In this document: positions 1 to 64,000 of the stretch, piece by piece
How positions within the stretch are numbered: position 1 is the first letter of the stretch
How the letters are laid out: each line of letters starts with the position of its first letter
Assembly: GCA_964631125.1 (NCBI GenBank)
Contig: CAZVYN010000008.1
Span: 3,746-67,745, forward strand
Origin: an uncultured bacterium
GTDB taxonomy: Bacteria; Eisenbacteria; RBG-16-71-46; CAIMUX01
Direction of reading: 5' to 3'
DNA: 64,000 nt
Translations under genes and position numbers: made by a program
Notes under the pieces: generated by a model
What the model was told of the DNA's origin: nothing
Database searches by the model: none
The model's input: only the letters and a program-made list of their open reading frames with translations

Positions 1-285
1 TGTGTGGATCGTTGTTTTGAAGCGCGGAGCCTATTCGGTGACCTCGTCTAACCATGGCTGGCCGCTCAGCCACATCCGCGTGGTGGTGTGGGATGCGGCG
101 ACAGCGCGAGAGATCGGGAAGATCGCCGGCGCGTGAGCGAACCCGACGCGAGGATCAACAGCGCGCTGTACTTCAGAGGAAACCGCGCCGTTAGCCGCGC
201 CGTTAGCCGCGTCGAAAGTCGCGTGAGTGGCGGCACTTGCCCCAGGCTGGGCAGACTGCCTGCCAACGTTGGAGCGAGTCGACGC

Positions 286-723
286 TTAGCGCCGCTTCTC
301 CCCCCGCGCCGCCCACGCGATCGCGAGGAAACAGACGATCAGCAACGCGCTGTACTCCATCCCGTTTCGTCCGGCCCCGACGACGAACCACCCTTCGGTC
401 CAGTGGACGAGGATGACGCCGATGGTCAGTTCGGCGGCGAACCAGAGGGCGAGGGGAAAGACGAAGCGGCCGAGCACCAAGAGCGCGCCGCCGAGAATCT
501 CGACCGCGGTCAGGAGCCAGGCGACGGCGACGGCGACGCCGACGCCGACGGGGAAGCCGCGTAGGCCGAGAAACTCACCGAAGTCGTCGACGGTCCCGAG
601 AGACATGCGGGTGACGCCGTGGATGAGCATCATCGCGCCCACCGCCATTCGGATCACGACCAGTCCTTGACGTTGCCGTCCGATCCGCGAACGGTCGTGA
701 CGTCCGCCGCTCTGAACTGCCAT
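286..723 (-). CDS. DoxX family membrane protein (BufD-like partner of MNIO systems)
   Basis: ORF 286..873(-). The C-terminal 145 aa show the DoxX signature (GFPVGVGVAVAVAWLLTAVEILGGALLVLGRF..., four TM helices). The start is placed at an internal Met (MAVQSGG...). The gene runs divergent to the DUF692 gene. Confidence 0.65.
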   Translation of the reverse strand: MAVQSGGRHDRSRIGRQRQGLVVIRMAVGAMMLIHGVTRMSLGTVDDFGEFLGLRGFPVGVGVAVAVAWLLTAVEILGGALLVLGRFVFPLALWFAAELTIGVILVHWTEGWFVVGAGRNGMEYSALLIVCFLAIAWAARGEKRR

Positions 724-1768
724 GACGCCTCCTTGTCCCCCCGGAGTGTCCCCTCGGAGTGTCCCGTCGGAGTATCCTCGCCCGACGATGAACTCCCCGT
801 CCCAGGCGCCCGAGTCCGCACTCTTCCTCGAGCGCGTGAGAACACTGCCCCATCTCGGGATCGGCGTCTCCACCGAATACGGGGCGGGCGATTCCGCGTC
901 GGCGCTGGATGTCGTGCGGCTTCGACGAGAGCACCCCGGCTATGCCGGGTTCCTGGAGATCGGACTCGAGGCCGACAAGGGGCTGGATCGCCACGCGCGC
1001 GCGTGGGTCGAGTCGGGCGCCGCGTGCACCTACCACTTCCTGGACATCAATCTGGACGAGCCGGAAGACCTGGACGACGACTGGCTTCGGCGCGCGCAGG
1101 AGATGGCGGACGAGATCCGGCCGGCTTGGCTGTGTGGTGACGCGGGGTTGTGGCACTTCGGAGGTCGTGAACGCGGCCACATGCTGCTCCTGCCGCCGGT
1201 GCTCTCCGAAGAGTCGGCTCGCGCGATGGCGGCGGGGATCCGTCGGCTGCGTGAAGCGACCGGGCGCGAGGTATTGCCGGAGAATCCGCCGGGCTCCGTC
1301 TACCTGGGCGATCTGCACCTGCTGGAGTTCTTCGCGCGCGTTTGTGAGTACGCCGACACCGGCATGCTGCTCGATTGCGCGCACCTCGCGATCTATCAGA
1401 TGACGCAGGGACACGCGCCCCTCACCGGGCTCGATCGCTTCCCGATGGAGCGCGTGGTCGAGATGCATGTGGCCGGTGGCACGCGGCGCAGCGTCGACGG
1501 CTACGAGTTCGTCGAGGATGACCACCGCCCGAACGTCTTCGATGAGACCTGGTCGATCTTCGAGCACGCCGTTCCACGGGCCACGAACCTCAAGGCGGTC
1601 GTCTTCGAGTGCGAGCGGAATCCGCTTCCCGACACGCTGGAGGGATTCGCGCGGATCGAATCGATTCTCCGGCGCTCGCCCGTCGCGCCGCCCGTCGCGC
1701 CGCCCTCCGCGCCGCCCGTCGCGCCGCCCTCCGCGCCGCCCTCCGCGCCGCACGTCGCGCCGCGGTGA
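722..1768 (+). CDS. DUF692 / multinuclear non-heme iron oxidase (MNIO, MbnB/BufB-like), TIM-barrel
   Basis: Motifs LGIGVSTEY...FLEIGLE...YHFLDINLD...AWLCGDAGLWHF...LLLPPVL...MLLDCAHLAIYQ match the DUF692 xylose-isomerase-like fold. An alternative start lies at 788 (MNSPSQ). The C-terminal 28 aa form a Pro/Ala repeat tail (PVAPPSAPP...). Confidence 0.75.
   Translation: MTPPCPPGVSPRSVPSEYPRPTMNSPSQAPESALFLERVRTLPHLGIGVSTEYGAGDSASALDVVRLRREHPGYAGFLEIGLEADKGLDRHARAWVESGAACTYHFLDINLDEPEDLDDDWLRRAQEMADEIRPAWLCGDAGLWHFGGRERGHMLLLPPVLSEESARAMAAGIRRLREATGREVLPENPPGSVYLGDLHLLEFFARVCEYADTGMLLDCAHLAIYQMTQGHAPLTGLDRFPMERVVEMHVAGGTRRSVDGYEFVEDDHRPNVFDETWSIFEHAVPRATNLKAVVFECERNPLPDTLEGFARIESILRRSPVAPPVAPPSAPPVAPPSAPPSAPHVAPR
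1677..1762. repeat. 12-bp tandem repeat x7 encoding (PVAP/PSAP)n at the MNIO C-terminus
   Basis: cccgtcgcgccg / ccctccgcgccg units. Confidence 0.85.
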
Positions 1769-1780
1769 GCGGGTGATTCG

Positions 1781-2656
1781 GTGAGCAACGTTCACCTCCA
1801 GCGGCTCGTCGTGCGCATGCTCTACGACTCGCGGTTCTCCGAATCGGTCTATTCCGATCCGGCGGCCGCGCTGGCCGAAATCGAACTGACCGAGGAGGAA
1901 CGCCGCTGGCTGACGACGCCCGATCGCCGCGCCTATCGCACCGACGCTGCGCGCCGCGCACGCTCGCTCACCGTCGTGATCGAAGAGTTCGCTTCCACCT
2001 GCGCCTATTGGATCGCCGCCGGACGCGATGCACGGGCGCTCGATGGATACTTTTCGTCGCGGGAGTTCCACGACGAGATCCAAGCGCGCGGGTCGTTGGT
2101 GAGCGGATTCGGCGCGTATCTCCTGTCACTGAACGATCAGCTCGAGGACGACGCCAAGAAGCGGGTCGCGCTCAGCGAATTGGCGGGACTAGAACTGGCG
2201 TTGGTGAAGTTGCGGCGGCGCTTTCCGTTGGATCCCAAGGGTCCGACGGCACACGGCGAGATCGGTCGCCTGGCCCTCCATCCCCAGGTGGAACTGTTCG
2301 ATTGCGCGGGCGGGACGCTGACGCTCTCGGTCGAGATCCGTCAGCGCCTGGGGATCCCGAAGGAGAATCCGGTCGAGGTGATGTTCCGCCCCGGATTCCG
2401 GTTGGACGGACCCCCCCACGGTCGCCTGCCCAAGATCGATGCGGGCGCGAGGGAGTTCCTGCTGCTAGAGTTCCGCGGCGGAGAAACGACGGTGGGGGAG
2501 ATCAGCGAGGAGCTGTTCCACCTGCTGACGGCGGCCCGGAGTCCAAGGACACGGGACGAGTTGGAGGCGGAGGCGATCCAACTGGGGGCCGAGCCGGACG
2601 AGGCGAACGAGATCCTGCAGGGCTTGATCGACGAGTCGATGTTGCGACCGCGGTGA
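1781..2656 (+). CDS. DUF2063-like protein (BufC/HvfC-type MNIO partner)
   Basis: GTG start 12 nt after the DUF692 stop and in the same frame. The N-terminus MSNVHLQRLVVRMLYDS...AAALAEI resembles a DUF2063 N-terminal domain. At 291 aa the size matches MNIO partner proteins. Confidence 0.55.
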   Translation: MSNVHLQRLVVRMLYDSRFSESVYSDPAAALAEIELTEEERRWLTTPDRRAYRTDAARRARSLTVVIEEFASTCAYWIAAGRDARALDGYFSSREFHDEIQARGSLVSGFGAYLLSLNDQLEDDAKKRVALSELAGLELALVKLRRRFPLDPKGPTAHGEIGRLALHPQVELFDCAGGTLTLSVEIRQRLGIPKENPVEVMFRPGFRLDGPPHGRLPKIDAGAREFLLLEFRGGETTVGEISEELFHLLTAARSPRTRDELEAEAIQLGAEPDEANEILQGLIDESMLRPR

Positions 2657-2761
2657 CCCCGCGGGAAGTTCGACGAAGTGAGACAGAACCGATGAAACGT
2701 TGCCCCGTCGTTTCCGTAGAGGCCTCCGCCGGCTGATCCAGCCGGCGAGCGCGCTGCCGGG

Positions 2762-5500
2762 ATGCGCGACGCTCTCCACTTCCTGAACATGAGAGATCGA
2801 TTCATGACGAAGCCCTCTTCGCGCGGCTGGTTCGCGACGGCCTGGCCCCTCTTGAACCTCTTGACCCTCTTGACCCTCTTGACCCTCTTGACCCCTTTGA
2901 CCTTCGCGGCGCTCTCGACGACGGCCGCCCTCGCGGTCGAACCGCGGGTCTACTACACGGCCCGCACCGACACGCCGCCCCACCTCGACGGCGCTCTCGA
3001 CGATTCGGTTTGGGACAACGTGGAGTGGGGCGGCGACTTCATCCAGCACGAGCCGGCCGAAGGTCAGCCCCCTTCCTGCCAGACTGCGTTCAAGATCCTC
3101 TACGACGACGACAATCTCTACCTCGCCTATCAGGCCTTCGACCCCGAGCCCCAGGCCATCTCGAGCATCTTGGGCCGACGCGACGACTTCCCCGGCGACT
3201 GGGTCGAGATCAACATCGACAGCTTCGACGACAACCGCACCGCGTTCTCCTTCACCTCGAGCGTCTCGGGAACGCAAGGAGACGAGTTCATCTCGGAGGA
3301 CGGCGACAACTGGGACGGCAACTGGGATCCGATCTGGGAGCAACAGACTCGCATCGACGACCAGGGGTGGACCGCGGAGGTCCGCATTCCGCTGGGACAG
3401 CTTCGCTACGCCGACAGCGCCGAACATGTCTGGGGCATCCAGGTGACGCGACGCATCTATCGACACGAAGAGCGCTCCGTCTGGCAGCCGGTCCCGAAGG
3501 ACGAAGAGGGGTGGGTCAGCAAGTTCGGCGAGTTGCGCGGCATCACCGGCATCAAGGCGCAGCGTCAGATCGAGCTGCTGCCGTACGCTGTCACGCAGGG
3601 AGAGAATTTCCCCAAGCAGGCGGGCAATCCGTTCGAGGACGGCAGCAAGGGTCAGGTCGCGTTCGGTCTGGACGGCAAGATCGGCGTCACCAGCGATCTG
3701 ACCGCCGACTTCACGATCAATCCCGACTTCGGGCAGGTCGAGGCCGATCCGTCACAGGTCAACCTGACGGCGTTCGAGACCTTCTTCGAGGAGAAGCGCC
3801 CGTTCTTCATCGAAGGGAAGAACATCTTCGAGTTCCGCGTCGCGCCCTCCATCGCGTTCGGCACGCACACGACCGATCGACTCTTCTACTCGCGTCGTCT
3901 CGGTCGCTCGCCGCACTATCGCGCCGACGGATTCGAGGAGGGGTACGTCGACCAACCTGGCGAGACGTCGATCGTCGGCGCGCTCAAGCTGACCGGGAAG
4001 ACGGCCAACGGCACATCGATCGGTGTGCTGGAGAGCGTGGCGGCGAGAGAGACGGCTGAGATCGATGTCGACGGCGCGAGGCGCAGAGTCGAAGTGGAGC
4101 CGTCGACCAACTACTTCGTAAGTCGCGTCCAACGAGATTTCCGCCAAGGCGACACGCGAATCGGCGGGCTCTTCACGGCGGTGAATCGGAAGATCGACAC
4201 GGACGAACTGAAGTTCGTGCACGAGGCGGCCTATACCGGCGGGCTGGATTTCTTCCACTACACGCCGGGGCGCAAGAACTACATCGCGGTCAATCTCCTG
4301 GCCAGCACGGTGCGGGGCGATGAGGCCGCCATCCTGGCGACGCAGACGGCGCCGGCGCGCTACTACCAACGCCCGGACAACAAGGGGCAGTCGGTCGACA
4401 GCACGCGGACATTGCTGGCGGGACATGGCGGTTCATTGCGGGTCGGAAATTCGCAGGGCAACCTGCGATTCGAGACCGGCGCGGCCTGGCGCTCCTCCGG
4501 CTTCGAACTGAACGACATCGGATACATGCGCAATGCCGACGAGATCAATCAGTTCTCCTGGGCCGGCTACGCCTTCCGCAATCCGTTCTCGATCTTTCGT
4601 CGGATGGATCTGAACCTGAACCAGTGGCTCGATTTCGAATTCGGCGGGGAGAATCTCTACCAGGCCCTGAACTTCAATACGAGCGCGTCGTTCCTCAACA
4701 ACTGGAGCTACAACGGCTCGGTCGCGCGTGAGAACGAGCGCATCTCGACGTATGAACTGCGCGGCGGGCCCTCGATCAAACTCCCTGGCGCGATCAGCGG
4801 CGACTTCGGATTCGACTCCGACGGGCGGCGGAAGCTCGCCTTCGGCGGCGGCGCATCGTTCAGTAGGTCCGACGATGAGGCGGGAAGCTCGAGCGGCTGG
4901 GGAATCGGCGCCTCTTATCGGCCGACGAACGCCATTCGCTTGCAGGTGGAGCCGGAGTACGAGCGGGGCCGGCCGGACATGCAGCACATCTCGCGGGTCG
5001 ACTCCGATGCCGGCTCGCGCTTCATCTACGGCAGCCTCGATCAGGAAACCTTTGCCCTGTCGTTCCGGGTCGACTACAGCGCGACGCCGGATCTCACGAT
5101 CCAGTACTACGGCGCGCCTTTCGTCTCGGCCGGCAAGTATGGCGACTTCAGGCGCATCACCGACCCGCGCGCCGAGAACTACGAAGATCGCTTCGACCGC
5201 TTCGGCGATCGCGTCGAGTTCGACGGGAAGAGCGGCCGGTACTCGGTCGACGAGGACGACGACGGCGTCGAGGACTACTCGTTCCGGAAGCCCGACTTCA
5301 ATGTGCGGGACTTCAATTCGAACCTGGTCGTTCGCTGGCAATACTCGCCGGGTTCGAGCATCTATCTGGTCTGGTCGCAGAACCGCGGCGGCTTCAACCC
5401 GGACGGCAGCTTCTCACTGAAGGACGATCTCGACGGACTCTTCGGCGTGCAGCCGCACGACGTGTTCTTGATCAAGGTGAACAGGTGGTTTGATCTTTAG
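2762..5500 (+). CDS. CBM9-like/DUF5916 domain protein (probable outer-membrane-associated hydrolase-like protein)
   Basis: N-terminal DOMON/CBM9-like region (DGALDDSVWDNVEWGGDFIQHEP...FKILYDDDNLYLAYQAFD...DWVEINIDSFDDNRTAFSF) followed by an approximately 650-aa C-terminal region. Long signal peptide containing an (LLT)n repeat. Alternative starts at 2789 and 2804. Confidence 0.6.
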   Translation: MRDALHFLNMRDRFMTKPSSRGWFATAWPLLNLLTLLTLLTLLTPLTFAALSTTAALAVEPRVYYTARTDTPPHLDGALDDSVWDNVEWGGDFIQHEPAEGQPPSCQTAFKILYDDDNLYLAYQAFDPEPQAISSILGRRDDFPGDWVEINIDSFDDNRTAFSFTSSVSGTQGDEFISEDGDNWDGNWDPIWEQQTRIDDQGWTAEVRIPLGQLRYADSAEHVWGIQVTRRIYRHEERSVWQPVPKDEEGWVSKFGELRGITGIKAQRQIELLPYAVTQGENFPKQAGNPFEDGSKGQVAFGLDGKIGVTSDLTADFTINPDFGQVEADPSQVNLTAFETFFEEKRPFFIEGKNIFEFRVAPSIAFGTHTTDRLFYSRRLGRSPHYRADGFEEGYVDQPGETSIVGALKLTGKTANGTSIGVLESVAARETAEIDVDGARRRVEVEPSTNYFVSRVQRDFRQGDTRIGGLFTAVNRKIDTDELKFVHEAAYTGGLDFFHYTPGRKNYIAVNLLASTVRGDEAAILATQTAPARYYQRPDNKGQSVDSTRTLLAGHGGSLRVGNSQGNLRFETGAAWRSSGFELNDIGYMRNADEINQFSWAGYAFRNPFSIFRRMDLNLNQWLDFEFGGENLYQALNFNTSASFLNNWSYNGSVARENERISTYELRGGPSIKLPGAISGDFGFDSDGRRKLAFGGGASFSRSDDEAGSSSGWGIGASYRPTNAIRLQVEPEYERGRPDMQHISRVDSDAGSRFIYGSLDQETFALSFRVDYSATPDLTIQYYGAPFVSAGKYGDFRRITDPRAENYEDRFDRFGDRVEFDGKSGRYSVDEDDDGVEDYSFRKPDFNVRDFNSNLVVRWQYSPGSSIYLVWSQNRGGFNPDGSFSLKDDLDGLFGVQPHDVFLIKVNRWFDL
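2849..2903. repeat. 9-bp tandem repeat (cctcttgac) x6 encoding (LLT)n in a signal peptide
   Basis: Direct repeats in the 5' end of the CBM9/DUF5916 gene. Confidence 0.8.
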
Positions 5501-5530
5501 TGCGTTGAGACCGCAGCGGTCTCAACGCAC
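5500..5530. terminator. perfect 15-bp inverted repeat with 1-nt spacer between convergent genes
   Basis: gtgcgttgagaccgc-a-gcggtctcaacgcac spans both stop codons. There is no clear U-tract. Confidence 0.4.
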
Positions 5531-7597
5531 CTCCCATCCCACCGAAACCCCGTCCTCTCCGTCCACCACTCCATGTGCGACATCCACCCGAACCTGCCCC
5601 TTCATCCCGACACTCCCCACTCGCACCCCCACGCCCCCATCCACCAACCACTCCGCGCGCCCGAACCCTCCCGTCTCGCACGGCCTCGCCGCATCCACGA
5701 ACAGCGCCCCCCCGATCCGCACCGGCCCCACGCTCCACAGCCACCGCTGGTGCTCGACGCTTCCATGCGCGAGCGCGCGGCCGAACGCGTCGCCGTCGAT
5801 CACTCGGCCGTCGTCCAAGAGCGGATGCGCACGCAGTAGCAGCGTGCGCCCCTGCCCCGTACCGGCGCCCGGCCAGAGCGCCAGTGGCGCGCGCGAACTA
5901 GCGGAAGCCACGCCGACACGGCCGCGCCACGCGCTCCACGCGTCGACTCCGGCCGACCGCCACACGGCAGAAAGGCCGACCGTGTAGAACGGCGCTTCGC
6001 CGTCGAGGTCCGTCCAGTGGGCGAGTTCGGCAGTCAGTGCGAGTCGATCCCGCGCGGCGCGCTGTTCGAACGTTCCGTCCACCGAAAGGGATGCGTCGCG
6101 GCCGTTCCACTTGTCGAGCGCGGCGCCGAAGCGATAGCGCAGGCTCGGAGTCGCCCAGTCGGAGAACGAGACCGAGCTTCGGCGGCGTTCCTCGGGGAGC
6201 GGCGAACGATCGGAGGAGCGCAACGAGTCGTCCGCGGAGGCCGCGCGAACGTACGACTGCTCTTCCCAGAATCCCGCGACGCGCCAGACGCCGGGTCTTC
6301 CGGCGACACCTGGCATGTCGAGCGAGACGGAAACGCGCGGGCGCTCTTCCCACCACCTCCCGCCCACGCTCCACCGTTCTCCATGGCCGATGAGACTGAC
6401 CACCGAGAGTTCGATCTCTCGATCGACCGCGGCCTCGACGCCGAGGCGGACGACATCCCAACGGCTCGCGAAGAGTCGCGGACGCTCGAGCACCGCAACG
6501 TCGATCTGGGCGACGTCGTCCGAGGTCGGCCGCACGGAGAGGCGAGCGGCGGAGAGCGCGGGTAACTCCTCCAGGCGACGTTGCGCAAGGCGGAAGTCGC
6601 GGCGCGTCAGCATCTCGCCCGTTGGGAGGTCGAGTTGATTCGTCACGGCGCGGTAGCGAATGGAGGAGAGACCGTCGACCTTGACGAGATCGGTGCGCGG
6701 GGCCGAGACCGCGTTCCAAGCATCGAGCGCGCCGCCGGTGTCGCCAGCCAGGTAACGGCTACCGGCCAAAAGTCTCCACGCTCGAGCATCGCGTCGATCG
6801 ACGGCGACCGCCTGCTCGGCCAGCTCGCTCGCGCCGATCCAGTCCTCGGAGAGAAAGCGCAGGCCGGCGAGTTCGCGCAGCGGAGCAGAGGATTCCGGGC
6901 AGAGAGCGGCGGCCGCGCGAAGTGTCGTTTCCGCGTCGACCCGCGCGCCGCGCTGAGCCTCGGCAATCCCACGGTCGACGATCGCGCCGCATCCGTCCAA
7001 CGAGTCGAAGGAGCGCGTCGCGGCGGAGTCGACGGGAGCGACCGCAGCGAGTGTCGAGTCGGTTCGCGCGCTACTTCCCGCAGGCGGCAACGCGGTCAGC
7101 ATCCACCGCCCACTGCTCGCCCAGGCGAGGTCGAACTCTGCTTCGCGCAGGACGCGATGGGGCCCGGAGTTCGGATCGTGAACGATGACGCCGCCGTTCG
7201 CCCAGGCAACGACCACGACATAGTGCAGGGCGCTCGAGCTCATGCCGATGGCGCTGCCGACGCCGAGCAGCGCGATGACCGGGCGGCCGCGATCGAGTTG
7301 AGTCTGCGCGGCGTCGGCGGATCCTGCCTCGACCAACGCTGTCCATCCGCGTGACTCGACGGCCGCGACGAGCGATGTGGTGGAGATCCCGGCGCCGTCG
7401 GGTTCGAGGAGGTCGGCGAAATCTTCGGCGTGAACGCCGTCCTCGCCCCAGAAGCGGAACACCATCGCGACGGCGGCGCCGCCGCAGAGAGCGGGGCTTT
7501 GCGGCACGTAGGGCGCGTCGAGAAGTCGGACCGCGCCGGCCACAGAGCAGAAGGCGGTCGCCGTCAGCAAGACGACAACCGCCACCCACGATCTCAT
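5522..7597 (-). CDS. secreted multidomain protein: peptidase C39-like (papain-fold) domain + TPR repeats + POTRA-like/beta-barrel C-terminal region
   Basis: Signal peptide. YVPQSPALCGGAAVAMVFRFWG with HYVVVVAW and HDPN forms a C39_2-type Cys/His/Asp triad. A TPR-like segment follows (AWRLLAGSRYLAGDTGGALDAW). The C-terminal 300 aa have alternating beta-strand character (IDVAVLERP..., GVGVRVGSVGMKGQVRVDVAHG). Confidence 0.55.
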   Translation of the reverse strand: MRSWVAVVVLLTATAFCSVAGAVRLLDAPYVPQSPALCGGAAVAMVFRFWGEDGVHAEDFADLLEPDGAGISTTSLVAAVESRGWTALVEAGSADAAQTQLDRGRPVIALLGVGSAIGMSSSALHYVVVVAWANGGVIVHDPNSGPHRVLREAEFDLAWASSGRWMLTALPPAGSSARTDSTLAAVAPVDSAATRSFDSLDGCGAIVDRGIAEAQRGARVDAETTLRAAAALCPESSAPLRELAGLRFLSEDWIGASELAEQAVAVDRRDARAWRLLAGSRYLAGDTGGALDAWNAVSAPRTDLVKVDGLSSIRYRAVTNQLDLPTGEMLTRRDFRLAQRRLEELPALSAARLSVRPTSDDVAQIDVAVLERPRLFASRWDVVRLGVEAAVDREIELSVVSLIGHGERWSVGGRWWEERPRVSVSLDMPGVAGRPGVWRVAGFWEEQSYVRAASADDSLRSSDRSPLPEERRRSSVSFSDWATPSLRYRFGAALDKWNGRDASLSVDGTFEQRAARDRLALTAELAHWTDLDGEAPFYTVGLSAVWRSAGVDAWSAWRGRVGVASASSRAPLALWPGAGTGQGRTLLLRAHPLLDDGRVIDGDAFGRALAHGSVEHQRWLWSVGPVRIGGALFVDAARPCETGGFGRAEWLVDGGVGVRVGSVGMKGQVRVDVAHGVVDGEDGVSVGWEVR

Positions 7598-7608
7598 GCG
7601 CTGGGAGC

Positions 7609-8028
7609 TCAGCTCGTCAGCAGGATCAAGATCAACAGGATGATGATGACCGCGGTGGCCGAGATGACGATGTTCTGTCCGCCCACGCTTTCGTCGAGTT
7701 GGACGACCTGCGCGGCGAGATCCGCGAGTTCGCTGCCGGAGAGAACGGCGGCGGCGGCGTTGGCGCGCGCCAGGTCGATTCCGGCGGCGCCCGCGATCTC
7801 GCGGACTTCAGCACGTTGCAGCAGCTGCTGAACGGCCGCCCGGTCGGCGCTCTCGCGATCGAACTGCTGATCGATCCGCGCCTGGATCGCGCCGGCGTCC
7901 ACCACGGACCTGGTCTCGACGGGTGCGTCGTTGCGAGGTTCACTCGCCTGGCTGCCGACGGCAGATGAAAGAAGCGCAGCGGCGGCGAGGACGAGGGGGG
8001 CGACGAATGCGTGGGACACCTTCATGGG
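7609..8028 (-). CDS. hypothetical secreted/C-terminally membrane-anchored protein
   Basis: Start at MKVSHAF (signal peptide). Ala/Gln-rich helical middle region. C-terminal hydrophobic anchor IVISATAVIIILLILILL. Ends 11 bp before the downstream C39/TPR gene. Confidence 0.4.
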   Translation of the reverse strand, partial: PMKVSHAFVAPLVLAAAALLSSAVGSQASEPRNDAPVETRSVVDAGAIQARIDQQFDRESADRAAVQQLLQRAEVREIAGAAGIDLARANAAAAVLSGSELADLAAQVVQLDESVGGQNIVISATAVIIILLILILLTS

Positions 8029-8129
8029 ATTCTCCTTTTGACAGAACGCGAACACTTTACGACCCGGGCCGCGCGCCCCCACGCGGCTGTGGTTTGGATC
8101 ATACGCCGGACGGCGGGAGTCCCCAACCG

Positions 8130-11100
8130 TCAGCGTAGTTGGTCCAGCGCGACTTCGACCGATCGCTCCAACTGTCGATCGATCCCACGCGCGAGTTCAT
8201 CCGGTCGATTCACCACGACGATGTCGGGTTCGCACCCGGTCCCTTCCAACGGAATGTCGTCTTTGCGCGAGTACCAACCGCGAAGCGGCAACCGGAGCGA
8301 GGATCCATCGGCAAGCGTTGTGCCGCCCGTGGAGATGACGCCCCCGTAGGTGCGCTGCCCGACGACCGGTCCGCGTCCGATCACCTGCACCGCCCAGGCG
8401 AAGATCTCGCCGTTGGAGAAAGTGTTCTCGTCGCACAACACGACGATCGGCTTCGTCCAGGCATAGATCAAACGCCGATCCTGTGGGTAGCCGCGGGCGC
8501 CGTTGCGCTCGACGGTCGTGGCGTGCGAAGGCGCCATCAGACTGGTGAGTAGATAGTCCGTGATCCATCCGCCGGAATTGTCGCGAACATCGATCACGAG
8601 CGCGTCGCGTCCGCGCGCCCGCCTGTAGAGGTCGCGCTCGTAGGTCTCGAGATTGCCGACCCCCATGGCCGTCAGATGGCAATAGCCGACGCGCCCCTCA
8701 CTGCGCGCATGGACCAGCTCCTCGCGGGCCTCGATCTCCTCCTCGTAGAGCCGCGCGCTGAAGTCGGAGTTCTTGGCTGGACGGATCGTGACCTCGCGGC
8801 GCTTCCCGTCGGCGCCGAGGACGGTGAGTCGCACCTTCTGGTCGACGGTGCGATCGAGCAGTCGAGCCAGACCGTCGGCGCCTTCGATCGCGGCGCCATT
8901 GATCTGGAGGACGACATCGCCCGGGTGGAGTCGGCTCTCCTCGCGATCGGCAGGAGTTCGGCGAACGACACGCGCCACGCGGAGTCCGGGACCTTCGAAA
9001 CCGGCGTCGAAGAGAGACCCCAGCTCGCCGGTCTCGGCGACCAGTGTCGGCATGACGTACTCGCTCGTTCCGCCGCTGAAGTTCTGGTGCGACGAGTTCA
9101 GCTCTCCGATCATCATGCGCACGACATCCTGGAAGTCGCGGTGCGTCGAGGCGGCCAGCGCCCAGGGGCGATAGTGTTCGCGCATGCGTGGCCAGTCGAC
9201 GCCGTGCATCTTCTCGTCGTAGAAGCGGGCGCCGAGTTCACGCCACGCCTCATCGAAGACGTAGCCGCGGCGGGCGACGCGATCGAGCGTCATCTCCGAC
9301 TCGAACGGGTAGCTGGTCACCTCGCCGCCGTCGGTCCCGACCGAGGCGATCGAACCACCCGACTCGAGGAAGAACAACTTCTTCTGCTTCGCGTCCCAGC
9401 GGACCTGCGACGGCTCGACCCCCGCCTTGGTCAACCGCTCCAGCTCGGTTCCGTCCCACTTCACCTTCCAGAGGTCGCGTTTCCCGTCGGTGTCGCCGGT
9501 GAAGAAGAACTCCGCGCTGTCCTTGCCGATGAGCACGTCGCGCTCCTGGCCCGGCAGGCTCGTCAACTTGCGCACGCGAAGGGGCAAATCGTCGAAGTCG
9601 ATCTTGACTTCGACGACGGCGGAGTCAGCCTTGCCGCCATTGTCCTCACCTTTGTCCTTCTCGTCCTTGGCCGAGCCCGACTTCTTCCTCGGCTTCTCCT
9701 CCTCGTCGCTCAGGTCGCGTTTGCTCATCGCATCGAGACGGTCGATGCGCGAGAGCTCTTCGTCTTCACGCTGCAGTCGGACGTACCAGAGGTCGACTTC
9801 ATTGCGCACCTGTCGCTCGGAGACGAAGGCGATCAACTTGCCGTCGGACGACCAGGTGGGCGCCGTGTCGTTTCCTGGGCGTTGGGTCACATTGAACGGC
9901 TCGCGCGAGCCGTCGACCGGCTCGATCCAGATCTCGCTGTTCGAGTCCTCGTCGGACTGTGAGTAGACGATCCATTTCCCGTCGGGCGACCAGTCGTAGG
10001 CGAGGTCGGTCCATCCATCGACGAGTACGCGCTCGTTCGTCGTCTTGCCGTCCTCGAGCTTGACCAGAACGAGCGCGCCGATTCCCCGTTGGAACAGGAG
10101 GCGCCTCCCGTCAGGAGAGAGCAGCGGGCGGCTCTCCTCGGCGGGAGTTCGCGTCAGCGGGGTGATCTCGACCGAGAGCGTTCGGGCGAGGCGCGGCTCC
10201 TTCTCGTCGGTGGAGCGGAGCAGATAGAGGTCGCGGTTGCCGTCGCGGTCGGAGACGTAGATGAGCCCCTTCGAATCGTCCAGCCAGACCGGCGACTGGT
10301 CCCGCGCGGCCGACGAGGTGAGACGGGTCGCGTAGGTCTCGTCCTTCTCGGATTTCATCGCGAAGAGCTCGCCTTCATGCACGAAGGCCAGTTGTTCGCC
10401 ATCTTCCGAGACGGCGAACTCCGTCGCGTTCCCTTTCACCGCCACACGCACGACCGAAGCAGCGTTGGAGTCACGAGGCAACGTGATGACCAACTTCTGC
10501 GGAGCCTCCGCTTTCTGGCCGCTCCGCAATTCTTCCCCCGTCGGCGCCGCCACGACGTACAGATCCGACTCGTACTCGAACGTCGCGACCGCTCCGTTCG
10601 CGCTCAATCGCGGATGCCGCAACCGTCCGTCCGTGAACCGCGTGATCAACCAGCGCGATCCATCTGCGATCGACAGGACGCACAGATTCGAGGCGCCGTT
10701 CTTCTCGCGCAGATAGAGCAGGTGACGTCCGTCCGGCAGCCATTGCGGGACCCCGGTCATCTGCGGGTCAGGAACAAGCGATCCGGGCGCGGTGAAGTCG
10801 CTCAGGTTCGTCACGCGCCCGTCTGCCCGCAGCGCGCACTGCGCATGCAGCCCGGGGCCGGTGGCGACCGCATCGTCCCCCTCGACGTCCGGCGCATCAC
10901 GCGGCGTCCCCTCGGCGCCCGCGCGCCACCAATCACCCGTCAACGGCGTCGTCGGCTCATGGAGCCAGAGTCGATGGCGACCGTTCCCACTATAGTTGCG
11001 CCACCACCAGAAGACGCCTCCGCGGATGTACGCGAGCTTCGATCCATCGGGCGAGAGCACCGCCGATCTCGCGCCGGTCGGAAGAATCGGCCAGGCCGCT

Positions 11101-11588
11101 CCGCCTTCGAGCGGTGCGACCCACGCGCCGGGGGTGTTGCCATCCCGGACATGTCGTGTGCTCTGGAAGAGCACGGCTCGACTGTCGCTCGTCCAACCGG
11201 TGGGGACATCGGCGCCGCTGTGCCAGGTAAGGCGCTGGATATCGCCGGCCTCGACCGGGATCGCATAGACATCGTCGTTGCCGTCGCGGTCTGATGCGAA
11301 GGCGATCCACTTTCCATCGGGCGACCAGATCGGATGCGCGTCGTACGCGGCGTGCGCGGTGAGCCGTCGCGCTTCGCCACCCTGACGCGCGACGGTCCAG
11401 AGGTCGCCCTGGTACGAGAAGGCGATGGAGCGGCCGTCCGGACTCGGGGCCGGATGTCGGGCCAAGAGGATCGGATCGGCGGCGAGCGCGGGCGCAGTCG
11501 CGGGCGCGATCGTCGGCCCGACGGTCGTCACGAAAAGCAAAGCGCCGATCAGGACGATCGCGACACGATTCAACTTTCCAACGACCAT
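8130..11588 (-). CDS. tricorn protease homolog (S41 peptidase with beta-propeller and PDZ domains)
   Basis: PD40-type propeller repeats (SPDGRSIAFSYQGDLWTV, SPDGKWIAFASDRDGNDD). PDZ domain. C-terminal S41 domain (YAWTKPIVVLCDENTFSNGEIFAWAVQ...GQRTYGG). About 1150 aa. Signal peptide after MVVGKLNRVAIV. Confidence 0.85.
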   Translation of the reverse strand: MVVGKLNRVAIVLIGALLFVTTVGPTIAPATAPALAADPILLARHPAPSPDGRSIAFSYQGDLWTVARQGGEARRLTAHAAYDAHPIWSPDGKWIAFASDRDGNDDVYAIPVEAGDIQRLTWHSGADVPTGWTSDSRAVLFQSTRHVRDGNTPGAWVAPLEGGAAWPILPTGARSAVLSPDGSKLAYIRGGVFWWWRNYSGNGRHRLWLHEPTTPLTGDWWRAGAEGTPRDAPDVEGDDAVATGPGLHAQCALRADGRVTNLSDFTAPGSLVPDPQMTGVPQWLPDGRHLLYLREKNGASNLCVLSIADGSRWLITRFTDGRLRHPRLSANGAVATFEYESDLYVVAAPTGEELRSGQKAEAPQKLVITLPRDSNAASVVRVAVKGNATEFAVSEDGEQLAFVHEGELFAMKSEKDETYATRLTSSAARDQSPVWLDDSKGLIYVSDRDGNRDLYLLRSTDEKEPRLARTLSVEITPLTRTPAEESRPLLSPDGRRLLFQRGIGALVLVKLEDGKTTNERVLVDGWTDLAYDWSPDGKWIVYSQSDEDSNSEIWIEPVDGSREPFNVTQRPGNDTAPTWSSDGKLIAFVSERQVRNEVDLWYVRLQREDEELSRIDRLDAMSKRDLSDEEEKPRKKSGSAKDEKDKGEDNGGKADSAVVEVKIDFDDLPLRVRKLTSLPGQERDVLIGKDSAEFFFTGDTDGKRDLWKVKWDGTELERLTKAGVEPSQVRWDAKQKKLFFLESGGSIASVGTDGGEVTSYPFESEMTLDRVARRGYVFDEAWRELGARFYDEKMHGVDWPRMREHYRPWALAASTHRDFQDVVRMMIGELNSSHQNFSGGTSEYVMPTLVAETGELGSLFDAGFEGPGLRVARVVRRTPADREESRLHPGDVVLQINGAAIEGADGLARLLDRTVDQKVRLTVLGADGKRREVTIRPAKNSDFSARLYEEEIEAREELVHARSEGRVGYCHLTAMGVGNLETYERDLYRRARGRDALVIDVRDNSGGWITDYLLTSLMAPSHATTVERNGARGYPQDRRLIYAWTKPIVVLCDENTFSNGEIFAWAVQVIGRGPVVGQRTYGGVISTGGTTLADGSSLRLPLRGWYSRKDDIPLEGTGCEPDIVVVNRPDELARGIDRQLERSVEVALDQLR

Positions 11589-11690
11589 GCACCCCCCGAG
11601 AAAAAGGTCGTGAAGCAATCCGGCGGGGGCAGGCTACCCGAACCACGCCCGCAGCGGGCACACACTCCGTCGATCTGATAGGGTCGTTCG

Positions 11691-12140
11691 ATGGCTGAAT
11701 TGTTCTGCCTCGACGACCGGGACGACCGGGGGCGGCTCTTCATCTCGGGCGCGTTCCACGATTGGGCGCCCATCCACGCGGCCGGCATCGATGTCGTGAT
11801 CGACCTGGAAGGAGATCTGGACCCCGGCGTTCCCACGACGCCGGGTCGAGTCCTCTATATCTACTTCCCGATCCACGACGGCGACCTTCCGAACCTGGCC
11901 AAGCTCCACGCCGTGGCAGCGCTCTGCGCCTCACTCATCCAGTCCGGCCACTGCGTCCTCTCTCACTGCACGATGGGATTCAACCGCTCGGCGCTGTTAG
12001 CCGGCGTGATCCTGCATGAAATGGGCTGCGACGGACCTCGAGCGATCGACCAGATCCGCCAGCGCCGCGAAGGGGCGCTGTGGAACGACGTGTTCGAGGA
12101 GTACCTGCGCGGATTGCCGGGGAAGGGTCCTGCTGGGTGA
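11691..12140 (+). CDS. dual-specificity protein phosphatase
   Basis: Catalytic loop VLSHCTMGFNRSA fits HCx5R(S/T). 149 aa. Confidence 0.7.
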   Translation: MAELFCLDDRDDRGRLFISGAFHDWAPIHAAGIDVVIDLEGDLDPGVPTTPGRVLYIYFPIHDGDLPNLAKLHAVAALCASLIQSGHCVLSHCTMGFNRSALLAGVILHEMGCDGPRAIDQIRQRREGALWNDVFEEYLRGLPGKGPAG

Positions 12141-12162
12141 CGTCAATGGTTCGATGAACCCC

Positions 12163-12216
12163 CGGCCCGACCGGACCGAGCCACGGGCGCCGGGGTGTTT
12201 GGGCTCGGCCGGTCGG
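12163..12216. terminator. inverted repeat between convergent genes (candidate bidirectional terminator)
   Basis: cccgaccggaccgagcc ... ggctcggccggtcgg forms a 15-bp imperfect inverted repeat with a T-rich loop. It lies between the phosphatase stop (12140) and the FG-GAP gene stop (12231). Confidence 0.4.
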
Positions 12217-12230
12217 ACGCGGAGAACTCG

Positions 12231-13916
12231 TCAGCGCTGCGGCAGGAATTGAGTCGCGGCGGTGCTTTGTTCGGCGACGAGCCCCTCGGTCGAAGGACGT
12301 TCGGCCCACACTCTTGCGAAGTAGACGCCCGAGGCCGCTAGGTGGCCGTCGCCGAGACGTGCGTCCCAGAGAGCAAAGCGAGCGCCTTCGGCGCCGGAGT
12401 TCAAGCGGAGCAGGGCCACACGCGAACCTGCGGCGTTGTAGATCGCGACGCTAGCTTCGGGGATCCTCTCGGCGAGCGCGACATCGCGCAGATCCAGGCG
12501 CACCGCGCCTGTGGACGGATTCGGAAACGCCACTAGCCGTAGGCCGGTTGTGCGCGAGTTGTGCGGATCCTGCGGTCCGTGTGGTCCTTGTGGTCCGTCC
12601 GGTTCGACAGACGTCGCGGTGAGCTGCTCGGTCACCGTCGTCTTCGTACCGACCGGAACGCCGGGGACGATCTGCGTGATGCGCGCGCCGGCCGATCCGG
12701 GCCAAACGATCCTCAAGTCGACCGTCGTCCGACCCGGAAGTCCGAAGTGTCCGCCCATCTGGTTCTGAGGCGCGAAGCCCGACTGTGCGCAGATCTCGCG
12801 GACGCCCAGTCGGTACTCGGGCAGACCGGCGAAGCCCGCCTCGTACACTTCGACTCGCGCGCCGATGCCGTCGCGATTGGAGTAGCCGGCCCCCTGTGCG
12901 TGGAAACGCCCGGCCAGCTCGACCGTGAGGCCGTCGCTGGAGTCGGTGTCGTTGAGGAAGAGGTAGTTGTCGTTGGGGGAGTGTTCGTTGGCGGCGGCGA
13001 CGTCGAGGTCGCCATCGTTGTCGACATCGCCCCAAGAGAGCCCATCGGTGCTGCCGAGCCCGAACTCGGCAACCTCCGTGAACGAGCCGTCGCCGTTGTT
13101 CAGATACAGATAGTTCTGCTCGGCGGACGTGAAGTCGCCGTTCGCGGTTGCGCAGTCGAGGTCGCCGTCGTTGTCGGCGTCCCCCCATGAGATCGCATTC
13201 GTGTCGCGCGCTCCGAACGCGGGCGATGCGGTGAACGAGCCGTCGCCGTTGTTCGTGTACAACGCGCAGCCGTCGGCATTCCAGTTTCCGACCGCCATGT
13301 CCAAGTCGCCGTCGTTGTCACAGTCGGCCCAGGCGAGCGACGCGGTGTCTTTCATGCCGAATTGCGCCTGCTCCGTCCATGTCCCGTTGCCGTTGTTGAT
13401 GTAGAGATAGTTCTGTCGAGTCGCGCCGAGGATTCCGTTGCCGGTGGCCAGGTCGAGATCGCCGTCGCGGTCGTAGTCGGCCCAGGCCGCCGTAACGGTG
13501 CGACGCGCCACGGCGGAGAAGGGCGGCGCCGTCGTGTAGTTTCCGCCGCCGTCGTTGGTATGGAGCGCGTTCAGACCAGCGCCGCGACCCTCGGCCAGGT
13601 CGAGATCGCCGTCGTTGTCGCAATCCCCGAACACCATCGCGAAGCACTGAGAAGCGCCCCCCCATTGCTGGACGATGGTGAAGTCTCCCGCGCCGTCGTT
13701 GACGTAGAGGGACTTCGGCACGCCACCGTCGACCACTGCCGCATCGAGATCGCCGTCGCGGTCGACATCGCCCCACGAGATCGTGAGCGTGTTTCCGACT
13801 CCGAACTCTTGGCGTTGGATGAACCCGGCTTGGGCGACAGCGACGAATGTGGCGGTGCTCGCGACCGTCGCTACGGCCGCGAAGTTCACGGCTGTCGCTA
13901 CGGCCAACGCGAGCAT
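12231..13916 (-). CDS. FG-GAP/VCBS repeat protein with C-terminal T9SS-type sorting domain
   Basis: At least six repeats of the form GDxDxDGDLD / FG...G. C-terminal FPNPSTGAVRLDL...GVYFARV (Por_Secre_tail/FlgD-Ig-like). The true start is the internal ATG at 13916 (signal peptide MLALAVATAVNFAAVATVASTA). Confidence 0.7.
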   Translation of the reverse strand: MLALAVATAVNFAAVATVASTATFVAVAQAGFIQRQEFGVGNTLTISWGDVDRDGDLDAAVVDGGVPKSLYVNDGAGDFTIVQQWGGASQCFAMVFGDCDNDGDLDLAEGRGAGLNALHTNDGGGNYTTAPPFSAVARRTVTAAWADYDRDGDLDLATGNGILGATRQNYLYINNGNGTWTEQAQFGMKDTASLAWADCDNDGDLDMAVGNWNADGCALYTNNGDGSFTASPAFGARDTNAISWGDADNDGDLDCATANGDFTSAEQNYLYLNNGDGSFTEVAEFGLGSTDGLSWGDVDNDGDLDVAAANEHSPNDNYLFLNDTDSSDGLTVELAGRFHAQGAGYSNRDGIGARVEVYEAGFAGLPEYRLGVREICAQSGFAPQNQMGGHFGLPGRTTVDLRIVWPGSAGARITQIVPGVPVGTKTTVTEQLTATSVEPDGPQGPHGPQDPHNSRTTGLRLVAFPNPSTGAVRLDLRDVALAERIPEASVAIYNAAGSRVALLRLNSGAEGARFALWDARLGDGHLAASGVYFARVWAERPSTEGLVAEQSTAATQFLPQR

Positions 13917-14267
13917 CTTCGGCGGCGCCGCCTGCGCCTGCGCCTGCGCTCGCGCCTGTGCTCGCGCCTTCGTCTCGCCCGTCGCCCTCGCCGCGCTGGC
14001 TCGAGCTTCCTGGAATCGTTGCGTCACCCGCTCCTCCTTCGCGCCGCGTCGGCGCGTGTCCGTCCCGTGACTGCGCGAGAGGCCCCGAGTCTCTCGCCGA
14101 CGGGACAATCGACCCGCGGAGACGAACCGCGGCAAAGGAAGGGATGAGCGGACCTCGAGCAGGGACGAAGTGGCGCGTGGCGCGGGCGAACGGCGTGGGC
14201 GTGGGCGCGCGAGTGAAGGATTCGGCGTGAGAACCGGCCGGAGTCGACGTCCGCTCGAAGGCGAAGA

Positions 14268-14320
14268 TTGTGAAAAATGGTGCAACTATTGCCGGCAACA
14301 GTTGCACCATTTTTCACAAG
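14268..14320. terminator. 53-bp AT-rich near-perfect palindrome, copy 1 (probable bidirectional intrinsic terminator)
   Basis: ttgtgAAAAAtGGTGCAACTATTGCCGGCAACAGTTGCACCaTTTTTcacaag. The arms pair 25 of 26 positions. The one mismatch becomes a G-U pair on the minus-strand RNA. A GC-rich stem is flanked by A5 and T5. It lies 99 bp downstream of the DinB_2 gene stop, after a gcgtcccc x3 repeat. It is identical to the copy at 53393..53445. Confidence 0.6.
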
Positions 14321-14376
14321 CGCTGTCTCGGAAAGCGGGCCCGACCGGCGCTCACGAATCGCGCCCGCGCACGTCC

Positions 14377-14400
14377 GCGTCCCCGCGTCCCCGCGTCCCC
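14377..14400. repeat. 8-bp tandem repeat (gcgtcccc) x3
   Basis: Direct repeats lying between the DinB_2 stop and palindrome copy 1. Confidence 0.8.
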
Positions 14401-14418
14401 GCGGCCCTTCCCTTCCGC

Positions 14419-14943
14419 CTACCGCGACAGCACCGGCAAGTACTCCCTCCACGGCCCGACGTCATTCGCGTAGCGCTTCGACATGACGCGGGCGATCTGT
14501 GCGATGTGGCCGAGGTCGTGAGCGACCCAGGTGGCGAGGAGGTTCCGCAACGTCACGGGGCCGAGCGAGGGATGTAGCCCGGGCGACGAGAGCGACTCGG
14601 ACGAGATCGAGGTCGTGTCCAAGGTCTCCAGATTCGCGGCGCGCTGGCGGGCGAACTCATCGAGGAGCTGATCGAGCGACTTCCCCTCGCTCTCGCGAAA
14701 CTGCGCGAACCGATCGAACGGGTCGAATGCGCGCGCGGGGCCGTGTTCGAGCAAGATCCTCAGACGTGAGATCCAGTCGGTGCGTTCGCCGTGGATCAGG
14801 TGGCCGACCACGTCGTACGGACTCCAGGTCTCCGGTCCCTCGTTGTCGTTGATCCACTCGGCCGGGAGCCCGCGCAGCCAACTGTCCAAGACGACCGGTG
14901 TACGCGCGAGCACCGCGCGCGCCGATGCCAGTTCGAAGTTCAT
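14419..14943 (-). CDS. DinB_2 superfamily protein (DinB/YfiT-like metal-dependent four-helix bundle)
   Basis: WSPYDVVGHLIHGE...WVAHDLGHIAQI gives a His triad pattern. Start at MNFELASA. Confidence 0.6.
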   Translation of the reverse strand: MNFELASARAVLARTPVVLDSWLRGLPAEWINDNEGPETWSPYDVVGHLIHGERTDWISRLRILLEHGPARAFDPFDRFAQFRESEGKSLDQLLDEFARQRAANLETLDTTSISSESLSSPGLHPSLGPVTLRNLLATWVAHDLGHIAQIARVMSKRYANDVGPWREYLPVLSR

Positions 14944-15016
14944 GGCGGGACCTCCTTCTGCCCAATGGTGAGCTGCCTGGTAGCCATCATTCGTCATCAT
15001 TCGTCATCATTCGCCA

Positions 15017-15883
15017 TCATTCGCGGGGCGCAGAACCGCCGCGTTCGCGCCCCGCGAGCAGCGCGCGCAACTGCGAGGAATGGGTGCGTCCCGAAGTCAG
15101 CTCCGTGCCATCGAGCAGGACGACGATATACGCGCCGTGGAACCACGGGCGAAGCTCGCGCACCCGATCGAGGTTCACCACGATCGACCGATGGATGCGC
15201 AAGAACCGCGAGGAATCGAGGCGTGCTTCGAGATCCTTGAGCGGTTCGCGGTGCAGGTGCTTCGTCGCGCCAACGTGGAGCGCGACGTAGTTGCCTTCGG
15301 CCTCGATCCAATCGATCTCATCGTCGCGGACGAAGAAGGCGCGATCACCGTCATGCACGACGAGCCGCCGCGACGAAGGGTTCGCAGGAGCGACTGCCGA
15401 AATCGAAGCAAAGTGCTGCAGCGTTCGCATCAAGCGATCGACCGACGCCGTGAGGTCGGTGGCGATTTCCGGCTCCCGCGTCCGCTCCCGCGTCCGCTCC
15501 CGCAGCAGCCGCCGCGCCTCCACCCGCTCCTTCGCTCGCCGCAGCGCGCGTGCAAAGCGGTCGACGTCGAACGGCTTCAGCAAGTAGTCGATCGCCTGGA
15601 GATCGAACGCCTCCACTGCGTGTTGGTCGAACGCGGTGACGAAGACAACGACCGGCGTCTCGGTCGGCGACAGCGCGCGCAGGAGATCGAGGCCGGAGGG
15701 TCCCGGCATCTGGATGTCCAAGAAGACCAGCTCTGGGTGGAGACGACGGATCATCTCGAGCGCCTGTGCGCCGTCGGATGCTTCGCCCACGCACGCGACC
15801 TCTGCGTCGGTCGCGAGCAGCGCACGCAGCCGCGCACGCGCGAGCGGCTCGTCGTCCACCAGTAAGGTGGAGATCGCCGTCAT
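15017..15883 (-). CDS. LytTR family response regulator (REC + LytTR DNA-binding domain)
   Basis: N-terminal REC domain (LLVDDEPLARARLRALL...VFLDIQMP). C-terminal LytTR domain (RLVVHDGDRAFFVRDDEIDWIEAEGNYVALH). Its start overlaps the upstream kinase stop by 4 nt. Confidence 0.85.
   Translation of the reverse strand: MTAISTLLVDDEPLARARLRALLATDAEVACVGEASDGAQALEMIRRLHPELVFLDIQMPGPSGLDLLRALSPTETPVVVFVTAFDQHAVEAFDLQAIDYLLKPFDVDRFARALRRAKERVEARRLLRERTRERTREPEIATDLTASVDRLMRTLQHFASISAVAPANPSSRRLVVHDGDRAFFVRDDEIDWIEAEGNYVALHVGATKHLHREPLKDLEARLDSSRFLRIHRSIVVNLDRVRELRPWFHGAYIVVLLDGTELTSGRTHSSQLRALLAGRERGGSAPRE
15466..15505. repeat. 12-bp tandem repeat x2.6 inside the response regulator gene (encodes RERTRERTRE)
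   Basis: ctcccgcgtccg repeats. Confidence 0.6.
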
Positions 15884-17037
15884 CGCGCATCGACCGCGGC
15901 GCGCACTTCCGCGGCGCGCGCTCCTGCGACCCGCGCTTCCGCGACGTGCATGGGGGACCGTGGGATCCTGACCCTCGCCACCGCGCCCCCTCCCACTCGT
16001 CCTTCCAACTCCACCTTCGCCCGCTCCCCATACAGCGCCATCACGCGCGCCCGGGTGGACGCAAGCCCCAGCCCAGGTCGCGCCGAGTCAGTGACTGGCG
16101 CGCCTGGCTCCGCCCCCGGCCCGTCATCCAGCACCTCCAGGCAGAGACCCGCCGGATCCACGCGTAGACGAACCTCGATCGTTCCACCGGAAGGACGATC
16201 GGCCACGGCGTGACGGATCGAGTTCTCGACGAGCGGTTGCAGCACCATGTGCGGCACACGCCACGGAAGCGACTCAGGCGTGGCGTCGAGTTGGAAGCGC
16301 AGGCGGTCGCCGAACCGCATCTCCTGGATATCGACGTAACGCGCGAGCAGCTCGAGTTCTTCGGCCAGTGTGACCTCCTGGGGAGCGTCGGGGTCCATCG
16401 TCTGGCGGAGTAGGTCGCTCAGTCGGGCGATCATGCGATCGGCGCGCGGAGGATCGGTGTGCACCAACGCCGAGATCGAGTGCAGTGTGTTGAAGAGAAA
16501 GTGCGGCTGCAGGTGCGCGCGCAACGATCGGAGTTGCGCCCGCGCCAGGCTTGTCTCCAGGTGCGCCGCGCGTTGCTCTCTCTCCTGCGCGAGCCGGCCG
16601 TACGCGAATCCTCGGCTGATCGCGAGGATCACCCAATAGAAGAGGACGCCGAAGGCGAGCGCGTTGACGACATGCTGCTGGAAGGTCAGGTGCGACATCG
16701 ACGGCGTCTTGATCCACTGCTCGAACGGCCACTCGATCGCGAGATGGAGGAACGAGGCGGCGAACGAGGCGGGCAGATGCACGGCCAGCGCACGGAGACG
16801 ACGTGGCCCCTCAGGAGGAAAGCGTCTCCCCAGCCAGGCGATGGGAAGCGCCAGCGCCGCCCAGATGAAGTGATAGGTCAGCGTCGAGAGGAGTTCCGGC
16901 ACGACGGGCGCGGGGCGACCGGCGCGACGGAAACTCACGATCCGGTCGATCGCGACGAAGAGCGCCACCGCGAGCCAGACTCCGAGCAAGCTGAGGCGTT
17001 CAGAGGCGCGGGAAGCGCGGGACAACCGTGCTGACAT
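15880..17037 (-). CDS. sensor histidine kinase, LytS/YehU family (His_kinase + HATPase_c)
   Basis: HFLFNTLHSISALVHTDP is the His_kinase phospho-acceptor motif. N-terminal TM helices. C-terminal ATPase domain. Start at the internal ATG 17037 (MSARLSRAS...); the 130 codons upstream of it are a GC-rich artefactual extension. Confidence 0.8.
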   Translation of the reverse strand: MSARLSRASRASERLSLLGVWLAVALFVAIDRIVSFRRAGRPAPVVPELLSTLTYHFIWAALALPIAWLGRRFPPEGPRRLRALAVHLPASFAASFLHLAIEWPFEQWIKTPSMSHLTFQQHVVNALAFGVLFYWVILAISRGFAYGRLAQEREQRAAHLETSLARAQLRSLRAHLQPHFLFNTLHSISALVHTDPPRADRMIARLSDLLRQTMDPDAPQEVTLAEELELLARYVDIQEMRFGDRLRFQLDATPESLPWRVPHMVLQPLVENSIRHAVADRPSGGTIEVRLRVDPAGLCLEVLDDGPGAEPGAPVTDSARPGLGLASTRARVMALYGERAKVELEGRVGGGAVARVRIPRSPMHVAEARVAGARAAEVRAAVDAR

Positions 17038-17132
17038 CGGCTCCACGTTTCGTCGGACGCCGCGCCCGCACGCAGCGTTCCGTAGGTGTCCCCAACCCCG
17101 GCGTGGGTCGGACTGTTTAGAACACTGTCTGC

Positions 17133-17291
17133 CTAGAAGAGAGCGTAGATGAACGGCGCGAGCGCGGACCCCTGCGCGAAGACCAAGACCGCGCCGAGCA
17201 GCACGAGCACGAAGATCAACGGACCGATCCAATAGCGGCGGCCGACCTTCAGGAACAGCCAGAGTTCGCGGAAGATGCTCGAGCGACTCAA
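17133..17291 (-). CDS. DUF5989 (SxtK-like) small membrane protein, 52 aa
   Basis: SRSSIFRELWLFLKVGRRYWIGPLIFVLVLLGAVLVFAQGSALAPFIYALF matches the conserved small-protein family that is usually paired with SxtJ and a carbamoyltransferase. Probable TTG start. Confidence 0.5.
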   Translation of the reverse strand: MSRSSIFRELWLFLKVGRRYWIGPLIFVLVLLGAVLVFAQGSALAPFIYALF

Positions 17292-17400
17292 CGGTGACTC
17301 CTCGCGGCGATCCCGGGTCGAGTAGCTTCCCGAGACATCGGATCCCGGTCGGCCGTGATGCCGGAGAGTATGCCCTCGCCGGCGACTCGAACCCAAGAGC

Positions 17401-17427
17401 GGAGAGCAAGGAGAGCAGGGAGAGCAA
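17401..17427. repeat. 9-bp tandem repeat (ggagagcaa/g) x3, i.e. three tandem SD-like motifs immediately 5' of the ATG at 17430
   Basis: ggagagcaaggagagcagggagagcaacgATG. Confidence 0.7.
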
Positions 17428-17429
17428 CG

Positions 17430-18869
17430 ATGGAAGCGCCGCCGCCGTTCTGGGAGCCGTCCTCGTCTTCGCCCTGGATCCACGTCGAGGGGCGGCTGTT
17501 CGAGAACGGCGTCGAAGGGCGATTCTCGCTGACCGTCGCGCCGGACGGACGGTTCGCCGAGGAGCACCACTCGCCGCTGCCGCGGGCGTTCGGCTTCGAC
17601 GGCCAGCGCTCTTGGGCGGCCGATTGGCGCGGCGGCCCCTGGACGCAGAGTCTGGGCGAGGCGTCGGCGCGGCGCGTCGAGTCGGCGGTCCGCTTCGGAT
17701 TCCTGAGGCGGCCGCTACCGGCGCCGATCCCGGAAGGGCTCGTCCTCGATTCGACGACCGGTCTGCCGAGCGAGTTCACCCACCGCACGTCGATCGGCGA
17801 TCTGACTCGCTGGCGTTTCACGGATGTTCGGGCGCTGGATTCGCGCGCCGTCGGGACCACCCCCGGCCCCGCGCTCTCTTGGCCGCACCGCGTCGAGGTC
17901 CTAGCCGAGCACTCGGGGTTCGCGTCGTACACGACAGAACAGATCGAAACCGAACAGCTCGAGACAGGACGGTTCGAATCGCGCCTTCGTCCGCGCGCGG
18001 TCGCCTCGGCCAAGTGGCGAATTCCGCCATCCGGCTCGGTCTTCGAAGTCGAACGCGCGCCGACGGGACATCTCCTGATTCGCGGCGTCGTCCCCTCACT
18101 CCCGCCGGCCTGGTTCGTGCTAGACAGCGGCGCCGGCGCACTCGTGCTCGACCGAAAGTGGATCACGGCGGCGGGGGAAGCGGCAGGCGGCGAACCAGAG
18201 TTCTTCGGCGAGGTGAACGCGTTGGGCGTCGGAGGCTCGGTTTCCGCGCAGTTCACGAAGCTCGCTTCGCTCCGCATAGGAGATCTCAACGCGACCGGAC
18301 TCATCGGTGTGGCCTTTGATCTCGAGAGTCTCGGCGTCGCACTCCAACGGGAGATCGCCGGAATCCTCGGATTCGACCTCTTGCTCCACACCGCGCTCGA
18401 GATCGACGCGGAAACGCCGTCGGTGCGGGCGCTCGGCGCGCATCAACTCGACTCGCTCCGGTGGCAACCGCTCTTGCTCGACCACGAAGTACCGCATATC
18501 CGCGGGAGTTACGAAGGGGAGCGCGAGGGGATCTTCGTTCTCGACACAGGCTCGGCCCTCGAGCTGATCCTGCATACGCCCGAAGTCATCGAACAACGAC
18601 TGCTCGCGGGACGCGAAACGCGAGAGATAGGCGACGCCTTCGGCGCCGGCGTCGGAGGCGGGCTGGCGGGTGACCTCGGGCGATTGGAATGGGTGCGCGC
18701 CGGAGACATCGAGCGGCGCGACGTGCAGACGCTCTTTGCTCGCGCGGAGTTCGGTCCGTTGGCCAGCAGCTCCGCGGCGGGAAATCTGGGTGCGCCCTTC
18801 TTCCGGGGTCGTCGCATCGTGTTCGACTATCGCAACGAGCGGGCGGCGTTTCCGCCGACCGTTGGCTAG
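17430..18869 (+). CDS. two-lobed retropepsin-like (clan AA) aspartic peptidase
   Basis: Two hydrophobic-D-S/T-G-A/S motifs about 130 aa apart (FVLDSGAGALVLD and FVLDTGSALELIL), each followed by a beta-rich segment. An N-terminal domain of about 230 aa has unknown function. Confidence 0.55.
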   Translation: MEAPPPFWEPSSSSPWIHVEGRLFENGVEGRFSLTVAPDGRFAEEHHSPLPRAFGFDGQRSWAADWRGGPWTQSLGEASARRVESAVRFGFLRRPLPAPIPEGLVLDSTTGLPSEFTHRTSIGDLTRWRFTDVRALDSRAVGTTPGPALSWPHRVEVLAEHSGFASYTTEQIETEQLETGRFESRLRPRAVASAKWRIPPSGSVFEVERAPTGHLLIRGVVPSLPPAWFVLDSGAGALVLDRKWITAAGEAAGGEPEFFGEVNALGVGGSVSAQFTKLASLRIGDLNATGLIGVAFDLESLGVALQREIAGILGFDLLLHTALEIDAETPSVRALGAHQLDSLRWQPLLLDHEVPHIRGSYEGEREGIFVLDTGSALELILHTPEVIEQRLLAGRETREIGDAFGAGVGGGLAGDLGRLEWVRAGDIERRDVQTLFARAEFGPLASSSAAGNLGAPFFRGRRIVFDYRNERAAFPPTVG

Positions 18870-19345
18870 CGCAGCACCTTCAGATACGTGACCGACTCCG
18901 GCACGAACCCCTCGCGTTCGTAGAACCGCCGGGCGCGGGCATTTCGTTCGAAGACGTTCAACGACAACCAGCGGGCGCCGTTCTCGCGAGCCCAGACCTC
19001 GGCCTCCTCCATGAGCTGCGCGGCCACGCCGGTCCCTTCGGCCTCCGCCCGCACGGCGAACTCCGAGACGTATCCCTTTGGTTCGCCGGTGAACGGATCG
19101 CGATGGATCTCGCAGTGGATGAAGCCGAGCACCGCCCCGCCGGTGCTGCTTTCGTCGTGGGCGACGCGCACCATCGTTCCAACGGGTCTGCGCTCCACAC
19201 GTTCCGCCAAGAACTGTCGCGTGCTGTTCACGATCGACGACGCGTCGCGCCAGGGAGGGGGGTCGAAGTCGACGAACCGAGGGACGATCTCGTGGATCGC
19301 CGGCAAGTCCGACTCCACGGCAGTGCGGATCTGGAATCGTTTCAC
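18866..19345 (-). CDS. GNAT family N-acetyltransferase
   Basis: Acetyl-CoA binding region (VRAEAEGTGVAAQLMEEAEVWARENGARWLSLNV...FYEREGF). Confidence 0.8.
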   Translation of the reverse strand: MKRFQIRTAVESDLPAIHEIVPRFVDFDPPPWRDASSIVNSTRQFLAERVERRPVGTMVRVAHDESSTGGAVLGFIHCEIHRDPFTGEPKGYVSEFAVRAEAEGTGVAAQLMEEAEVWARENGARWLSLNVFERNARARRFYEREGFVPESVTYLKVLR

Positions 19346-19358
19346 GAACTCTCCTGTC

Positions 19359-20426
19359 TCATGCCGCGCAGAGGAAGTCTCGTCCCTCGCGGAATCCGGC
19401 CTCGATCAGTCGCGCGCGAATCCTTTCGCGCGCTCCGGCCGCTCCCACCGCGGCCACAAGCAGAGGAGGCTGCGGCGCCGGGACGTCGGCCGCCGCCTCC
19501 GCCGCAGTGAGCCACGCCTCCGAGTCGAGGATCGGCCGTCCCCGCGCCGTCCGCCCGATCTTGCGCGGATCGATGTCGAGAAAAGCGTCGATGCGCGCGC
19601 CCTCGCGCAGCAACGCCTTCGCCAGGCGCCGTCCGTCTCGTCCCGCGCCCCACACGACGATCGCGCGAACGCCGATGAACTGTGCGAGATGATGGGCGCG
19701 ACAGTCGAGGAAGCGATCCAAGCCATAGACCGCCTGCACCCGAGAGGCGCGCGTCGGAAGGTCGCGCCAGAGCACGAGCGGCTGGGCGATCTTCGCCATC
19801 CGCACGCCGTCGCGGAGCATTCGCAGCCAGAGATCGTAGTCCTCCGGCCAACCGACGTCGCGGTAGCCGCCGACTTGGTCGTACACTTCTCGCCGCATCA
19901 TCACGGTCGGATGGGGGAGCGGACTCTCGATCCAGAGATTCAGCGCGATCTCTTCCGAGGTGACGACCGAGTCGAGCCACTGCTCGTAGCGCCGAGCGCC
20001 GTCGGAGGGGGCGGCGTCGATCGCGCCGTCGCGGTCGAGAGTCCCGCGCAAGGTTCGCACTCCGGTCGCGACCAGGCCGACCTCCGGATGCGCCGCGAGG
20101 AACTCCACCTGACGACAGAATCGCTTCGGGAGCGCCAGGTCGTCCGCGTCGAAACGCGCGAGCAGCGAGCCCGAGGCCCGCGCCGCGGCGAAGATGAGCG
20201 CGCGCGCGATGTTCCCGGACGATTCCACGCGATGCGCCCGCACCCGCGGATCCCTCGACGCCCACGCCGCCAACAGGGCCGGCGTTTCGTCGGCCGAACC
20301 GTCGTCGACGGCGATCACTTCGAAGTCCTCGAACTTCTGTTCCGCGAGCGATCCGAGCGCGGAATCAAGGGTCGCGGCCGCGTTTCGCACCGGGAGAAGC
20401 ACCGAGATCCGCGGGGGTTGGGCCAT
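19359..20426 (-). CDS. glycosyltransferase family 2 with C-terminal domain of unknown function
   Basis: ISVLLPVRNAAATLDSALGSLAEQKFEDFEVIAVDDGS...RFDADD are the GT2 motifs. Confidence 0.75.
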   Translation of the reverse strand: MAQPPRISVLLPVRNAAATLDSALGSLAEQKFEDFEVIAVDDGSADETPALLAAWASRDPRVRAHRVESSGNIARALIFAAARASGSLLARFDADDLALPKRFCRQVEFLAAHPEVGLVATGVRTLRGTLDRDGAIDAAPSDGARRYEQWLDSVVTSEEIALNLWIESPLPHPTVMMRREVYDQVGGYRDVGWPEDYDLWLRMLRDGVRMAKIAQPLVLWRDLPTRASRVQAVYGLDRFLDCRAHHLAQFIGVRAIVVWGAGRDGRRLAKALLREGARIDAFLDIDPRKIGRTARGRPILDSEAWLTAAEAAADVPAPQPPLLVAAVGAAGARERIRARLIEAGFREGRDFLCAA

Positions 20427-20534
20427 CCTTCACCCTCTGCTAGTCTGCCGGCTTACCGACGGCCACCCACGATACGCCGCACGCGCCGTACGCGCGCCAG
20501 GTTCGCTCTCCACTCTCAGAGGATCCCGCCGCGC

Positions 20535-21803
20535 ATGAGCTATCCCGCCTTGTCGAAGATGTCCGCCGGAATCGTCGGCTCCGAGATCTTGAAGATCGCC
20601 GCCCAGATCCGCGCGAGGATCGCGCAGGGCGAGAAGGTCACGAACCTGACCGTGGGTGACTTCCGTCCCGATCTGTTTCCGATCCCCGTGAACCTGAAGA
20701 ACCTGATCACCGCGGCGCTGGAGAGTGGCGAGACCAACTATCCGCCCTCCGAAGGGATCCTCGACCTGCGCAAGGCGATCGGAGATTTCTACCGCGAACG
20801 GCTCGGCCTCGACTATCCGGTTTCGTCGATCATCGTGGCCGGGGGCGTGCGGCCGACGATCTATTGCGCCTATCGCACGCTCCTCGATCCGGGCGACACG
20901 CTGGTCTATCCGGCGCCATCGTGGAACAACAATCACTACGCCTGGCTCTGCGGAGCGCGCGGGGTGGCGGTCGTGGCGCACGCCGAGAATCACTTCCTGC
21001 CGACCGCGGATGAACTCCGCCCGCACCTGGCGGGGGCGCGCGTGCTCACGCTGAACACGCCGCTCAATCCGGCCGGCACCGCGTTCAGCGCCGATCAGCT
21101 CGAGCGCATCGTCAAGTTGATCCTGGATGAGAACACGGCGCGCGCGCGTGACGGTCGCCCGCCGCTCATGCTGCTCTATGACCATGTCTATTGGATGCTC
21201 ACCTTCGGCGGCGTCAAGCACATCACTCCGCTGCACATCGATCCGCGGATGCGCGAGTACACGGTCTTCACCGACGGGATCTCGAAGTCGTTCGCGGCGA
21301 CCGGGCTGCGCGTCGGCTGGTGCATCGGACCGGAGTCGATCATGGGCCAGTTCAGCTCACTGCTGGGACATGTCGGCGCGTGGGCGCCGCGCGCCGAGCA
21401 GGTCGCGACGGTCAAGTTCCTGCAAGACGGCGCGTCGATCGATCGCTTCCTCGTCGGGTTCCTGAGCGCGCTCGACGATCGCCTGACGCGCCTGCACGCC
21501 GGGTTCACCGCGCTGAAGCGCGACGGCTATCCGGTCGACTCGATCGCCCCCGAGGGCGCGATCTATCTGTCGGCTCGCTTCGATCTCGTCGGTCGCCGGG
21601 TGGGAGACCGCACGCTGCAGACCAACGAAGAGATCCGCACCTTCCTGTTGGAGAAGGCCGCGGTCGCGATCGTGCCGTTCCAGGCGTTCGGCCTACTGGA
21701 AGACACGGGCTGGTTCCGCCTCAGCGTCGGCGCCCTTTCGATGGAAGAGATCGAAACGCTGTTTCCCGCGTTGCGCCAGGCGCTCGACCTGGTCTCGAAG
21801 TAG
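20535..21803 (+). CDS. pyridoxal-phosphate-dependent aminotransferase (class I/II)
   Basis: Start MSYPALSK lies inside a longer spurious ORF. Fold-type I aminotransferase motifs (TNYPPSEGILDLR, VLTLNTPLNPAGT, SKSFAATGLRVGW). Confidence 0.8.
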   Translation: MSYPALSKMSAGIVGSEILKIAAQIRARIAQGEKVTNLTVGDFRPDLFPIPVNLKNLITAALESGETNYPPSEGILDLRKAIGDFYRERLGLDYPVSSIIVAGGVRPTIYCAYRTLLDPGDTLVYPAPSWNNNHYAWLCGARGVAVVAHAENHFLPTADELRPHLAGARVLTLNTPLNPAGTAFSADQLERIVKLILDENTARARDGRPPLMLLYDHVYWMLTFGGVKHITPLHIDPRMREYTVFTDGISKSFAATGLRVGWCIGPESIMGQFSSLLGHVGAWAPRAEQVATVKFLQDGASIDRFLVGFLSALDDRLTRLHAGFTALKRDGYPVDSIAPEGAIYLSARFDLVGRRVGDRTLQTNEEIRTFLLEKAAVAIVPFQAFGLLEDTGWFRLSVGALSMEEIETLFPALRQALDLVSK

Positions 21804-21827
21804 CCGCAGACCGGAACTCAGCCCGCG

Positions 21828-23333
21828 ATGACCGAGACGTTCCACCCGGCGCACTTCGCGCACCTGCTCCTCCTGATCGGCGTTGTCATCGTCGTCGCCG
21901 CGTCTGTTTCGGGTCTGCTCGAGCGATGGTCCATGCCGCCGGTCGCGGTTTTCCTCGCGCTGGGCGCGGCGCTCGGCCCGCTCGGCCTCGGACTGGCGGC
22001 GTTCGGCCTGGAGTCGCCGGCGCTCGGTGCGGTCGCGACCCTCTCGCTCATCCTCGTGCTCTTCACCGACGCGGTCTCGCTCGATTTCCGTGCGCTCCGC
22101 GCGCACATCGGGATCGCACTGCTCGTGTTGGGGCCGGGCACGCTCGTCACCGCCGCGATCATCGCCGCCGCGTCGGTCTGGTTGCTCGATCTCTCTCTCG
22201 CCCAGGCGGCGATTCTCGGAGCGGCTCTGGCTTCGACCGATCCGGTGATGGTGCGAGGGCTGCTTCGTCGGTCCGGCGTTCCCGATTCCGCCAAGACCGC
22301 GCTGGGAGTGGAGAGCGGACTGAATGACGTGGTCTTGCTCCCGATCGTCCTCGTCGCGACCGCGATGCTGGTGAAGGGGAGTGGACTGGAGTTCAGCGAG
22401 ACAGCCAGGGTGGTCGGAGAAGTGCTGATCCTGGGCCCGCTGGCCGGGGTCGGCGTCGGCTTCCTGGCCGTGCGACTGCTGGAACAGATGCGCAATCGAT
22501 TCGGGATGCGCCGTGACTACGAGTCACTCTACGTGCTCGGCGTCTCTTTCACCGCCTACGCCTTGGCCGAGTCGATGCACGCGAGCGGCTTCATGGCGGC
22601 GTTTGCGGCCGGACTCACCGTCGCGCTCGTCGGCGTCGAACTCTGCGACTGTTTCCACGACTACGGCGAGGCGACCGCCGAGGCCTTCCTGCTCTTCGCC
22701 TTCGTCGCCATCGGAGGCAGCGTCATCTGGTCGGGACTCGACGTGATCAGCGCGAACGCGCTCCTCTTCGCCTTCATCGCGCTCTTCGCCCGCAGCGTCG
22801 TGCTTGCCGTCGCTCTCTCCGGCTCCGAAATGGACGCCCACGGACGACGCATGACCGTCTGGTTCGGTCCCAAGGGGCTGAGCAGCCTCTTGCTCGTACT
22901 CCTGCCGATCTTCGCGGGGGCGGACGCCGCACTCGAGCTCTTCCCGATCTGCGCGCTGGTGGTGCTGCTCTCGGTCGTCGTGCACGGAGGCATGCCGTGG
23001 TTCCTGGCGCCGCATCAAGCGAAGGACCAACGCAACGCGCCGCGAAACGCCCGTGGCTCGGTTTCGCCCGAGGCGCGGCATGACACGCGCGCCGAGACGC
23101 GCAGTGACCCGCCCCTGGTGGCGAACCGCGTGCTCATCACCTTCGACGAGGTGCAGCGCCTGCGCGACGCCGGTCACTCGGTCACGATCCTCGACTCACG
23201 GACTCCAGGCAGTTTCGCCGAGAGCGACCGACGTGCGACGGGCGCGGTTCGCCTCCCGCCCGACGAAGCGGTCGAGAGCGCCGCGCGACTCGCGTTGCCG
23301 CGCAGCGATTGGCTCGTCGCCTTCTGCGCCTGA
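21828..23333 (+). CDS. CPA1-type cation/proton antiporter fused to a C-terminal rhodanese domain that is interrupted by an in-frame TGA
   Basis: The Na+/H+ exchanger TM core is followed by a rhodanese fold (VTILDSRTPGSFAESD...LVAFCA). A TGA at 23331-23333 falls two codons after the catalytic Cys. The same frame stays open for 44 more codons (SNEATSARVARDLQQAGWKNARALVGGWAQWQEAEWP), which complete the rhodanese domain up to 23468. Confidence 0.7.
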   Translation: MTETFHPAHFAHLLLLIGVVIVVAASVSGLLERWSMPPVAVFLALGAALGPLGLGLAAFGLESPALGAVATLSLILVLFTDAVSLDFRALRAHIGIALLVLGPGTLVTAAIIAAASVWLLDLSLAQAAILGAALASTDPVMVRGLLRRSGVPDSAKTALGVESGLNDVVLLPIVLVATAMLVKGSGLEFSETARVVGEVLILGPLAGVGVGFLAVRLLEQMRNRFGMRRDYESLYVLGVSFTAYALAESMHASGFMAAFAAGLTVALVGVELCDCFHDYGEATAEAFLLFAFVAIGGSVIWSGLDVISANALLFAFIALFARSVVLAVALSGSEMDAHGRRMTVWFGPKGLSSLLLVLLPIFAGADAALELFPICALVVLLSVVVHGGMPWFLAPHQAKDQRNAPRNARGSVSPEARHDTRAETRSDPPLVANRVLITFDEVQRLRDAGHSVTILDSRTPGSFAESDRRATGAVRLPPDEAVESAARLALPRSDWLVAFCA

Positions 23334-23509
23334 AGCAACGAAGCAACAAGCGCCCGTGTGGCGCGAGATCTACAACAAGCAGGATGGAAGAACGCGAGGG
23401 CCCTCGTCGGGGGATGGGCGCAGTGGCAAGAGGCGGAGTGGCCGACCGAACTCGAGTCGGACGGTTAGAACTCCGCCCGCCCCGCGCTCCGCTGGTACTC
23501 TCGCCCCCC

Positions 23510-24340
23510 ATGCACCCGACCCTGCCGGCCCTCTCCGAAACCCTCCTGTGGACTCTGCACAACCGAGCCCATGAATCGCTGCGCGAAGGTGGCGCGCTGC
23601 GCGACCCCAACGCGGTTCGCATCTATCAGGCGATCCGGTACGACTTCACGCGCCATTTCGGGCCACCCGACGGCTCCCACGCCCGCCGCTCTGGCGCCTT
23701 CGATCGCATCGTCGGAGCGTGGATCGAACGGAATCCCGACGGCGTCGTCATCGCATTGGGAGACGGGCTGGAGACGCAGAATTGGCGGTTGGACAACGGG
23801 CGCATTCGTTGGATCTCGGTCGACCTACCGGAGGCAATGGCGCTGAGGGAATCGTTTCTCCCAGCAACCGAGCGGTTTCGGAACGTGGTGGGGGATGTGC
23901 GGAATCTCGAGTGGAAGCCCGTGGTAGACAGCGCGGGGCGCCGCGCCATCTTCATTACTGCGGCGGGTTTGTTGATGTACTTGGAGCCCGAATCCGTCCG
24001 CCACCTGCTCGCCGAACTCGCAACGCGCTTCGCGCCTTGCGAGCTACTGTTCGACGTCATCCCTCGCTGGTTCTCGCGCCTGACACTGCTGGGACTCCAT
24101 AAGACCCCTCACTACAAGCTTCCCCCGATGCCCTTCGGCCTCGACCGCGACGAGATCCAGCCAGCGGTGCTCTCGATCCAACCGAAATTCACGCGCGTTT
24201 CGATCACGCCGTTCCCGCTCTTCGATCGGCGGTGGGCTTGGCTCCAGCAAGTCGCGCTCTCGATCCCCGGCTTGCGCACGCGCGGCCCGAATCTCGTGCA
24301 CGTCCAGATCGACGGCATCGAAAGGAGCCGCTCCGCGTGA
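23510..24340 (+). CDS. class I SAM-dependent methyltransferase (TcmP/LCM-like)
   Basis: N-terminus LSETLLWTLHNRAHES...DPNAVRIY is typical of the TcmP/leucine carboxyl methyltransferase family. Start at internal Met MHPTLPAL. Confidence 0.55.
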   Translation: MHPTLPALSETLLWTLHNRAHESLREGGALRDPNAVRIYQAIRYDFTRHFGPPDGSHARRSGAFDRIVGAWIERNPDGVVIALGDGLETQNWRLDNGRIRWISVDLPEAMALRESFLPATERFRNVVGDVRNLEWKPVVDSAGRRAIFITAAGLLMYLEPESVRHLLAELATRFAPCELLFDVIPRWFSRLTLLGLHKTPHYKLPPMPFGLDRDEIQPAVLSIQPKFTRVSITPFPLFDRRWAWLQQVALSIPGLRTRGPNLVHVQIDGIERSRSA

Positions 24341-25392
24341 AGGCGCTCACCTACCACGCTCCGCAGTCGATCCACTTCGAGGACGTCCCCGACCCGAAGC
24401 TCCTCGCCTCGGGCGACGCCATCGTGCAGGTGGAAGTGGCCGCGGTCTGCGGCTCGGATCTCCACGTCTATCACGGGCGCGAGGCCGGTCTCGATCCGGG
24501 CACAGTGATGGGACACGAGTTCCTCGGCCGCGTGGTGGAATGCGGTTCGGAGGTGCGCGCGATCCGGCGGGGCGATCGCGTGGTCGCGCCGTTCACGGCG
24601 AACTGCGGGGCTTGTTACTTCTGTTCGACCGGCCTGACCGCGCGATGCACGCAGAGTCAACTCTTCGGATGGGTGCAGGGCGGCGTCGGACTGCAAGGGG
24701 GACAGGCGGAGTTCGTGCGAGTCCCCTTGGCGGACTCCACGCTGATGAAAGCGCCGGACGATCTCCCGTCGCAGCTCGCGCTCCTCCTCGCGGATGTCCT
24801 TCCGACCGGATATCACTGCGCCAAGTCGGCCGAGGTGAAGCCGGGCGGTGTCTACGCCGTGGTCGGTTGCGGTCCGGTCGGGTTGATGGCGGTCGCCGGC
24901 GCGAGCGCGCTGATGGGCGGCCATCCTTCGAAGCTGTTCGCGATCGACACCGTGCCCGAACGGCTCGCGCTGGCCGGACAGCTCGGCGCGACCCCGATCG
25001 ACGTCGGCAAAGCCGACGCGCGCGCCGTGCTCCTGGCAGCGACCGAGGGCCGCGGCGCCGACGGCGTGATGGAGGCGGTGGGGAGCGCCCAGGCCGGGCG
25101 TCTCGCGTTCGAACTCGTGCGGGCCGGCGGCGTCCTTTCGGTGGTCGGCGTGCACCACGAATCGCACGCGCCGTTCTCGCCCGGCGAGGCCTACGACAAG
25201 AACCTCACGTTCCGCATCGGACGCTGTCCCGCGCGCGGTCTCTTGGACGAGGTCCTGCCGATCGCCCGCGCTCAGTCGGATCGATTGGCCCGAGTCTTCA
25301 CCCATCACCTTCCGCTCAGCGCCGGTCCCGACGCCTATCGGATGTTCGACCAGCGCCGCGACGGCTGCATCAAGGTCGTCCTCCGGCCCTGA
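24337..25392 (+). CDS. zinc-dependent alcohol dehydrogenase (MDR family)
   Basis: GTG start overlapping the upstream stop (GTGA). Zn-site motifs GHEFLG and CGACYFC. GxGxxG-like VVGCGPVG. Confidence 0.8.
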   Translation: MKALTYHAPQSIHFEDVPDPKLLASGDAIVQVEVAAVCGSDLHVYHGREAGLDPGTVMGHEFLGRVVECGSEVRAIRRGDRVVAPFTANCGACYFCSTGLTARCTQSQLFGWVQGGVGLQGGQAEFVRVPLADSTLMKAPDDLPSQLALLLADVLPTGYHCAKSAEVKPGGVYAVVGCGPVGLMAVAGASALMGGHPSKLFAIDTVPERLALAGQLGATPIDVGKADARAVLLAATEGRGADGVMEAVGSAQAGRLAFELVRAGGVLSVVGVHHESHAPFSPGEAYDKNLTFRIGRCPARGLLDEVLPIARAQSDRLARVFTHHLPLSAGPDAYRMFDQRRDGCIKVVLRP

Positions 25393-25534
25393 CTTCCGAA
25401 GGAAGAAGGATCTCTCGGGCCGGATCTGCGTTTATATTCCTCACGTCCGCCGGGCGCGGCGGGCCCCAAGGCCTCCCGCGGCTTCCACGGGTGGAAGCCG
25501 CCCGTACGACTCTCCATCCGAAGGAGCGTGAATC

Positions 25535-25633
25535 ATGGCCAAGAGTCTCGAGACCAAGAAAGAAACGAAGAAGAAGCCGACCAAGAGCCTCAAGGAGAAG
25601 AGGGCTGACAAGAAGGCGAAGAAGGACAAGTAG
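25535..25633 (+). CDS. small Lys-rich peptide (32 aa), not in the ORF track
   Basis: MAKSLETKKETKKKPTKSLKEKRADKKAKKDK. An AAGGAG SD lies 9 nt upstream. A 9-bp stem hairpin (gatccgcgc-agca-gcgcggatc) starts 2 nt after the stop. Locally lower GC. Confidence 0.45.
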   Translation: MAKSLETKKETKKKPTKSLKEKRADKKAKKDK

Positions 25634-25766
25634 TCGATCCGCGCAGCAGCGCGGATCGATCAGTTCGAGACCCCGGAGGGCAAGAACCCTGGGGTCTCGC
25701 TGTTACCGCCCCTCAACCTGCGAAGCGAATCACCTCGTCACTCTCTTCCACCGAAGGACCTTCGCC

Positions 25767-26054
25767 ATGGCAGACCCCAAGGATCCCAAGAAGCCGCGTC
25801 CGGATTTCTCCGACGTGCAGTCCGGAAGTTCATCAACCGCCCGCCCCGCGCCGCTCCCGCCCTCCGCGCCGCTACCGCCGCCCGCGGCCGAACGCACGTA
25901 CACCGTCGTCGCCGGTGACAACCTGTCGAAGATCTCGAAGAAGTTCTACGGAGAGTCGAAGCGTTGGCGGCGGATCTTCGATGCCAACAAGGACACCATC
26001 GAGAACCCGGATCTCATCTATCCCGGGCAGGTGTTGAAGATCCCCAACGACTGA
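25767..26054 (+). CDS. LysM domain protein (95 aa)
   Basis: C-terminal LysM (YTVVAGDNLSKISKKFYGESKRWRRIFDANKDTIENPDLIYPGQVLKIP). Pro-rich N-terminus. SD GAAGGA upstream. Confidence 0.75.
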   Translation: MADPKDPKKPRPDFSDVQSGSSSTARPAPLPPSAPLPPPAAERTYTVVAGDNLSKISKKFYGESKRWRRIFDANKDTIENPDLIYPGQVLKIPND

Positions 26055-26070
26055 GAGAGGAGAGACCCCC

Positions 26071-26535
26071 ATGAGATTCACACCCAGGAGTTCCGAAGTG
26101 GCTGTTTCTTTGTTGGCGGTGCTGTGCGCTGCCGCCGTGCTCGCGCTACCCGCCTGCGGGAAGAAAGACTCGAAGAACCCGCCCGCCGCGCAAACCCCGG
26201 CGGTGACGGCGCCCCGGGTCGTGGGCATCGAGTTGGGCAATGAACTGAAGAGCGACAATCGCGTGGCCGAGGCGATGTCGACGTTCGCCGTGAACGACGT
26301 GATCTACGTGGCGGTCATGACGGAGGGCAACTCGCCGTCGGCAGCCGTCACGGCCCGTTGGACCTACGGGGACGGGCAACCGGTCAACGAGACGACGCGG
26401 ACGGTCGTGTTGAGCGGACCGGCCACGACGGAGTTCCACATCTCCAAGCCGGGCGGATGGCCCACCGGCGCCTACAAGGTCGAGATCTTGCTGAACGGAG
26501 CGTCGATGCGGACGGCGCAGTTCGAGGTGAGATAG
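26071..26535 (+). CDS. hypothetical lipoprotein
   Basis: Signal peptide with lipobox LALPAC. 154 aa. No recognisable domain. Confidence 0.5.
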   Translation: MRFTPRSSEVAVSLLAVLCAAAVLALPACGKKDSKNPPAAQTPAVTAPRVVGIELGNELKSDNRVAEAMSTFAVNDVIYVAVMTEGNSPSAAVTARWTYGDGQPVNETTRTVVLSGPATTEFHISKPGGWPTGAYKVEILLNGASMRTAQFEVR

Positions 26536-26547
26536 ACTTTCGGTCCC

Positions 26548-29500
26548 ATGTCGCCCCTCCAGAGCTTCCATCCGACGGTTCGCGAATGGTTCGCGCGCGA
26601 GCTCGGCGAACCGACTCGACCGCAGGCAGAGGGGTGGACGCAAATCCGAGCGGGGCGGCACACGCTGATCGCCGCCCCGACCGGCACCGGCAAGACGCTG
26701 GCGGCCTTCCTCTGCGCAGTCGACGAACTCCTGCAACGGGGTGAGGCGCTCGCCGATGAGACGAGCGTCTTGTACGTCTCGCCGCTCCGCGCGTTGTCGA
26801 ACGACGTGCAGAAGAATCTGGCGGAGCCGCTCGCGGCGTTCCATGCGCTCGATCCCTCGTTGCCGGAAGTGCGCGTGTTGGTGCGGACCGGCGACACGCC
26901 GAACAAGGAACGCACGGCGATGCGGAAGCGCGCGCCGCACGTGCTCGTGACGACGCCGGAGTCGCTCTATGTCCTGCTCACTTCGGCGAGCGGGCGCGCC
27001 ATGCTCCGAACGGTGCGCACGGTGATCGTCGATGAGATCCATGCCCTCGCGCGCGACAAGCGCGGCTCTCATTTGGCGCTCTCGCTCGAACGATTGAGCG
27101 AACTCTGTCTCAGACACACGGGCCGCGAAGTGCAGCGGATCGGACTCTCCGCCACGCAGAAACCGATCGAAGACGTGGCGAGGCTGCTGGCTGGCGAGGG
27201 CCGGGACTGCGCACTGGTCGACGCCGGGCATCTGCGGTCGATCGATGTCGATATCGTCGTGCCCGACACTCCGCTCTCGGCGGTCTGCACGCATGAGCAG
27301 TGGCGCGAGCTGTACGCGAAGATGTCCGCCTTGATCCGCTCCCATCGCGTCACGCTCGTCTTCGTCAACACGCGGAAGCTGGCCGAGCGGCTGACCGCGC
27401 GGCTGACCGAGGAGCTGGGGGCAGGGCAGGTCTCCTGTCACCACGGGAGCCTGTCGAGGGAGACGCGCCTGGCGGCCGAGGAGCGTCTGAAGCGAGGCGA
27501 ACTGCGAGCGCTGGTCGCGACGGCGTCGCTCGAACTGGGCATCGATATCGGAGATGTCGATCTCGTCGTGCAGGTTGGCTCGTCGCGCACGATCGCGACG
27601 TTTCTCCAGCGCGTCGGGCGCGCGGGGCATGGCGTGCACCGCACTCCGAAAGGCCGACTGTTCGCGCTCACCCTCGATGAAGCGGTGGAGGCGGTCGCGG
27701 TCCTCTCCGCCGTGAGGCGCGGGCTGCTCGACCGGACTCCGCAGGCGCCGGGCGCGCTCGATATCCTTGCACAGCAGATCGTGGCCGAGTGTTCGGCGAC
27801 CGAAGAGTCGGCGGCGTGGAGAGAAGACCAGCTCTTCGCCTGCTTCCGGCGGGCGTTTCCCTATCGCGATGCGCCGCGCGAGGATTTCGACGCGCTGCTG
27901 ACGCTGCACTCGACCGGCCGCAATGCGCTGCTGCACCGCGATGCCGTGGGCGGACGGGTGCTCGCGACCAAGCGCGCGCGGATCCCGGCGCTGACCAGCG
28001 GAGGCGCGATTCCCGACAACGCCGACTATCGCGTGGTGAGCGAACCCGGGGGCACGTTCATCGGGACGTTGAACGAGGACTTCGCGATCGAGTCGAACGT
28101 GCATGACATCTTCCAGCTCGGCAATGCCTCGTGGCGCGTGCTCGGGATCGAACCGGGGACAGTGCGCGTCGCCGACGCCCAGGGTGCGCCGCCCAACCTG
28201 CCGTTCTGGCTGGGCGAGGCGCCCGCGCGAAGTCTGGAACTGTCGGCGGAAGTCAGCCGCGTGCGCGAGGAGTGCACCGGCGCCGCGTGGGTCACCACCG
28301 AAACCGGTGTCGGCCGCGAGGTGGCCGAGCAGGTCGCCGAGTATCTGGAGACCGGTCGCGCCGGGCTCGGCGCGATGCCGAGCATCCGCCGCATCGTGGT
28401 CGAACGATTCTTCGACGAGTCTGGCGGCATGCAGCTCGTGATCCATGCGCCCTTCGGCAGCCGCATCACGAAGGCGTTCGGTCTGGCGCTGCGCAAGAGA
28501 GTCTGTCGGAGCTTCGGCTTCGAGCTGCAGGCGGCGGCCGACGAACAGTCGATCGTGCTCTCGCTCGGCCTGCAACACAGCTTCGCGCTCGACGAGGTCT
28601 TCGAGTGGCTGCGCAGTACGACCGCCAAGGATGTCCTCGTGCAAGCGATACTGGCGGCGCCGATGTTCACCACGCGGTGGCGCTGGAACGTCGGCCGATC
28701 GCTCATGCTGCCGCGGACTCGGGGCGGCAAGCGCGTCGCGCCGCAACTGCTCAGGATGAAGGCCGAAGATCTGCTCGTGCAGGCGTTCCCGCAAGTCGTC
28801 GCCTGCGGCGAGACGCTGCCGCCCGGCGATATCGAGCCGCCCATGGACCATCCGATCGTGAAGCAGACGATCGAGGACTGCCTGCACGAGGCGCTCGACG
28901 TCGACGGGCTGCTCGAGGTGCTGCGCGGGCTGGAGGACGGCAGCATCGAGCGACACGCGGTCGATACGACGGAGCCGTCGGTCTTCGCGCACGGCATTCT
29001 CTCGGCCCAGGTCTACAGCTTCCTCGATGACGCGCCGCTGGAGGAGCGCCGCACTCAGGCGGTGCGGACGCGACGCGTGCTCGGCGCCGGCGACGCGGAT
29101 GAGATCGGTGTGCTCGATGTTGACGCGATCGACCGGGTGCGCGAAGAGGCCTGGCCCAAGCCGGAAAGCGCCGAAGAGGTCCACGAGGCATTGCTCTGGA
29201 TGGGATTCGTCACCGACGAGGAGGCGCTCGCGTGGCGCGTTTGGCTGGACGAACTGGCCGAGGCGCGACGCGTGGTGAGAGTGGACGGCGCTCGCGGACA
29301 TCGCTGGTACGCGGTCGAAGCGCCGCGGAGCGGCAGGGAAGTACTACGCGGGCGGCTGGAGGCGCTCGGCCCGGTGAGCGCGGACGACCCACTCATCGTC
29401 GAGTTTGCGAACGAAGTCTTGGAGCTGGAGCAGGAAGGCGCGGTGTTGCGCGCCCGCTTCCCTTCGCGCGGCGGCGGGTCATCGAATGGCTGGTGCATCC

Positions 29501-30585
29501 GTCGCCTGCTGGCGCGCATCCACCGCTACACGCTCGATCGGCTCCGGCGAGAGATCCAACCGGTGACCGCAGCCGAGTTCTTGCGTTTCCTGGCGGTCTG
29601 GCAGCACGCGGACCCCGAGCAACCGTTGCAGGGACCGCGCGGCGTGCTCGCGGTGGTCGAACAGCTCTCGGGATTCCAGGCGCCGGCCGAAGCGTGGGAA
29701 AGGCAGATCTTGCCCGCCCGCGTGAAGGGGTATGACGCGCGGTGGCTGGATGAACTCGCGTTTTCCGGCGAGATTGCGTGGGGTCGATTGTGGAGCGCGA
29801 GCGACTGCGCCGCGCGCTCGATCCCTGTGTCGATCGTGCCGAGAGCCGAACTCGATCGGTGGGCCGCGCTCTGCGAGCCCGGAGATCTCACCGACCTGCC
29901 GGGCGAAGCGCGGACGCTGCTGGATCTGCTCATGTCGCGCGGCGCGTCATTCCAACAAGATCTCGCGCGCGCGAGCGGCCTGTTGCCGTCTCGCATCGAT
30001 GATGCGTTGGTCACATTGATCGGTCGGGGTCTCGTGACTTGTGATGCGTTCTCCGGCCTGCGCGCACTCTTCGGGCGCAACGAGGCCCGCACTCGAAACG
30101 GTCGTCGTCGCAACGGCCGCACCCGACCCTCACGCATCGCTCCGGTCATCGCGGGACGGTGGAGCCTCTTCCGGGATCCACGCGCGTCGGCCGGGTCGTC
30201 GATCGTTTCGATGGAGGCGCCGCCGGACGACGCGCTGGTCGAGTTCGCCGCGCGCACGCTCCTCGCTCGGACCGGTGTCGTCTTCAAGAGCACGATCGCG
30301 AGGGAGCGGCTCCCGATCGGATGGCGCGATCTCTTGCGCTGCTTCCGCCGCATGGAGGCTCGCGGCGAGATCCACGGAGGACGGTTCGTGGCGGGATTCC
30401 ACGGCGAGCAGTACGCGCTGCCGGAAGCGGTCCGGGGGTTGCGCGCGACCCGCAAGTTGCCGGAAGGCGCGCCGCTCCATGTCGACGCCGCCGACCCCCT
30501 CAACTACGCGGGGATTCTCACGCCGGAGAAGCGCGTCGCCTCGAACACCCATCGTCGGGTCGATGTCGTGCCCGCGTCGAGCTGA
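26548..30585 (+). CDS. lhr: Lhr-like ATP-dependent DEAD/DEAH-box helicase (large helicase-related)
   Basis: Walker A AAPTGTGKTLAAF, DEIH box VIVDEIHAL. Helicase C domain and Lhr-specific C-terminal extension. 1345 aa. Confidence 0.85.
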   Translation: MSPLQSFHPTVREWFARELGEPTRPQAEGWTQIRAGRHTLIAAPTGTGKTLAAFLCAVDELLQRGEALADETSVLYVSPLRALSNDVQKNLAEPLAAFHALDPSLPEVRVLVRTGDTPNKERTAMRKRAPHVLVTTPESLYVLLTSASGRAMLRTVRTVIVDEIHALARDKRGSHLALSLERLSELCLRHTGREVQRIGLSATQKPIEDVARLLAGEGRDCALVDAGHLRSIDVDIVVPDTPLSAVCTHEQWRELYAKMSALIRSHRVTLVFVNTRKLAERLTARLTEELGAGQVSCHHGSLSRETRLAAEERLKRGELRALVATASLELGIDIGDVDLVVQVGSSRTIATFLQRVGRAGHGVHRTPKGRLFALTLDEAVEAVAVLSAVRRGLLDRTPQAPGALDILAQQIVAECSATEESAAWREDQLFACFRRAFPYRDAPREDFDALLTLHSTGRNALLHRDAVGGRVLATKRARIPALTSGGAIPDNADYRVVSEPGGTFIGTLNEDFAIESNVHDIFQLGNASWRVLGIEPGTVRVADAQGAPPNLPFWLGEAPARSLELSAEVSRVREECTGAAWVTTETGVGREVAEQVAEYLETGRAGLGAMPSIRRIVVERFFDESGGMQLVIHAPFGSRITKAFGLALRKRVCRSFGFELQAAADEQSIVLSLGLQHSFALDEVFEWLRSTTAKDVLVQAILAAPMFTTRWRWNVGRSLMLPRTRGGKRVAPQLLRMKAEDLLVQAFPQVVACGETLPPGDIEPPMDHPIVKQTIEDCLHEALDVDGLLEVLRGLEDGSIERHAVDTTEPSVFAHGILSAQVYSFLDDAPLEERRTQAVRTRRVLGAGDADEIGVLDVDAIDRVREEAWPKPESAEEVHEALLWMGFVTDEEALAWRVWLDELAEARRVVRVDGARGHRWYAVEAPRSGREVLRGRLEALGPVSADDPLIVEFANEVLELEQEGAVLRARFPSRGGGSSNGWCIRRLLARIHRYTLDRLRREIQPVTAAEFLRFLAVWQHADPEQPLQGPRGVLAVVEQLSGFQAPAEAWERQILPARVKGYDARWLDELAFSGEIAWGRLWSASDCAARSIPVSIVPRAELDRWAALCEPGDLTDLPGEARTLLDLLMSRGASFQQDLARASGLLPSRIDDALVTLIGRGLVTCDAFSGLRALFGRNEARTRNGRRRNGRTRPSRIAPVIAGRWSLFRDPRASAGSSIVSMEAPPDDALVEFAARTLLARTGVVFKSTIARERLPIGWRDLLRCFRRMEARGEIHGGRFVAGFHGEQYALPEAVRGLRATRKLPEGAPLHVDAADPLNYAGILTPEKRVASNTHRRVDVVPASS

Positions 30586-30605
30586 GTCGCCGCGGGCGCG
30601 AGTGT

Positions 30606-32792
30606 CTACGATCTGTCCCGGTGCTTTTTCGATGGCTTCTTCGCGGAGCGGCTCCAGTGGCGGTGCTGCGCGATCGCGTCGATGAACCGACCGATGACCT
30701 TGGCGGACGCCCCGTCCGAACCAACGATGACCCCAACGGTCTGGTCATCCTTCGCTCCCGGGGCGGGGGCAACGAGGCCGGGACAGGAGCGCAGTAACTC
30801 CGCGCCTTCCCCGCTCGCGCCGATCGTCTTGCAGTGCCGATACGCTTCGGTCACGAAATCGACGGCGTCATGCTCTTCCAGCAGAGCGCGAATGCTCTTC
30901 TCGCCGCCCGGGACATAGACCGCGTCGAAGAGCACCGAGGACGTGGTGAGGAAGCTGCAGTCGACCGGGATCTCGCTTCCACCGGCCCCAGTGATGACGC
31001 CGAGTTTCGGCGCGACGATCTTCGTTTCCGCCCCGGCGGCCTGCAACGCCTTCACCATCTTCGAGACCGAGCCGTCGTGCACTCCATTCGCGGCCAGGAT
31101 GGCGACTCGGCGCGTCTCGATGACTTCCTTGGTCGTGTTGGCCATGCTGAGCGCCTCGGAGCGGCCGATCGAACCCTTCCTCCGTGTCGACTCACGGCTC
31201 GCGGGATCGGCGTCGGCGGGAACGCTGTGATTCAGGGGTAGCTCGACTTTCGGAATCCGCGACAGTCCGAGCCCTTCGGCCACTCGACCGGCCAGCGTCG
31301 AATCGACGAAGTTCAGCATCCCGACCATCCGTTCGCGGATCGCGGGCCGCTCCAGTTTGCCCAGCTCGAATTGGAGCGCCTGCACCAGATGGTCCTTCTC
31401 AGGCTCCGATTGGCTGTTCCAGAAGAGCGTTGCCTGGCTGAAGTGATCGAGGAACTTGGCGCTGCGCCCGCGCGTCTTCGCGCCATCCATCCGTTCGGGG
31501 AAGCTCGTGAACCCGCCGTCGGCCGCGCCCGTTTGGAACGGACAGCCGCCGCCGACGGTGTTGGGCTCATAGGCAGCCCTGGACTGATTGATCGTCTGGC
31601 GCATGAACCCATCGCGTTGATGGTTGTGCACCGGCGCGACCGACCGGTTGATCGGGATCTCGTGGAAGTTCGGCCCGCCGAGTCGGATCAACTGCGTATC
31701 TGTGTACGAGAAGAGCCGACCGGCCAGGAGCGCGTCGTTGGTGAAGTCGATTCCGGGCACGACATGTCCGGGATGAAACGCGACCTGCTCGGTCTCGGCG
31801 AAGAAGTTGTCCGGGTTGCGGTCGAGAGTGAGGCGACCGATTCGTTGCACGGGAACGAGCTCTTCCGGGATGAGCTTGGTCGGGTCGAGCAGATCGAAAT
31901 CGAAGGCATGCTCCTTCGCCTCGTCGACCAATTGCACACCGAACTCCCATTGAGGAAACTTGCCGCCCGCGATCGCTTCCCACAGATCCCGCCGCATAAA
32001 GTCTGGATCCTTCCCCGAGATCTTCTGCGCTTCGTCCCAGGACACCGAGTGGACGCCGAGGACCGGCTTCCAGTGGAACTTGACGAAGCGCGGCTTCCCG
32101 CGAGCGTTCACGAAGCGAAACGTGTGCACCCCGAAACCTTCCATCATGCGGAAGCTCCGCGGGATCGCGCGATCCGACATGACCCACATGATCATGTGCA
32201 TCGACTCCGGCATCAGGGAGATGAAATCCCAGAACGTGTCGTGCGCGGAGGCGGCCTGCGGCATTTCGTGATCGGGTTCCGGCTTCACCGCGTGGATGAG
32301 GTCTGGGAACTTGATCGCGTCCTGGATGAAGAAGACGGGGATGTTGTTGCCGACGAGATCGAAGACGCCTTCGGATGTGTAGAACTTCACCGCGAAACCG
32401 CGCGCGTCGCGTGCGAGGTCGGAGGAGCCGCGCGAGCCGGCGACCGTCGAGAATCGTACGAAGACGGGGGTGCGAACACCGGGATCCTGGAGGAACCCGG
32501 CCCGCGTGATCTTGGCCAGGCTTTCGTACACCTCGAAGTAGCCATGGGCGCCCGACCCGCGCGCATGCACGACGCGCTCGGGAATCCGCTCGTGATCGAA
32601 GTGGGTGATCTTCTCCCGCAGGTGGAAGTCTTCGAGAAGAGTGGGTCCTCGTTCTCCCGCCTTCAGCGAGTCTTGGTCGCTCTGGAGACGCAGCCCCTGG
32701 TTGGTCGTCAGCGATTCTCCGGCGCCGTTCTCACGAAATGCGGCCAGGTCCGCCGCTTTCGGGTCGACGCGCTTCCGTTTGGGCTCCTTCAT
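30606..32792 (-). CDS. katE: large-subunit catalase (HPII type) with C-terminal DJ-1/PfpI-like domain
   Basis: Catalase core motifs ([40 protein letters not shown]) and a C-terminal class-I glutamine amidotransferase-like domain. Start at internal MKEPKRK. Confidence 0.9.
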
Positions 32793-33026
32793 CGATCGTG
32801 CTCCTGTTCGGTCCCACCCGGAGTCGCCTCCGGATGCACCGGTCTGTAGATTTTCCCCGCCAGGGTTCCGTTTCTTGCAACACGCCGGGATCACGGACGA
32901 GCAAACGCCCGGAGTTGCGAGGCGTCGCCGAGGTTCGCGGCGACAGCGCTAGTGCGTTGCAGGAATCGAGCCGTCGGGCGACGCGGCAACCCGGCGAGGT
33001 AGCCCGCGACCTCGCGCGTCCACCCG

Positions 33027-35291
33027 CTAGCGCAACAGCGCCTTGCCCGAAGCTGCGTACCCGGCGCCGGTCAGGCGGATGAAGTAGACGCCCGGGGCGA
33101 GCGAACGTCCATCACGGTCGAGGCCGTCCCACGGCAGTTCCGTGCGACCGGCCGCGAACGAGTGGTCGGCGAGGAGCGCGACCTGTCGTCCGGTGACATC
33201 GTGCACCGCCACGCGCGCGTCGCCGGCTCTCGGAATCTCCAGCAGGATGCGGGCGCCCCCTGAGCTGGGGTTCGGCGCGATGGCGTCGATGCTCGCTCGC
33301 ACCGCGGAAACGAAATCCCCTTCGGCCACGTCGCTGCTCGCTCCGAGCTGAACCTCGGCCAAGAGCCAGAGCGCGTTCTCCGCATTGATCTCGACATGCC
33401 CTTGGTTGCCGCTCGGGAAATAGACGGCGTCGAAGGGAGTGTGCGAGAGGATGTCGACGTCGCCCGCGATGTCGTAGAAGAGATTGCTCGTGTCGAGTGC
33501 GAGCGCGCTGACCGAGGGGATGAAACAGTGATTCGGGTGGAGCGCGACGATGTCGCCGTACGGCGCGGACGTCGCATCCATTTGCGCCATGCTGTTGCGC
33601 CATCCGCCCGACGCGTTGTCGTAGGGGAGCGTGCCCGAGACATTCACGGTCTGGGATTCTTCGGGCAGGAAGATGATGTCGACCAGCCCTTGGAAGATCG
33701 TTCCGTTGCCGGGGAACGGAGTCGCCCAGACGTTGCCCGTCACATCGACGAGGAAACTGGTGTACTCCCAGTCGATGATCTGAGAGCCGGCGGAGAACCC
33801 TTGGCTGACCTGCGCGCCGCTGCCGTTCGCCACCGCGACCTTGCGCGGCTGCGACGGATAGCCGCCGAGCACGTTGAAATCATTGAGGAGCTGCACGCGG
33901 AGCGGATCGACTTGGCCGGTTCCGCCGGGGGGGTCGGTGTGGTGATAGACCAACATCTGCCGCGCGCCCGGCGTGTCGAGTGTCGCGAGCAATGCGCCGG
34001 CCTCCTCGGAGTCGTCGGCGAAGAACGAGAGCCAGTACTGGATGCCGAGCGGAATGCTCGCGCCTTTCTGCGGCGAGTCGAACGAGATGAAGGTCCGGGC
34101 GCGATGCTCCGGGCCGTTGGTCTCCATGTGGGCGAGCGCGTAGCGACCGACCAAGCCGCCCATGCTCGCGCCGACCAACGCGAAATCTTGTGAGGGTGAG
34201 ATCGTCGCCTGGATCTGCTCGATCAGTTCGACCGCGACGTACGCATTCCGCTGGATGTGCGTGACGGCGTCGTCGAAATTGAGGACCACCGCGTCGTAGC
34301 CGAGCGCGCGCAGGTTCTCCAGGAGCTGCTCGCGGTTGAGCAGCGCATACAGTTCGTCCCAGTTCATCGAGTTGTCCAGGTCGAAACCCTCGATCACGAC
34401 GACCGGGTTGGTGATCGAGGCGTGTTCCTCGGCCAGATAGACATAGGCCTCGCCGGTCCCGGCGATACTCTGGTACGGGATCGACGCGGTGATCTGCAGC
34501 GTGTCGTCGGGCGCGGGCGTTCCGAGCGCGCGCACATCGAAGACGAAGAAGGCATTCTCGCTGGCCGGCGTCGCGTCAGTCGGCCGCAGGCGCATCCGAA
34601 TCAACTTTTGACCCGTCGTCGAGTAACTCACGTCCACCGGCTGATCGAGCCGCACCGCCCGATACCCCAACCCATCCTCGAAGTCGATCTCCACCGTCGA
34701 GGGCGCCGGTCGGTCGTTCGAGAGATATCTCTCGCGCGAGAACTCGAACTTCACCGACTCGCCGCGATACGTGTAGGTGCGCGCCGCCGCCGCCGCCACG
34801 ACCCGCAGTGACAGGAACGCATCGCCGGTCCCCAGCGCTAGGCGTTCTCCCCGCGCGACGAGCGCTCCGCTCTCCAACACATCCGGCCGGAGCCGCTGGT
34901 AGGCGAAGTCGATCGCAACGATCGGGATCACGCCGTCTGGCGCCCCGGCGCGAAGGTCGCGTCGGGTCGACTCGTCGATCGAAGCCAGCGACGGCCAGTT
35001 CGGCTCACGGACCGAAGCGCGTGTGATCTCGTCGAGCATCTGTCGCCACTCTCGGAGCGTCCCGACCTTGGCGGAGGCGGAACCGTCATAGCGGTCGATC
35101 TCGGAGAGCGAGAGCACGCGGTCGTAGAGGATCCCGCTCGGGATGCTGGAGGCCGGCAGGTCGTCGAGGGTCGCGGCCACGCGCTCGCTGACACTGAGCG
35201 CGCTCGACACCGCGATCGACACCGTGCTCGATAGTGCGGCGGAGCAGACCAAGAAGAAGAAGACGGCGACGTCCGCGCGGATCCGGAACAT
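33027..35291 (-). CDS. secreted alpha/beta-hydrolase (lipase/esterase-like, GxSxG) with C-terminal T9SS-type sorting domain
   Basis: Nucleophile elbow VGASMGGLVG. Signal peptide. C-terminal APNPSSGGARILLEIP...GVYFIRL. Confidence 0.55.
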   Translation of the reverse strand: MFRIRADVAVFFFLVCSAALSSTVSIAVSSALSVSERVAATLDDLPASSIPSGILYDRVLSLSEIDRYDGSASAKVGTLREWRQMLDEITRASVREPNWPSLASIDESTRRDLRAGAPDGVIPIVAIDFAYQRLRPDVLESGALVARGERLALGTGDAFLSLRVVAAAAARTYTYRGESVKFEFSRERYLSNDRPAPSTVEIDFEDGLGYRAVRLDQPVDVSYSTTGQKLIRMRLRPTDATPASENAFFVFDVRALGTPAPDDTLQITASIPYQSIAGTGEAYVYLAEEHASITNPVVVIEGFDLDNSMNWDELYALLNREQLLENLRALGYDAVVLNFDDAVTHIQRNAYVAVELIEQIQATISPSQDFALVGASMGGLVGRYALAHMETNGPEHRARTFISFDSPQKGASIPLGIQYWLSFFADDSEEAGALLATLDTPGARQMLVYHHTDPPGGTGQVDPLRVQLLNDFNVLGGYPSQPRKVAVANGSGAQVSQGFSAGSQIIDWEYTSFLVDVTGNVWATPFPGNGTIFQGLVDIIFLPEESQTVNVSGTLPYDNASGGWRNSMAQMDATSAPYGDIVALHPNHCFIPSVSALALDTSNLFYDIAGDVDILSHTPFDAVYFPSGNQGHVEINAENALWLLAEVQLGASSDVAEGDFVSAVRASIDAIAPNPSSGGARILLEIPRAGDARVAVHDVTGRQVALLADHSFAAGRTELPWDGLDRDGRSLAPGVYFIRLTGAGYAASGKALLR

Positions 35292-35387
35292 GGAAGACCT
35301 CCCCCGAAGCATGGGTCACGAACGGAATGCGGGGGGAAGAGTAGCGGATCGGCGGGACTCGAAGCGCGGTCGTCGGCTGGTAGGAAC

Positions 35388-35430
35388 TCGGAAAGTAAAC
35401 GGCGAGGCTCCGGTGACCGGAGGCCTCGCC
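35388..35430 (-). terminator. intrinsic terminator candidate downstream of the OM beta-barrel gene
   Basis: On the minus strand, ggcgaggcctccgg-tcac-cggagcctcgcc (13-bp stem with one bulge) is followed by GUUUACUUUCC. Confidence 0.5.
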
Positions 35431-35471
35431 GTGAGAGTCAGGCGGAGGTGCGAACGTGTCCGCTGACTCGT

Positions 35472-35984
35472 CTAGTGGTAGAAGGTCCAGCCGACGGTGA
35501 CCTTGAGATCGGGCGATTCGTCCACGAGACCCGCCTTGGCTTCGACGAAGAACCGATCGCCGTTGGAGAGCCCCTTCTCGATTCCGCCGAGGACATTGAG
35601 ACCGAGGTCGGTACTCGTGTCGTCGCCGAGTCCATTGTCGCCGAAGCTCGCGAAGTTCACGCCGATGCCGCCGCCGGCGTAGGGAGTCCACACGTCCCAC
35701 GTCTCGCGAAAGCGGTAGGCCGCTTCAGCGTTGACCGCCACCAACGTGATGTCATCCCCGACACCGACTTCGATGTTCGGTTGGAAGCGGACGCGGCGCG
35801 CGAAGTGTCCGTAGTCGAGGTGCGCTCCGAAGTGGAACTGATCGGGGCCGAAGGAAAGCCCGACTCGGGGTCCCCAACCGCGGAATCCCACTTCGTCTTG
35901 GTTATCGGACGGTTGGGCGCCGGCCAGATTCGGAGCGAGCGCGAGGGCTCCGAATGTGACGGCAGCCATGTACATTTTTCGCAT
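35472..35984 (-). CDS. outer membrane beta-barrel protein (OmpW/OmpA-like small barrel)
   Basis: Signal peptide. Alternating amphipathic strands. Aromatic C-terminus GWTFYH. Confidence 0.5.
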   Translation of the reverse strand: MRKMYMAAVTFGALALAPNLAGAQPSDNQDEVGFRGWGPRVGLSFGPDQFHFGAHLDYGHFARRVRFQPNIEVGVGDDITLVAVNAEAAYRFRETWDVWTPYAGGGIGVNFASFGDNGLGDDTSTDLGLNVLGGIEKGLSNGDRFFVEAKAGLVDESPDLKVTVGWTFYH

Positions 35985-36042
35985 TTGTAAGAACTTCCCT
36001 TCTTCCGGGCCTGCTGGACGGTTGGACCTGCTGAACTGCGAA

Positions 36043-36726
36043 CTACCTCTGGGCGAGGAGTGTCAGATCGACCGGGGACGTGATGTGGATGTTGAGTCTC
36101 TGACCAGCGTTCAACTCAACGTCGTCCCCCTTGGTAGCGAGCATCAAGATGGTTCCGGCGCCGGCGCCGATGACCGCGCCCTTGCCGGCGCCCTTCGATC
36201 CGTCCGCGATCCCGCCGATGACCGCGCCGAGGATTCCTCCCGCGGCGATCTTCTCGACGTCGCTGCTCGTCTCGGAAGCCGCCTGCACAGTGAGCGGAGT
36301 CGCCGAGATCGCGTGGGACTTGCCGTCCGAGTCGACGAACTCTTCGAAGGCGAGCGTCATGCTCGCGCGTCCCTTGATCCGTCCGGAGTCCTTCACGTCA
36401 CGGAGGACGCCGCGGATCCGCGAGCCGGTGGCGATGACTGTCCTGCCGTCGACGACGACCGGAACGATCGTCGAGGCGACGAAGGAATCGCCGGTGTGGT
36501 TGACGTCGGTGGCGAGCGGCGTCTGCAGCGATGCAACGATGTTGGTCCCCGCGGGGATCACGATCCGCTGGGTTTGCGGCAGCGCCGGCTTCGCGGCCGC
36601 CGGTTTCGACGCGACGCTCTTCGCGGGCGTCGCGTCAGCCTGATCGGTCCTGCGATCACCCGCGCAGCCGGTGGCGGCCGCCGTGGCGACGATCAGCGCG
36701 GCGAGCAAACGTGTGTTCTTCATCAT
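36043..36726 (-). CDS. lipoprotein with C-terminal glycine-zipper region
   Basis: Lipobox AAATGC. C-terminal GGILGAVIGGIADGSKGAGKGAVIGAGAG glycine zipper. Confidence 0.5.
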   Translation of the reverse strand: MMKNTRLLAALIVATAAATGCAGDRRTDQADATPAKSVASKPAAAKPALPQTQRIVIPAGTNIVASLQTPLATDVNHTGDSFVASTIVPVVVDGRTVIATGSRIRGVLRDVKDSGRIKGRASMTLAFEEFVDSDGKSHAISATPLTVQAASETSSDVEKIAAGGILGAVIGGIADGSKGAGKGAVIGAGAGTILMLATKGDDVELNAGQRLNIHITSPVDLTLLAQR

Positions 36727-36887
36727 GGTGTGTCGTACTCCTGTTCTACTTGGACCGAGATGGTGCTGACGAGACTTAGTCAAGAACCGCGCCATCACGA
36801 CGACGCCGGCCCTGCGCGCCCGTAACGTCGCGGGCGCCAGCCAATTACGCGGGCGCCCGCACCGTTTTCAAGTCACGAACCGTCGGA

Positions 36888-38471
36888 CTACTTGGTCAGG
36901 AGCTTCCTGCGCTCCTGCTCCTTCTTCAACACCTCGGTGTTGAGCACCTTGAACTCGACGCGACGGTTCGCCGCCATGCCTTCGACGGTGTTGTTCGTCG
37001 CGACCGGCGCCGACTCGCCGTAGCCCTTCGAGGTGTACTGCGCACGGTCGATGCCGGGGAACTTCGAGAGCAAGTACTCGAGCACGGCGCCCGCGCGCTT
37101 CTCTGACAGCTCCAGGTTGTACGAATCGGAGCCGCGCGCGTCGGCATGTCCGCCGATCTCGATCCGGAGCTGCGGCCACTGCACGAGGATGGTCCCGATC
37201 TCGTCGAGGACCTTGTACGAGACGGGCAGGATGGTCGACTTGGCCGTCTCGAAGTTGATGTCGCGGACCGTGATCTTGCCGGTGTCCAACAGCTCGGTCT
37301 CCCGTTCGCTCACTTCGATCGGGCAGCCTTCGACGTCGACGCGCACGTTGCGCGGGGTGTTCGGGCAGCGGTCGACGCCGTCGACCACGCCGTCGCCATC
37401 GGAGTCGAGAGGACAACCGGTCGCGTCGACCGAGGCGCCGGCCGGCGTCGATGCGCAGAGGTCGATTCCGTCGAAGACGCCGTCGCCGTCGCTGTCGGCC
37501 GGGCATCCGCGTCCGTCGACGGTGGCGCCGGCGGGAGTCCCTTCACATTGGTCGAGACCGTCGTAGACACCATCGGAATCGCTGTCGGCCGGGCAACCAC
37601 GAGAGTCGACCCGCGCTCCGATCGGCGTTCCGCCGCACTGGTCGATCCCGTCGGGAACGCCGTCGGAGTCGCCGTCGATCGGACATCCGTCCGCATCGAC
37701 GCGAGCGCCGAGCGGCGTGTCCGGACAACGGTCCTTCTTGTCTCCGATGCCGTCGCCATCTGCGTCCGGCAGGATGACGGAGCCGCCCAAGGCGAACTCG
37801 ATGCCTGCGCTCAGCATCAGGTTGTGGTTCATCTTGTCAGCCGGAGGATCATCGGCCGGGGGAGAGTTGAACGTCCAGATCTGGTCACGCACATCGGCTC
37901 GCAGCGCGACGCGCGGAGAGGCGCGGAACTTCACGCCAGCGCCGATCTCCGGACCGTTCTCATAGGTCGGATGCTCGTTCTGGATCGCGCCGTCCGGATC
38001 GCGTTCGAACTTCGACTCCTGCCATCCCGCCAAGACGAACGGGACGATGGCGCCGTCGGGAATCAGGTGAACGATGACGTCGACGCCGTACGTGCGCAGG
38101 TCGGCCGTCACCGGCGCGCGGTTAGCGACGCGATCGGCGACGAAGATGGGGCTGCCGTGCATCGACTCGGTGGAGAGCATCCCGTAGTGCGCCTCGATGC
38201 CGAGCATGCGGACGGGGAAGAAGCCCACGCGTCCGCCGAATGCAATTTTGTCTTCGAGATTCACGTGCTTGCCGAACATCGAGTAACCGAGATAGGGCGT
38301 AGCGGTGAAGTGAGGCCCGTAGACTTGCGCGCTCGCCGAGGTTGCGACCGCCGCGAGGGCCATCGTCATGGCGACGAGGCTCAGGCGGAAGTCGGGGCTT
38401 TTCGGCCCCGCATGAGAGGAGCCGGGGATCCCGTGAAATCCGGATTCGAGCGCTGAAGACAGTTGGGACAT
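36888..38471 (-). CDS. OmpA family protein with thrombospondin type 3 (TSP3) repeats
   Basis: N-terminal beta-barrel. At least six DxDxDGxxDxxDxC Ca-binding repeats. C-terminal OmpA_C domain (NFETAKSTILPVSYKVLDEIG...GHADARGSDSYNLELSEKRA). Confidence 0.85.
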   Translation of the reverse strand: MSQLSSALESGFHGIPGSSHAGPKSPDFRLSLVAMTMALAAVATSASAQVYGPHFTATPYLGYSMFGKHVNLEDKIAFGGRVGFFPVRMLGIEAHYGMLSTESMHGSPIFVADRVANRAPVTADLRTYGVDVIVHLIPDGAIVPFVLAGWQESKFERDPDGAIQNEHPTYENGPEIGAGVKFRASPRVALRADVRDQIWTFNSPPADDPPADKMNHNLMLSAGIEFALGGSVILPDADGDGIGDKKDRCPDTPLGARVDADGCPIDGDSDGVPDGIDQCGGTPIGARVDSRGCPADSDSDGVYDGLDQCEGTPAGATVDGRGCPADSDGDGVFDGIDLCASTPAGASVDATGCPLDSDGDGVVDGVDRCPNTPRNVRVDVEGCPIEVSERETELLDTGKITVRDINFETAKSTILPVSYKVLDEIGTILVQWPQLRIEIGGHADARGSDSYNLELSEKRAGAVLEYLLSKFPGIDRAQYTSKGYGESAPVATNNTVEGMAANRRVEFKVLNTEVLKKEQERRKLLTK

Positions 38472-38703
38472 AGAAAGAGCCCTCCCGCGTGCGAAGGCTC
38501 GAGATCATCGAGACCTAGCGCCTCGCCGTTGGAAATGCCGTATGGCGGAGTCGTGGTTGAGAAAGCAGCGCGGTCCTGGGTCCCACCCCGTGGCGTGCTT
38601 TCACTGTTACAACCGCATAGCAGCAAGACCGAGGCCAACGCTGTGGCTGGTCTCATTTCGGCCGAGCCAACGGGTCGTTTCGCGATCGGCGGAGGATGGA
38701 TCA

Positions 38704-38759
38704 CCGCTACGGCGCTATGCCGCTACGGCGCTATGCCGCTACGGCGCTATGCCGCTATG
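38704..38759. repeat. 16-bp tandem repeat (ccgctacggcgctatg) x3.5
   Basis: Intergenic, 70 bp downstream of the ComM stop and upstream of the OmpA-TSP3 gene. Adjacent to a lower-GC stretch at 38560-38700. Confidence 0.85.
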
Positions 38760-38830
38760 CCGCGGTGCGCGCCAAGCGAGCCGTGACCCTGCCGTCGTTC
38801 GTCCATCGCTCCTCCGCCGCTCCGCACTCC

Positions 38831-40534
38831 TCACCCACTCCGGTCTCCCCGATCCAACATCCGGTATCCGATCGCCTCGATGACATGGCGCGCTTCGATT
38901 TCCTCGCTCTCGGCGAGGTCGGCGATGGTTCGGGCGACGCGTAGAGATCGGTGTACAGCGCGCGCGCTGAGGGAGAAGCGATCGGCGGCGGCGTGAAGCA
39001 TGCCGTGGGGCTTGGGCGCGAGGCGGACATGTCGCTCCAAGTCGACGAGCCCCATCTGCGCGTTGCAGAAGACGCCCTCACGGTCGGCAAACCTTGCTCT
39101 CTGGAGTTCGCGCGCAGCTTCGACCCGCGCCCGGACGGTGGCGGAACTCTCGGCGCTGATACTCTCGGAGCTCGCGATCTCGGAGCGTTCGTCACTCGCG
39201 CCCATGAGCTCCTGCGCCGTCACAGGCGGCGCGTCGACATGGAGATCGAGCCGATCGAGGAGCGGGCCGCCGATGCGTCCTTGATACGACGCGACTTGAT
39301 GCGGCGTGCAGCGGCAGGCGCGCCTTGGATGCCCGGTGAATCCACAGGGGCAGGCGTTCATCGCGGCGACGAGCTGGAAACGACAGGGCAAACGAACCGA
39401 GCGTCCCGCTCGGACGAGAGAGATCGTTCCTTCCTCGAGCGGCTGCCGAAGCAGATCGAGAACGGATCCGCGAAACTCCGGCAGCTCGTCGAGGAAGAGG
39501 ACGCCTCGATGGGCGAGGGAGATCTCACCGGGACGCGGCCAAGCGCCGCCTCCGACGAGCCCCGCGCCGGTGATCGAGTGGTGCGGCGCACGAAATGGAC
39601 GTTCGGTGAGACGGCGCGCGCCGGGCGCGAGCAGGCCGGCCACGCTATGAACAACCGTCGCCTCCAACGCCTCTCGCGGATCGAGTCGCGGCAAGATTCC
39701 GGGCAGCGCTTGCGCGAGGAGCGACTTGCCGGCGCCGGGTGGACCGACGAACAGGAGGTTGTGGCCCCCGGCGGCCGCGATCTCCAACGCGCGGCGTGGG
39801 CCGGCTTGGCCGCGGATGCGAGTGAGGTCGACATACTCTCTCCTCCTAGCGGCTGCCTCGGGAACTGGAGTCGAAGGGTCGACCGCCGTCGTCGCGACGA
39901 CTTCCTTCAGCGGTTCACCTCCGTTCAGCGCGGCGACGATCTCGGAAAGTGAGGAAACAGGAACGAGCCGCACGTCCCCAACGCCAACCGCCTCCGCGAG
40001 ATTCGCCTCGGGCAGGATGAGCCGCCGCCGATGTGACGCTTCCGCCGCGAGCGCCATGGAGAGCGCGCCGCGAACCGCCCGCACGCTCCCATCGAGCGCG
40101 AGTTCACCGGAGACCGGCGTGGCTCGGAGAGCGTCGGCGGGAACCTGACCCGACGCCAGCAAGATTCCGAGCGCGATCGGCAGGTCGAGCCCGGAACCTT
40201 CCTTGCGCAATTCGGCCGGTGCGAGGTTCACGGTGACATGTCGATCGGGGAGTCGCAGGCCGCTGCTGCGAAACGCCGCCGAGATCCGCTCGCGGCTCTC
40301 GCGCACCGACGTGTCGGGCAGTCCGACCAGACTCACCTGCGGATACCCGGAGTCGACCGAGACCTGCACCTCGACCGAGACGGCTTCGATGCCGACGAGC
40401 GTGAAGGTCTCGACGGTGGCGCGGCCTTGGCCGACCGGTTCGCGGGCGTCGGTGTCGAACGGATCGGCGAGCACGATGCTCCCTTTCGTTGAGCGGACGT
40501 CGACGCGCCGACATCCAGAGGAGAAGAGGAGCAA
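38831..40534 (-). CDS. comM: YifB/ComM family Mg-chelatase-like AAA+ ATPase
   Basis: Walker A LLFVGPPGAGKSLLAQ. ChlI-like domain. C-terminal Mg_chelatase_C. The start may lie downstream of the longest-ORF start. Confidence 0.8.
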   Translation of the reverse strand: MLLFSSGCRRVDVRSTKGSIVLADPFDTDAREPVGQGRATVETFTLVGIEAVSVEVQVSVDSGYPQVSLVGLPDTSVRESRERISAAFRSSGLRLPDRHVTVNLAPAELRKEGSGLDLPIALGILLASGQVPADALRATPVSGELALDGSVRAVRGALSMALAAEASHRRRLILPEANLAEAVGVGDVRLVPVSSLSEIVAALNGGEPLKEVVATTAVDPSTPVPEAAARRREYVDLTRIRGQAGPRRALEIAAAGGHNLLFVGPPGAGKSLLAQALPGILPRLDPREALEATVVHSVAGLLAPGARRLTERPFRAPHHSITGAGLVGGGAWPRPGEISLAHRGVLFLDELPEFRGSVLDLLRQPLEEGTISLVRAGRSVRLPCRFQLVAAMNACPCGFTGHPRRACRCTPHQVASYQGRIGGPLLDRLDLHVDAPPVTAQELMGASDERSEIASSESISAESSATVRARVEAARELQRARFADREGVFCNAQMGLVDLERHVRLAPKPHGMLHAAADRFSLSARAVHRSLRVARTIADLAESEEIEARHVIEAIGYRMLDRGDRSG

Positions 40535-40598
40535 AGGTCGGACCAGCGCGGCTAGAATGACGCCCCGCCGGGGACGAACCCCATCGCAGGAGGCTCCG

Positions 40599-40742
40599 AT
40601 GTCCGAGATCGCACGAATGCTCGATCAGTTCGATCGCGCCTGGAAGGGGGAGGCGTGGCACGGCCCGTCGCTCCATGAGTTGATCGACGATCTCAGTCCC
40701 GAAGAGGCCGCGACGACCTCTCGGCTGCGCGCGCAGGCGTAG
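40599..40742 (+). pseudogene. 47-codon ORF resembling the N-terminus of a DinB-family protein (truncated remnant or micro-ORF)
   Basis: MSEIARMLDQFDRAWKGEAWHGPSLHELIDDLSPEEAA resembles DinB-family N-termini and ends at a TAG. A GGAGG SD lies upstream. The Eis gene follows immediately. Confidence 0.3.
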
Positions 40743-40774
40743 CTCACGTGCTGACTCCTGGAGGACAGAAAGAG

Positions 40775-41989
40775 ATGGGTATCGAAGTCACGCCTTGCGC
40801 GTCGCTCGAAGAGGTGACCGGCGCGTTCGCGCCGATCTGGCACTACTTCGGCGGGCGGCCGACGCCCGAGGATATAGAGCGGTTCTCCACCCTCCTTCCG
40901 ATCGACCGCGTCCACGCCGCGCGGGAGAACGGGCGAATCATCGGGGGGGCGAGTTCCTTTCCGTTCGAGATGACGACGCCAGGCGGAACGGTGCGCGCGG
41001 CCGGCACGACAGTCGTCGGTGTGCTCCCGACCCATCGCCGCCGCGGCGTGCTCCGTTCCATGATGCGGGCGCAACTCGACGCGATTCACGAGCGACAGGA
41101 GCCAGTCGCCTATCTCTGGGCCTCCGAAGAGACGATCTACGGACGCTTCGGCTACGGGATGGCGTCGGTCAGTTGTGACTTCGACCTGCCCAAGTCGCAC
41201 GGCGAGTTCGTGCAGCGGTTCGAACCGCGGGGCGAACTCAGGATGCTGGAAGAAGAGGAAGCGCTCGCTCCGTTCGCGGAGATCTATGAACGCGTGCGGC
41301 CGCTCCATCCAGGGATGTTCGCGCGTTCAGAGGACTGGTGGAAGCTCCGCAAGTTGAACGACCCCGAGGCTCGGCGAGCCGGCGGCGGTCCGTTGAATCG
41401 GATTCTGCTGACGCTGGATGGGAGGCCCGAGGCGTACGCGCTCTATCGGATGCATCAGTCGCTCGAACTCGGGATCAGCTCCGGGCATATCAGCGTGATC
41501 GAAGCGATCGGAACCTCGCCGGACGCGACGCGGGAGACCTGGCGGTTTCTCCTGGATATCGATTGGACCGCGCGCGTGAAGGCGCAGCTCCTACCGATCG
41601 ACCACCCGCTGTTCCTCTTGCTCGCGCGCCCGCGGATGATGCGGCTTCGAGTCGCCGACGCGCTCTGGGTGCGCCTGGTCGACGTCAACGCAGCGCTCGC
41701 CGCGCGCAGCTACGGTCCGGGAGGGCCGGTAGTGCTCGAGGTCGCCGATGCGTTCTGCCCCTGGAACGCGGGGCGATTTCGCGTGAGCCGCGACGGCGTC
41801 GAGAGGACGACCGCGGAAGCTGATCTCTCGCTCGACGTGACCGCGCTCGGCTCGATGTACCTGGGCGGATTCAGCGCGGAACGACTCGCGCAAGCGGGAC
41901 GCGGGGCGGAGTTGCGCGCGGGGGGCCTGACCCGAGCCACCAACATCTTCGCGGCAGATCGCGCGCCGTGGTGTCCGGAGATCTTCTAG
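40775..41989 (+). CDS. Eis-like GNAT acetyltransferase (GNAT + GNAT + SCP2-like domains)
   Basis: TVVGVLPTHRRRGVLRSMMRAQL...ASEETIYGRFGYGMAS is the Eis signature. About 400 aa in three domains. Confidence 0.7.
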   Translation: MGIEVTPCASLEEVTGAFAPIWHYFGGRPTPEDIERFSTLLPIDRVHAARENGRIIGGASSFPFEMTTPGGTVRAAGTTVVGVLPTHRRRGVLRSMMRAQLDAIHERQEPVAYLWASEETIYGRFGYGMASVSCDFDLPKSHGEFVQRFEPRGELRMLEEEEALAPFAEIYERVRPLHPGMFARSEDWWKLRKLNDPEARRAGGGPLNRILLTLDGRPEAYALYRMHQSLELGISSGHISVIEAIGTSPDATRETWRFLLDIDWTARVKAQLLPIDHPLFLLLARPRMMRLRVADALWVRLVDVNAALAARSYGPGGPVVLEVADAFCPWNAGRFRVSRDGVERTTAEADLSLDVTALGSMYLGGFSAERLAQAGRGAELRAGGLTRATNIFAADRAPWCPEIF

Positions 41990-42001
41990 CTCACGCTTCG
42001 A

Positions 42002-43777
42002 TCAGAACTCCACGATCTCCGGACTGGTCGCGAGGAAGTCGATCGGGCGGAAACGTCGCTCGCCGAACGCCGTCGTGGAGTACGGATCGTGTTCGACGGG
42101 AAGGTTCGGATACCACGCGAAGCGCAGTTGGAGCGGGCCGATCCCGTACTTGGCGTTGTGCAGCCGCAGGCCCGCTCCGAGGCCGGAGTAATAGTCTTGG
42201 TCGAACAAGCTATTGCCGCGTGAGCCGATGATGTCTATATCGGCAAACGTGAACAGAGCGATGCTGACGCCGCCCGGTCGCCAGGGCGTAAAGGTGACCG
42301 ACTCGAGGTTCACCAAGAAGCGCTCCAATCCGACAACGGTGTGGTCATAGGTGACGCCACGGATGGCGTCGTCGCCGCTGAGATCGATGCTGTCGTCCGC
42401 GAAGCGCTCGATTCCGGTGATGTACTGCGCGTGCAAGAAGTGCCGGAAGCGGAACTCTCCGCGGCGCTGGAGCTCGCTGAAGCAGAGGGTTCGAAGGCGG
42501 AGCACTCCGTGGTTGAAGCCGCCATCCTCGGGGTAGCCGCCGATCCGCATCTCCCCGACTCCATAGCCGACTTTGGTGTGAGTCTCCGCCGCCGCCAACG
42601 TGGCGGACAGATACGGCCGACGGCGGAACTCCTCGTCGGCCAGCCCGAACGTCACCCGAGCGAGAAAGCCGCAAGGGATGTCCTGGGTGCGGCCGAAGTT
42701 GTACAGAAGGTTTGCTCGGTCGTACCGACTCTGGATGAACGCCACACTGCCGAGCAGATGCCGCGCGTGGTGGTACTGGAAGAGACTGGACTCCGTCACG
42801 TCGGGTCGCTTGGTGAAGCGGAGACTCCTCGAGCGGGCGCTGAAGAAGAGAAAACGTCGAAAGTCCGAGCCGTCGTCCGTCATTTTCAGCGGGATCGGTC
42901 GGCCGATCCACAGGTCGACCAGCTCGGAAGTATTGTCGTCCACGGTGGCGAGTGAGTCTTTGACCGTGTTTCGAGTCCGGATCAAGTCGAGGCCGCCGGC
43001 GTAGTCGAGCAATGGCGAGACGAGCGCTCGGGCGAATGAGATGCGCGTCGTTTCCGCGCTCGGTCGATCCGCGTAGGCCAACTCTCCCGCGATAAAGGAG
43101 CGCCCGAAGTTCGAGACGGAGTAACCGGCGTCGAACCCGGAGCCCGGAGCGGCCTGCGGAATGAACGTGACGCCGACCGAGGCGCGATGACCGAGGCCCA
43201 GGAGATTCTGCTCACTCACGTCCACGTCGATCCGGTTTCCCTCCTTCAGACTGCCCGACACCTCGAGTCCCCATCGGTCCTTCACCAGGACGAGGACCTC
43301 GACGGAGTCGGCGCCCGCCGGGTGCGGTTCGACGACGATGCGCGCGTCGTCGAAGAACGGCAGTCCTCGCAACATGCGTTCGCTGTCGGCCAGGCGAAAT
43401 GGAGAGAGGATGTCTCCTTCCCCGAACAGCAGGTTGTTCCTCACGGTGACGTCGCGCGTTTGCGAGTGGAGCGTGTTCAAGAGACGGGACAGCCTCGATG
43501 TGCCTGTTCGGGTCGTGTCGTCGATCGAGGGACCGAAAACAGGGAGAACTTTGACCCGGATCCGGGCGATGCGTTTCCCCTCGGACGAAGCGAAGCGTCC
43601 GACGTTCTCATGCGGATTGGTCGCTGAGACGGGAGGGCCGACTTCGGCCTCGGGTGGGACGTCGGAGGAGTCGGCGCTCGTTGCGGGTGAGGGCGCTGGA
43701 TCCTGCGCGCGTGCGTGATCACGCGCCGTGGCGAGCGTCAGCAGGAGGGAGAGAACGATCAGCGTCGGCCGGGACAT
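42002..43777 (-). CDS. Omp85 family outer membrane protein (POTRA + surface-antigen beta-barrel)
   Basis: Signal peptide after MSRPTLIVLSLLLTLATA. The C-terminal barrel ends in F. Confidence 0.6.
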   Translation of the reverse strand: MSRPTLIVLSLLLTLATARDHARAQDPAPSPATSADSSDVPPEAEVGPPVSATNPHENVGRFASSEGKRIARIRVKVLPVFGPSIDDTTRTGTSRLSRLLNTLHSQTRDVTVRNNLLFGEGDILSPFRLADSERMLRGLPFFDDARIVVEPHPAGADSVEVLVLVKDRWGLEVSGSLKEGNRIDVDVSEQNLLGLGHRASVGVTFIPQAAPGSGFDAGYSVSNFGRSFIAGELAYADRPSAETTRISFARALVSPLLDYAGGLDLIRTRNTVKDSLATVDDNTSELVDLWIGRPIPLKMTDDGSDFRRFLFFSARSRSLRFTKRPDVTESSLFQYHHARHLLGSVAFIQSRYDRANLLYNFGRTQDIPCGFLARVTFGLADEEFRRRPYLSATLAAAETHTKVGYGVGEMRIGGYPEDGGFNHGVLRLRTLCFSELQRRGEFRFRHFLHAQYITGIERFADDSIDLSGDDAIRGVTYDHTVVGLERFLVNLESVTFTPWRPGGVSIALFTFADIDIIGSRGNSLFDQDYYSGLGAGLRLHNAKYGIGPLQLRFAWYPNLPVEHDPYSTTAFGERRFRPIDFLATSPEIVEF

Positions 43778-43889
43778 CTCCAGCACAGCCTGATGCACGA
43801 ACCGAGTTGCGAGCAACGACCCTTCTTGACGACCTGTCATCCTTGCCGTCGCCGGATCGCTCGTCGCGAGCGGTGCTGGTCGCGCTCGA

Positions 43890-44032
43890 ATCTCTTCTTC
43901 GGACTTCCGGCCTACCACCTCGGCGCTCGCGTCTACATGGCGGAGCTGCGGAAGAATCTGGAGGACGATCCGGCGCAACCGAAGTGGCTGCTGACCGAGC
44001 CGGGTGTCGGGTATCGATTGCGGGACGAATAG
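43890..44032 (+). pseudogene. remnant of an OmpR/PhoB-type response regulator C-terminus (winged helix)
   Basis: The frame ends ...LGARVYMAELRKNLEDDPAQPKWLLTEPGVGYRLRDE*, which matches the last 35 aa of trans_reg_C domains. The upstream sequence is degraded and no REC domain is present. Confidence 0.4.
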
Positions 44033-44110
44033 AAATACCGGATACGCCGAGAGCCGCACTTCTGCGGCTCCCGGCGTCTAGTGGAACTGACTCGACGAGG
44101 ACGGCAGCCG

Positions 44111-44668
44111 TTACTTCGGGAGGACCACGCTGTCGATGACGTGGATCACGCCGTTGGTGGTCTCGATGTCGGTCTTGATGACTCGGGCCTGATCGATCAT
44201 CACTCCGCCGTCCTTCACCGCGACGGTGAGCGACTGGCCGTTGACGGTCGCCGCCGACTTCAGCCCCACGACATCCTTGGCCATGACCTGACCAGCGACG
44301 ACGTGGTAGGTGAGGATCGCGATCAGCTTCTCCTTGTTCTCAGGCTTCAGCAGCGTGGCGATCGTGCCTTCGGGCAGCTTGGCGAATGCCTCATCGGTCG
44401 GGGCGAAGACGGTGAACGGTCCCTTCCCCTTGAGGGTCTCGACCAGTCCGGCCGCCTGGAGCGCGGCCGCGAGGGTCTTGAAAGTTCCCGCGGCCACCGC
44501 GGTGTCGACGATGTCCATCTGCTTCACGGTGTTTGTGTTCACTGCGTTCGTGCTCACCTTCGTTGCCTCCTTCTTGTCGTACTTCTGCCCTGCGGGACTC
44601 ATTCCTGCGGTGAAGAGCAGGGCGCTTCCCGCGAGAGTTGCGATCGTTCGTGGCTTCCAGATCTTCAC
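44111..44668 (-). CDS. fasciclin (FAS1) domain protein
   Basis: [18 protein letters not shown]...TYHVV...[16 protein letters not shown] start preceded by an AAGGAG SD. Signal peptide. Confidence 0.8.
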
Positions 44669-44723
44669 TGTCGATCTCCTTCGGTTGTGACTGTTAGGCA
44701 TGGGATTGAGGCAGGTCGGTGGG

Positions 44724-44966
44724 TCAGCGCGAGTGGACGGCCACGCGCGCGGGCTGCCAGCGTTCCTGGATCCGCTTCCAGAGGAGGCCCTGATAGACGC
44801 CGGCCGCGCCGACGAGCAGGTAGACCACGCTGGTCAGCGCGGAGGTGTCGCCGAATTGCCGACCGAAGAGGGTCGCGACGAGGTCGAACTTCGCGGCGCC
44901 GACCAGGCCCCAGTTGAGTGCGCCGACGATCGTCAGCACGGCTGCCAGCACATCGAGCTTCTTCAT
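44724..44966 (-). CDS. DUF378 family membrane protein
   Basis: [35 protein letters not shown] is the DUF378 signature. Confidence 0.8.
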
Positions 44967-45029
44967 GAGAGTTCCTTTCGCTCTGGCGATCGACCTGGTT
45001 GGATCTGTCGCTCGCCCTGTTTCGACAGT

Positions 45030-45146
45030 GGTAGTATGATGACAATCGATTTTAGTTCTAGGAAATATTGCTTCACACTCAAGATCGTTTGACTGTCAAT
45101 ACGCCAAGAGTCGCGGAAGTTGAACCTCACGCAAAAGGAGCGGCCG
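45030..45146. promoter_or_regulatory. AT-rich divergent promoter/operator region between the DUF378 operon and the XRE regulator
   Basis: GC drops sharply (gtagtatgatgacaatcgattttagttctaggaaatattgcttcacactcaag). A TTGACTGTCAA palindrome lies about 65 bp upstream of the regulator start. Confidence 0.45.
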
Positions 45147-45734
45147 TTGCTTTCGAACACGCTGTCCCAGGGTCTGGAATCGTATGGAATCGGAGGGAAG
45201 CTGCGCGGACTTCGGCTGGGAAAACAGATGGGTCTGGTCGAACTCGGGCGCCACACCGGGCTGTCCTCCGCGCTGCTCTCGAAGATCGAGCGCGGAAAGC
45301 TCTTTCCCACGCTCCCGACTCTCCTGCGTATCGCGATGGTCTTCGGCGTCAGCCTCGACTTCTTCTTCTCCCGCGATCTCAAGCGGAGCACGGTCGCCAT
45401 CGTGAGGAAGGCGGAGAGGTCGCGTTTTCCGGAGAGCCCGGACGGCGGACCGCTCGCCTACCACTTCGAGTCGCTCGACTTCACCGCGAACGACCGGAAG
45501 CTGAGCGCGTTTCTCGCGGAGTTCGAAGCGTTGGAGCCAAAAGAGCTCCGCACCCATGCGCACGGGAGCGCCGAGTTCCTCTACTTGATCAGCGGGAAAC
45601 TGGCGCTGACCGTGGACTCGGAGGAGCATCTCTTGGGAGCGGGTGACTCGGTCTACTTCGACTCGACCGAGCCGCACTCCTACCGACGCGTCGGTTCGGC
45701 GAAGTGCGCGGCGGTCGTGGTGACCTTGCCCTAG
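45147..45734 (+). CDS. XRE-family HTH transcriptional regulator with C-terminal cupin domain
   Basis: HTH_3 (LRGLRLGKQMGLVELGRHTGLSSALLSKIERGK) plus cupin barrel. Probable TTG start 6 nt after AAGGAG. The longer ORF begins at 45120. Confidence 0.8.
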   Translation: MLSNTLSQGLESYGIGGKLRGLRLGKQMGLVELGRHTGLSSALLSKIERGKLFPTLPTLLRIAMVFGVSLDFFFSRDLKRSTVAIVRKAERSRFPESPDGGPLAYHFESLDFTANDRKLSAFLAEFEALEPKELRTHAHGSAEFLYLISGKLALTVDSEEHLLGAGDSVYFDSTEPHSYRRVGSAKCAAVVVTLP

Positions 45735-45780
45735 CCGTGGCGCCACTCTCGTCCGGTGCGCTCGCTGACTACATTCGCGG

Positions 45781-45828
45781 CCTCACTCGCAACCTCATTC
45801 GCCGCCTCATTCGCCGCCTCATTCGGCC
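45781..45828. repeat. 12-bp tandem repeat (cctcattcgccg) x4
   Basis: Intergenic between the XRE-cupin gene and the convergent lipoprotein gene. Confidence 0.8.
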
Positions 45829-45867
45829 TCGCTATGATCCCCGCGCTGGCGAAGCAGCTCCGCTCGG

Positions 45868-46296
45868 TCAATAAGAGTCCGGAAAGCTCCCGTTCCATCT
45901 CCGCGCGAGGTTCACGAACGCGATGTCGGCTGCTACCCCACAGACCAGCCAGACGTAGCGATAGACCTCTCTCGGCGTTGTCATGACTCGGATCTCGGAG
46001 GCCGCGACGGTCACGGTATTGCGAGTTGCCTCCGACTCCAGGGATCCCCATCGCGGGAGGCGAGCGACGACCACGACGGACGAATCGCTGAAGCAATTGG
46101 CCTGGATCAGTTCGCCGCGCAGCGCCGTTCCGTCAATTCGCACGAGTTCGACGGGAAGCGGCAGGCTGGCTCGAACGCGAGCGCAATCCTCGTAGGAGAC
46201 AGGTCTCCCTTCCGCCTCATCCGTGTGGATTCCCCACATGTAACCGTCGACGGTGCAGCCGGTGAGTGCGACGCACGCAATTGCGGCGGACAGCAT
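45868..46296 (-). CDS. hypothetical lipoprotein
   Basis: Lipobox MLSAAIACVALTGC. No recognisable domain. Confidence 0.45.
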   Translation of the reverse strand: MLSAAIACVALTGCTVDGYMWGIHTDEAEGRPVSYEDCARVRASLPLPVELVRIDGTALRGELIQANCFSDSSVVVVARLPRWGSLESEATRNTVTVAASEIRVMTTPREVYRYVWLVCGVAADIAFVNLARRWNGSFPDSY

Positions 46297-46334
46297 CCGT
46301 AGTGACGGCGATGCGGATCCTGGCCTCCAAATCG

Positions 46335-46553
46335 TCAAGCGACCGACTTCCAGGCAACCGACAAGCGCTTCTTACTCGATGCGCAGTCGCGCAAGTACAG
46401 GTTGATCAGAGTCTGGTAAGGGATGCCGGAGTCCTCCGCCATCCGCTTGAAGTACTCGATCGTCTGCTCGTCCAGCCGAATGGTGACCTGACGCTTCAAC
46501 CGCGAGGCGTAGGGGTTTCGCCGAGCCTTCGAGAAGTCGTATTCCTTCCTCAT
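46335..46553 (-). CDS. brnA: BrnA-family antitoxin (type II TA, CopG/RHH-like)
   Basis: MRKEYDFSKARRNPYA...KRQVTIRLDEQTIEYFKRMAEDSGIPYQTLINLYLRD matches BrnA. Confidence 0.75.
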   Translation of the reverse strand: MRKEYDFSKARRNPYASRLKRQVTIRLDEQTIEYFKRMAEDSGIPYQTLINLYLRDCASSKKRLSVAWKSVA

Positions 46554-46574
46554 ATTCTCCTCCTCTCGATGTAG

Positions 46575-46637
46575 ATCACCTGCTCCGTTCGTTCGCGAGG
46601 GCCTGGCGAGGATCCCATTCGAACCGCAGCTCGATCA
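46575..46637 (-). pseudogene. 20-codon remnant of a BrnT (DUF497) toxin gene
   Basis: MIELRFEWDPRQALANERSR* matches BrnT N-termini (FEWDxxKAxxNxRKHG). It is truncated by deletion and ends 24 nt before the brnA ATG. Confidence 0.55.
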
Positions 46638-46745
46638 TACGTACACTGTAACTACACCGCGTAGTGTCGACGCAAGGTCGAGCTTGTTCAGCCGTGCGTC
46701 ACGGCGCCGGGAACAGGCTCCGGAGTAGCTGCCGGCGAATGACGC

Positions 46746-49700
46746 TTGGGCCCAGTCCGATCGGACGCGATACTCCCCAGCCATGACTCCACCGACCGAC
46801 CGACTTCCGCCGGAGACGTGCTCGCGATGACTTCATCGCAGGATCACGATCCGTCCGACGAGACCGACGAGACCGTCGGTTCCCATTCAGCGCCCCCACC
46901 GGCCGACTCGAGCGCCAGCTTCCACCCCGGCGACCTCCTCGCCGATCGCTATCGCATCGAGTCGTTCCTCGCGCGAGGCGGGATGGGGGAGGTGTACCGC
47001 GCGCTCGACGTGGAGCTCGGTGTTGCCGTTGCGCTCAAGACGATCCGTCCCGAGATCGCGGCGGATCCGGCGGCGCTGCGGAGTTTCAAGCAAGAGGTGT
47101 TGACCGCACGGTCGGTCACGCACTCCAACGTTTGCCGCATCTACGATCTCTGGCGACACCACGACGACGCGCGCGATGTCTCGTTCCTCACGATGGAGTT
47201 CTTGCCGGGCGAGACGCTTTCATCTCGGCTGCGCTCCGGCGGAAAGTTGAACGGCGCCGAGGCGTTGCCGATCGTGCGGCAGCTCGCCGACGGACTGGAT
47301 GCGGCGCATCGAGCGGGGATCGTCCACCGTGACTTCAAGAGCGCGAATGTGATCCTCGCGCCCGGCAAGGGCGCGGAGCGCATCGTGATCACTGACTTCG
47401 GACTGGCGATGGCGGCGGAGTGGACGGGGGACGACGTCGCCGTCGGCGGAGCGGTGGCAATCCTCTCGGGCGATACGGATGCGACCGTCGACTCGCTCGA
47501 TCCACGCGGAGCGCAGATCTGCGGGACGCCGGCCTATATGGCGCCGGAGCAGGTGCGCGGCGAGCGCGTCGGGCCGGCGGCGGATCTCTATGCGCTCGGC
47601 GTCACGCTCTTCGAGATGCGGACGGGACAATTGCCGTTCCGCGGGAGGTCGCCCCTCGAGACGGCGCAACTCCGCCTCACGACGCCCCCGCCTCGTCCGA
47701 GCTCGATCGCGGAGCTGGAGCCCGAGTGGGAAGTAGCGATCCTCAGGCTCCTCTCGCTCGATCCCGCGGAGCGGTTTGCGAGCGCGGGCGAGGCGGCGCA
47801 ATCTCTCGTCGCGAACGTCAACCGGGCGGACGGAGCGCCGGCCGCTCTCGTTTCTCCCTCCTCTCGCCCGAGACACTCGCTTCCGGCGGAACACGACGCA
47901 TTCGTCGGAAGGCGAGATGTCCTTTCCTCTCTCTCCGCGCTCTTGGAGCCCGCGCCCGCGTTGGTCACGCTGCTCGGCATCGGCGGCACAGGCAAGACAC
48001 GTCTCGCGCGCCGTTACGGATGGGAGAGTCTCGAGCGTTGGCCGGGCGGGGTCTGGTTCTGCGATCTAGCAGACGCGCGCGATGGGAACGGGATCGCCTC
48101 GGCGGTCGCCGCGGCGCTGGGCGTCTCGCTGACCAGAGGCGATCCGGTAGACCAGTTGGGGCACGCGATCGCGGGGCGCGGGCGGGCGCTCCTTATCTTG
48201 GACAATTTCGAGCAGATCACCGCGGAGGCGGAGGCGACGCTCGGGCGGTGGCGCGCACGCGCGAGGGAGACGTCGTTTCTCGTCACGACGCGCGAACGCC
48301 TCCAACTGGGCGGAGAGAGTGTGGTCGAGGTCGAGCCGCTGGATCCCGAGACCGAGGCGGTCGAGCTGTTCCGAGAGCGGGCGCGAGCGCAGCGGCCGGG
48401 GTTCGAAGTGACCGATGAGAACCGGGCGGCGGTGATCGAGATCGTTCGGCTGCTCGATGGCCTGCCGCTCGCCATCGAGCTCGCGGCGTCACGCGTGCGC
48501 CTGCTGTCGCTCGAGCAGTTGCGTGAGCGGTTGGGCGATCGGTTCGCGGTGCTCGCCAGCTCGAAACGGGGGCGACACGGAACTTTGCGCGCGGCGCTGG
48601 ACTGGTCGTGGTCGTTGCTCACGGCTTGGGAGCAATCGGCGGTGGCGCAGGCGTCGGTTTTCCAGGGTGGGTTCACGCTGGAGGCGGCGGAGGCGGTGAT
48701 CGATCTGTCGGGGTTCGAAGACGCGCCGATGGTCTTGGATGTGATCCAGTCGTTGGTGGACAAGAGTTGGTTGCGGGCGCGAGTGGTGCTGCAGGCGCCG
48801 CGGTTTTCGATGTACACGACGGTGCAGGAGTATGCGGCGGAGAAGGAAACCGCGGAACTTCGTTCCGCGGTTACAGCGCACGGCGCCTACTTCGCCACGA
48901 AGGGCGCGGAGAAGGCAATCACTGCGCTGAGCCGCCGAGGCGGGGTCGCGCGACGAGCGGCGCTACGCGTAGAGCTCGACAATCTGATCGCGGCTTGCCG
49001 CGCCGCGCTCGCGGCTGGGAACGAACAGGTCGCAGGACTGACCTATGTCGCGGCCGCTCATGTGCTCGCTCTCCAGGGGCCGGCCGGCGCCTCGGTGGAA
49101 CTCGGGCTGAACGTGCTGGGCGTCTCGAGGGATCCAACCCTGCGTGCCCGCGTGCTCTCCGCGTTGTCCTTCGCGGAAAGAGCGGCAGGCAAGATGCGAG
49201 CGGCGCAGCTTCACTGCGAGGACGCCGTCGCCATCTATCGCGCCGCGGGCGCCCGCAGTTCCGAGGGGGACGCGATCCTGAGTCTCGGCACGCTCTGTTT
49301 CGATCAAGCTCGGATGGACGAGGCTCGATCCCACATGGAGGCGGCGCTCACGATCAGCCGCGAGGGGAGAATCCGGAATCTGGAGTGCGGGTCGCTCCAG
49401 CTCCTGGGTCTGTTCCAGCGACGGTTGGGACAGTCGGAGCAAGCGCGATCGAACCTCGAGGCCTCCCTCGCCATTGCGCGCGAGAAGGGATACTGGCGCT
49501 TCGAGGCAGCCGCGCTCGGCAACTTAGGCATGATCCTACGGGACCTGGGTCGATTCGAGGAGTCCCGTTCGGCCTATGAGGCCACGATCGCGATCCACCG
49601 CGAAACGGGCGAACGGGGAGGCGAGGGCATCACGCTCGGCAACCTCGGAGCTCTGCAAGCCGAGCAGGGACGCACCAGCGAGGCGACGTCTTCGATGGAA

Positions 49701-50282
49701 AAGGCTCTCGCGATCAGCCGCGAAGTGGGAGAACGTCGCTTCGAGGGGCATGTCATTGGAAGCTTGGGTACTCTGTACGTGACGATGGGTCGGCTGGACG
49801 AAGCGAGAGTCTCCCTCGAGGCCGCGCTCGCGATCCACCGAGAAACGAACAGCCCGCGCGGAGAAGGTGACGTGCGCCGCTACTTGGCCAGCCTTTCTTT
49901 CCGCGAGGGGCGGCTGGAGGAGGCTCGAGCCCACTTCGAGGCATCGCTCGCCATCCAACGAACGCTGGGCGACCGAATCTTCGAAGGCGTCACCCTCGGC
50001 CTGATCGGATCTCTCCTCGTCGAATCGGGCCAGCCGGCGGAAGCGCGTCGCTTCATCGACGACGGCATCGCGGTTCTCCGTGAAGTCGGCGACCGCTTGA
50101 GACTCGCAACGGGCCTCTGTCACCTCTGTTCGTTGGAGCTCGAGGAAGGGAATCTCGACGCGGCGCGGACGGCTCTGGCCGAGGCCGAGGAGATCTCCGG
50201 GGCGCTCGAGGTAGGAGAATCGGACCTGGAAAGAGACGTCGCGAAGCTGCGCGAGGCGCTGAGGAAGAAGACGGAGGCCTGA
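46746..50282 (+). CDS. Ser/Thr protein kinase with AAA/NB-ARC-like ATPase and TPR repeats (STAND-type)
   Basis: Kinase subdomains (GGMGEVYRA, VALKTI, HRDFKSANVIL, DFGLA). Central P-loop GIGGTGKT. At least eight C-terminal TPR units. An alternative start lies at 46827. Confidence 0.85.
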   Translation: MGPVRSDAILPSHDSTDRPTSAGDVLAMTSSQDHDPSDETDETVGSHSAPPPADSSASFHPGDLLADRYRIESFLARGGMGEVYRALDVELGVAVALKTIRPEIAADPAALRSFKQEVLTARSVTHSNVCRIYDLWRHHDDARDVSFLTMEFLPGETLSSRLRSGGKLNGAEALPIVRQLADGLDAAHRAGIVHRDFKSANVILAPGKGAERIVITDFGLAMAAEWTGDDVAVGGAVAILSGDTDATVDSLDPRGAQICGTPAYMAPEQVRGERVGPAADLYALGVTLFEMRTGQLPFRGRSPLETAQLRLTTPPPRPSSIAELEPEWEVAILRLLSLDPAERFASAGEAAQSLVANVNRADGAPAALVSPSSRPRHSLPAEHDAFVGRRDVLSSLSALLEPAPALVTLLGIGGTGKTRLARRYGWESLERWPGGVWFCDLADARDGNGIASAVAAALGVSLTRGDPVDQLGHAIAGRGRALLILDNFEQITAEAEATLGRWRARARETSFLVTTRERLQLGGESVVEVEPLDPETEAVELFRERARAQRPGFEVTDENRAAVIEIVRLLDGLPLAIELAASRVRLLSLEQLRERLGDRFAVLASSKRGRHGTLRAALDWSWSLLTAWEQSAVAQASVFQGGFTLEAAEAVIDLSGFEDAPMVLDVIQSLVDKSWLRARVVLQAPRFSMYTTVQEYAAEKETAELRSAVTAHGAYFATKGAEKAITALSRRGGVARRAALRVELDNLIAACRAALAAGNEQVAGLTYVAAAHVLALQGPAGASVELGLNVLGVSRDPTLRARVLSALSFAERAAGKMRAAQLHCEDAVAIYRAAGARSSEGDAILSLGTLCFDQARMDEARSHMEAALTISREGRIRNLECGSLQLLGLFQRRLGQSEQARSNLEASLAIAREKGYWRFEAAALGNLGMILRDLGRFEESRSAYEATIAIHRETGERGGEGITLGNLGALQAEQGRTSEATSSMEKALAISREVGERRFEGHVIGSLGTLYVTMGRLDEARVSLEAALAIHRETNSPRGEGDVRRYLASLSFREGRLEEARAHFEASLAIQRTLGDRIFEGVTLGLIGSLLVESGQPAEARRFIDDGIAVLREVGDRLRLATGLCHLCSLELEEGNLDAARTALAEAEEISGALEVGESDLERDVAKLREALRKKTEA

Positions 50283-50294
50283 GGGTTCGGATCG

Positions 50295-51299
50295 ATGCAC
50301 CTTCTCATCACCATCGACACGGAAGAGGACGACGCTTGGGGCTCGAAGCCGGGCGTGACAACGGAGAACGTCACGTATCTGGCGCGCTTCCAGGCGCTCT
50401 GTGATCGCTATGAGTTTCCGCCGACGTGGCTGACGACGACGGTGGTGCTCGAGGATCCGCGGTTCGCGCATACGCTGGGGCCATCGGTTGCCGCGGGGCG
50501 CGCGGAGATCGGGGCGCATCTGCATCCGTGGAACTGTCCGCCGTTCGCGAACGGCGCGCCGCCCGATCCGACCGAGCGCTTCTACGGCTTCGAGATTCCG
50601 GTGACCGAGTACCGCGCGAAGATGGAGCGGGTCGTCGAGCGGATCACGCGCGACTTTGGTGTGGCGCCGGTGAGTCATCGCGCGGGGCGATGGGGGTTCA
50701 CGCCGGGGATGGTTCCGACCTTGCTCGAGCTCGGCCTGCGCGTCGACACGAGCGTGACGCCGCATACCTCCTGGCATCGCTCCAAAGGGAAGCGCGACGG
50801 CGGGGGCGGGTCGGATTTTCGTGGAGCGCCGTATCTGCCGTACTGGCTCGATCCCGCGGATGTGCGGAGGCCGGGGAACTCGCAGATGCTGGAGCTGCCG
50901 ACGACGGTGCTGTTCACGGAGGGGCCGTTCGCGTCGGCGCAGAGTGGGCGGCGGTTCGTGGATGGGGTGCGATATGGCGCGGTGGGGAAGGTGCTCCAGC
51001 GAATGGGGTGGACGGGGAAGATGTTCCGGCCTTGGCATGGGCACGGGGCGAAGGAGCTGGCCAAGATCGCGGAGCAGGCCGAGGGACTCGGCCTGCCGTA
51101 TGCCATGCTCATGTTCCACAGTTCGGAGCTGATGCCGGGGGGGTCTCCTTACAATCCGGATGCGGCCTCCATCGAGCGGTTGTACGGGCTCTTCGAGGAG
51201 CTGTTCACGACGCTGCGATCGCGCGGGGTAACAGGCGCGACGGTGCGGCGGTTCAGCGAGCCGTACCTGAAGGGGGAGGTCTCGGCGCTTCGGGGCTGA
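50295..51299 (+). CDS. polysaccharide deacetylase-like protein (WalW-type)
   Basis: N-terminal MHLLITIDTEED and HLHPW motifs are typical of this deacetylase family. Confidence 0.45.
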   Translation: MHLLITIDTEEDDAWGSKPGVTTENVTYLARFQALCDRYEFPPTWLTTTVVLEDPRFAHTLGPSVAAGRAEIGAHLHPWNCPPFANGAPPDPTERFYGFEIPVTEYRAKMERVVERITRDFGVAPVSHRAGRWGFTPGMVPTLLELGLRVDTSVTPHTSWHRSKGKRDGGGGSDFRGAPYLPYWLDPADVRRPGNSQMLELPTTVLFTEGPFASAQSGRRFVDGVRYGAVGKVLQRMGWTGKMFRPWHGHGAKELAKIAEQAEGLGLPYAMLMFHSSELMPGGSPYNPDAASIERLYGLFEELFTTLRSRGVTGATVRRFSEPYLKGEVSALRG

Positions 51300-51415
51300 G
51301 AGGATTTCTCGAGAAACGCATGTCCATCTCCGCGCCGTTCCTGCGCGTCTTTCGATGAGGCCAGCCACCTCAGACGACACAACCGCAGGCACGGAGAGAG
51401 AAGGAGAACCTGGAC

Positions 51416-52654
51416 ATGCCCCGCATTTCTGATTCGAAGATCGGCCGGACGGCCGGACAGTTGGCCGAACGGTCGGCCGGCCCGCTGGCGGGAGTGCTGG
51501 CCGGCTTGGCGTTGCTCGGCCTAGTGAATGGGACGGCGCCCGCCCAAGTGGTCGAGAGCTGGACCCTCACGATCGACAGCTCTACGACCCAACCCGTGGC
51601 GACGGGGCTCTTCGCCTTCGACGCGGCGGACGACGTGATCGTCCTGGCGGAGGGCGCCCTCCGCGCGGGCCAAGAGAGCGAGCCGTACGACCAGGGTTGG
51701 TTCGGGCCGGCCGGCCACACTCGGCTGTCGCGGTTCGGCCAGCCGGTCGGCAACGGAATGCCGTTCGGAGCGCTCGTCGGCGGATTCGGCTCCGATGTGA
51801 CGCAGTTCGAACAACTGGGACGCCTCGGCGCCTTCGCGGTCGCGCTGACGGAAGTCGGAGAAGAGTTCCACGTCGCGCTCAACATGTCCGACTCCGACCT
51901 CGCCGCACTCGAAGGCTCGGTCACGATCACGTTGATCTACGTTCCGGCGGGGAGTGCGGATGTTTCGGAGATCACGATCACTGCGGGCAGTCCCGACGAG
52001 ATCCCGACTGGGTTGACGGCAGATTCCGGAGACAAGTTCGTCGTGCTCCCATACGCCGCGGTGCGCGCGAATGCGGTCGGCGCCAATCCCTACAGCAACG
52101 GCTGGTTCTCCTCGGCGGGTCGGATTCAATTGACGCGCGCAGGACAGCCGGCCGTGACCGGTCCGTACGGCGCGCTCTACGGCAGATACGCCGGAGGATC
52201 CAATTTCTTCATCGGTGACGGCGGGTGTTGGATCACGCAGCCGGCGGATCTCGGACAGGAGCTGATGTTGCTCACGAACATGTCGGCGGCCGATCGCGCG
52301 ACGCTCGTCGGTCGCTACGTCGCCAACGTGATTCGCGTTCCGGCGCCCGCGCCCGCGGCCGTGCCGGGACCTGACGCGATCGAGTACGGCCTGTCCTCCT
52401 CGCCGAATCCGATGAACGGCGCGGCGACGATCCGCTACCAGCTTCCGCAGGCGGGACTCGCGCGTGTGCGGATCGCGGATGCGACTGGACGTTGGGTGCG
52501 GACTTTGACCGACGGAACCGCTCCGGCCGGCGCGCACGCGATTCAGTGGGACGGCGCCGACGATCGGGGTGAGTCGCTGCCCGGGGGAATGTACTTCTTC
52601 CAACTCAGCACCGATGCCGGTTCGCGCGCGGGGCGGATCGTGATCAGTCGCTAG
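51416..52654 (+). CDS. secreted protein with an internally duplicated domain and C-terminal T9SS-type sorting domain
   Basis: Two copies of a domain of about 110 aa (NGWFGPAGHTRLSRFGQPVG / NGWFSSAGRIQLTRAGQPAV). C-terminal SPNPMNGAATIRYQLP...GMYFFQL. Confidence 0.45.
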   Translation: MPRISDSKIGRTAGQLAERSAGPLAGVLAGLALLGLVNGTAPAQVVESWTLTIDSSTTQPVATGLFAFDAADDVIVLAEGALRAGQESEPYDQGWFGPAGHTRLSRFGQPVGNGMPFGALVGGFGSDVTQFEQLGRLGAFAVALTEVGEEFHVALNMSDSDLAALEGSVTITLIYVPAGSADVSEITITAGSPDEIPTGLTADSGDKFVVLPYAAVRANAVGANPYSNGWFSSAGRIQLTRAGQPAVTGPYGALYGRYAGGSNFFIGDGGCWITQPADLGQELMLLTNMSAADRATLVGRYVANVIRVPAPAPAAVPGPDAIEYGLSSSPNPMNGAATIRYQLPQAGLARVRIADATGRWVRTLTDGTAPAGAHAIQWDGADDRGESLPGGMYFFQLSTDAGSRAGRIVISR

Positions 52655-53306
52655 CGCGCGAGAGTTCTCGCCAGAGCCAGCTCTTCGCGAACCGCCAGTC
52701 ACGGACGACGGTTCGCGTCGCCACTCCCAGAATCTCGGCCGTGTCGTCGAACGTCATTCCGCCGAAGTAGATCAGTTCGACGACACGGAGTTTGCGGACG
52801 TCTTCGAGGCCGAGACGTTCGAGGGCGCGGTCGAGATCGAGGGCGTCGATCGGCGTAGCCGAGTTGTTGTCCCAGAGACTCTCGTGCAGGCTGACGCGTT
52901 GTTGTTCACCGCCTCGCCTCTGCGCTCGATGCGCGCGCGCGTAGTCGATCAGAACCCGCCGCATGGTCGTCGCGGCCAGTGCCAACAGGTGACCGCGGCC
53001 CTGCACCTGCGTGTGCGTCTCTCTCGCAAGCCGCAGGTAGGCCTCGTTGGCGAGTGCGGTGGGCCGGAGGGTGTGTTCGGCGCGCTCCCTCCGCATCAAG
53101 TGGCTCGCGAGCCCGCGGAACTCGTCGTAGACCAACGGCAAGAGATCATCGAGCGTGCTCGGCTCGCCTTCGGTCACCTGTTCGAGGACATCCTGCGCGA
53201 AGCGCTCGATGGCGGAGGCTTCTTCGGGGGTGGCGCTGGGCGTGGCGCTGGGTGCGGCGCTGGGTGCGGCGTCTGGCGCGCGATCAGGACGTTCGAACTC
53301 TTTCAT
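52644..53306 (-). CDS. ECF-type RNA polymerase sigma factor (Sigma70_ECF family, kinase-associated type)
   Basis: Region 2 (DLLPLVYDEFRGLASHLM) and region 4 (GMTFDDTAEILGVATRTVVRDWRFAKSWL). Start at MKEFERPD. The N-terminal extension of the longer ORF is a palindrome artefact. Confidence 0.75.
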   Translation of the reverse strand: MKEFERPDRAPDAAPSAAPSATPSATPEEASAIERFAQDVLEQVTEGEPSTLDDLLPLVYDEFRGLASHLMRRERAEHTLRPTALANEAYLRLARETHTQVQGRGHLLALAATTMRRVLIDYARAHRAQRRGGEQQRVSLHESLWDNNSATPIDALDLDRALERLGLEDVRKLRVVELIYFGGMTFDDTAEILGVATRTVVRDWRFAKSWLWRELSRASD

Positions 53307-53392
53307 GCCGTTTCTCCCGATGAGGCGTCTTGCGAGTTCGACCGAGGGTACACGCGAAGGCGTTTCGCGGGTGGCATCGAGGGAGTTGGGGC

Positions 53393-53445
53393 TTGTGAAA
53401 AATGGTGCAACTATTGCCGGCAACAGTTGCACCATTTTTCACAAG
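53393..53445. terminator. 53-bp AT-rich near-perfect palindrome, copy 2 (identical to 14268..14320)
   Basis: Same 53 bp including the single arm mismatch. It lies 101 bp downstream of the STK2 stop and 87 bp upstream of the ECF sigma ATG. Confidence 0.6.
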
Positions 53446-53466
53446 CCCGGGCGATCCCCCGAGGCG

Positions 53467-53553
53467 TCCGCGCGTCTCATGCGCGTCTCATGCGTCTCAT
53501 GCGTCTCATGCGTCCATGCGTCCATGCGTCCATGCGTCCATGCGTCTCATGCG
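53467..53553. repeat. compound tandem repeat: (gcgtctcat)x4 then (gcgtccat)x4 then gcgtctcat
   Basis: Lies between the STK2 stop and palindrome copy 2. It shares the gcgtcc core with the copy-1 repeats. Confidence 0.85.
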
Positions 53554-56500
53554 CGAGTCGCGCTCGCCCACTTCACCATCTCCCCCAAGCTCCGCGCAGC
53601 GCCGCGTTCATACGCGGCGGTGAACGGCTCGTCGCCGATTCTCTCGCGAATCGAGAGGCGCGCGGCGTCGAACATCCTTCGTTGGCCGTCGAGCAGCGGC
53701 AGGCGCTCCTGCTCGTAGGCGCGATCGAGTCCACCGAGCGTTTCGGCGAATGACGCCGGATCTCCCATCGCGTCGGCCAGACGACCGAGCGCGAGCAAAA
53801 CCGAGCAGACGCCCGACGAATTGCCGAGCTTGGAGCGGATGCGCAGCGACTGGACCAGATGTGTGCGCGCCTCGTCGAAGCGGCCGAGCGCCGTGCAGGT
53901 GTCGCCGAGATTGTGCAGGCAGAGCGCCATGCCGGGCGCATCCCGCGCTTCGCGGTGCACTTCGAGGGCTTCTTGGATCGGCGCGAGCGCTTCCTGCGGA
54001 CGTTGCAGGATCTCCAGTGCGCGGCCGATGCTGAGCAGCGCTTTGGACGCGCCCAAACGGTCGCCCAACTCGCGGCTGAGGCGGAGTTGTTCCTCGAAGA
54101 GCGCCTTGGCCTCGGCGTGCTGACCGCGGACGCCGTGAATCGCGGCCATGTTGCCCACGCTGGTGGCGACTCCCGCGCGGTCCCCCACTTGCTCGAAGAG
54201 ATCGCGGGCCTCGCGCCACTGCGCTTCCGCTAGATCGATCTCGAGGGCGAACCAGCTGACGGCGCCGGCGTCGCGCAGCCCGCGCGCGAGAGCCGCGGGA
54301 TCGCCGAGTTCTCTCGCCATCGCAATCATCCGGAGCGAGGCGTCGTCGGCGGCGGGGCGATCCTCGAGCATCGCCAAGGTGCGAGCGAGTCCTCCCCACA
54401 CGGCGATGCGGTCTTTCGGATCGACCGCCGCTCCGTCCAACGGCAACTCGAGCACGCGGCGGAGGTAGGCCACGCCCTCTCGCCAATACCCGGCCATGCT
54501 CCAGTAGCGGCTGAGTCCAGCGGCCAGGGTGTAGACGCGCCGGGCCCACCGTCGGCGCAGGCAGATCTCCAACGCGTCGACCAGATTGGTGTGCTCGACG
54601 TCCATGCGCGCCAGCCATTCCAAACTCAGCCCCTGCTCGCTGGCCTTCGGCGAGAGCATCTGTGTGAGTTGATCGACGTAGCGACCCTCGGTTCGCTCCG
54701 GTTCCTCGTCGCGTCGCGCGAGACGATCGCGGGCGAAGCGTTGGATCGTCTCCAGGAAGCGGTATCGAGCCTGACGACCGCCGTCGAGATTCTCCACCTC
54801 GACGAGTGAGCGCTCGACCAGACGCGCGAGTAGATCGCACTGCTGCCAGGTCGACAGGCCGTCGCGCGCGCAGACCGCCTCTGCGAGTTCGAGTGTCCAT
54901 CCGCCGCGAAACACCGACAGACGCTCGAAGAGCAGTCGCTCCGAGCGGCCGAGGAGTCGATAGCTCCAACTCACCACGCCGGCAAGCGAGCGGTGGCGCT
55001 GCGGTCCGCGTCGCTCGGGCGTCCCGAGCGAAAGCGGGTTGGCGCGGAGTCGCGCGAGGATCTCTTCGGCCGGCAGGGCGCGCGAGTGCCCGGCGGCGAT
55101 CTCGATCGCGAGCGGCAGCCCATCCGCACGGCGGCAGATCTCGGCGACGGTGGCGAGCTGTTCGTCGCGCAGTTGGAAAGACGGTTGCCGCGACCGTGCT
55201 CGCGCGACAAACAGTCGGACCGCCTCGCAGGAGCGCAGCGCGACGGGGTCGTCGGTTTCGGCCGGGAGTCCGAGCGGCGGTAGCACGTAGACCTGCTCAT
55301 CCGGCGAACCGAGCGGCGCGCGGCTTGTCGCGAGCACCGAGACGCCGCGGCAGTTCTCCAGCAAGTCCGCGATCCATCCACCGGCTGCCTCCAGCAGATG
55401 TTCGCAGTTGTCGACCACGAGGAGCGCTTGCCGGTCGCCGAGCAAGCGTGTGACCGCCTGTGCGCGCGAATCGCCCGAAGCGCCTCCCTGGACATCGCGA
55501 ACGCCGAGGGCGCGCGCCGCCAGGCCGCCGATCTGCTCTCCACTCTGTTCCCCACTCTCGATCGTCGAGAGGTCGACGAACCAGATTCCGTCGGGAAAGC
55601 GCGCCGCGGAGCGGGCGGCGGCTTCCAAGGCGAGGCGCGTCTTGCCGGCGCCTCCTGGGCCGGTCAGCGTCAGAAGTCGATGGCCGCCGAGGAAAGTCTC
55701 CACCTCCGCGCGTTCGCGTTCGCGTCCGATGAACTCGGAGAGACGGCGCGGGAGATTGCCGCGCGCGGCGGAGGAGTCGACCGACTCGACCGCGAAGAGC
55801 GCTCGGGCTCGCAAACGCAGGAGCTCCTCGTCCAAGACGCGCCGCGCGTCGGCCGCGGAGGGTCTCGTCTCCGCGTCGAGCGAGATGAGTCCGTGCAGTA
55901 GGTCCACGATCGGACGCGCCAGCGTGTCGGGCAGCGCGCTCCAGTCGATGTGCGCGCCGGCTTCGGGGCCCGAGGCGTCGACCGGCGAACGGTGATCGAG
56001 GGCGGCGCGCCGGGCGAGACACTCGTAGAGCACACAGCCGAACGACCAGAGGTCGGACGCCTCAGTGAGGGCGTCGCCGCGCGCCTGTTCGGGGCTCATG
56101 TAGCCGACGGTGCCGCACGGGCTCCCCGACGCGCCGGGATTGGTCTCGGGAGTGAACGCGAGACCGAAGTCCAAGACCTTCACCCATCCGTCGGGCGTCA
56201 CGCGGATGTTCTGCGGCTTCAGATCGCGGTGCACGACGCCTTGGGCGTGCGCAGCCTCGAGCGCGGCGGCGATCTGCCGTCCGAACTCGAGCGACGCGGC
56301 CAGCGGGACTTCCTCCGAGCGCAGCCTCTCGGCCAGTGTGGCGCCCGGCACATACTCCATCGTCAAGAACGAAGCGGTCTCGGAGGCGCCGTCGATGCGT
56401 TGCTGACTCTCGATCTCGACCAGCTCCTCGAACGAATAGACCTGCGCGACATTGGGCTGGCTCACCGCCGCCAGCATTCGCGCCTCGTCTCGCAGACGAG

Positions 56501-56837
56501 CGCGCCGAGCCCGGCTGCCCGCCGCCTCCGACGTGAGGGTCTTCAGCGCGACGTTGCGACCGAGTTGCGGATCCTCCGCGAGATAGACCACTCCCATCGC
56601 CCCGCGCCCGATCTCCGCCAGGACAAGATACCGGCCGACCCGGTCGGCCGGTCGCAGCCTTCCGCGTGACGCCGGCCGCAAAAAAGCCTCCGACGCCTCG
56701 AACGCCGCCGCGAGCGACGAGACCTCCTCGCGCAACGCGTCGTCCCCCGCGCAAACCTCGTCGAGGTAACGAGATCGCTCGTCCATCGAAAGGTCGATCA
56801 GGCGATCGAGGATCTCTTCGGTCCGGGGTGAGAACAC
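53547..56837 (-). CDS. Ser/Thr protein kinase with AAA/NB-ARC-like ATPase and TPR repeats (STAND-type)
   Basis: Kinase motifs (GRGAMGVVYLA, VALKTL, HRDLKPQNIRV, DFGLA). P-loop GPGGAGKTRLA. TPR C-terminus. Confidence 0.85.
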   Translation of the reverse strand: MFSPRTEEILDRLIDLSMDERSRYLDEVCAGDDALREEVSSLAAAFEASEAFLRPASRGRLRPADRVGRYLVLAEIGRGAMGVVYLAEDPQLGRNVALKTLTSEAAGSRARRARLRDEARMLAAVSQPNVAQVYSFEELVEIESQQRIDGASETASFLTMEYVPGATLAERLRSEEVPLAASLEFGRQIAAALEAAHAQGVVHRDLKPQNIRVTPDGWVKVLDFGLAFTPETNPGASGSPCGTVGYMSPEQARGDALTEASDLWSFGCVLYECLARRAALDHRSPVDASGPEAGAHIDWSALPDTLARPIVDLLHGLISLDAETRPSAADARRVLDEELLRLRARALFAVESVDSSAARGNLPRRLSEFIGRERERAEVETFLGGHRLLTLTGPGGAGKTRLALEAAARSAARFPDGIWFVDLSTIESGEQSGEQIGGLAARALGVRDVQGGASGDSRAQAVTRLLGDRQALLVVDNCEHLLEAAGGWIADLLENCRGVSVLATSRAPLGSPDEQVYVLPPLGLPAETDDPVALRSCEAVRLFVARARSRQPSFQLRDEQLATVAEICRRADGLPLAIEIAAGHSRALPAEEILARLRANPLSLGTPERRGPQRHRSLAGVVSWSYRLLGRSERLLFERLSVFRGGWTLELAEAVCARDGLSTWQQCDLLARLVERSLVEVENLDGGRQARYRFLETIQRFARDRLARRDEEPERTEGRYVDQLTQMLSPKASEQGLSLEWLARMDVEHTNLVDALEICLRRRWARRVYTLAAGLSRYWSMAGYWREGVAYLRRVLELPLDGAAVDPKDRIAVWGGLARTLAMLEDRPAADDASLRMIAMARELGDPAALARGLRDAGAVSWFALEIDLAEAQWREARDLFEQVGDRAGVATSVGNMAAIHGVRGQHAEAKALFEEQLRLSRELGDRLGASKALLSIGRALEILQRPQEALAPIQEALEVHREARDAPGMALCLHNLGDTCTALGRFDEARTHLVQSLRIRSKLGNSSGVCSVLLALGRLADAMGDPASFAETLGGLDRAYEQERLPLLDGQRRMFDAARLSIRERIGDEPFTAAYERGAARSLGEMVKWASATRA

Positions 56838-56952
56838 GGGGGAGAGTATAAGTCTCGGCCGCCATCAGATTGGTTGTCCTCCTCCGCTGGCGTTTCCCGC
56901 GTTCCCCTCTCGAAGGCTGGAGACCGCAGGCCCCGATCAGAAGGAGTCGACT

Positions 56953-58959
56953 ATGGGACAGGATCTACAACCAACGCTTCGCGCTCTGGCGCTAGGACTC
57001 ACGCTCCTCGCGGCATGCTCAACCGCCGGAGAGAGCCGGGCCGAGACCCTCTACGATTTGACGTTCGGTCTGCCGCACGCGCCGACCTTTCCGGCCGTGG
57101 AAGGCGCCGGGCCCACGCCCCGCAGAGTCGTCTCGCCGGCCCTGGATACGATGCCGATCGTGGTGGCGGTTCACGGCGCGCTGACCGATCAACCGCTCGA
57201 GTTGGTGGCGACCGACACCGGGAGCCCTTTCGACGACCAGCAGTTCGACCTGAGGCTCGATGATCTGCCGGCGGCGGAGCTCTACTCGATCGAAGCGGAC
57301 GTCCTGGTCACGGCGGGCGAGCTGAACGCGAGCATCACGCTGCTGATCGACGCCCCCGCCGTCCGCGCGATCGACTTTCAGGCGGATGGCGAGATCTGGG
57401 GCTGGGCCTCCGGCGGCAGCATCTTCTCGCTCGGGAGCTTCACGCTCGGGGAGGTCGTCCACCTACGCGTCGATGTCGATCTCGAGGTGGACAGTTGGTC
57501 GATCTGGATCGACGGCGTGCTCACCGCCGTGGAGGACTTCGAGTCGGCCAGTTCGATCACCACGGTTCGGATGGGAACAGACGTCTCGGTGCTGGGGCCG
57601 TCGATCTCCGGCGCGGTCGACAATCTCGTCATCTCGATTCCGGACGAGGGCCCTTGCTCTCGCGTGCGGTTCAACGACCTGACTCTCGGCGATCAGTGGG
57701 TCGAAGGCGAGAGCTTCGTCTCGGACGATGTCCGAGTCGATGTGAGCGAGTTCTACTTCGACGTTGGTCCATGCGGGGGCGCCAGCTCGAGCGGATTCAC
57801 GAAAGTCGTCGGCACGGCGCTGGCCTGCGCCGGGGGGAAGGAACTCGAAGTCAACAACGTCACGCTCGACTTCGACTTTCACGGCCCGGTCACGGACGTC
57901 TTGATTCGCTACGGCGAATACGGCGGCGAGGTCTCGCTGGGCGTGAATGGCGCCTGCGAGGTCGTGGTGGATATGAACGATCTGAGCGGCGCGGTTCTGG
58001 GCGGCGTCCTCGTCACGGTCTTCGACGACGACCTGGCGGCGGACGGGTGCGGAGTCATCCGACTGGGCGGAGAAGTCACGCAGCTCTCGATCGGCGGCCA
58101 GGAGCTCTTCATCGACCAGATCAGTTACTGCCCGGCCTGCGTCGACCTGAAGCGATCCGCGTTCGAGGACCAGGCGATGGGGGATCAGTTCTTCGTCGGT
58201 GAAACGTTCTCGAGCGGGGCGGCGACACACAACTTCCGCCGCTTCTCGCCGCCGGGCGCCGACTGCTCCGTCCTCGTCGCGAATGGCGTCGCCACGATCG
58301 ACTCAGGCGACGCTGCTTGCCAGGACGGTTTGGAACTCGGGCTGAACAACATCAACGACCAGATCACTTTCGACCAGGAGATCACCTGGCTCGCGCTCGC
58401 CTATGGAGAGTTCGGCGGCAACATCAACCTTCGGATCAACGGCGAATGCCGCAATGCGGGCAACTTCGCCGAACTCAGCGGCGACTTGATCGGCGGCGTC
58501 CTGGTCTGGGCGGTGGACTACAGCGATCCGGGCCAGGGCTGCGGCACGCTCTACGCCGTCGGCGCGATCGAAGAGTTCACGATCGGCGGTCAGGAGCTCT
58601 GGATCGATAACGTCCGAACCTGTCTCGACGCGACGACGGGACTGGAGGAGGGCGTGCCGGAGTCGCTGGTCGCCGCGTCCCGGCTGGCTCGGCTGCGGCA
58701 GAGCGTTCCGAATCCGGCGCGATCCGGCGCGGAGATCCGCTTCGACCTGGCGCGGTCGGCGCCTGTCGCCCTCTCGATCCACGATGTCGCCGGGCGTCTG
58801 GTGCGCGAACTCGTGGTCGGCCGGTTCGAGGCTGGATCACACCGCGTCTCGTGGGATGGACGGGACGCGAGCGGTCAGCCCGTCGCGGCCGGCGTCTACC
58901 TGTACCGAATCGACGCGGAGGGCGCGACAGAGACGAGGAGGATGGTGGTGGTGAACTAG
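56953..58959 (+). CDS. secreted repeat-domain protein with C-terminal T9SS-type sorting domain
   Basis: Lipoprotein-like signal peptide. Two copies of a domain of about 200 aa (…GEYGGEVSLGVNGACEVVVDM… / …GEFGGNINLRINGECRNAGNF…). C-terminal VPNPARSGAEIRFDL...GVYLYRI. Confidence 0.45.
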   Translation: MGQDLQPTLRALALGLTLLAACSTAGESRAETLYDLTFGLPHAPTFPAVEGAGPTPRRVVSPALDTMPIVVAVHGALTDQPLELVATDTGSPFDDQQFDLRLDDLPAAELYSIEADVLVTAGELNASITLLIDAPAVRAIDFQADGEIWGWASGGSIFSLGSFTLGEVVHLRVDVDLEVDSWSIWIDGVLTAVEDFESASSITTVRMGTDVSVLGPSISGAVDNLVISIPDEGPCSRVRFNDLTLGDQWVEGESFVSDDVRVDVSEFYFDVGPCGGASSSGFTKVVGTALACAGGKELEVNNVTLDFDFHGPVTDVLIRYGEYGGEVSLGVNGACEVVVDMNDLSGAVLGGVLVTVFDDDLAADGCGVIRLGGEVTQLSIGGQELFIDQISYCPACVDLKRSAFEDQAMGDQFFVGETFSSGAATHNFRRFSPPGADCSVLVANGVATIDSGDAACQDGLELGLNNINDQITFDQEITWLALAYGEFGGNINLRINGECRNAGNFAELSGDLIGGVLVWAVDYSDPGQGCGTLYAVGAIEEFTIGGQELWIDNVRTCLDATTGLEEGVPESLVAASRLARLRQSVPNPARSGAEIRFDLARSAPVALSIHDVAGRLVRELVVGRFEAGSHRVSWDGRDASGQPVAAGVYLYRIDAEGATETRRMVVVN

Positions 58960-59002
58960 CCCGGACCGCGATCGACGCCTGCGACAGCTCCGCGGATCCA
59001 CA

Positions 59003-60319
59003 CTAACGCGTCGTCCGCACCTCGCGGGCGACGCGCTCGTAGATGGCCGAAAGGAGGTCGACCTGTCGGGTGAGCGAGAACGACTCGACCACGCGACGGC
59101 GACCGCCCTCTCCCAGTCGGCGACGCGCCCTCGGGTCGGCCAGCAGTCCCTGGATCGCGTCGGCGAGACCGGAGGCGTCGCGCGCCGTATAGAGCCGACC
59201 GTCGACGCCGTCACGGACGATACTCGAGATCGCGCCCTCCGCCGGTCCGACGACCGGGGCGCCGACGCTCATCGCTTCGATCACCGCCATCCCGAACGGC
59301 TCGGGCCGGATCGAAGTGTGCACCGCGAGATCAGCGGCGCCGAAGAGGTCGGGGACATCGCCGCGTTGGTCGAGTAGGCGCACCTGCGCCAAGAGTCCGG
59401 CGGCGTCGATCTGCTGACGCAAGCGGAGCGCGAAGTCGGGATCGATCTCGCTTCCGCAGAAGAACCACTGGAAATCGACGCCGCGGTCGCGCAGCAAGCG
59501 CGCCGCCTCCACGCCGAGCGCTTGTCCCTTCCACTCCAGGATGTGACTCGCCGTGACCAGGAAAGGAATCGAGTCGTCGAGGCCGAATTCGGCGCGGACC
59601 TCGGCGCGAGAGCGGCGGGGTTGTTGCATCTCCACGTCGACGCCGTTGGGGACGACCTCGGTTTGGACGCGACCGGCGCAGAACTCTCGCACCTGGGACG
59701 CGCGTTCATCGGTCAAGCAGATGACCGCGGCGGCGTCATGCGCCACGCGTCGGAAGGCGGAAGGGGGGCGGCGCCAGACGCCGTGCTCATGCGTGAGAAA
59801 CGGGACACCGCGCTGCATGGCGACATGCGCCCACTCGTACCGCTCCTGCATCGGCGCGTTGAAATGTATCAGGTCGACGCCGTCCGGCACGAATCGTCCG
59901 AGGTCGCGCGCGCGGGCGCGTTCGCGCAGGTTGTACTGAACCTCCGACCGCAGGTCGCGCGCCAACAAACGGAGAGAGGAGCGTTGGACCTCTCCATCGG
60001 AGGTTCGGCCGCGGCCGAAGAGCAGTTCGCCGCCGGGCCAGTCGAAGCCCCAGCCCGTCCCGGCGCCGAAGGCGAGACGTAGCTCCTCCGGGGCCGAGAC
60101 CGGAATGCCGAGCGCGGCGATCTGGTCCACATACGGACCGGTACTGTGAAAGAGCACATACGGTTCGAATCGATCGCGGTCGAGGTGAGAAAGAATGTTG
60201 TACAGAACGCGCTTCGACCCCCCGTACGACGGGAAGATGCTGTGCTCGATGAAGAGGATGCGAACAGGTTCCACGCTGGAAGATCTCTCGGGTCGACGAA
60301 CCGAAAACGCCGAGTGCAT
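59003..60319 (-). CDS. glycosyltransferase family 4
   Basis: GT4 C-terminal motif (EPFGMAVIEAMSVGAPVVG...DGVDGRL). Confidence 0.8.
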   Translation of the reverse strand: MHSAFSVRRPERSSSVEPVRILFIEHSIFPSYGGSKRVLYNILSHLDRDRFEPYVLFHSTGPYVDQIAALGIPVSAPEELRLAFGAGTGWGFDWPGGELLFGRGRTSDGEVQRSSLRLLARDLRSEVQYNLRERARARDLGRFVPDGVDLIHFNAPMQERYEWAHVAMQRGVPFLTHEHGVWRRPPSAFRRVAHDAAAVICLTDERASQVREFCAGRVQTEVVPNGVDVEMQQPRRSRAEVRAEFGLDDSIPFLVTASHILEWKGQALGVEAARLLRDRGVDFQWFFCGSEIDPDFALRLRQQIDAAGLLAQVRLLDQRGDVPDLFGAADLAVHTSIRPEPFGMAVIEAMSVGAPVVGPAEGAISSIVRDGVDGRLYTARDASGLADAIQGLLADPRARRRLGEGGRRRVVESFSLTRQVDLLSAIYERVAREVRTTR

Positions 60320-60339
60320 CGAACAGAAGCCGCGTCGCG

Positions 60340-61488
60340 TCAGCCACCCAGCAGGGCGGACCGGAGCGACTCCACGACGCGCTCCTGAGTGTCCGCTGTG
60401 ATCTGCGGCCAGATCGGCAAACTCAGGACCTCGCGCGCGGCGGCCTCCGCCAGAGGACAGGACACCTCGAGATGCGCGTAGACCGGCAGCCGGTGCGCGG
60501 GGACGGGGTAGTAGATCATCGTCGCGATGCCGTCCGCGGCCACTTTCTCGTGCACCGAGTCGCGCAGCCCGTTCGGGATGCGAATCGTGTACTGGTGATA
60601 AACATGGTCGATGTGGGCGGGCGGCCGCGGCGTGACCACGCCGCTCCCGGCCTCTCCTGGGGCGAAAGCACCGCGCGACAACAGCGCGTCATACCGTGCG
60701 GCCGCGGCGCGTCGACCTGCATTGGCGCGGTCCAGGTGCGGGAGCTTCACGCGCAGCATCGCAGCCTGCAGGGCGTCGAGCCGCGAGTTGTAGCCGAGGA
60801 GCTCATTGAAATAGCGGCGCTTCGAACCGTGCGCGCGGAGCATGGCGGAGATCTCGGCCACGCGCGCGTCGTCGGTCGTGATGAGGCCGCCGTCGCCGAA
60901 GGCGCCGAGGTTCTTCGAAGGGAAGAAGGAGAACGCTCCGCCGGCGCCGATCGTCCCGAGCATGCGTCCCCGGTAGCGACCGCCCATCGCCTGCGCGACA
61001 TCCTCCAGCACGACCAGTTGGTTTCGTTGCGCCAGGGCGAGGAGCGGGTCCATCTCGCACGACTGGCCGAAGAGATGCACCGGGATGATCGCCTTGGTGC
61101 GCGGCGAGATCTTCGCTGCGACCTGGTCCGAATCGAGGTTGAGCGTGGACGGGTCGATATCGGCGAAGATCGGAACCGCGCCGATCAGACTGATCGCCTC
61201 GGCCGAGGCGACGAAGGTGAACGGAGTGGTGATCACCTCGTCGCCCGGCGAAACACCGAGCGCCCGCAAGGTGATGAAGAGCGCGTCGGTGCCGGAGTTG
61301 ACCGCTACCGCGTGTTCGACGCCGAGGAAGGCGGCGATCTCGCGCTCGAAGGCCTCCACCTCGGGGCCCATGATGAAGTGCCCCGAACGGAGGACGCGCT
61401 GCATCGCTTCTTGCAGATCGCCCCAGAGCTCGTCGATCTCGGGCGCCAGATCGAGGATCGGAATCTTGGGAAGCGACGACGGATTCAA
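60340..61488 (-). CDS. DegT/DnrJ/EryC1/StrS family PLP-dependent sugar aminotransferase (WbpE-like)
   Basis: IPILDLAPEIDELWGDLQEAMQRVLRSGHFIMGPEVEAFE...AVNSGTDAL. TTG start overlaps the stop of the upstream acetyltransferase (TTGA). Confidence 0.8.
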   Translation of the reverse strand: MNPSSLPKIPILDLAPEIDELWGDLQEAMQRVLRSGHFIMGPEVEAFEREIAAFLGVEHAVAVNSGTDALFITLRALGVSPGDEVITTPFTFVASAEAISLIGAVPIFADIDPSTLNLDSDQVAAKISPRTKAIIPVHLFGQSCEMDPLLALAQRNQLVVLEDVAQAMGGRYRGRMLGTIGAGGAFSFFPSKNLGAFGDGGLITTDDARVAEISAMLRAHGSKRRYFNELLGYNSRLDALQAAMLRVKLPHLDRANAGRRAAAARYDALLSRGAFAPGEAGSGVVTPRPPAHIDHVYHQYTIRIPNGLRDSVHEKVAADGIATMIYYPVPAHRLPVYAHLEVSCPLAEAAAREVLSLPIWPQITADTQERVVESLRSALLGG

Positions 61489-62087
61489 CTGAGCCGGCCC
61501 GTTTCGCCGACCTGGCGAATTTCGTCGTCCCCGGATGCTTCGTAGAGGCGCTGGCAATCGCCGCACGTCGCCTGGGCGTCGCGCAGCCGAAGGGTCGCGC
61601 CGCACTTGCACGCCCAGCCGATGCGACGACCCGGCACCCCCGCCATAAGGGCATGAGCGGGGACATCCTTCGTCACGACGGCGCCGGCGGCGATGAAGGC
61701 CCAAGCCCCGATCGTGACGCCGCAGACGACGGTGGCGTTGGCGCCGATACTCGCGCCGAACTGCACGCGGGTGACGGCGTAGTCGGCCGCCGTGTTGCGC
61801 GGAAACGCGGAGCGCGGCGTGCGCACGTTGGTGAACACCATGCTCGGCCCGCAGAAGACGAAGTCTTCCAGGATCACGCCCTCGTAGAGCGAGACGTTGT
61901 TCTGCACCTTGACGCCGTCGCCCACCTCGACGCGAGGGGCGACGAAGACGTTCTGTCCGAACGAGCAGTTCTTCCCGATGCGCGCCCCAGAGGAGACGTG
62001 GGAAAAGTGCCAGATCTTGGTCCCTTCGCCGATCTCGCAGCCCGGATCGACCACCGCGGTGGCGTGCGCGAAGAATCCCGCGCTCAT
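61485..62087 (-). CDS. hexapeptide-repeat (LbH) sugar N-acetyltransferase (WbpD-like) with C-terminal Cys4 motif
   Basis: Left-handed beta-helix repeats. C-terminal CKCG...CGDC. Confidence 0.7.
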   Translation of the reverse strand: MSAGFFAHATAVVDPGCEIGEGTKIWHFSHVSSGARIGKNCSFGQNVFVAPRVEVGDGVKVQNNVSLYEGVILEDFVFCGPSMVFTNVRTPRSAFPRNTAADYAVTRVQFGASIGANATVVCGVTIGAWAFIAAGAVVTKDVPAHALMAGVPGRRIGWACKCGATLRLRDAQATCGDCQRLYEASGDDEIRQVGETGRLS

Positions 62088-63037
62088 GACGGACTCGACT
62101 GGAGCAGGAGCGGATGGCGTAGCTCGGGTCGCTCGGTCAGCGACGACTGTCGAATGCGATGCACCAGCTCGATCGAAGGGCGCGAGTCGTCGATCCCGAA
62201 GCCGCCGCCGGCCAAGATGTCCCGATAGACCATCGTGTGCAGATTCCCGAAGCCTTCGGAGAAATCGACTTCCTGTCCGTCCATGAGCAGCGCTCGATAG
62301 GCGGGCCCGCTCTTGGCCCCGGTCAGCTCCAGATCGCGCGCCGAAATCGAGAGATACCAGACGACATCCGCATGCTCGAGCTCGAGGTAGCCCGACATCC
62401 GCTCCGGATCGGAGAGATGCAGCTCGGTTCGGCGCACATCGCCGAAGAGCCAGAGCAATACATCGAAGAAATGGATCCCGATGTTCATCCCGACTCCGCC
62501 GGACTTCTCCAGATCGCCCTTCCAGGAGACGTGGTACCAGGGGCCGCGACGGGTGACGTAACTCAGCTCGATCTTGGCGCGGCGCCTCGGACGTTCAGCG
62601 TCGAGTCGCTCCTTGAGCGCGATCAGCGCCGGATGCAGTCTGAGCTGCAGCACCGTGTAGATGCGCTTGCCGTGCTCCTTCTCCAGATCGGCCAGTTGGT
62701 CGAGATTCCACGGACTGATGACGAGCGGCTTCTCGCAGATGACATCGCAGTGCAACCGCAGCGCCAGGCGCGCGTGCGCGTCATGCAGGTAGTTGGGCGA
62801 GCAGATGCTGACGTAGTGCGTCCGCTCGTCGTCGCCGCGGCGACGTAGCTTCTCCAAGAAGCGGTCGAAACGTTCGATTTCAGTGAAGAAGCGGACATCG
62901 GGAAAGTACCGGTCGAGGACGCCGGCGGAGTCGTTCGGGTCGACGGCCGCGACCAAGGCGCCGCCCAGATCCTTGACGGCCTGCAGGTGTCTCGGGGCAA
63001 CGAAGCCCGAGGCGCCGATGAGCGCGAAGTTTGTCAT
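62084..63037 (-). CDS. Gfo/Idh/MocA family NAD-dependent oxidoreductase (WbpB-like)
   Basis: Rossmann fold IGASGFVAPRHL and the EKP motif (DVICEKPL). Confidence 0.8.
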   Translation of the reverse strand: MTNFALIGASGFVAPRHLQAVKDLGGALVAAVDPNDSAGVLDRYFPDVRFFTEIERFDRFLEKLRRRGDDERTHYVSICSPNYLHDAHARLALRLHCDVICEKPLVISPWNLDQLADLEKEHGKRIYTVLQLRLHPALIALKERLDAERPRRRAKIELSYVTRRGPWYHVSWKGDLEKSGGVGMNIGIHFFDVLLWLFGDVRRTELHLSDPERMSGYLELEHADVVWYLSISARDLELTGAKSGPAYRALLMDGQEVDFSEGFGNLHTMVYRDILAGGGFGIDDSRPSIELVHRIRQSSLTERPELRHPLLLQSSPS

Positions 63038-63273
63038 GTCCTCTTTCTATCCGGAGACGCCGGTAGCCGGCGCCGATAGTGCCGACTGACAGCTTGCTGT
63101 TCAACGATCGACTACCTGAGACGGCTCCTTGACCTCGGGCCGCCCAGCCGCCTCGCCCGCTCGCTTGACTTCAACTCTGAAGTTCAGGAAGGTCTGCCGC
63201 GAGCCGAGGCCGGGGAGGAGGCTACTTCCCTGGCCGCCGCTCGTCGCCTATCGGATTCCGTCTGCCGTGAGGG

Positions 63274-64000
63274 GTGGATCGACTTGAAGCACATCTTCGC
63301 GGTGGTGGGGGCGCGGCCCAATTTCATGAAGGTCGCGCCGGTCATGCAGGCCCTGACCGCGACCGGTCGATTCAAGCTCTCGCTCGTCCACACCGGCCAG
63401 CACTACGCGCCCGAGATGTCGGACGATTTCTTCCGTGACCTCGGGATGGGCCGTCCCGATTTCCACCTGGAGGTGGGGTCGGCCTCACACGCGGTGCAGA
63501 CCGCGCGCATCCTCGAACGGTTCGAGCCGGTCGTCCTGGAGCAGCGGCCCGATCTCGTGCTCGTGGCGGGCGATGTCAACTCGACCTTCGCCTGCGCGCT
63601 GGTCGCCGCGCAGCTCCGGGTGCAGGTGGGGCACATCGAAGCGGGGCTGCGCAGCCGCGATCGGAACATGCCCGAGGAAGTGAACCGGCTCTTGACCGAT
63701 TCGATCTCGGACATTCTCTTCACCACCTCACGGGACGGCGACGCGAACCTGATCGCCGAGGGAGTCGAGCGGGAGAAGATCCACTTCGTCGGCAACACGA
63801 TGATCGACACCCTGCGCCGCTTCGAGACGGCCGCGCGCTCTTCGGACGCGCCGGCCAAGCACGGCGCCGCCTCCGGGAAGTATCTGCTCGTCACACTGCA
63901 CCGGCCGTCGAACGTCGACTCGCCCGAGGGACTCGAGCGCGTCTTCGCCTATCTGACCGAAGCGGCGGGGCGCATGCCGGTCCTCTTTCCGGTCCACCCG
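63274..64000 (+). CDS. UDP-N-acetylglucosamine 2-epimerase (WecB/WbpI family), 5' partial (runs off the window)
   Basis: IFAVVGARPNFMKVAPVMQAL...HTGQHY...LVAGDVNSTFACALVA...HIEAGLRS. TTG start after a GAGGGG SD. The ORF track does not list it because it has no stop. Confidence 0.75.

Follow-up and report, generated by a model that had tools for sequence, protein, structure and literature searches.

An antiporter of the CPA1 type with a probable catalytic selenocysteine in its rhodanese domain

A gene on the forward strand of the 64-kb stretch of DNA analysed here (the window) very probably encodes one selenoprotein of about 545 residues, in which a CPA1-type antiporter is joined through a linker to a rhodanese domain with the motif C500-A-U502 (Table 1). 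The in-frame UGA at 23331–23333 is in all likelihood read as selenocysteine (Sec), an identity that we infer from comparison with homologues. Public gene calls (NCBI, JGI and ENA) almost certainly end this protein family wrongly at the UGA. The exact 501-residue product is found on 22 contigs in public gene calls and, because these calls end at the Sec codon, current annotations show neither the rhodanese domain nor its active site.

Table 1. Coordinates of the antiporter–rhodanese gene and its elements within the window.
Feature	Position	Strand	Details
ORF, antiporter/rhodanese coding sequence, part 1	21828..23330	+	501 codons: CPA1/NhaP-type antiporter, linker and N-terminal rhodanese half; translation, ORF list
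Na+/H+ exchanger transmembrane domain	21894..22994 (aa 23-389)	+	Pfam PF00999, 123.1 bits (cut-off 26.2)
C273-D-C275 of the E-L-C-D-C-F motif, antiporter domain	22644..22652	+	in 118 of the 120 best homologues
Rhodanese-like domain, TGA-interrupted	23136..23450 (aa 437-541)	+	Pfam PF00581, NF041203
Cys500 codon TGC	23325..23327	+	Cys of C-x-U; invariant C70 of the homologue alignment
GCC codon between Cys500 and TGA	23328..23330	+	
In-frame TGA, residue 502	23331..23333	+	at the rhodanese catalytic-Cys position
Coding sequence, part 2	23334..23468	+	44 codons, completes the rhodanese fold; stop TAG 23466-23468
Candidate bacterial SECIS hairpin	23350..23364	+	stem 23350-23354/23360-23364, loop CGUGU 23355-23359

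The first-pass annotation of this DNA had described an open reading frame at 21828–23333 (+) that ends L-V-A-F-C-A-TGA and a continuation of 44 codons in the same frame, and sequence and translation bear out both: past the TGA the frame reads SNEATSARVARDLQQAGWKNARALVGGWAQWQEAEWPTELESDG and closes at the TAG at 23466–23468. Its recognition of a rhodanese was likewise correct, in that with Cys substituted for the stop the Pfam Rhodanese profile (PF00581) is complete across the TGA, matching residues 439–536 over profile positions 2–102 of 102 with 32.0–36.6 bits (cut-off 22.2). However, the TGA had been placed two codons past the catalytic Cys, and this was mistaken. Alignment with E. coli GlpE and PDB entry 6MXV puts the TGA itself at the catalytic position, opposite GlpE Cys65 and the active-site Cys of 6MXV; Cys500, two residues upstream, comes in addition to it. 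The AF2 model for a Cys homologue (pLDDT 85.8) has the catalytic position between a strand (497–501) and a helix (505–519), and two helices plus two strands of the rhodanese fold lie past the position of the TGA.

By profile similarity, the domain is related to the CxU rhodanese selenoprotein family NF041203 (rhodanese_LYCAU, rhodanese-related (seleno)protein). The NCBIfam match runs end to end (profile positions 23–124 of 126, E = 1e-23 to 5e-25) and scores 83.3 bits with the whole protein and 87.7 bits with the domain alone, below the 115-bit cut-off. The two are of the same rhodanese subtype, sharing [Y/F]-C-A-U with Sec at the catalytic position, a Cys two residues before the Sec and the existence of both U and C forms; at the place of the LYCAU motif, the window has A-F-C-A-U and most orthologues A-Y-C-A-U. 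Reviews also list a CxU rhodanese selenoprotein. Whereas the 126 positions of the NF041203 model describe a whole (seleno)protein, the domain here is a C-terminal module, preceded by an antiporter and linker of about 435 residues. A rhodanese is appended to another membrane domain in DedA/VTT-domain proteins of Acidobacteriota and others (loci L013–L084), which have a C-terminal, NF041203-like CxC rhodanese (64–90 bits) and some of which share hairpin nucleotides; the set comprises Cys forms only, the scan pattern having required Cys. GlpE and PspE of E. coli and 6MXV share the fold, and their catalytic-Cys column is the U column of the present family, but the active-site loop differs, reading C-G-G-G-F-R-S in 6MXV and U-[P/S]-N-E-A-T-S here. 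The latter is acidic, has none of the basic residues seen in thiosulfate sulfurtransferases and has the extra Cys at −2, in all of which GlpE, PspE and 6MXV differ. Judging from this acidic loop and its extra Cys, sulfurtransferase activity is therefore uncertain.

Selenoproteins are defined by a signature in which homologues have Cys aligned to an in-frame UGA. Among the 120 best homologues (49–59% identity), retrieved with the full-length query (the rhodanese domain alone gave one match), 76 end exactly at the TGA residue, as ...YC[A/T/S], and 44, all of them full-length, have Cys at that position within C-x-C-P-N-E-E-T-S. The earlier suggestion that orthologues might carry Ser, Thr or Gly there was thus not borne out, the homologues having Cys (TGY). 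C-x-C also occupies the position in 156 genome loci; the pattern used on genome contigs, [FY]CxC[PSE]N[ED][EAR]TS, returned Cys forms only, and these loci constitute a Cys control set. All three orthologues fetched by protein have the TGA, with the frame open for 41–45 codons beyond it and the conserved sequence xxE[AH]TS[AV]RV[AT]REL..GW..ARALVGGW. A scan of metagenomes yielded at least 116 distinct TGA forms from source DNA of 50–72% GC, with a pattern that demanded TGA and a downstream GGW, so that the 100% occurrence of TGA there is by construction. Fusion to the antiporter is seen in most of those with a closed upstream frame: at least 481 upstream codons are present in 73 of the 80 such relatives listed from metagenomes. 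The upstream frame is short in the other seven (L095, L143, L152, L150, L110, L125 and L158); in L095, L143 and L152 the antiporter sequence lies in another frame, pointing to frameshifted contigs, and in L150 it runs up to the contig end. The named relatives of the antiporter–rhodanese family are Gemmatimonadales MAGs. For the window itself, the Lhr helicase that it encodes gives an ambiguous taxonomic signal, with Planctomycetota MAGs among its matches at 62–65%. In the literature searched, we found no Sec trait in Gemmatimonadota and, in the selenoprotein literature searched, no antiporter–rhodanese selenoprotein fusion.

The DNA downstream of the UGA behaves as coding sequence. In 117 distinct sequences (the window and its listed relatives), the frame is kept for 30–65 codons past the TGA to the true stop, and entropy by codon position is 0.52/0.52/1.27 after the TGA and 1.96 at all three positions past the true stop. 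For the five codons from the TGA to the hairpin, the values are 0.52/0.59/1.22. Moreover, the 40 codons after the TGA are more conserved than the 40 before it, indicating strong purifying selection. On this comparative evidence, the codons past the UGA are under protein-level selection.

Superimposed on this coding sequence is a small hairpin, GCGCC-CGTGT-GGCGC, with a 5-bp stem and the family loop CGKGU. It lies at 23350–23364, with 16 nt between it and the TGA. The first-pass annotation had it start 17 nt downstream, and this placement is right; the accompanying remark that it is short for a SECIS element is not, as the hairpin lies within every published constraint on bacterial SECIS elements. 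The bSECIS model specifies a loop of 3–9 nt, a stem of 4–16 bp, a UGA–loop distance of 16–37 nt, a G as the first or second nucleotide of the loop and a minimum free energy (MFE) of at most −7.5 kcal/mol (PMC13188914, Fig. 2). The hairpin has a loop of 5 nt, a stem of 5 bp and a UGA-to-loop distance of 21 nt, all within those limits; its second loop nucleotide is G and the third is G or U, as the model requires, and its MFE is −7.6 to −10 kcal/mol.

Comparative analysis supports the structure. RNAalifold returned this helix as the sole consensus structure; 99.8% of cells in the hairpin alignment are paired, and compensatory changes occur in four of the five pairs (CG 96/UA 4/UG 3; GC 97/AU 4/GU 2; CG 94/UA 9; CG 101/UA 1/CA 1; GC 103). 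Shifting the 3′ partner abolishes pairing, and amino-acid pairs (Ala/Ala, Val/Thr, Thr/Val) co-vary in a manner that preserves the base pairs. On four of five measures, 0 of 500 shuffles matched the observed value, and on the fifth, further pair types, 138 of 500 did, statistics that overstate independence in that the sequences are phylogenetically related. The hairpin is intact in 115 of the 116 listed TGA forms vs 11 of 80 Cys forms. With the comparison confined to the same S-A-R-V-A peptide, it is present in 96 of 97 TGA forms vs 4 of 14 Cys forms (Fisher p = 2e-10); the Ala at codon 7 is encoded by GCC in 96 of 97 and 5 of 14, respectively, and the loop Arg codon in TGA forms is CGG or CGU only. 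Part of the hairpin is attributable to the S-A-R-V-A peptide in GC-rich codon usage, as the 4 of 14 Cys forms that possess it indicate. Folded as a single sequence, the 70 nt past the TGA are no more stable than shuffles (z = +1.05) and their MFE structure lacks the hairpin; such folding is uninformative for a 15-nt element, and comparative analysis resolves the matter. No conserved lower stem was found and the stem stays at 5 bp; an extension seen in one subgroup (CGAAG at +6 to +10 with CTTCG at +37 to +41) is absent from the RNAalifold consensus and was discarded. Rfam gave no match within 23200–23500 at E ≤ 10 and none across the window at gathering scores. A loose scan of the window for a TGA followed by a hairpin produced eight candidates, and among them only the one at 23331 belongs to a long frame, with 509 upstream codons.

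Taken together, these comparisons identify the hairpin as a UGA-form-specific RNA element that fits the bacterial SECIS model. Like the E. coli fdhF prototype, it lies within coding sequence just past the UGA and has a small apical loop with G then G/U. Its loop starts 21 nt past the UGA, compared with 18 nt in fdhF folded in the same way. It differs from the prototype in its sequence, in having only 5 bp and in lacking a conserved lower stem and bulged U. By analogy with such elements, SelB would be expected to bind it.

Several other explanations of the UGA were weighed against selenocysteine insertion. Of the three options raised in the first-pass annotation, recoding to give a C-x-U pair is the one favoured by the pairing of Cys with TGA and by the TGA-specific hairpin. 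Low-level readthrough, in which, with neither SelB nor tRNASec involved, the hairpin would promote incorporation of Trp, Cys or Arg by a near-cognate tRNA or would set the ratio of truncated to full-length isoform, leaves both of those features unexplained, and we consider it very improbable. Searches with tblastn (E. coli SelA, SelB, SelD, FdhF and FdnG) and ARAGORN (tRNA) found no selA, selB, selD, tRNA-Sec or formate dehydrogenase in the 64-kb window and 1.4 Mb of related loci. This could be counted in favour of readthrough but, because the search covered only the window and these loci, the missing genes are expected by chance. The short hairpin with its unremarkable single-sequence fold also leans that way, and the downstream coding signature, which shows continued translation, is silent on the residue inserted. 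Nevertheless, this codon aligns exactly with the catalytic Cys of the homologues, which have nothing but Cys there; Trp or Arg in its place would inactivate the domain; the loop and spacing of the hairpin obey the bSECIS rules; and the nearest curated family, itself a recognised selenoprotein, shares the C-A-U motif. Reassignment of UGA to sense throughout the genome, as in codes 4 or 25, would account for an in-frame TGA taken alone, but TGA serves here as a normal stop: 8 of the 16 other genes called around the antiporter on its contig end with it, as do 55 of the 117 family sequences at their true stop, which leaves this reading a negligible probability.

A recent nonsense mutation, pseudogene, or sequencing or assembly error is just as hard to sustain. 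A change from TGC or TGT to TGA needs a single substitution, and the 501-residue product does appear in gene calls; however, an identical 280-nt segment with the TGA is present in four independent assemblies (ENA, JGI and two from Logan), the same stop recurs in the 76 homologues and the more than 100 diverged metagenome orthologues counted above, and strong purifying selection extends over 40 codons past it, with the true stop always 30–65 codons on. We accordingly see next to no chance that this option, also put forward at first, is correct. Genuine termination at the TGA, with the 36–44 downstream codons made separately from the GTG at 23358 to give a split rhodanese, draws on a GTG-started 36-residue ORF at 23358–23468 whose GTG is nearly invariant. 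Yet the stretch x-N-E-A-T-S-A-R before the GTG is conserved as amino acids while third positions vary (Thr is ACA, ACC, ACG or ACU), so these codons too are translated; the conservation of the GTG is explained by its position at the loop/stem junction of the hairpin; and a split would leave both pieces without the active-site loop. Re-initiation is consequently highly improbable, and decoding of the UGA as Sec is the reading carried forward below.

Turning to the antiporter, S136-T137-D138-P139 and N166-D167 are invariant in the homologue alignments. The T-D motif, in an unwound helix, and the N-D motif are ion-binding in electroneutral CPA1 exchangers. Among PDB sequences, PaNhaP matches best (4CZA, phmmer E = 1e-9), and an AF2 model of a 52%-identical homologue superposes on PaNhaP and MjNhaP1 with TM-scores of 0.72–0.75 normalised to the target. 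These archaeal CPA1 proteins (PDB 4CZ8, 4CZA and 4CZB) share the Pfam Na_H_Exchanger domain at about 23% identity but are themselves without rhodanese, Sec or ELCDCF. The NCBIfam substrate equivalogs for K+/H+ and Na+/H+ exchange all scored far below cut-off (NF003716, 140 vs 355 bits; TIGR00831, 71 vs 279.6 bits). The ELCDCF motif, which is absent from the aligned place in E. coli CvrA, probably sits at the cytoplasmic start of a transmembrane helix. Speculatively, its C273 and C275 could be partners of the rhodanese C-x-U. The rhodanese domain is itself probably cytoplasmic.

A scheme for expression can be drawn from how bacterial Sec insertion works. With the ribosome at the UGA, SelB carrying Sec-tRNASec would bind the hairpin, the UGA would be decoded as Sec and translation would run 44 more codons to the TAG. 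When selenium is scarce, a stop at the UGA would give a 501-residue form with only half of its rhodanese. Regulation of ion exchange may fall to the C-x-U pair, perhaps together with ELCDCF, as a module that senses redox state or sulfur, selenium or soft metals, although any specific function of the rhodanese domain is proposed with low confidence. Most tentatively, the Sec-rhodanese may act as a selenium-dependent gate on the exchanger, in which C500-x-U502, possibly with ELCDCF, senses redox state, persulfide or selenide, or a soft metal(loid), and UGA decoding supplies a second layer of control, with a 501-residue exchanger lacking its gate made under selenium scarcity; we rate this proposal as unlikely. 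To our knowledge, if it were true, this would be the first ion exchanger with selenocysteine-dependent regulation. A comparable layout, with a linker between the exchanger core and a regulatory domain in the cytosol, recurs in KefC (with a glutathione/electrophile-sensing KTN domain), plant SOS1 and sperm SLC9C1, all three of which are among the structural neighbours of the homologue model. Gating of KefC works through thiol chemistry. The regulatory domains of these proteins are unrelated to rhodanese, however, and the likeness would be one of functional analogy only.

No cation/proton antiporter is among the selenoproteins linked to transport in a 2026 review, and the fusion would add to the selenoproteome an antiporter with a Sec-containing C-terminal domain. 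The family is widespread, with the majority of its best homologues cut at the Sec codon (76 of 120) and TGA forms numbering at least 116 in metagenomes; the Sec-rhodanese antiporter appears abundant in soil bacteria and is truncated by all current annotations. The hairpin is a clear example of RNA structure and coding sequence sharing the same nucleotides, and SECIS predictors could usefully be trained on it. The combination of C-x-U and ELCDCF raises the hypothesis of redox or chalcogen control over ion exchange, and abundant lineages of soil and rhizosphere would be added to the users of selenocysteine.

The antiporter–rhodanese gene carries an in-frame TGA at the codon for residue 502 (U502), and this UGA is very probably recoded as a conserved selenocysteine (Sec) with a candidate SECIS element. 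By its sequence relationships, the gene belongs to a rhodanese selenoprotein type already known, here in a version fused to an antiporter. The first-pass annotation had described the end of the open reading frame, its 44-codon continuation and a downstream hairpin, all accurately according to the ORF list, translation and sequence. The whole protein contains four Cys plus Sec (C273, C275, C375, C500 and U502). Genome-wide UGA reassignment was rejected, since eight of the 16 further genes called on this contig in the antiporter's surroundings end in TGA, which is also the true stop in 55 of 117 distinct family sequences (the matches listed plus the window).

Features of the antiporter–rhodanese gene (window positions) and related fusions in fetched loci (L handles)
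Feature	Position	Strand	Basis or detail
ORF	21828-23333	+	501 residues, end ...W-L-V-A-F-C-A-TGA
TGC codon (Cys500)	23325-23327	+	sequence
In-frame TGA	23331-23333	+	sequence
Frame continuation, 44 codons, SNEATSARVARDLQQAGWKNARALVGGWAQWQEAEWPTELESDG	to TAG 23466-23468	+	translation
Na_H_Exchanger domain	aa 23-389	+	Pfam, 123 bits, stop replaced by Cys
Rhodanese domain, complete, spanning TGA	aa 439-536	+	Pfam, profile positions 2-102 of 102, stop replaced by Cys
Hairpin GCGCC-CGTGT-GGCGC	23350-23364	+	sequence
ELCDCF motif, second CxC	22638-22655 (aa 271-276); C273 22644-22646, C275 22650-22652	+	antiporter domain
DedA/VTT–rhodanese fusions	L013-L084, e.g. L015:2380-3378, L034:2362-3360, L063:2296-3342, L068:2326-3339		NF041203-like

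A nonsense mutation or sequencing error, one option raised in the first-pass annotation, is excluded: identical DNA recurs across assemblies, and orthologues carry the TGA. The exact 501-aa product occurs on 22 contigs, and an identical 280-nt segment including the TGA was recovered from one ENA assembly (on a 141-kb contig), one JGI metagenome and two Logan assemblies. The strongest sequence evidence against error or a pseudogene is the search with the full-length read-through protein. Its best 120 homologues (49–59% identity) divide into 76 that stop at exactly the TGA residue (...WLVAYC[A/T/S], 479–507 aa), with named relatives in Gemmatimonadales MAGs (57–59%), and 44 of full length (524–678 aa) with C-x-C-P-N-E-E-T-S at the site; a 187-aa fragment from the rhodanese-domain search was also counted with the latter. 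In the ortholog comparison proposed earlier, the full-length homologues carry Cys at the TGA position, not Ser, Thr or Gly. For the three truncated orthologues whose DNA was fetched by protein identity, the codon is TGA in all three, and the frame continues for 41–45 codons to a real stop with the consensus xxE[AH]TS[AV]RV[AT]REL..GW..ARALVGGW.AWQERG.P.EPK.

A metagenome scan fixing only W-L-x-[AG]-[YF]-C-x-TGA and GGW 75 nt downstream recovered at least 116 distinct sequences in DNA of 50–72% GC, a set picked for TGA and so uninformative on TAA or TAG at the site. Among the matches listed, 73 of the 80 with an upstream frame closed within the contig have at least 481 upstream codons and are therefore antiporter fusions; of the seven shorter cases, three are frameshifted contigs, with the antiporter sequence in a different frame, and one reaches the contig end. 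Across the 116 sequences listed, entropy at codon positions 1/2/3 is 0.52/0.52/1.27 over the 40 codons after the TGA, lower than in the 40 codons before it (0.96/0.85/1.58), and rises to 1.96 at all three positions past the true stop. On this pattern, the codons downstream of the TGA are translated. Re-initiation at GTG 23358 is excluded because the five codons between TGA and hairpin also show coding entropy (0.52/0.59/1.22).

RNAalifold on 103 distinct 75-nt segments returned a single consensus helix (columns 32–36 with 42–46), corresponding in the window to 23350–23354 paired with 23360–23364. The five pairs occur as GC 103; CG 96/UA 4/UG 3; GC 97/AU 4/GU 2; CG 94/UA 9; and CG 101/UA 1/CA 1, so that 99.8% of cells are paired, with compensatory double changes in four of five pairs. 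None of 500 shuffles did as well on four of five measures, although the sequences share ancestry and such statistics overstate their independence; the fifth measure, further pair types, was reached in 138 of 500. When the 3' partner is shifted 1 to 3 columns in either direction, pairing drops to 20–72%. Part of the covariation leaves the peptide unchanged (AGC to AGU with GCG to GCA; GCC to GCU with GUG to GUA), and part involves coordinated amino-acid replacements (S-A-R-V-A to S-V-R-V-T or S-T-R-V-V). Third-position entropy is 0.49 within hairpin codons versus 1.44 further downstream.

All five pairs are present in 115 of the 116 TGA forms listed versus 11 of 80 Cys-form loci, the latter from a genome scan whose pattern demanded Cys. 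With the comparison restricted to the peptide S-A-R-V-A, the hairpin is found in 96/97 TGA forms versus 4/14 Cys forms (Fisher p = 2e-10), and Ala codon 7 is GCC in 96/97 versus 5/14; for the loop Arg, TGA forms use just CGG or CGU, whereas Cys forms use all four CGN codons. The 1.4 Mb of fetched DNA contains 135 copies of the motif: 130 lie 16 nt after the TGA, five at the equivalent place in Cys homologues, and none elsewhere. Cys forms bearing the hairpin nucleotides at the TGA-form distance from TGT/TGC are L013:3208, L033:1202, L034:3208, L036:1310 and L063:3178 (motif start, + strand), with a U-A covariant in L013. Such copies may be fossil SECIS elements from Sec-to-Cys conversion, or they may arise incidentally where GC-rich codons spell S-A-R-V-A.

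The bacterial SECIS (bSECIS) consensus (PMC13188914, Fig. 2, a 2026 review) comprises an apical loop of 3–9 nt with G among its first two positions, then usually G or U, an upper stem of 4–16 bp, a UGA-to-loop distance of 16–37 nt and an MFE of at most −7.5 kcal/mol. The family hairpin has the loop C-G-[G/U]-G-U, a 5-bp stem, a spacing of 21 nt and an MFE of −7.6 (hairpin alone) to −10 kcal/mol; in E. coli fdhF, folded identically, the loop lies 18 nt past the UGA. Folding the sequence downstream of the TGA, as the first-pass annotation had advised, gave no significance in a single-sequence shuffle test, and no Rfam family matched the hairpin; the SECIS case thus rests on comparative data. Taken with the Cys alternative, the translated downstream codons and the hairpin of the TGA forms, these data favor the annotation's option of Sec recoding with a C-x-U motif. 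Sequence comparison supports well that translation passes the UGA, that Cys is the alternative residue, and that a selected RNA hairpin accompanies UGA forms.

In the annotation, the catalytic Cys lay two codons before the TGA; alignments to the PDB rhodanese-like protein 6MXV and to E. coli GlpE (Cys65, M-C-Y-H-G-N-S-S versus A-U-S-N-E-A-T-S) instead put the UGA itself on the catalytic-Cys column. The motif is therefore C-x-U, in which Sec is presumably the nucleophile and the Cys two residues earlier is an additional invariant residue. For a Cys homologue with 52% identity, the AlphaFold model (mean pLDDT 85.8) contains some 13 transmembrane helices, followed by a disordered linker (404–432) and a rhodanese domain predicted with confidence. 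In that domain, strand 497–501 leads through C502-A-C504 into helix 505–519, and two of the fold's helices and two of its strands come after the UGA position. The model's transmembrane part is nearest to the archaeal CPA1 antiporters PaNhaP and MjNhaP1 (TM-score 0.72–0.75, normalized to target), followed by SLC9C1, SOS1, NHE and KefC. The ELCDCF motif, found in 118 of the best 120 homologues, whether Sec or Cys forms, and missing from the corresponding position of E. coli NhaP2/CvrA, begins helix 270–306 of the model and probably faces the cytoplasm.

Sec in this rhodanese subtype is already known: the NCBIfam model NF041203 (rhodanese_LYCAU, rhodanese-related (seleno)protein) matches the window domain end to end (83–88 bits, E about 1e-24), under its 115-bit cut-off, and a CxU rhodanese, "form 3" (alias "COG0607 form 2"), predicted with bSECISearch, appears among the selenoproteins in reviews. 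The CPA1 antiporter fusion is unmentioned in these reviews, the BSepDB and deep-Sep papers, and papers combining the words selenoprotein, antiporter and rhodanese; the 2026 review's list of transport-linked selenoproteins includes no cation/proton antiporter. The Cys-form module (64–90 bits to NF041203) is also C-terminal on DedA/VTT-domain membrane proteins of many Acidobacteriota and other soil MAGs, found by a genome scan requiring Cys and hence as Cys forms only; this suggests a cytoplasmic module that is portable among membrane proteins. A neighbor-joining tree built from the antiporter parts sets the Sec forms apart from the Cys forms, with at least three switches between the two.

No selA, selB, selC or selD was found within the 64-kb window or 1.4 Mb of related loci, and the window yielded no tRNA genes by ARAGORN and no Rfam families at gathering score. 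The antiporter does not appear to lie in a conserved operon, since around three orthologues no neighboring gene matches one in the window; only contigs L085 and L086, which are close relatives, share neighbors. The window's Lhr-like helicase (26548–30585, + strand, 1345 aa) has its closest relatives among metagenome proteins (74–76% identity), and its best named matches are Planctomycetota MAGs (62–65%), not Gemmatimonadota; the window may therefore come from a lineage with little sampling so far.

By analogy with the established bacterial pathway, SelB with Sec-tRNASec would bind the hairpin and insert Sec. Our confidence in any specific function of the Sec-rhodanese domain is low. Speculatively, the C-x-U pair could form a selenenyl-sulfide, or bind sulfur, selenium or a soft metal, thereby regulating exchange, perhaps together with the invariant ELCDCF motif (C273, C275). 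Low selenium might, equally speculatively, cause termination at the UGA and leave a gate-less 501-aa exchanger; PMC4513850 gives an efficiency of only 30–40% for Sec recoding in E. coli.

NCBI, JGI and ENA gene calls end every TGA form at the Sec codon (76 of the best 120 homologues), leaving an apparent gap of about 135–510 nt before the next called gene (four contigs checked). Because the calls stop there, the rhodanese domain goes undetected in the truncated homologues, for which only PF00999 is listed. These lie among homologous proteins P0007–P0121; examples are P0019, P0022, P0043, P0049, P0085 and P0089, which are entered under Gemmatimonadales bacterium as "cation:proton antiporter" or "hypothetical protein". 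Public annotation thus systematically truncates the antiporter-fused rhodanese selenoprotein.

Follow-up and report, generated by a model that had tools for sequence, protein, structure and literature searches.

The Brucella abortus BrnT/BrnA type II toxin-antitoxin system pairs a toxin of the PF04365 family with an antitoxin of the PF14384 family. In a secondary account (PMC10714953, citing Heaton 2012), a Lys-His pair near residues 17-20 and a Glu near residues 86-88 are reported to be necessary for the RNase activity of BrnT. A toxin-first, two-step decay has been described for chromosomal toxin-antitoxin loci (PMC13617665). A survey of Photorhabdus found toxin-only pseudogenization 185 times and antitoxin-only pseudogenization 8 times, mostly through truncation (PMC13617665), and the decay of ccdO157 is a further example (Mine et al. 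2009, as cited in PMC13617665). Orphan antitoxins are also abundant in Klebsiella, where they have been read either as degraded pairs or as possible anti-addiction modules (PMC7192599, PMC7354431).

Here we describe a brnA locus from a 64-kb stretch of DNA of an uncultured organism. This whole stretch is referred to as the window, all coordinates are positions within it, and all of the brnTA features lie on its minus strand. As in the described BrnT/BrnA system, the antitoxin is a member of the Pfam BrnA_antitoxin family, and the relatives of the locus are arranged toxin first, with the brnT stop codon overlapping the brnA start codon and with BrnT proteins that contain the full PF04365 domain and its Lys-His motif. 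In the window, palindromes overlap the promoter. Unlike the described system, the toxin gene has been destroyed, leaving 18 N-terminal and 11 out-of-frame C-terminal codons and thus no working pair. The locus has more in common with the eroded Photorhabdus and ccdO157 loci, in which the toxin is likewise truncated or deleted while the antitoxin ORF is intact within a conserved chromosomal neighborhood. It differs from these in its toxin family and its uncultured host, and also because its deletion can be defined exactly against a syntenic intact ortholog and is accompanied by a promoter/operator lesion. The window locus is an ordinary, textbook toxin-first decay intermediate in the BrnTA family, and this route of decay is common and well described. 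An anti-addiction role, such as that of the Erwinia chromosomal CcdA against the F-plasmid CcdB or that considered for the Klebsiella orphans (PMC7192599, PMC7354431), would be no more than a possibility for the window BrnA.

The intact brnA gene and the remnant of brnT

The antitoxin gene (46553..46335) encodes 72 amino acids and contains no stops or frameshifts, which bears out an earlier note on this DNA that had called an intact brnA. Its product matches Pfam BrnA_antitoxin (PF14384) over residues 10-56 with 38.5 bits against a cut-off of 26.1, which makes it a member of that family, and it also matches the overlapping CopG_antitoxin family (PF12441; 31.9 bits, cut-off 28). Against the NCBIfam BrnA equivalog (NF047399), however, it scores 26 bits, under the 60-bit cut-off, and therefore belongs to a different subfamily from the BrnA curated by NCBI, which is a further departure from the described system. 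Homologs number in the thousands, with the best 120 being 78-96% identical to the window protein. The closest of all (P0002, 96% identical) is encoded on the Logan contig L008, and the best match among GTDB species representatives is 79% identical. An AlphaFold model of the BrnA monomer, made with 30 homologs, predicts a strand at residues 24-27 followed by helices at residues 29-42 and 46-60, an order that matches a ribbon-helix-helix fold, with pLDDT values of 74-88 across the strand/helix part and a mean of 64.5. Nearly all of the best Foldseek matches of this model in the PDB were ribbon-helix-helix proteins (ParG, CopG, Arc, CdbA, VapB, PutA, and AtaR), none of them reaching E ≤ 0.001. 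By sequence, CopG gave E = 0.067 and Pfam RHH_1 gave E = 0.02. Between the window and L008, brnA differs by 18 synonymous and 3 conservative non-synonymous changes (A17S, E41D, and T59S), and wherever the window protein deviates from the majority residue of the family, its residue also occurs in other members. This undamaged state would fit either continued selection or a deletion that is simply too recent, with the time before and after the deletion being inseparable in these data.

The contig L008 contains the same site with a complete operon. Its brnT gene is intact (98 codons; 88.7 bits with Pfam BrnT_toxin, cut-off 34.5) and its stop codon overlaps the brnA start (ATGA). Upstream of brnT is the same divergent Ser/Thr kinase gene, 75% identical at its N-terminus to the window protein, and downstream of brnA is a gene encoding the same lipoprotein-like protein, with 78% identity. 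These two synteny markers correspond in the window to a Ser/Thr kinase-TPR gene recognized by its Pfam families (46827..50282, plus strand) and to a gene with the lipobox LTGC (45868..46338, minus strand). As would be the case if the whole site had descended vertically, brnA and the downstream gene have similar dS values between the window and L008 (0.50 and 0.48, respectively). Alignment to an intact brnTA locus had been proposed as the means to define the deletion, and with L008 it yielded a single clean 208-nt gap in the window, equivalent to L008 nt 602-809, with flanks that align base for base. The junction is located at 46586..46587, its placement being ambiguous by 1 nt, and the flanks share an imperfect microhomology (GAAC|G and GAAG|G, or GAAnG). 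The gap extends from position 2 of brnT codon 18 to position 2 of codon 87, such that codons 19-87 are lost, and the first residues to be removed are the catalytic Lys-His pair itself (K19-H20 in L008 numbering). Since 208 equals 3n+1, the reading frame is shifted and the stub ends with Ser-Arg-stop after 18 BrnT codons, while the codon for E88 is kept but out of frame. An intact operon at the same site, differing by one 208-nt brnT deletion, directly supports the decay intermediate proposed in the earlier note. That note had taken the toxin body to be deleted, whereas the last 11 codons and the ATGA overlap actually survive out of frame. This C-terminal remnant (46585..46550; EQVIYIERRRI, 11 codons plus a stop) sits in the +1 frame with respect to the N-terminal remnant, forms the end of an ORF spanning 46550..46618, and aligns with EQLIYIERRST and a stop in L008. 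Its TGA overlaps the brnA ATG (ATGA), as it does in L008.

The N-terminal remnant comprises the first 18 codons (46638..46585) of a 20-codon ORF (46638..46576) that encodes MIELRFEWDPRQALANERSR followed by a stop, exactly as it was first read. When the BrnT of L008 was searched against the 64-kb window with tblastn, residues 1-18 were matched with 83% identity (E = 1e-6), together with a weak match to residues 86-96 in another frame. A family HMM built from 61 intact family BrnTs was also used to search the window in all six frames, segment by segment, and the 20-codon segment was its sole match (E = 4.6e-8, 29.4 bits), with the next segment at E = 2.7. As judged from these comparisons, the 20-codon ORF is a real BrnT N-terminus, and the proposed resemblance to BrnT (DUF497) is therefore detectable by HMM as well. 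No other brnT was found with either tblastn or the family HMM across the 64-kb window, nor was a full-length brnT in any frame, including the alternative frames in which one might have been missed. Neither Pfam nor NCBIfam had a match for the 20-mer or for the 22-aa ORF in the +1 frame, and Pfam had none for a hypothetical in-frame fusion of the N- and C-terminal remnants. The BrnT domain starts only at W8, leaving 11 of its 77 positions in the 20-mer, and such peptides are too short; thus, these blanks are not evidence against homology. The complete BrnT domain (PF04365/DUF497; ~77 positions, residues 8-88 of 98 aa) is absent from the window, where residues 1-18 alone are in frame. With its toxin gene a pseudogene, and with no further brnT anywhere in the 64 kb, the locus lacks one of the two partners that a functional type II toxin-antitoxin module must encode. 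The N-terminal remnant carries a K12Q substitution at a position occupied by Lys in every intact BrnT displayed. Overall it differs from L008 at 6 of 54 nt (3 synonymous, 3 not), which are too few changes for dating the deletion. The stub had been reported to terminate 24 nt before the brnA ribosome binding site, but its stop is in fact separated from the AGGAGG core (46564..46559) by 11 nt and from the brnA ATG by 22 nt. This core is located 5 nt before the ATG, within a Shine-Dalgarno region (GAGAGGAGGAG, 46557..46567) that is identical in the window and L008.

The lack of a Pfam or NCBIfam match for the 20-mer alone might be taken to indicate an artifact or a misreading, that is, an assembly error, a chance ORF, or an evolved leader peptide. 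However, seven assemblies made independently and drawn from three sources (ENA, JGI, and Logan) agree with 100% identity over a 461-nt region that includes the junction, and hence the deletion is not an assembly artifact. The gene tables of these seven assemblies also contain no brnT gene between the kinase gene and brnA. Moreover, the remnant aligns base for base with both the 5' and 3' ends of the intact syntenic brnT and is recovered by the family HMM. On the basis of the L008 alignment, the seven assemblies, and the family HMM, the artifact or misreading explanation was rejected as a whole and is extremely improbable. When the region from the stub to the 5' end of brnA was examined by RNA folding, it was no more stable than shuffled sequence (z = 0.22) and gave no sign of a structured leader.

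Promoter, operator, and the downstream gene

The upstream regions of 67 family loci were aligned to identify their common promoter features. The family promoter consists of a TTGnnn -35 element and a TA(C/T)AnT -10 element, separated by a spacer of 17 nt in 50 of the 67 loci, L008 among them, with spacers of 16 nt in 11 and of 18 nt in 4. Two other apparent 19-nt spacers were misassigned: read by eye, that of L083 measures 17 nt, and in L022 the start had been put in the wrong place. The distance from the -10 element to the brnT start codon is 6 nt in 48 of the 67 loci, and this spacing implies a leaderless or near-leaderless brnT mRNA. The family spacer usually contains a CTACAnTGTAG palindrome, which abuts a second TACAnTGTA-like copy over the -10 element. 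This pair of palindromes would be a plausible candidate for the binding sites of a ribbon-helix-helix repressor.

In the window, the -35-like hexamer TTGCGT (46670..46675) aligns with TTGCGC in L008 and with TTGACx in other family members, while the -10-like hexamer TACAGT (46645..46650) occupies the aligned position 6 nt upstream of the brnT ATG. The proximal operator-like palindrome TACAGTGTA (46642..46650) overlaps the -10 hexamer, matches TACAnTGTA exactly in the window as in L008, and recurs in the family. The spacer (46651..46669) is 19 nt compared with the family norm of 17 nt. Relative to both L008 and the family, the 2 extra nt are found at the center of the distal palindrome, which now reads CTAC-GCGG-TGTAG (46664..46652), and the operator stretch as a whole is CTACGCGGTGTAG-TTACAGTGTA compared with a family consensus of CTACAnTGTAG-TTACAnTGTA. 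From the general behavior of sigma-70 promoters, the 2-nt insertion would be expected to weaken this promoter and to separate the operator half-sites. The earlier note had considered the promoter region to be retained along with the antitoxin, which is accurate for brnA and the promoter hexamers, but not for the lengthened spacer or the split operator palindrome. The inverted repeat it described, ACACT (46667-46663) and AGTGT (46647-46643), is present as well, but its 5-nt arms are unremarkable and the conserved elements here are instead the promoter palindromes. With arms of only 5 nt, this repeat went unreported in an inverted-repeat search seeded at 6 nt. A promoter/terminator consensus scan of 46200-46800, which accepts only spacers of 16-18 nt, returned 0 sites. 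A different promoter palindrome, GTACATAC...GTATGTAC, was observed at some of the family loci (L027, L059, and L087).

The lipoprotein-like protein encoded downstream of brnA has no match in Pfam, and among 5.8 billion proteins there is just one further homolog (P0122). A search for related loci with this protein found none in genome contigs or in metagenome contigs. Its homologs are located at L008 1043-1294 and L015 77-553. The contigs encoding P0122, L015 and L016, begin just upstream of the lipoprotein-like gene (positions 1-80 and 1-35, respectively), such that brnTA is cut off. Both of these assemblies break where brnTA would be expected, and a brnTA sequence that is repeated in that genome could cause such breaks. 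Elsewhere in the window, an HTH-cupin regulator gene (45120-45734, plus strand) has two called starts in different assemblies, yielding proteins of 195 aa and 204 aa.

From its position, the lipoprotein-like gene may be cotranscribed with brnA, and it is conceivable that the old brnTA promoter and BrnA, acting as an autorepressor, have been co-opted to serve a brnA-lipoprotein operon. The brnA stop is overlapped by a possible TTG start of the downstream gene at 46338 (TTGA), and L008 has the same frame and arrangement. Neither a terminator-like nor a promoter-like site was found between the two genes, and no upstream gene on the same strand could supply read-through because the kinase gene is divergent. 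However, gene callers start the lipoprotein-like gene at ATG 46296, which is 38 nt after the brnA stop. The genes downstream of brnA in other family loci are unrelated, and the two genomes that carry the lipoprotein-like gene are too few to establish conservation of the arrangement. Given that the proposal is also purely conjectural, we consider co-option as a regulator of this gene to be distinctly improbable. Separately, the 140-145-aa genes downstream of other brnTA loci were considered as a conserved third gene of the operon and were rejected, as they are mutually unrelated.

How often brnT is disabled in related loci

To place the window locus among its relatives, we surveyed 80 brnA loci from GTDB species representatives, of which 76 could be assessed. 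As these loci were retrieved with BrnA as the query, the sample is biased towards intact brnA. The HMM detected a full-length BrnT ORF in 57 of the 76 loci, two others (L073 and L075) were found to be intact upon inspection, and one (L081) has a BrnT ORF of intact length with a divergent N-terminus. Overall, an intact brnT is located just upstream of brnA in 57-60 of the 76 loci as well as in L008-L014, often with the ATGA overlap. A disabled brnT beside a complete brnA was found in about 16 of the 76, including 11 in which the lesions are beyond explanation by sequencing error. These figures provide a rough cross-species frequency of about 14-21% for toxin-disabled brnA loci. The lesions are quite diverse: nonsense mutations at Trp-8 (L017 and L031) or at codon 24 (L080), an in-frame core deletion that leaves a mini-protein (L020), 5' deletions with only the C-terminus left (L023, L036, L038, L048, and L084), frameshifts, some of which are possibly long-read sequencing errors (L029, L058, L060, L068, and L096), and loci with little or no brnT left (L041 and L082). 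The L041 locus has independently acquired a layout like that of the window, consisting of the promoter, ~11 N-terminal codons, and then brnA. In L082, brnA is complete and no trace of brnT is present, and loci of this type hint that an orphan brnA may persist for a long time. As a reverse control, 20 metagenome loci were retrieved with BrnT as the query, and in this small sample brnA was directly downstream in 18. The other 2 are distant and have no BrnA-like ORF, and no visibly broken brnA was seen among the 20.

Several of the individual loci have features of their own. L017 and L031 come from unrelated MAGs (Nitrospirae and Eisenbacteria, respectively), and both have a stop at the conserved Trp-8 (RFE-stop; 1229-1231 in each contig), while the remainder of brnT and brnA is otherwise intact. 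In L036, a HicA toxin ORF (~100-404; HicA_toxin, 35.3 bits) ends right at a remnant of the BrnT C-terminus, and brnA is intact. The 5' part of brnT seems to have been replaced by a second toxin-antitoxin module or to have received it as an insertion. Some intact brnTA relatives reside in islands (L009 710-1036, 370-702, and 2468-3154; L013 551-1811) together with toxin-antitoxin and defense genes, the neighbors including a Gp49/HTH_37 pair, a HicB-like gene, a CAP12-PCTIR TIR-domain protein, and ISL3 and IS110 transposases. Unlike these island relatives, the window copy sits between ordinary chromosomal genes.

The recurrence of toxin-less loci also raises the question of whether the window BrnA is a selected orphan antitoxin, which would neutralize the BrnT of a paralogous brnTA or of incoming plasmids and phages and thereby protect its host from post-segregational killing or toxin activation. 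This concept is established for CcdA and has been proposed for orphan antitoxins (PMC7354431, PMC7192599). Consistent with such a role, there is no damage to the promoter hexamers or to the ORF and Shine-Dalgarno sequence of brnA, omega between the window and L008 is 0.037, and about 1 in 5 family loci are toxin-less, some of them without a trace of brnT. In addition, the best BrnA matches across phyla are 78-86% identical to the window protein, and cross-recognition of related BrnTs is therefore plausible. Several of these points are nonetheless open to other readings, as the low omega is explicable by the time before the deletion and the survey of toxin-less loci favors intact brnA. There is also no second brnT within the 64 kb, and the promoter spacer/operator lesion argues against selection for expression. 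Consequently, we regard this role as unlikely, albeit less so than co-option of BrnA by the downstream gene.

Decay of the operon and fate of the orphan antitoxin

The window locus is probably best explained as what erosion has left of a chromosomal type II brnT-brnA operon, in which brnA is most likely a not-yet-degraded passenger of toxin-first decay. The common ancestor with the L008 organism had an intact operon between the Ser/Thr kinase and lipoprotein-like genes. In the window lineage, one 208-nt deletion inside brnT then shifted the frame and removed the Lys-His pair. The 20-codon ORF and the out-of-frame 11-codon tail, which are all that is left of brnT, cannot yield a toxin. The promoter hexamers are still present, as are the reading frame and Shine-Dalgarno sequence of brnA. 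Transcripts would presumably still begin at the former brnT ATG or close to it. Translation of the 20-codon stub would terminate 22 nt ahead of brnA, which would then be translated from its own strong AGGAGG site. The BrnA product is expected to dimerize and bind the TACAnTGTA-type palindromes at the promoter. With no toxin left for BrnA to neutralize, the locus would be on the usual two-step course of decay, losing its toxin before its antitoxin. The 2-nt spacer insertion, by which the distal palindrome is split, has the look of a second step along this course.

By itself, the significance of the locus is small, as it constitutes a clean and precisely mapped case of the death of a toxin-antitoxin module by internal deletion of its toxin gene. 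Modestly useful by-products of the analysis are a family-wide promoter/operator architecture for this brnTA clade and the rough frequency of toxin-disabled loci. As a third, the intact L008 locus and the deleted window locus form a natural allele pair for testing both neutralization by the orphan BrnA and promoter repression. It is doubtful that selection has kept the orphan BrnA, whether as an antidote to an incoming or paralogous BrnT or, after co-option, for repression of the lipoprotein-like gene. If this were true, however, the recurrence of toxin-less brnA across phyla, at ~1 in 5 loci, would amount to a general second life for a highly conserved antitoxin.

Follow-up and report, generated by a model that had tools for sequence, protein, structure and literature searches.

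The locus analysed here lies in a 64,000-nt stretch of DNA (64 kb, referred to as the window) and comprises two genes on the minus strand together with the spacer between them. The upstream gene (positions 53547..56837) encodes a Ser/Thr protein kinase of 1096 aa with Pkinase, AAA and TPR domains, and the downstream gene (52644..53306) encodes an ECF sigma factor of 220 aa, of the PF07638/TIGR02999 type. Both assignments come from domain calls and public gene calls. Genes were called with a codon-usage model trained on long open reading frames, and these calls reproduce the public ones. Pairs of a kinase and an ECF sigma factor are thought to act via phosphorylation of the sigma factor. Among named homologues of the sigma factor the closest, with 63% identity, is from a Candidatus Eisenbacteria MAG, and the FlgD_ig-rich protein set of the window agrees with this. 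On these grounds the host, an uncultured bacterium of about 66% GC, is probably a member of Candidatus Eisenbacteria.

The kinase-to-sigma spacer, which the earlier note had recognised but given as 241 bp, measures 240 nt and houses both a palindrome and a tandem array of short units. Along the minus strand the order is kinase stop, array 2, palindrome copy 2 and sigma gene. The array is at 53470..53550 and the palindrome at 53391..53446. Neither is assigned to a strand, nor is the 23-nt linker between them (53447..53469), which includes a degenerate GGACGCC unit at 53461-53469 adjoining the array. From the palindrome to the sigma ATG there is a leader of 84 nt (53307..53390, minus strand) with a GGGAG ribosome-binding site, and no sigma-70-like promoter was detected in this leader.

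Read directly on the minus strand, array 2 is ATGAGACGC, then ATGGACGC four times, ATGAGACGC twice and ATGAGACGCGC twice, and on the plus strand its unit lengths from 53470 to 53550 are 11, 11, 9, 9, 8, 8, 8, 8 and 9 nt. This agrees with its earlier description as a compound 9-mer/8-mer array, with 11-mers present too. TRF places the array at 53472-53553, with a period of 8-9, 9.3 copies and a score of 118. The TGA stop codon of the kinase (53547-53549) falls inside an array unit, the first in the direction of transcription and the last on the plus strand, and the kinase C-terminus, about 10-15 aa shorter than in relatives, ends exactly where array 2 starts. A homologue search with this C-terminus gave one match at 54%, in a candidate list swamped by TPR words. 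Loss of the first array unit would lengthen the kinase by about 35 residues, up to a TGA within the palindrome.

The core of palindrome copy 2 is a near-perfect palindrome of 56 bp, GCTTGTGAAAAATGGTGCAACTATTGCC followed without a break by GGCAACAGTTGCACCATTTTTCACAAGC, delimited by its fold and by family membership (covariance model score 84.6 bits). Its arms, 53389-53418 and 53419-53448, are 30 nt each, 97% complementary and separated by a spacer of 0 nt; pairing at this copy reaches 53389-53448, beyond the family-conserved core of 53391-53446. The predicted hairpin has a folding energy of about -54 kcal/mol on either strand, with z values of -8.7 to about -10 against shuffled sequences. The sole imperfection is asymmetric, an A.C mismatch on the plus strand and a G.U pair on the minus strand, the latter being the coding strand of both neighbouring genes. 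Hairpins of the palindrome range from -41 to -54 kcal/mol, and U5 follows a 16-bp inner stem. An A5 and a T5 tract bracket the stem; TTTTT is rare, with four occurrences in the 64 kb, two of them in the palindromes. The U tract is base-paired with the A tract, and the stem runs on past the U tract. The hairpin with its A5/T5 tracts is a reasonable candidate for the termination after the kinase that had been proposed, but a consensus terminator scanner makes no call at copy 2. Rfam gave no match to the palindrome at the gathering threshold, and at E values up to 10 only generic or miRNA-precursor hairpin noise.

The palindrome seeds spurious ATG-initiated open reading frames on both strands. 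The MVQLLPA(T/I)VAPFFT frames pointed out previously do exist in a naive list of open reading frames, but the public gene calls on the contig omit them, and no protein in a collection of 5.8 billion shares three 5-mers with the MVQLLPA... peptide. The centre of the palindrome is the exact break point of de Bruijn assemblies.

The 15-nt half-site AAAAATGGTGCAACT occurs four times in the window, where 0.18 occurrences are expected, and these four make up both palindromes, at about 14293 and about 53418. A count of four was reached in 0 of 100 shuffles of the window, and with up to 3 mismatches allowed there is no half-site outside the two palindromes in the 64 kb. The palindrome near 53418 is thereby confirmed as a second copy, as the earlier note had held. 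Copy 1 (14266..14321, no strand assigned) has arms at 14268-14293 and 14294-14319. The core TTGTG...CACAA of copy 2 is identical at 14268-14319, and the full 56 nt of copy 1 differ at one end position. Copy 1 also has the A.C/G.U asymmetry of copy 2, in the same orientation. Upstream of it is a DinB_2 family gene (14419..14943, minus strand; 174 aa by the public gene call), and downstream is an FG-GAP/FlgD_ig protein gene (12231..14027, minus strand), whose start is 238 nt from the palindrome. Between the DinB_2 stop (14419) and copy 1 sits tandem array 1 (14375..14407, no strand assigned), with about 3-4.1 units of CCGCGTCC (GGGGACGC on the minus strand). The layout at copy 1, on the same strand as at copy 2, is gene stop, 8-mer array, about 50 nt, palindrome and next gene.

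A pattern scan of public metagenome contigs gave 25 matches at 16 distinct loci with unrelated flanks, in addition to the two loci of the window. The family thus numbers 18 or more distinct loci that are nearly identical, together with about four diverged copies, and this count is a lower bound, as the scan missed both window loci though several of the scanned assemblies contain them. The diverged copies (L030:1466, L031:735, L028:14175 and L039:7289) were found with nhmmer and a covariance model, as was a half copy at the start of a relative's contig. All family contigs have 64-68% GC and are from one set of microbial-mat metagenomes (JGI Ga01631xx, ENA ORBV01); by GC content, sample origin and codon usage, all family loci would appear to be from one genome. 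The family is absent from the GTDB representatives (one genome per species), in which only chance palindromes were found, in low-GC taxa and with other spacings. Viral contigs gave 0 matches to the palindrome and plasmids gave none, and no prior description was found in a full-text literature search for Eisenbacteria with the term "palindromic", whose single match was a soil metagenome co-assembly. There is high confidence that the palindrome represents a copy of a dispersed extragenic palindromic repeat family.

The family consensus for the 56-bp core is GCTTGTGAAAAATGGTGCAACTrTTGCC joined to GGCAAyAGTTGCACCATTTTTCACAAGC. One position varies freely, ACT(R)TTGCC/GGCAA(Y)AGT, and all four states are seen there (A..C, G..T, G..C and A..T). 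In an alignment of 22 copies 94% of pair cells are canonical, and both sides have changed in 11 of 26 pairs; 0 of 500 shuffles reach these pairing and compensatory values, and slid registers are 35-52% paired. The whole apex can be replaced by another self-complementary sequence, CGTCGCGCGACG in L030 and CGCCCCGGGGC in L031b, L039b and L058, while outer TGTGAAA/TTTCACA and inner GCAACT/AGTTGC are kept in sequence, old copies included. Thus, with motifs kept in sequence and a stem showing compensatory changes, the element is under structural plus sequence constraint.

The retention of the outer and inner motifs in diverged copies goes beyond pairing needs, and covariation in a palindrome alone cannot tell DNA symmetry from RNA pairing. 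Both points would fit a site at the DNA level for a dimeric protein, be it a global regulator or one with a nucleoid or insulator role, functioning as an operator or a cruciform-dependent switch ahead of genes such as that of the sigma factor. The distance from a copy to a following start codon is 37-240 nt in many cases, two of the copies are upstream of ECF sigma genes, and the outer half-sites TTGTGAA/TTCACAA resemble those of Rex and the CRP family. However, the half-sites of the palindrome are 42 bp apart and not 4-6, and regulator sites are as a rule degenerate and would not be identical over 56 bp. The wholesale swapping of the apex for other self-complementary sequences (L030, L031b, L058) also argues against such a site, as does the copy in L036, where the stop codons of convergent genes are 33 and 29 nt away and there is nothing to regulate. 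A sigma-54-like TGG-N9-TTGC pattern in the arms is at chance level. A role as a DNA binding site is considered very unlikely.

Two further candidates were rejected. As a sigma-54 promoter (TGGCAC-N5-TTGCW, -24/-12), each arm has 3 mismatches, matches in the window with at most 2 mismatches number 12 against 13.9 expected, and TTGC is missing in the variant and old copies. As an integron attC site (GCAAC...GTTGC), the core sites mismatch RYYYAAC/GTTRRRY, and the two window copies are separated by 39 kb and have ordinary genes around them.

All family loci (at least 18) are intergenic, both by the gene calls made here and by the public ones. The 13 non-redundant intergenic regions that bear a palindrome are 7 tandem, 3 convergent and 3 divergent, and the background intergenic regions of at least 100 nt are 36 tandem, 8 convergent and 24 divergent. 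The two distributions are not clearly different. Pfam searches bear out the divergent cases, which are ECF sigma/histone deacetylase, HNH/CstA, and hydrolase/unknown. The palindrome is a dispersed family copy present in tandem, convergent and divergent regions, and not a regulatory layout specific to the kinase-sigma locus.

An incoming gene reads into the element in 10 of the 13 regions, and the copies follow stop codons at distances of 29-316 nt. The 3 divergent regions have no gene reading in, and thus a terminator function cannot cover every copy. In tandem contexts, 6 of the 7 copies with an asymmetric apex, the two of the window among them, have G.U and not A.C on the transcribed strand, and 3 of 3 convergent loci have the fully symmetric G..C form. 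Taken by itself, the orientation signal has a one-sided p of about 0.06, and a combination with the convergent loci (Fisher's method) lowers this to about 0.04. The signal is weak and gives only a hint, but it is the sole observation here by which RNA pairing can be told from DNA symmetry. Canonical terminator-like sites are not enriched, with 35 found in 60 kb against about 30 expected in shuffled sequence.

At the RNA level, the kinase transcript would contain a hairpin of 26-28 bp followed by U5, which could serve as a bidirectional terminator, an attenuator or a hairpin that protects the 3′ end. A perfect stem of 26-28 bp is long enough to be a substrate of RNase III. The long stem of the palindrome is thus a plausible substrate, and processing would be an alternative to termination within the same RNA-level model. 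With either termination or processing, sigma expression would be partly uncoupled from that of the kinase. That the palindrome, when transcribed, may act as a terminator, attenuator or processing site is proposed tentatively from its sequence and is put just short of probable.

The family may have spread, or been homogenised, via transposition or gene conversion, and a young subfamily with the apex TGTTGCCGGCAACA would overlay an older one with the apex CGCCCCGGGGCG. At four loci, a young and an old-type copy are neighbours, 50-700 nt apart. A 188-nt unit with the palindrome at its centre is common to two unrelated loci at 89% identity; it also carries a side hairpin and an outer CCGTCCG/CGGACGG stem. 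In a comparison of flanks among loci, 188-nt sharing is seen only in L027/L034 and L033/L038. The window copies share no flanks with other loci, except for a likeness of array units between copy 1 and L027.

These features would suit a purely selfish miniature element, namely a mobile hairpin of the REPIN or MITE kind that depends on a transposase, of RAYT/IS200 type or another, has no function at the RNA level and is tolerated at any intergenic landing site. The near-identical copies with unrelated flanks, their presence in all three intergenic types (the verified divergent ones included) near background proportions, the co-occurrence of young and old subfamilies, the 188-nt composite unit and the absence of the spacer in relatives all favour this explanation. 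So does an ORF with a weak match to the rve domain, 311 nt from one copy, which is the only transposase-like ORF near any copy. However, neither a target-site duplication nor a conserved target word such as a tetranucleotide was found at the 17 junction pairs inspected, the GTAG tag is absent and no RAYT was seen on the contigs at hand. A MITE with target duplications was rejected, as its inverted ends are trivially present in a palindrome and there are no direct repeats at the 17 junction pairs. The persistence of the hairpin with its A5/T5 tracts in old copies, through compensatory changes, suggests selection beyond transposition, and the G.U orientation bias likewise speaks against an element without RNA function. 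A purely selfish element is rated as rather unlikely. The data examined gave no transposase, no target-site duplication and no within-species empty site; thus mobility as such is deduced only from the dispersal of the family and from the relatives without the spacer.

In relatives with a sigma factor 74-80% identical to that of the window, the order of kinase then sigma is kept. In L059 and in the P0002 contig the two genes have 4 nt in common, the gap between them is 17-18 nt in L060 and L062-64, and in L061 the spacer is 104 nt without a palindrome. Thus, from the overlap or near-abutment in relatives, a single operon is ancestral and the 240-nt spacer a derived insertion. It should be noted that the insertion is 240 nt and not 56, and that the other 184 nt are only partly explained in origin. 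A closer relative, L058, whose sigma factor is 91% identical and for which a syntenic contig has about 86-88% nucleotide identity, has a variant palindrome with an old apex, AGTTGCACCTTCTTTCACAAG, upstream of the sigma gene, and its contig begins at the palindrome centre. As the L058 lineage has the palindrome too, the element was already present here when the two lineages split, and the young consensus in the window lineage against the old apex in L058 implies gene conversion between copies or re-insertion.

Short tandem arrays are a separate matter. Arrays with a period of 5-20 nt are found in 25 of 114 non-redundant intergenic regions overall, and array 2 is no part of the palindromic element. 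In the window, the density of arrays between genes is about 5 times that in coding DNA, where array periods are multiples of three. Unit numbers vary at some arrays. The unit number of array 1 is three in the window and likewise in L068 and L070 (JGI assembly, Logan contig) but two in L067 (ENA assembly), the sole difference across 7.9 kb between assemblies, and an array of the unit GGAGAGCAA before an ATG at 17430 has three units in the window against one in the relative L065. Thus, because arrays are common intergenically and their unit numbers vary, array 2 is best read as an independent product of replication slippage of 8-11-nt units, separate from the palindromic element. Repeat-number variation, for which the earlier note had suggested a comparison, is seen as a difference of one unit at array 1 but not at array 2, which is the same in all five versions compared (the window and L052-L055), with 0-2 SNPs in 20.6 kb.

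A regulatory design specific to the kinase-sigma spacer would combine a kinase terminator, a sigma promoter within 84-87 nt and an array whose copy number tunes spacing and expression. The layout of stop, array, about 50 nt, palindrome and gene recurs on one and the same strand at each of the two window copies, which is in its favour, as is the polymorphism of array 1. Arrays are also somewhat commoner with the palindrome, being found in 7 of 12 intergenic regions of at least 150 nt that have one and in 12 of 47 that do not. In a post hoc comparison, GACGC-type arrays, which are GC-rich low-complexity sequence, made up 4 of about 10 arrays next to palindromes and 0 of about 20 elsewhere. However, the palindrome is a genome-wide repeat, 6 of the 13 regions that bear it have no array, and many arrays are in regions without a palindrome. 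Array 2 is invariant in five assemblies and lies upstream of the hairpin, outside any sigma promoter that would follow termination, and no promoter-like site was found. The position of array 2 between the kinase stop and the hairpin implies that gaining or losing units would affect the kinase 3′ UTR and not the spacing of the sigma promoter, contrary to the tuning that had been put forward. Confidence in a locus-specific design is low, and the full module of terminator, promoter and tuning array is most improbable.

REPINs are REP doublets that form hairpins and are mobilised by RAYT transposases in Pseudomonas and Enterobacteria. The intercistronic REPs of E. coli operons reportedly lead to differential mRNA stability, in work by Higgins, Newbury and colleagues that PMC12306157 cites. 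The palindrome resembles REP and REPIN elements in being short, dispersed and strictly extragenic, with inverted arms that give a long, almost perfect hairpin, and it resembles REPINs in its variable yet self-complementary spacer or apex and in its subfamilies of different age. Some REPINs of Pseudomonas fluorescens are flanked by conserved A/T runs, read as co-option for attenuation (PMC3337134). The differences are that the 28-nt arms of the palindrome are not themselves imperfect REP palindromes and abut without a spacer, and that its length is 56 bp against the 89 bp of the illustrated GI REPIN (PMC3337134). Moreover, GTAG is absent from the consensus, CGTC is confined to the variant apex seen in L030 and L028b, the palindrome occurs about once per 30 kb in the window against hundreds of REPs per genome, and the host is of a different phylum and uncultured.

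TRIT comprises 147 conserved palindromic bidirectional terminators in M. tuberculosis and is restricted to Mycobacterium; the conservation of its sequence led the authors to suggest an extra recognising factor (Gardner et al. 2011, PMC3152330). As in TRIT, the palindrome is a lineage-restricted, multi-copy hairpin conserved in sequence and structure, symmetric and hence bidirectional, in a high-GC genome poor in canonical terminators. However, TRITs cluster at about -8 from the stop codon, whereas the palindromes follow stop codons at greater distances and are also in divergent regions. There is no sequence similarity between the two and no Rfam match, the palindrome carries explicit A5/T5 tracts, and its host is not an actinobacterium.

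The third likeness is to inverted pairs of DNA uptake sequences, said to have been described by Kingsford et al. in 2007 as terminators in Neisseria and Pasteurellaceae. These too are identical short sequences that form inverted pairs and hairpins downstream of genes at many loci. Uptake sequences are abundant singly, even inside genes, whereas the half-site of the palindrome is never single in the 64 kb. The arrays, but not the palindrome, recall the contingency loci of Neisseria and Haemophilus in their short tandem units and in the unit-number polymorphism of array 1 in an otherwise clonal population. Array 2 differs from such loci in lying after a stop codon, outside the reading frame and any promoter hexamers, and in showing no variation in five versions. 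The palindrome belongs to neither REPIN nor TRIT, though these are closest to it in form and in likely use, respectively.

An extension of the TRIT likeness would have the palindrome as a terminator dependent on a sequence-specific factor and propagated through the genome, via transposition or via gene conversion among copies, with the GGACGC-type arrays as a functional companion in the 3′ UTR. Operons would then be rewired, the overlapping kinase-sigma pair becoming two separately controlled units, and the arrays would be, for example, a platform for protein binding and not slippage debris. This extension is decidedly unlikely. On balance it is probable that the palindrome is a dispersed extragenic repeat specific to its lineage, with the form of a REPIN and a likely use resembling that of TRIT, and that the array is independent of it.

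The finding overturns nothing in the current understanding. For practical purposes, the palindrome is a sequence tag for binning contigs of the host lineage, and the arrays beside palindromes may serve as hypervariable markers in an otherwise near-clonal population. If the preferred reading of a dispersed, RNA-active repeat is true, a REP/TRIT-like repeat family would be documented in an uncultured, high-GC candidate phylum, and the kinase-sigma spacer would be a concrete case of a repeat landing inside a conserved, ancestrally overlapping pair of kinase and ECF sigma genes.

Diverged old copies of the main palindrome family, the dispersed 56-bp intergenic hairpin repeat, are found on four of the metagenome contigs (L031:735-787, L039:7289-7340, L028:14175-14229 and L030:1466-1522). 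In four loci the distance from an old copy to a young, near-consensus copy is 50-700 nt. Such proximity points to local duplication, or to new copies having inserted close to ones already there. The old copy downstream of rplS (L031/L051) resembles a classical A5-stem-T6 terminator. A 188-nt composite unit is present at L033:11505-11692 and L034:5474-5661; in it the palindrome is combined with a side hairpin and an outer stem, CCGTCCG/CGGACGG. The two copies are 89% identical and the flanks beyond the unit are unrelated; the ends of the unit are adjoined by tandem arrays, and an rve (integrase-core) ORF is situated 311 nt from one of the copies. Four Logan contig ends (L056:1, L057:1, L058:1 and L070:3837) fall within a few nucleotides of a palindrome centre. 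The palindrome interrupts de Bruijn-graph assemblies and fragments contigs of this lineage.

At window positions 5500-5530, two 15-nt arms form the perfect palindrome GTGCGTTGAGACCGC-a-GCGGTCTCAACGCAC, which overlaps both stop codons of the convergent gene pair 2762-5500 (+) and 5522-7585 (-). It has no T tract, and its sequence is not akin to that of the main family. Its likeness to TRIT, the palindromic bidirectional terminator motif of Mycobacterium, is in the position at coding termini. Among other convergent genes of the window, the ECF sigma factor gene and the FlgD_ig-domain gene (51416-52654) share their last 11 nt (52644-52654) in a 3′ overlap. Several further convergent pairs are separated by gaps of 12-43 nt, and thus there is no room for terminators between them.

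The window also displays a lysine-rich 32-codon ORF at 25535-25633 (MAKSLETKKETKKKPTKSLKEKRADKKAKKDK), which is kept in the relative's syntenic contig, L065; after it, at 25667-25698, comes the GC-rich hairpin GAGACCCCGGAGG...CCCTGGGGTCTC. A GC-rich hairpin also precedes a BON-domain gene that is additional in the relative (L065:6305-7639) and missing from the window genome at ~23485-23490.

Tandem repeats are found inside genes as well. The 9-mer CCCTCTTGA is repeated six times in frame at 2847-2902, within the 2762-5500 gene, and translates to LLNLLTLLTLLTLLTPLT in a signal-peptide-like N-terminal stretch. In the N-terminus of the sigma factor, 3.7 copies of the 12-mer GGCGCTGGGTGC (53232-53276) form an Ala/Pro/Ser repeat N-terminal to the conserved sigma domains.

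Unit number differs in two of the intergenic arrays. Array 1, beside palindrome copy 1, is one 8-nt unit shorter in the ENA version than in the window, JGI and Logan (window 14375-14407 vs L067:4980), and this is the sole difference across 7.9 kb that are otherwise identical. The GGAGAGCAA unit at 17401-17427, which holds the ribosome-binding site immediately upstream of the ATG at 17430, has three copies in the window and one in the relative (L065:~235-250; about 86% nucleotide identity).

Other short arrays in the window are at 734-777, 14985-15023, 38704-38763 and 45772-45825, and L051:3338-3640 and L034:5396-5916 are examples among many loci outside it. Arrays were detected in 25 of 114 intergenic regions, with a density of ~0.9 per kb vs 0.17 per kb in coding sequence, and in some intergenic regions three or four distinct arrays adjoin one another. 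Tandem arrays of 7-16 nt period are a general trait of the intergenic DNA of this organism.
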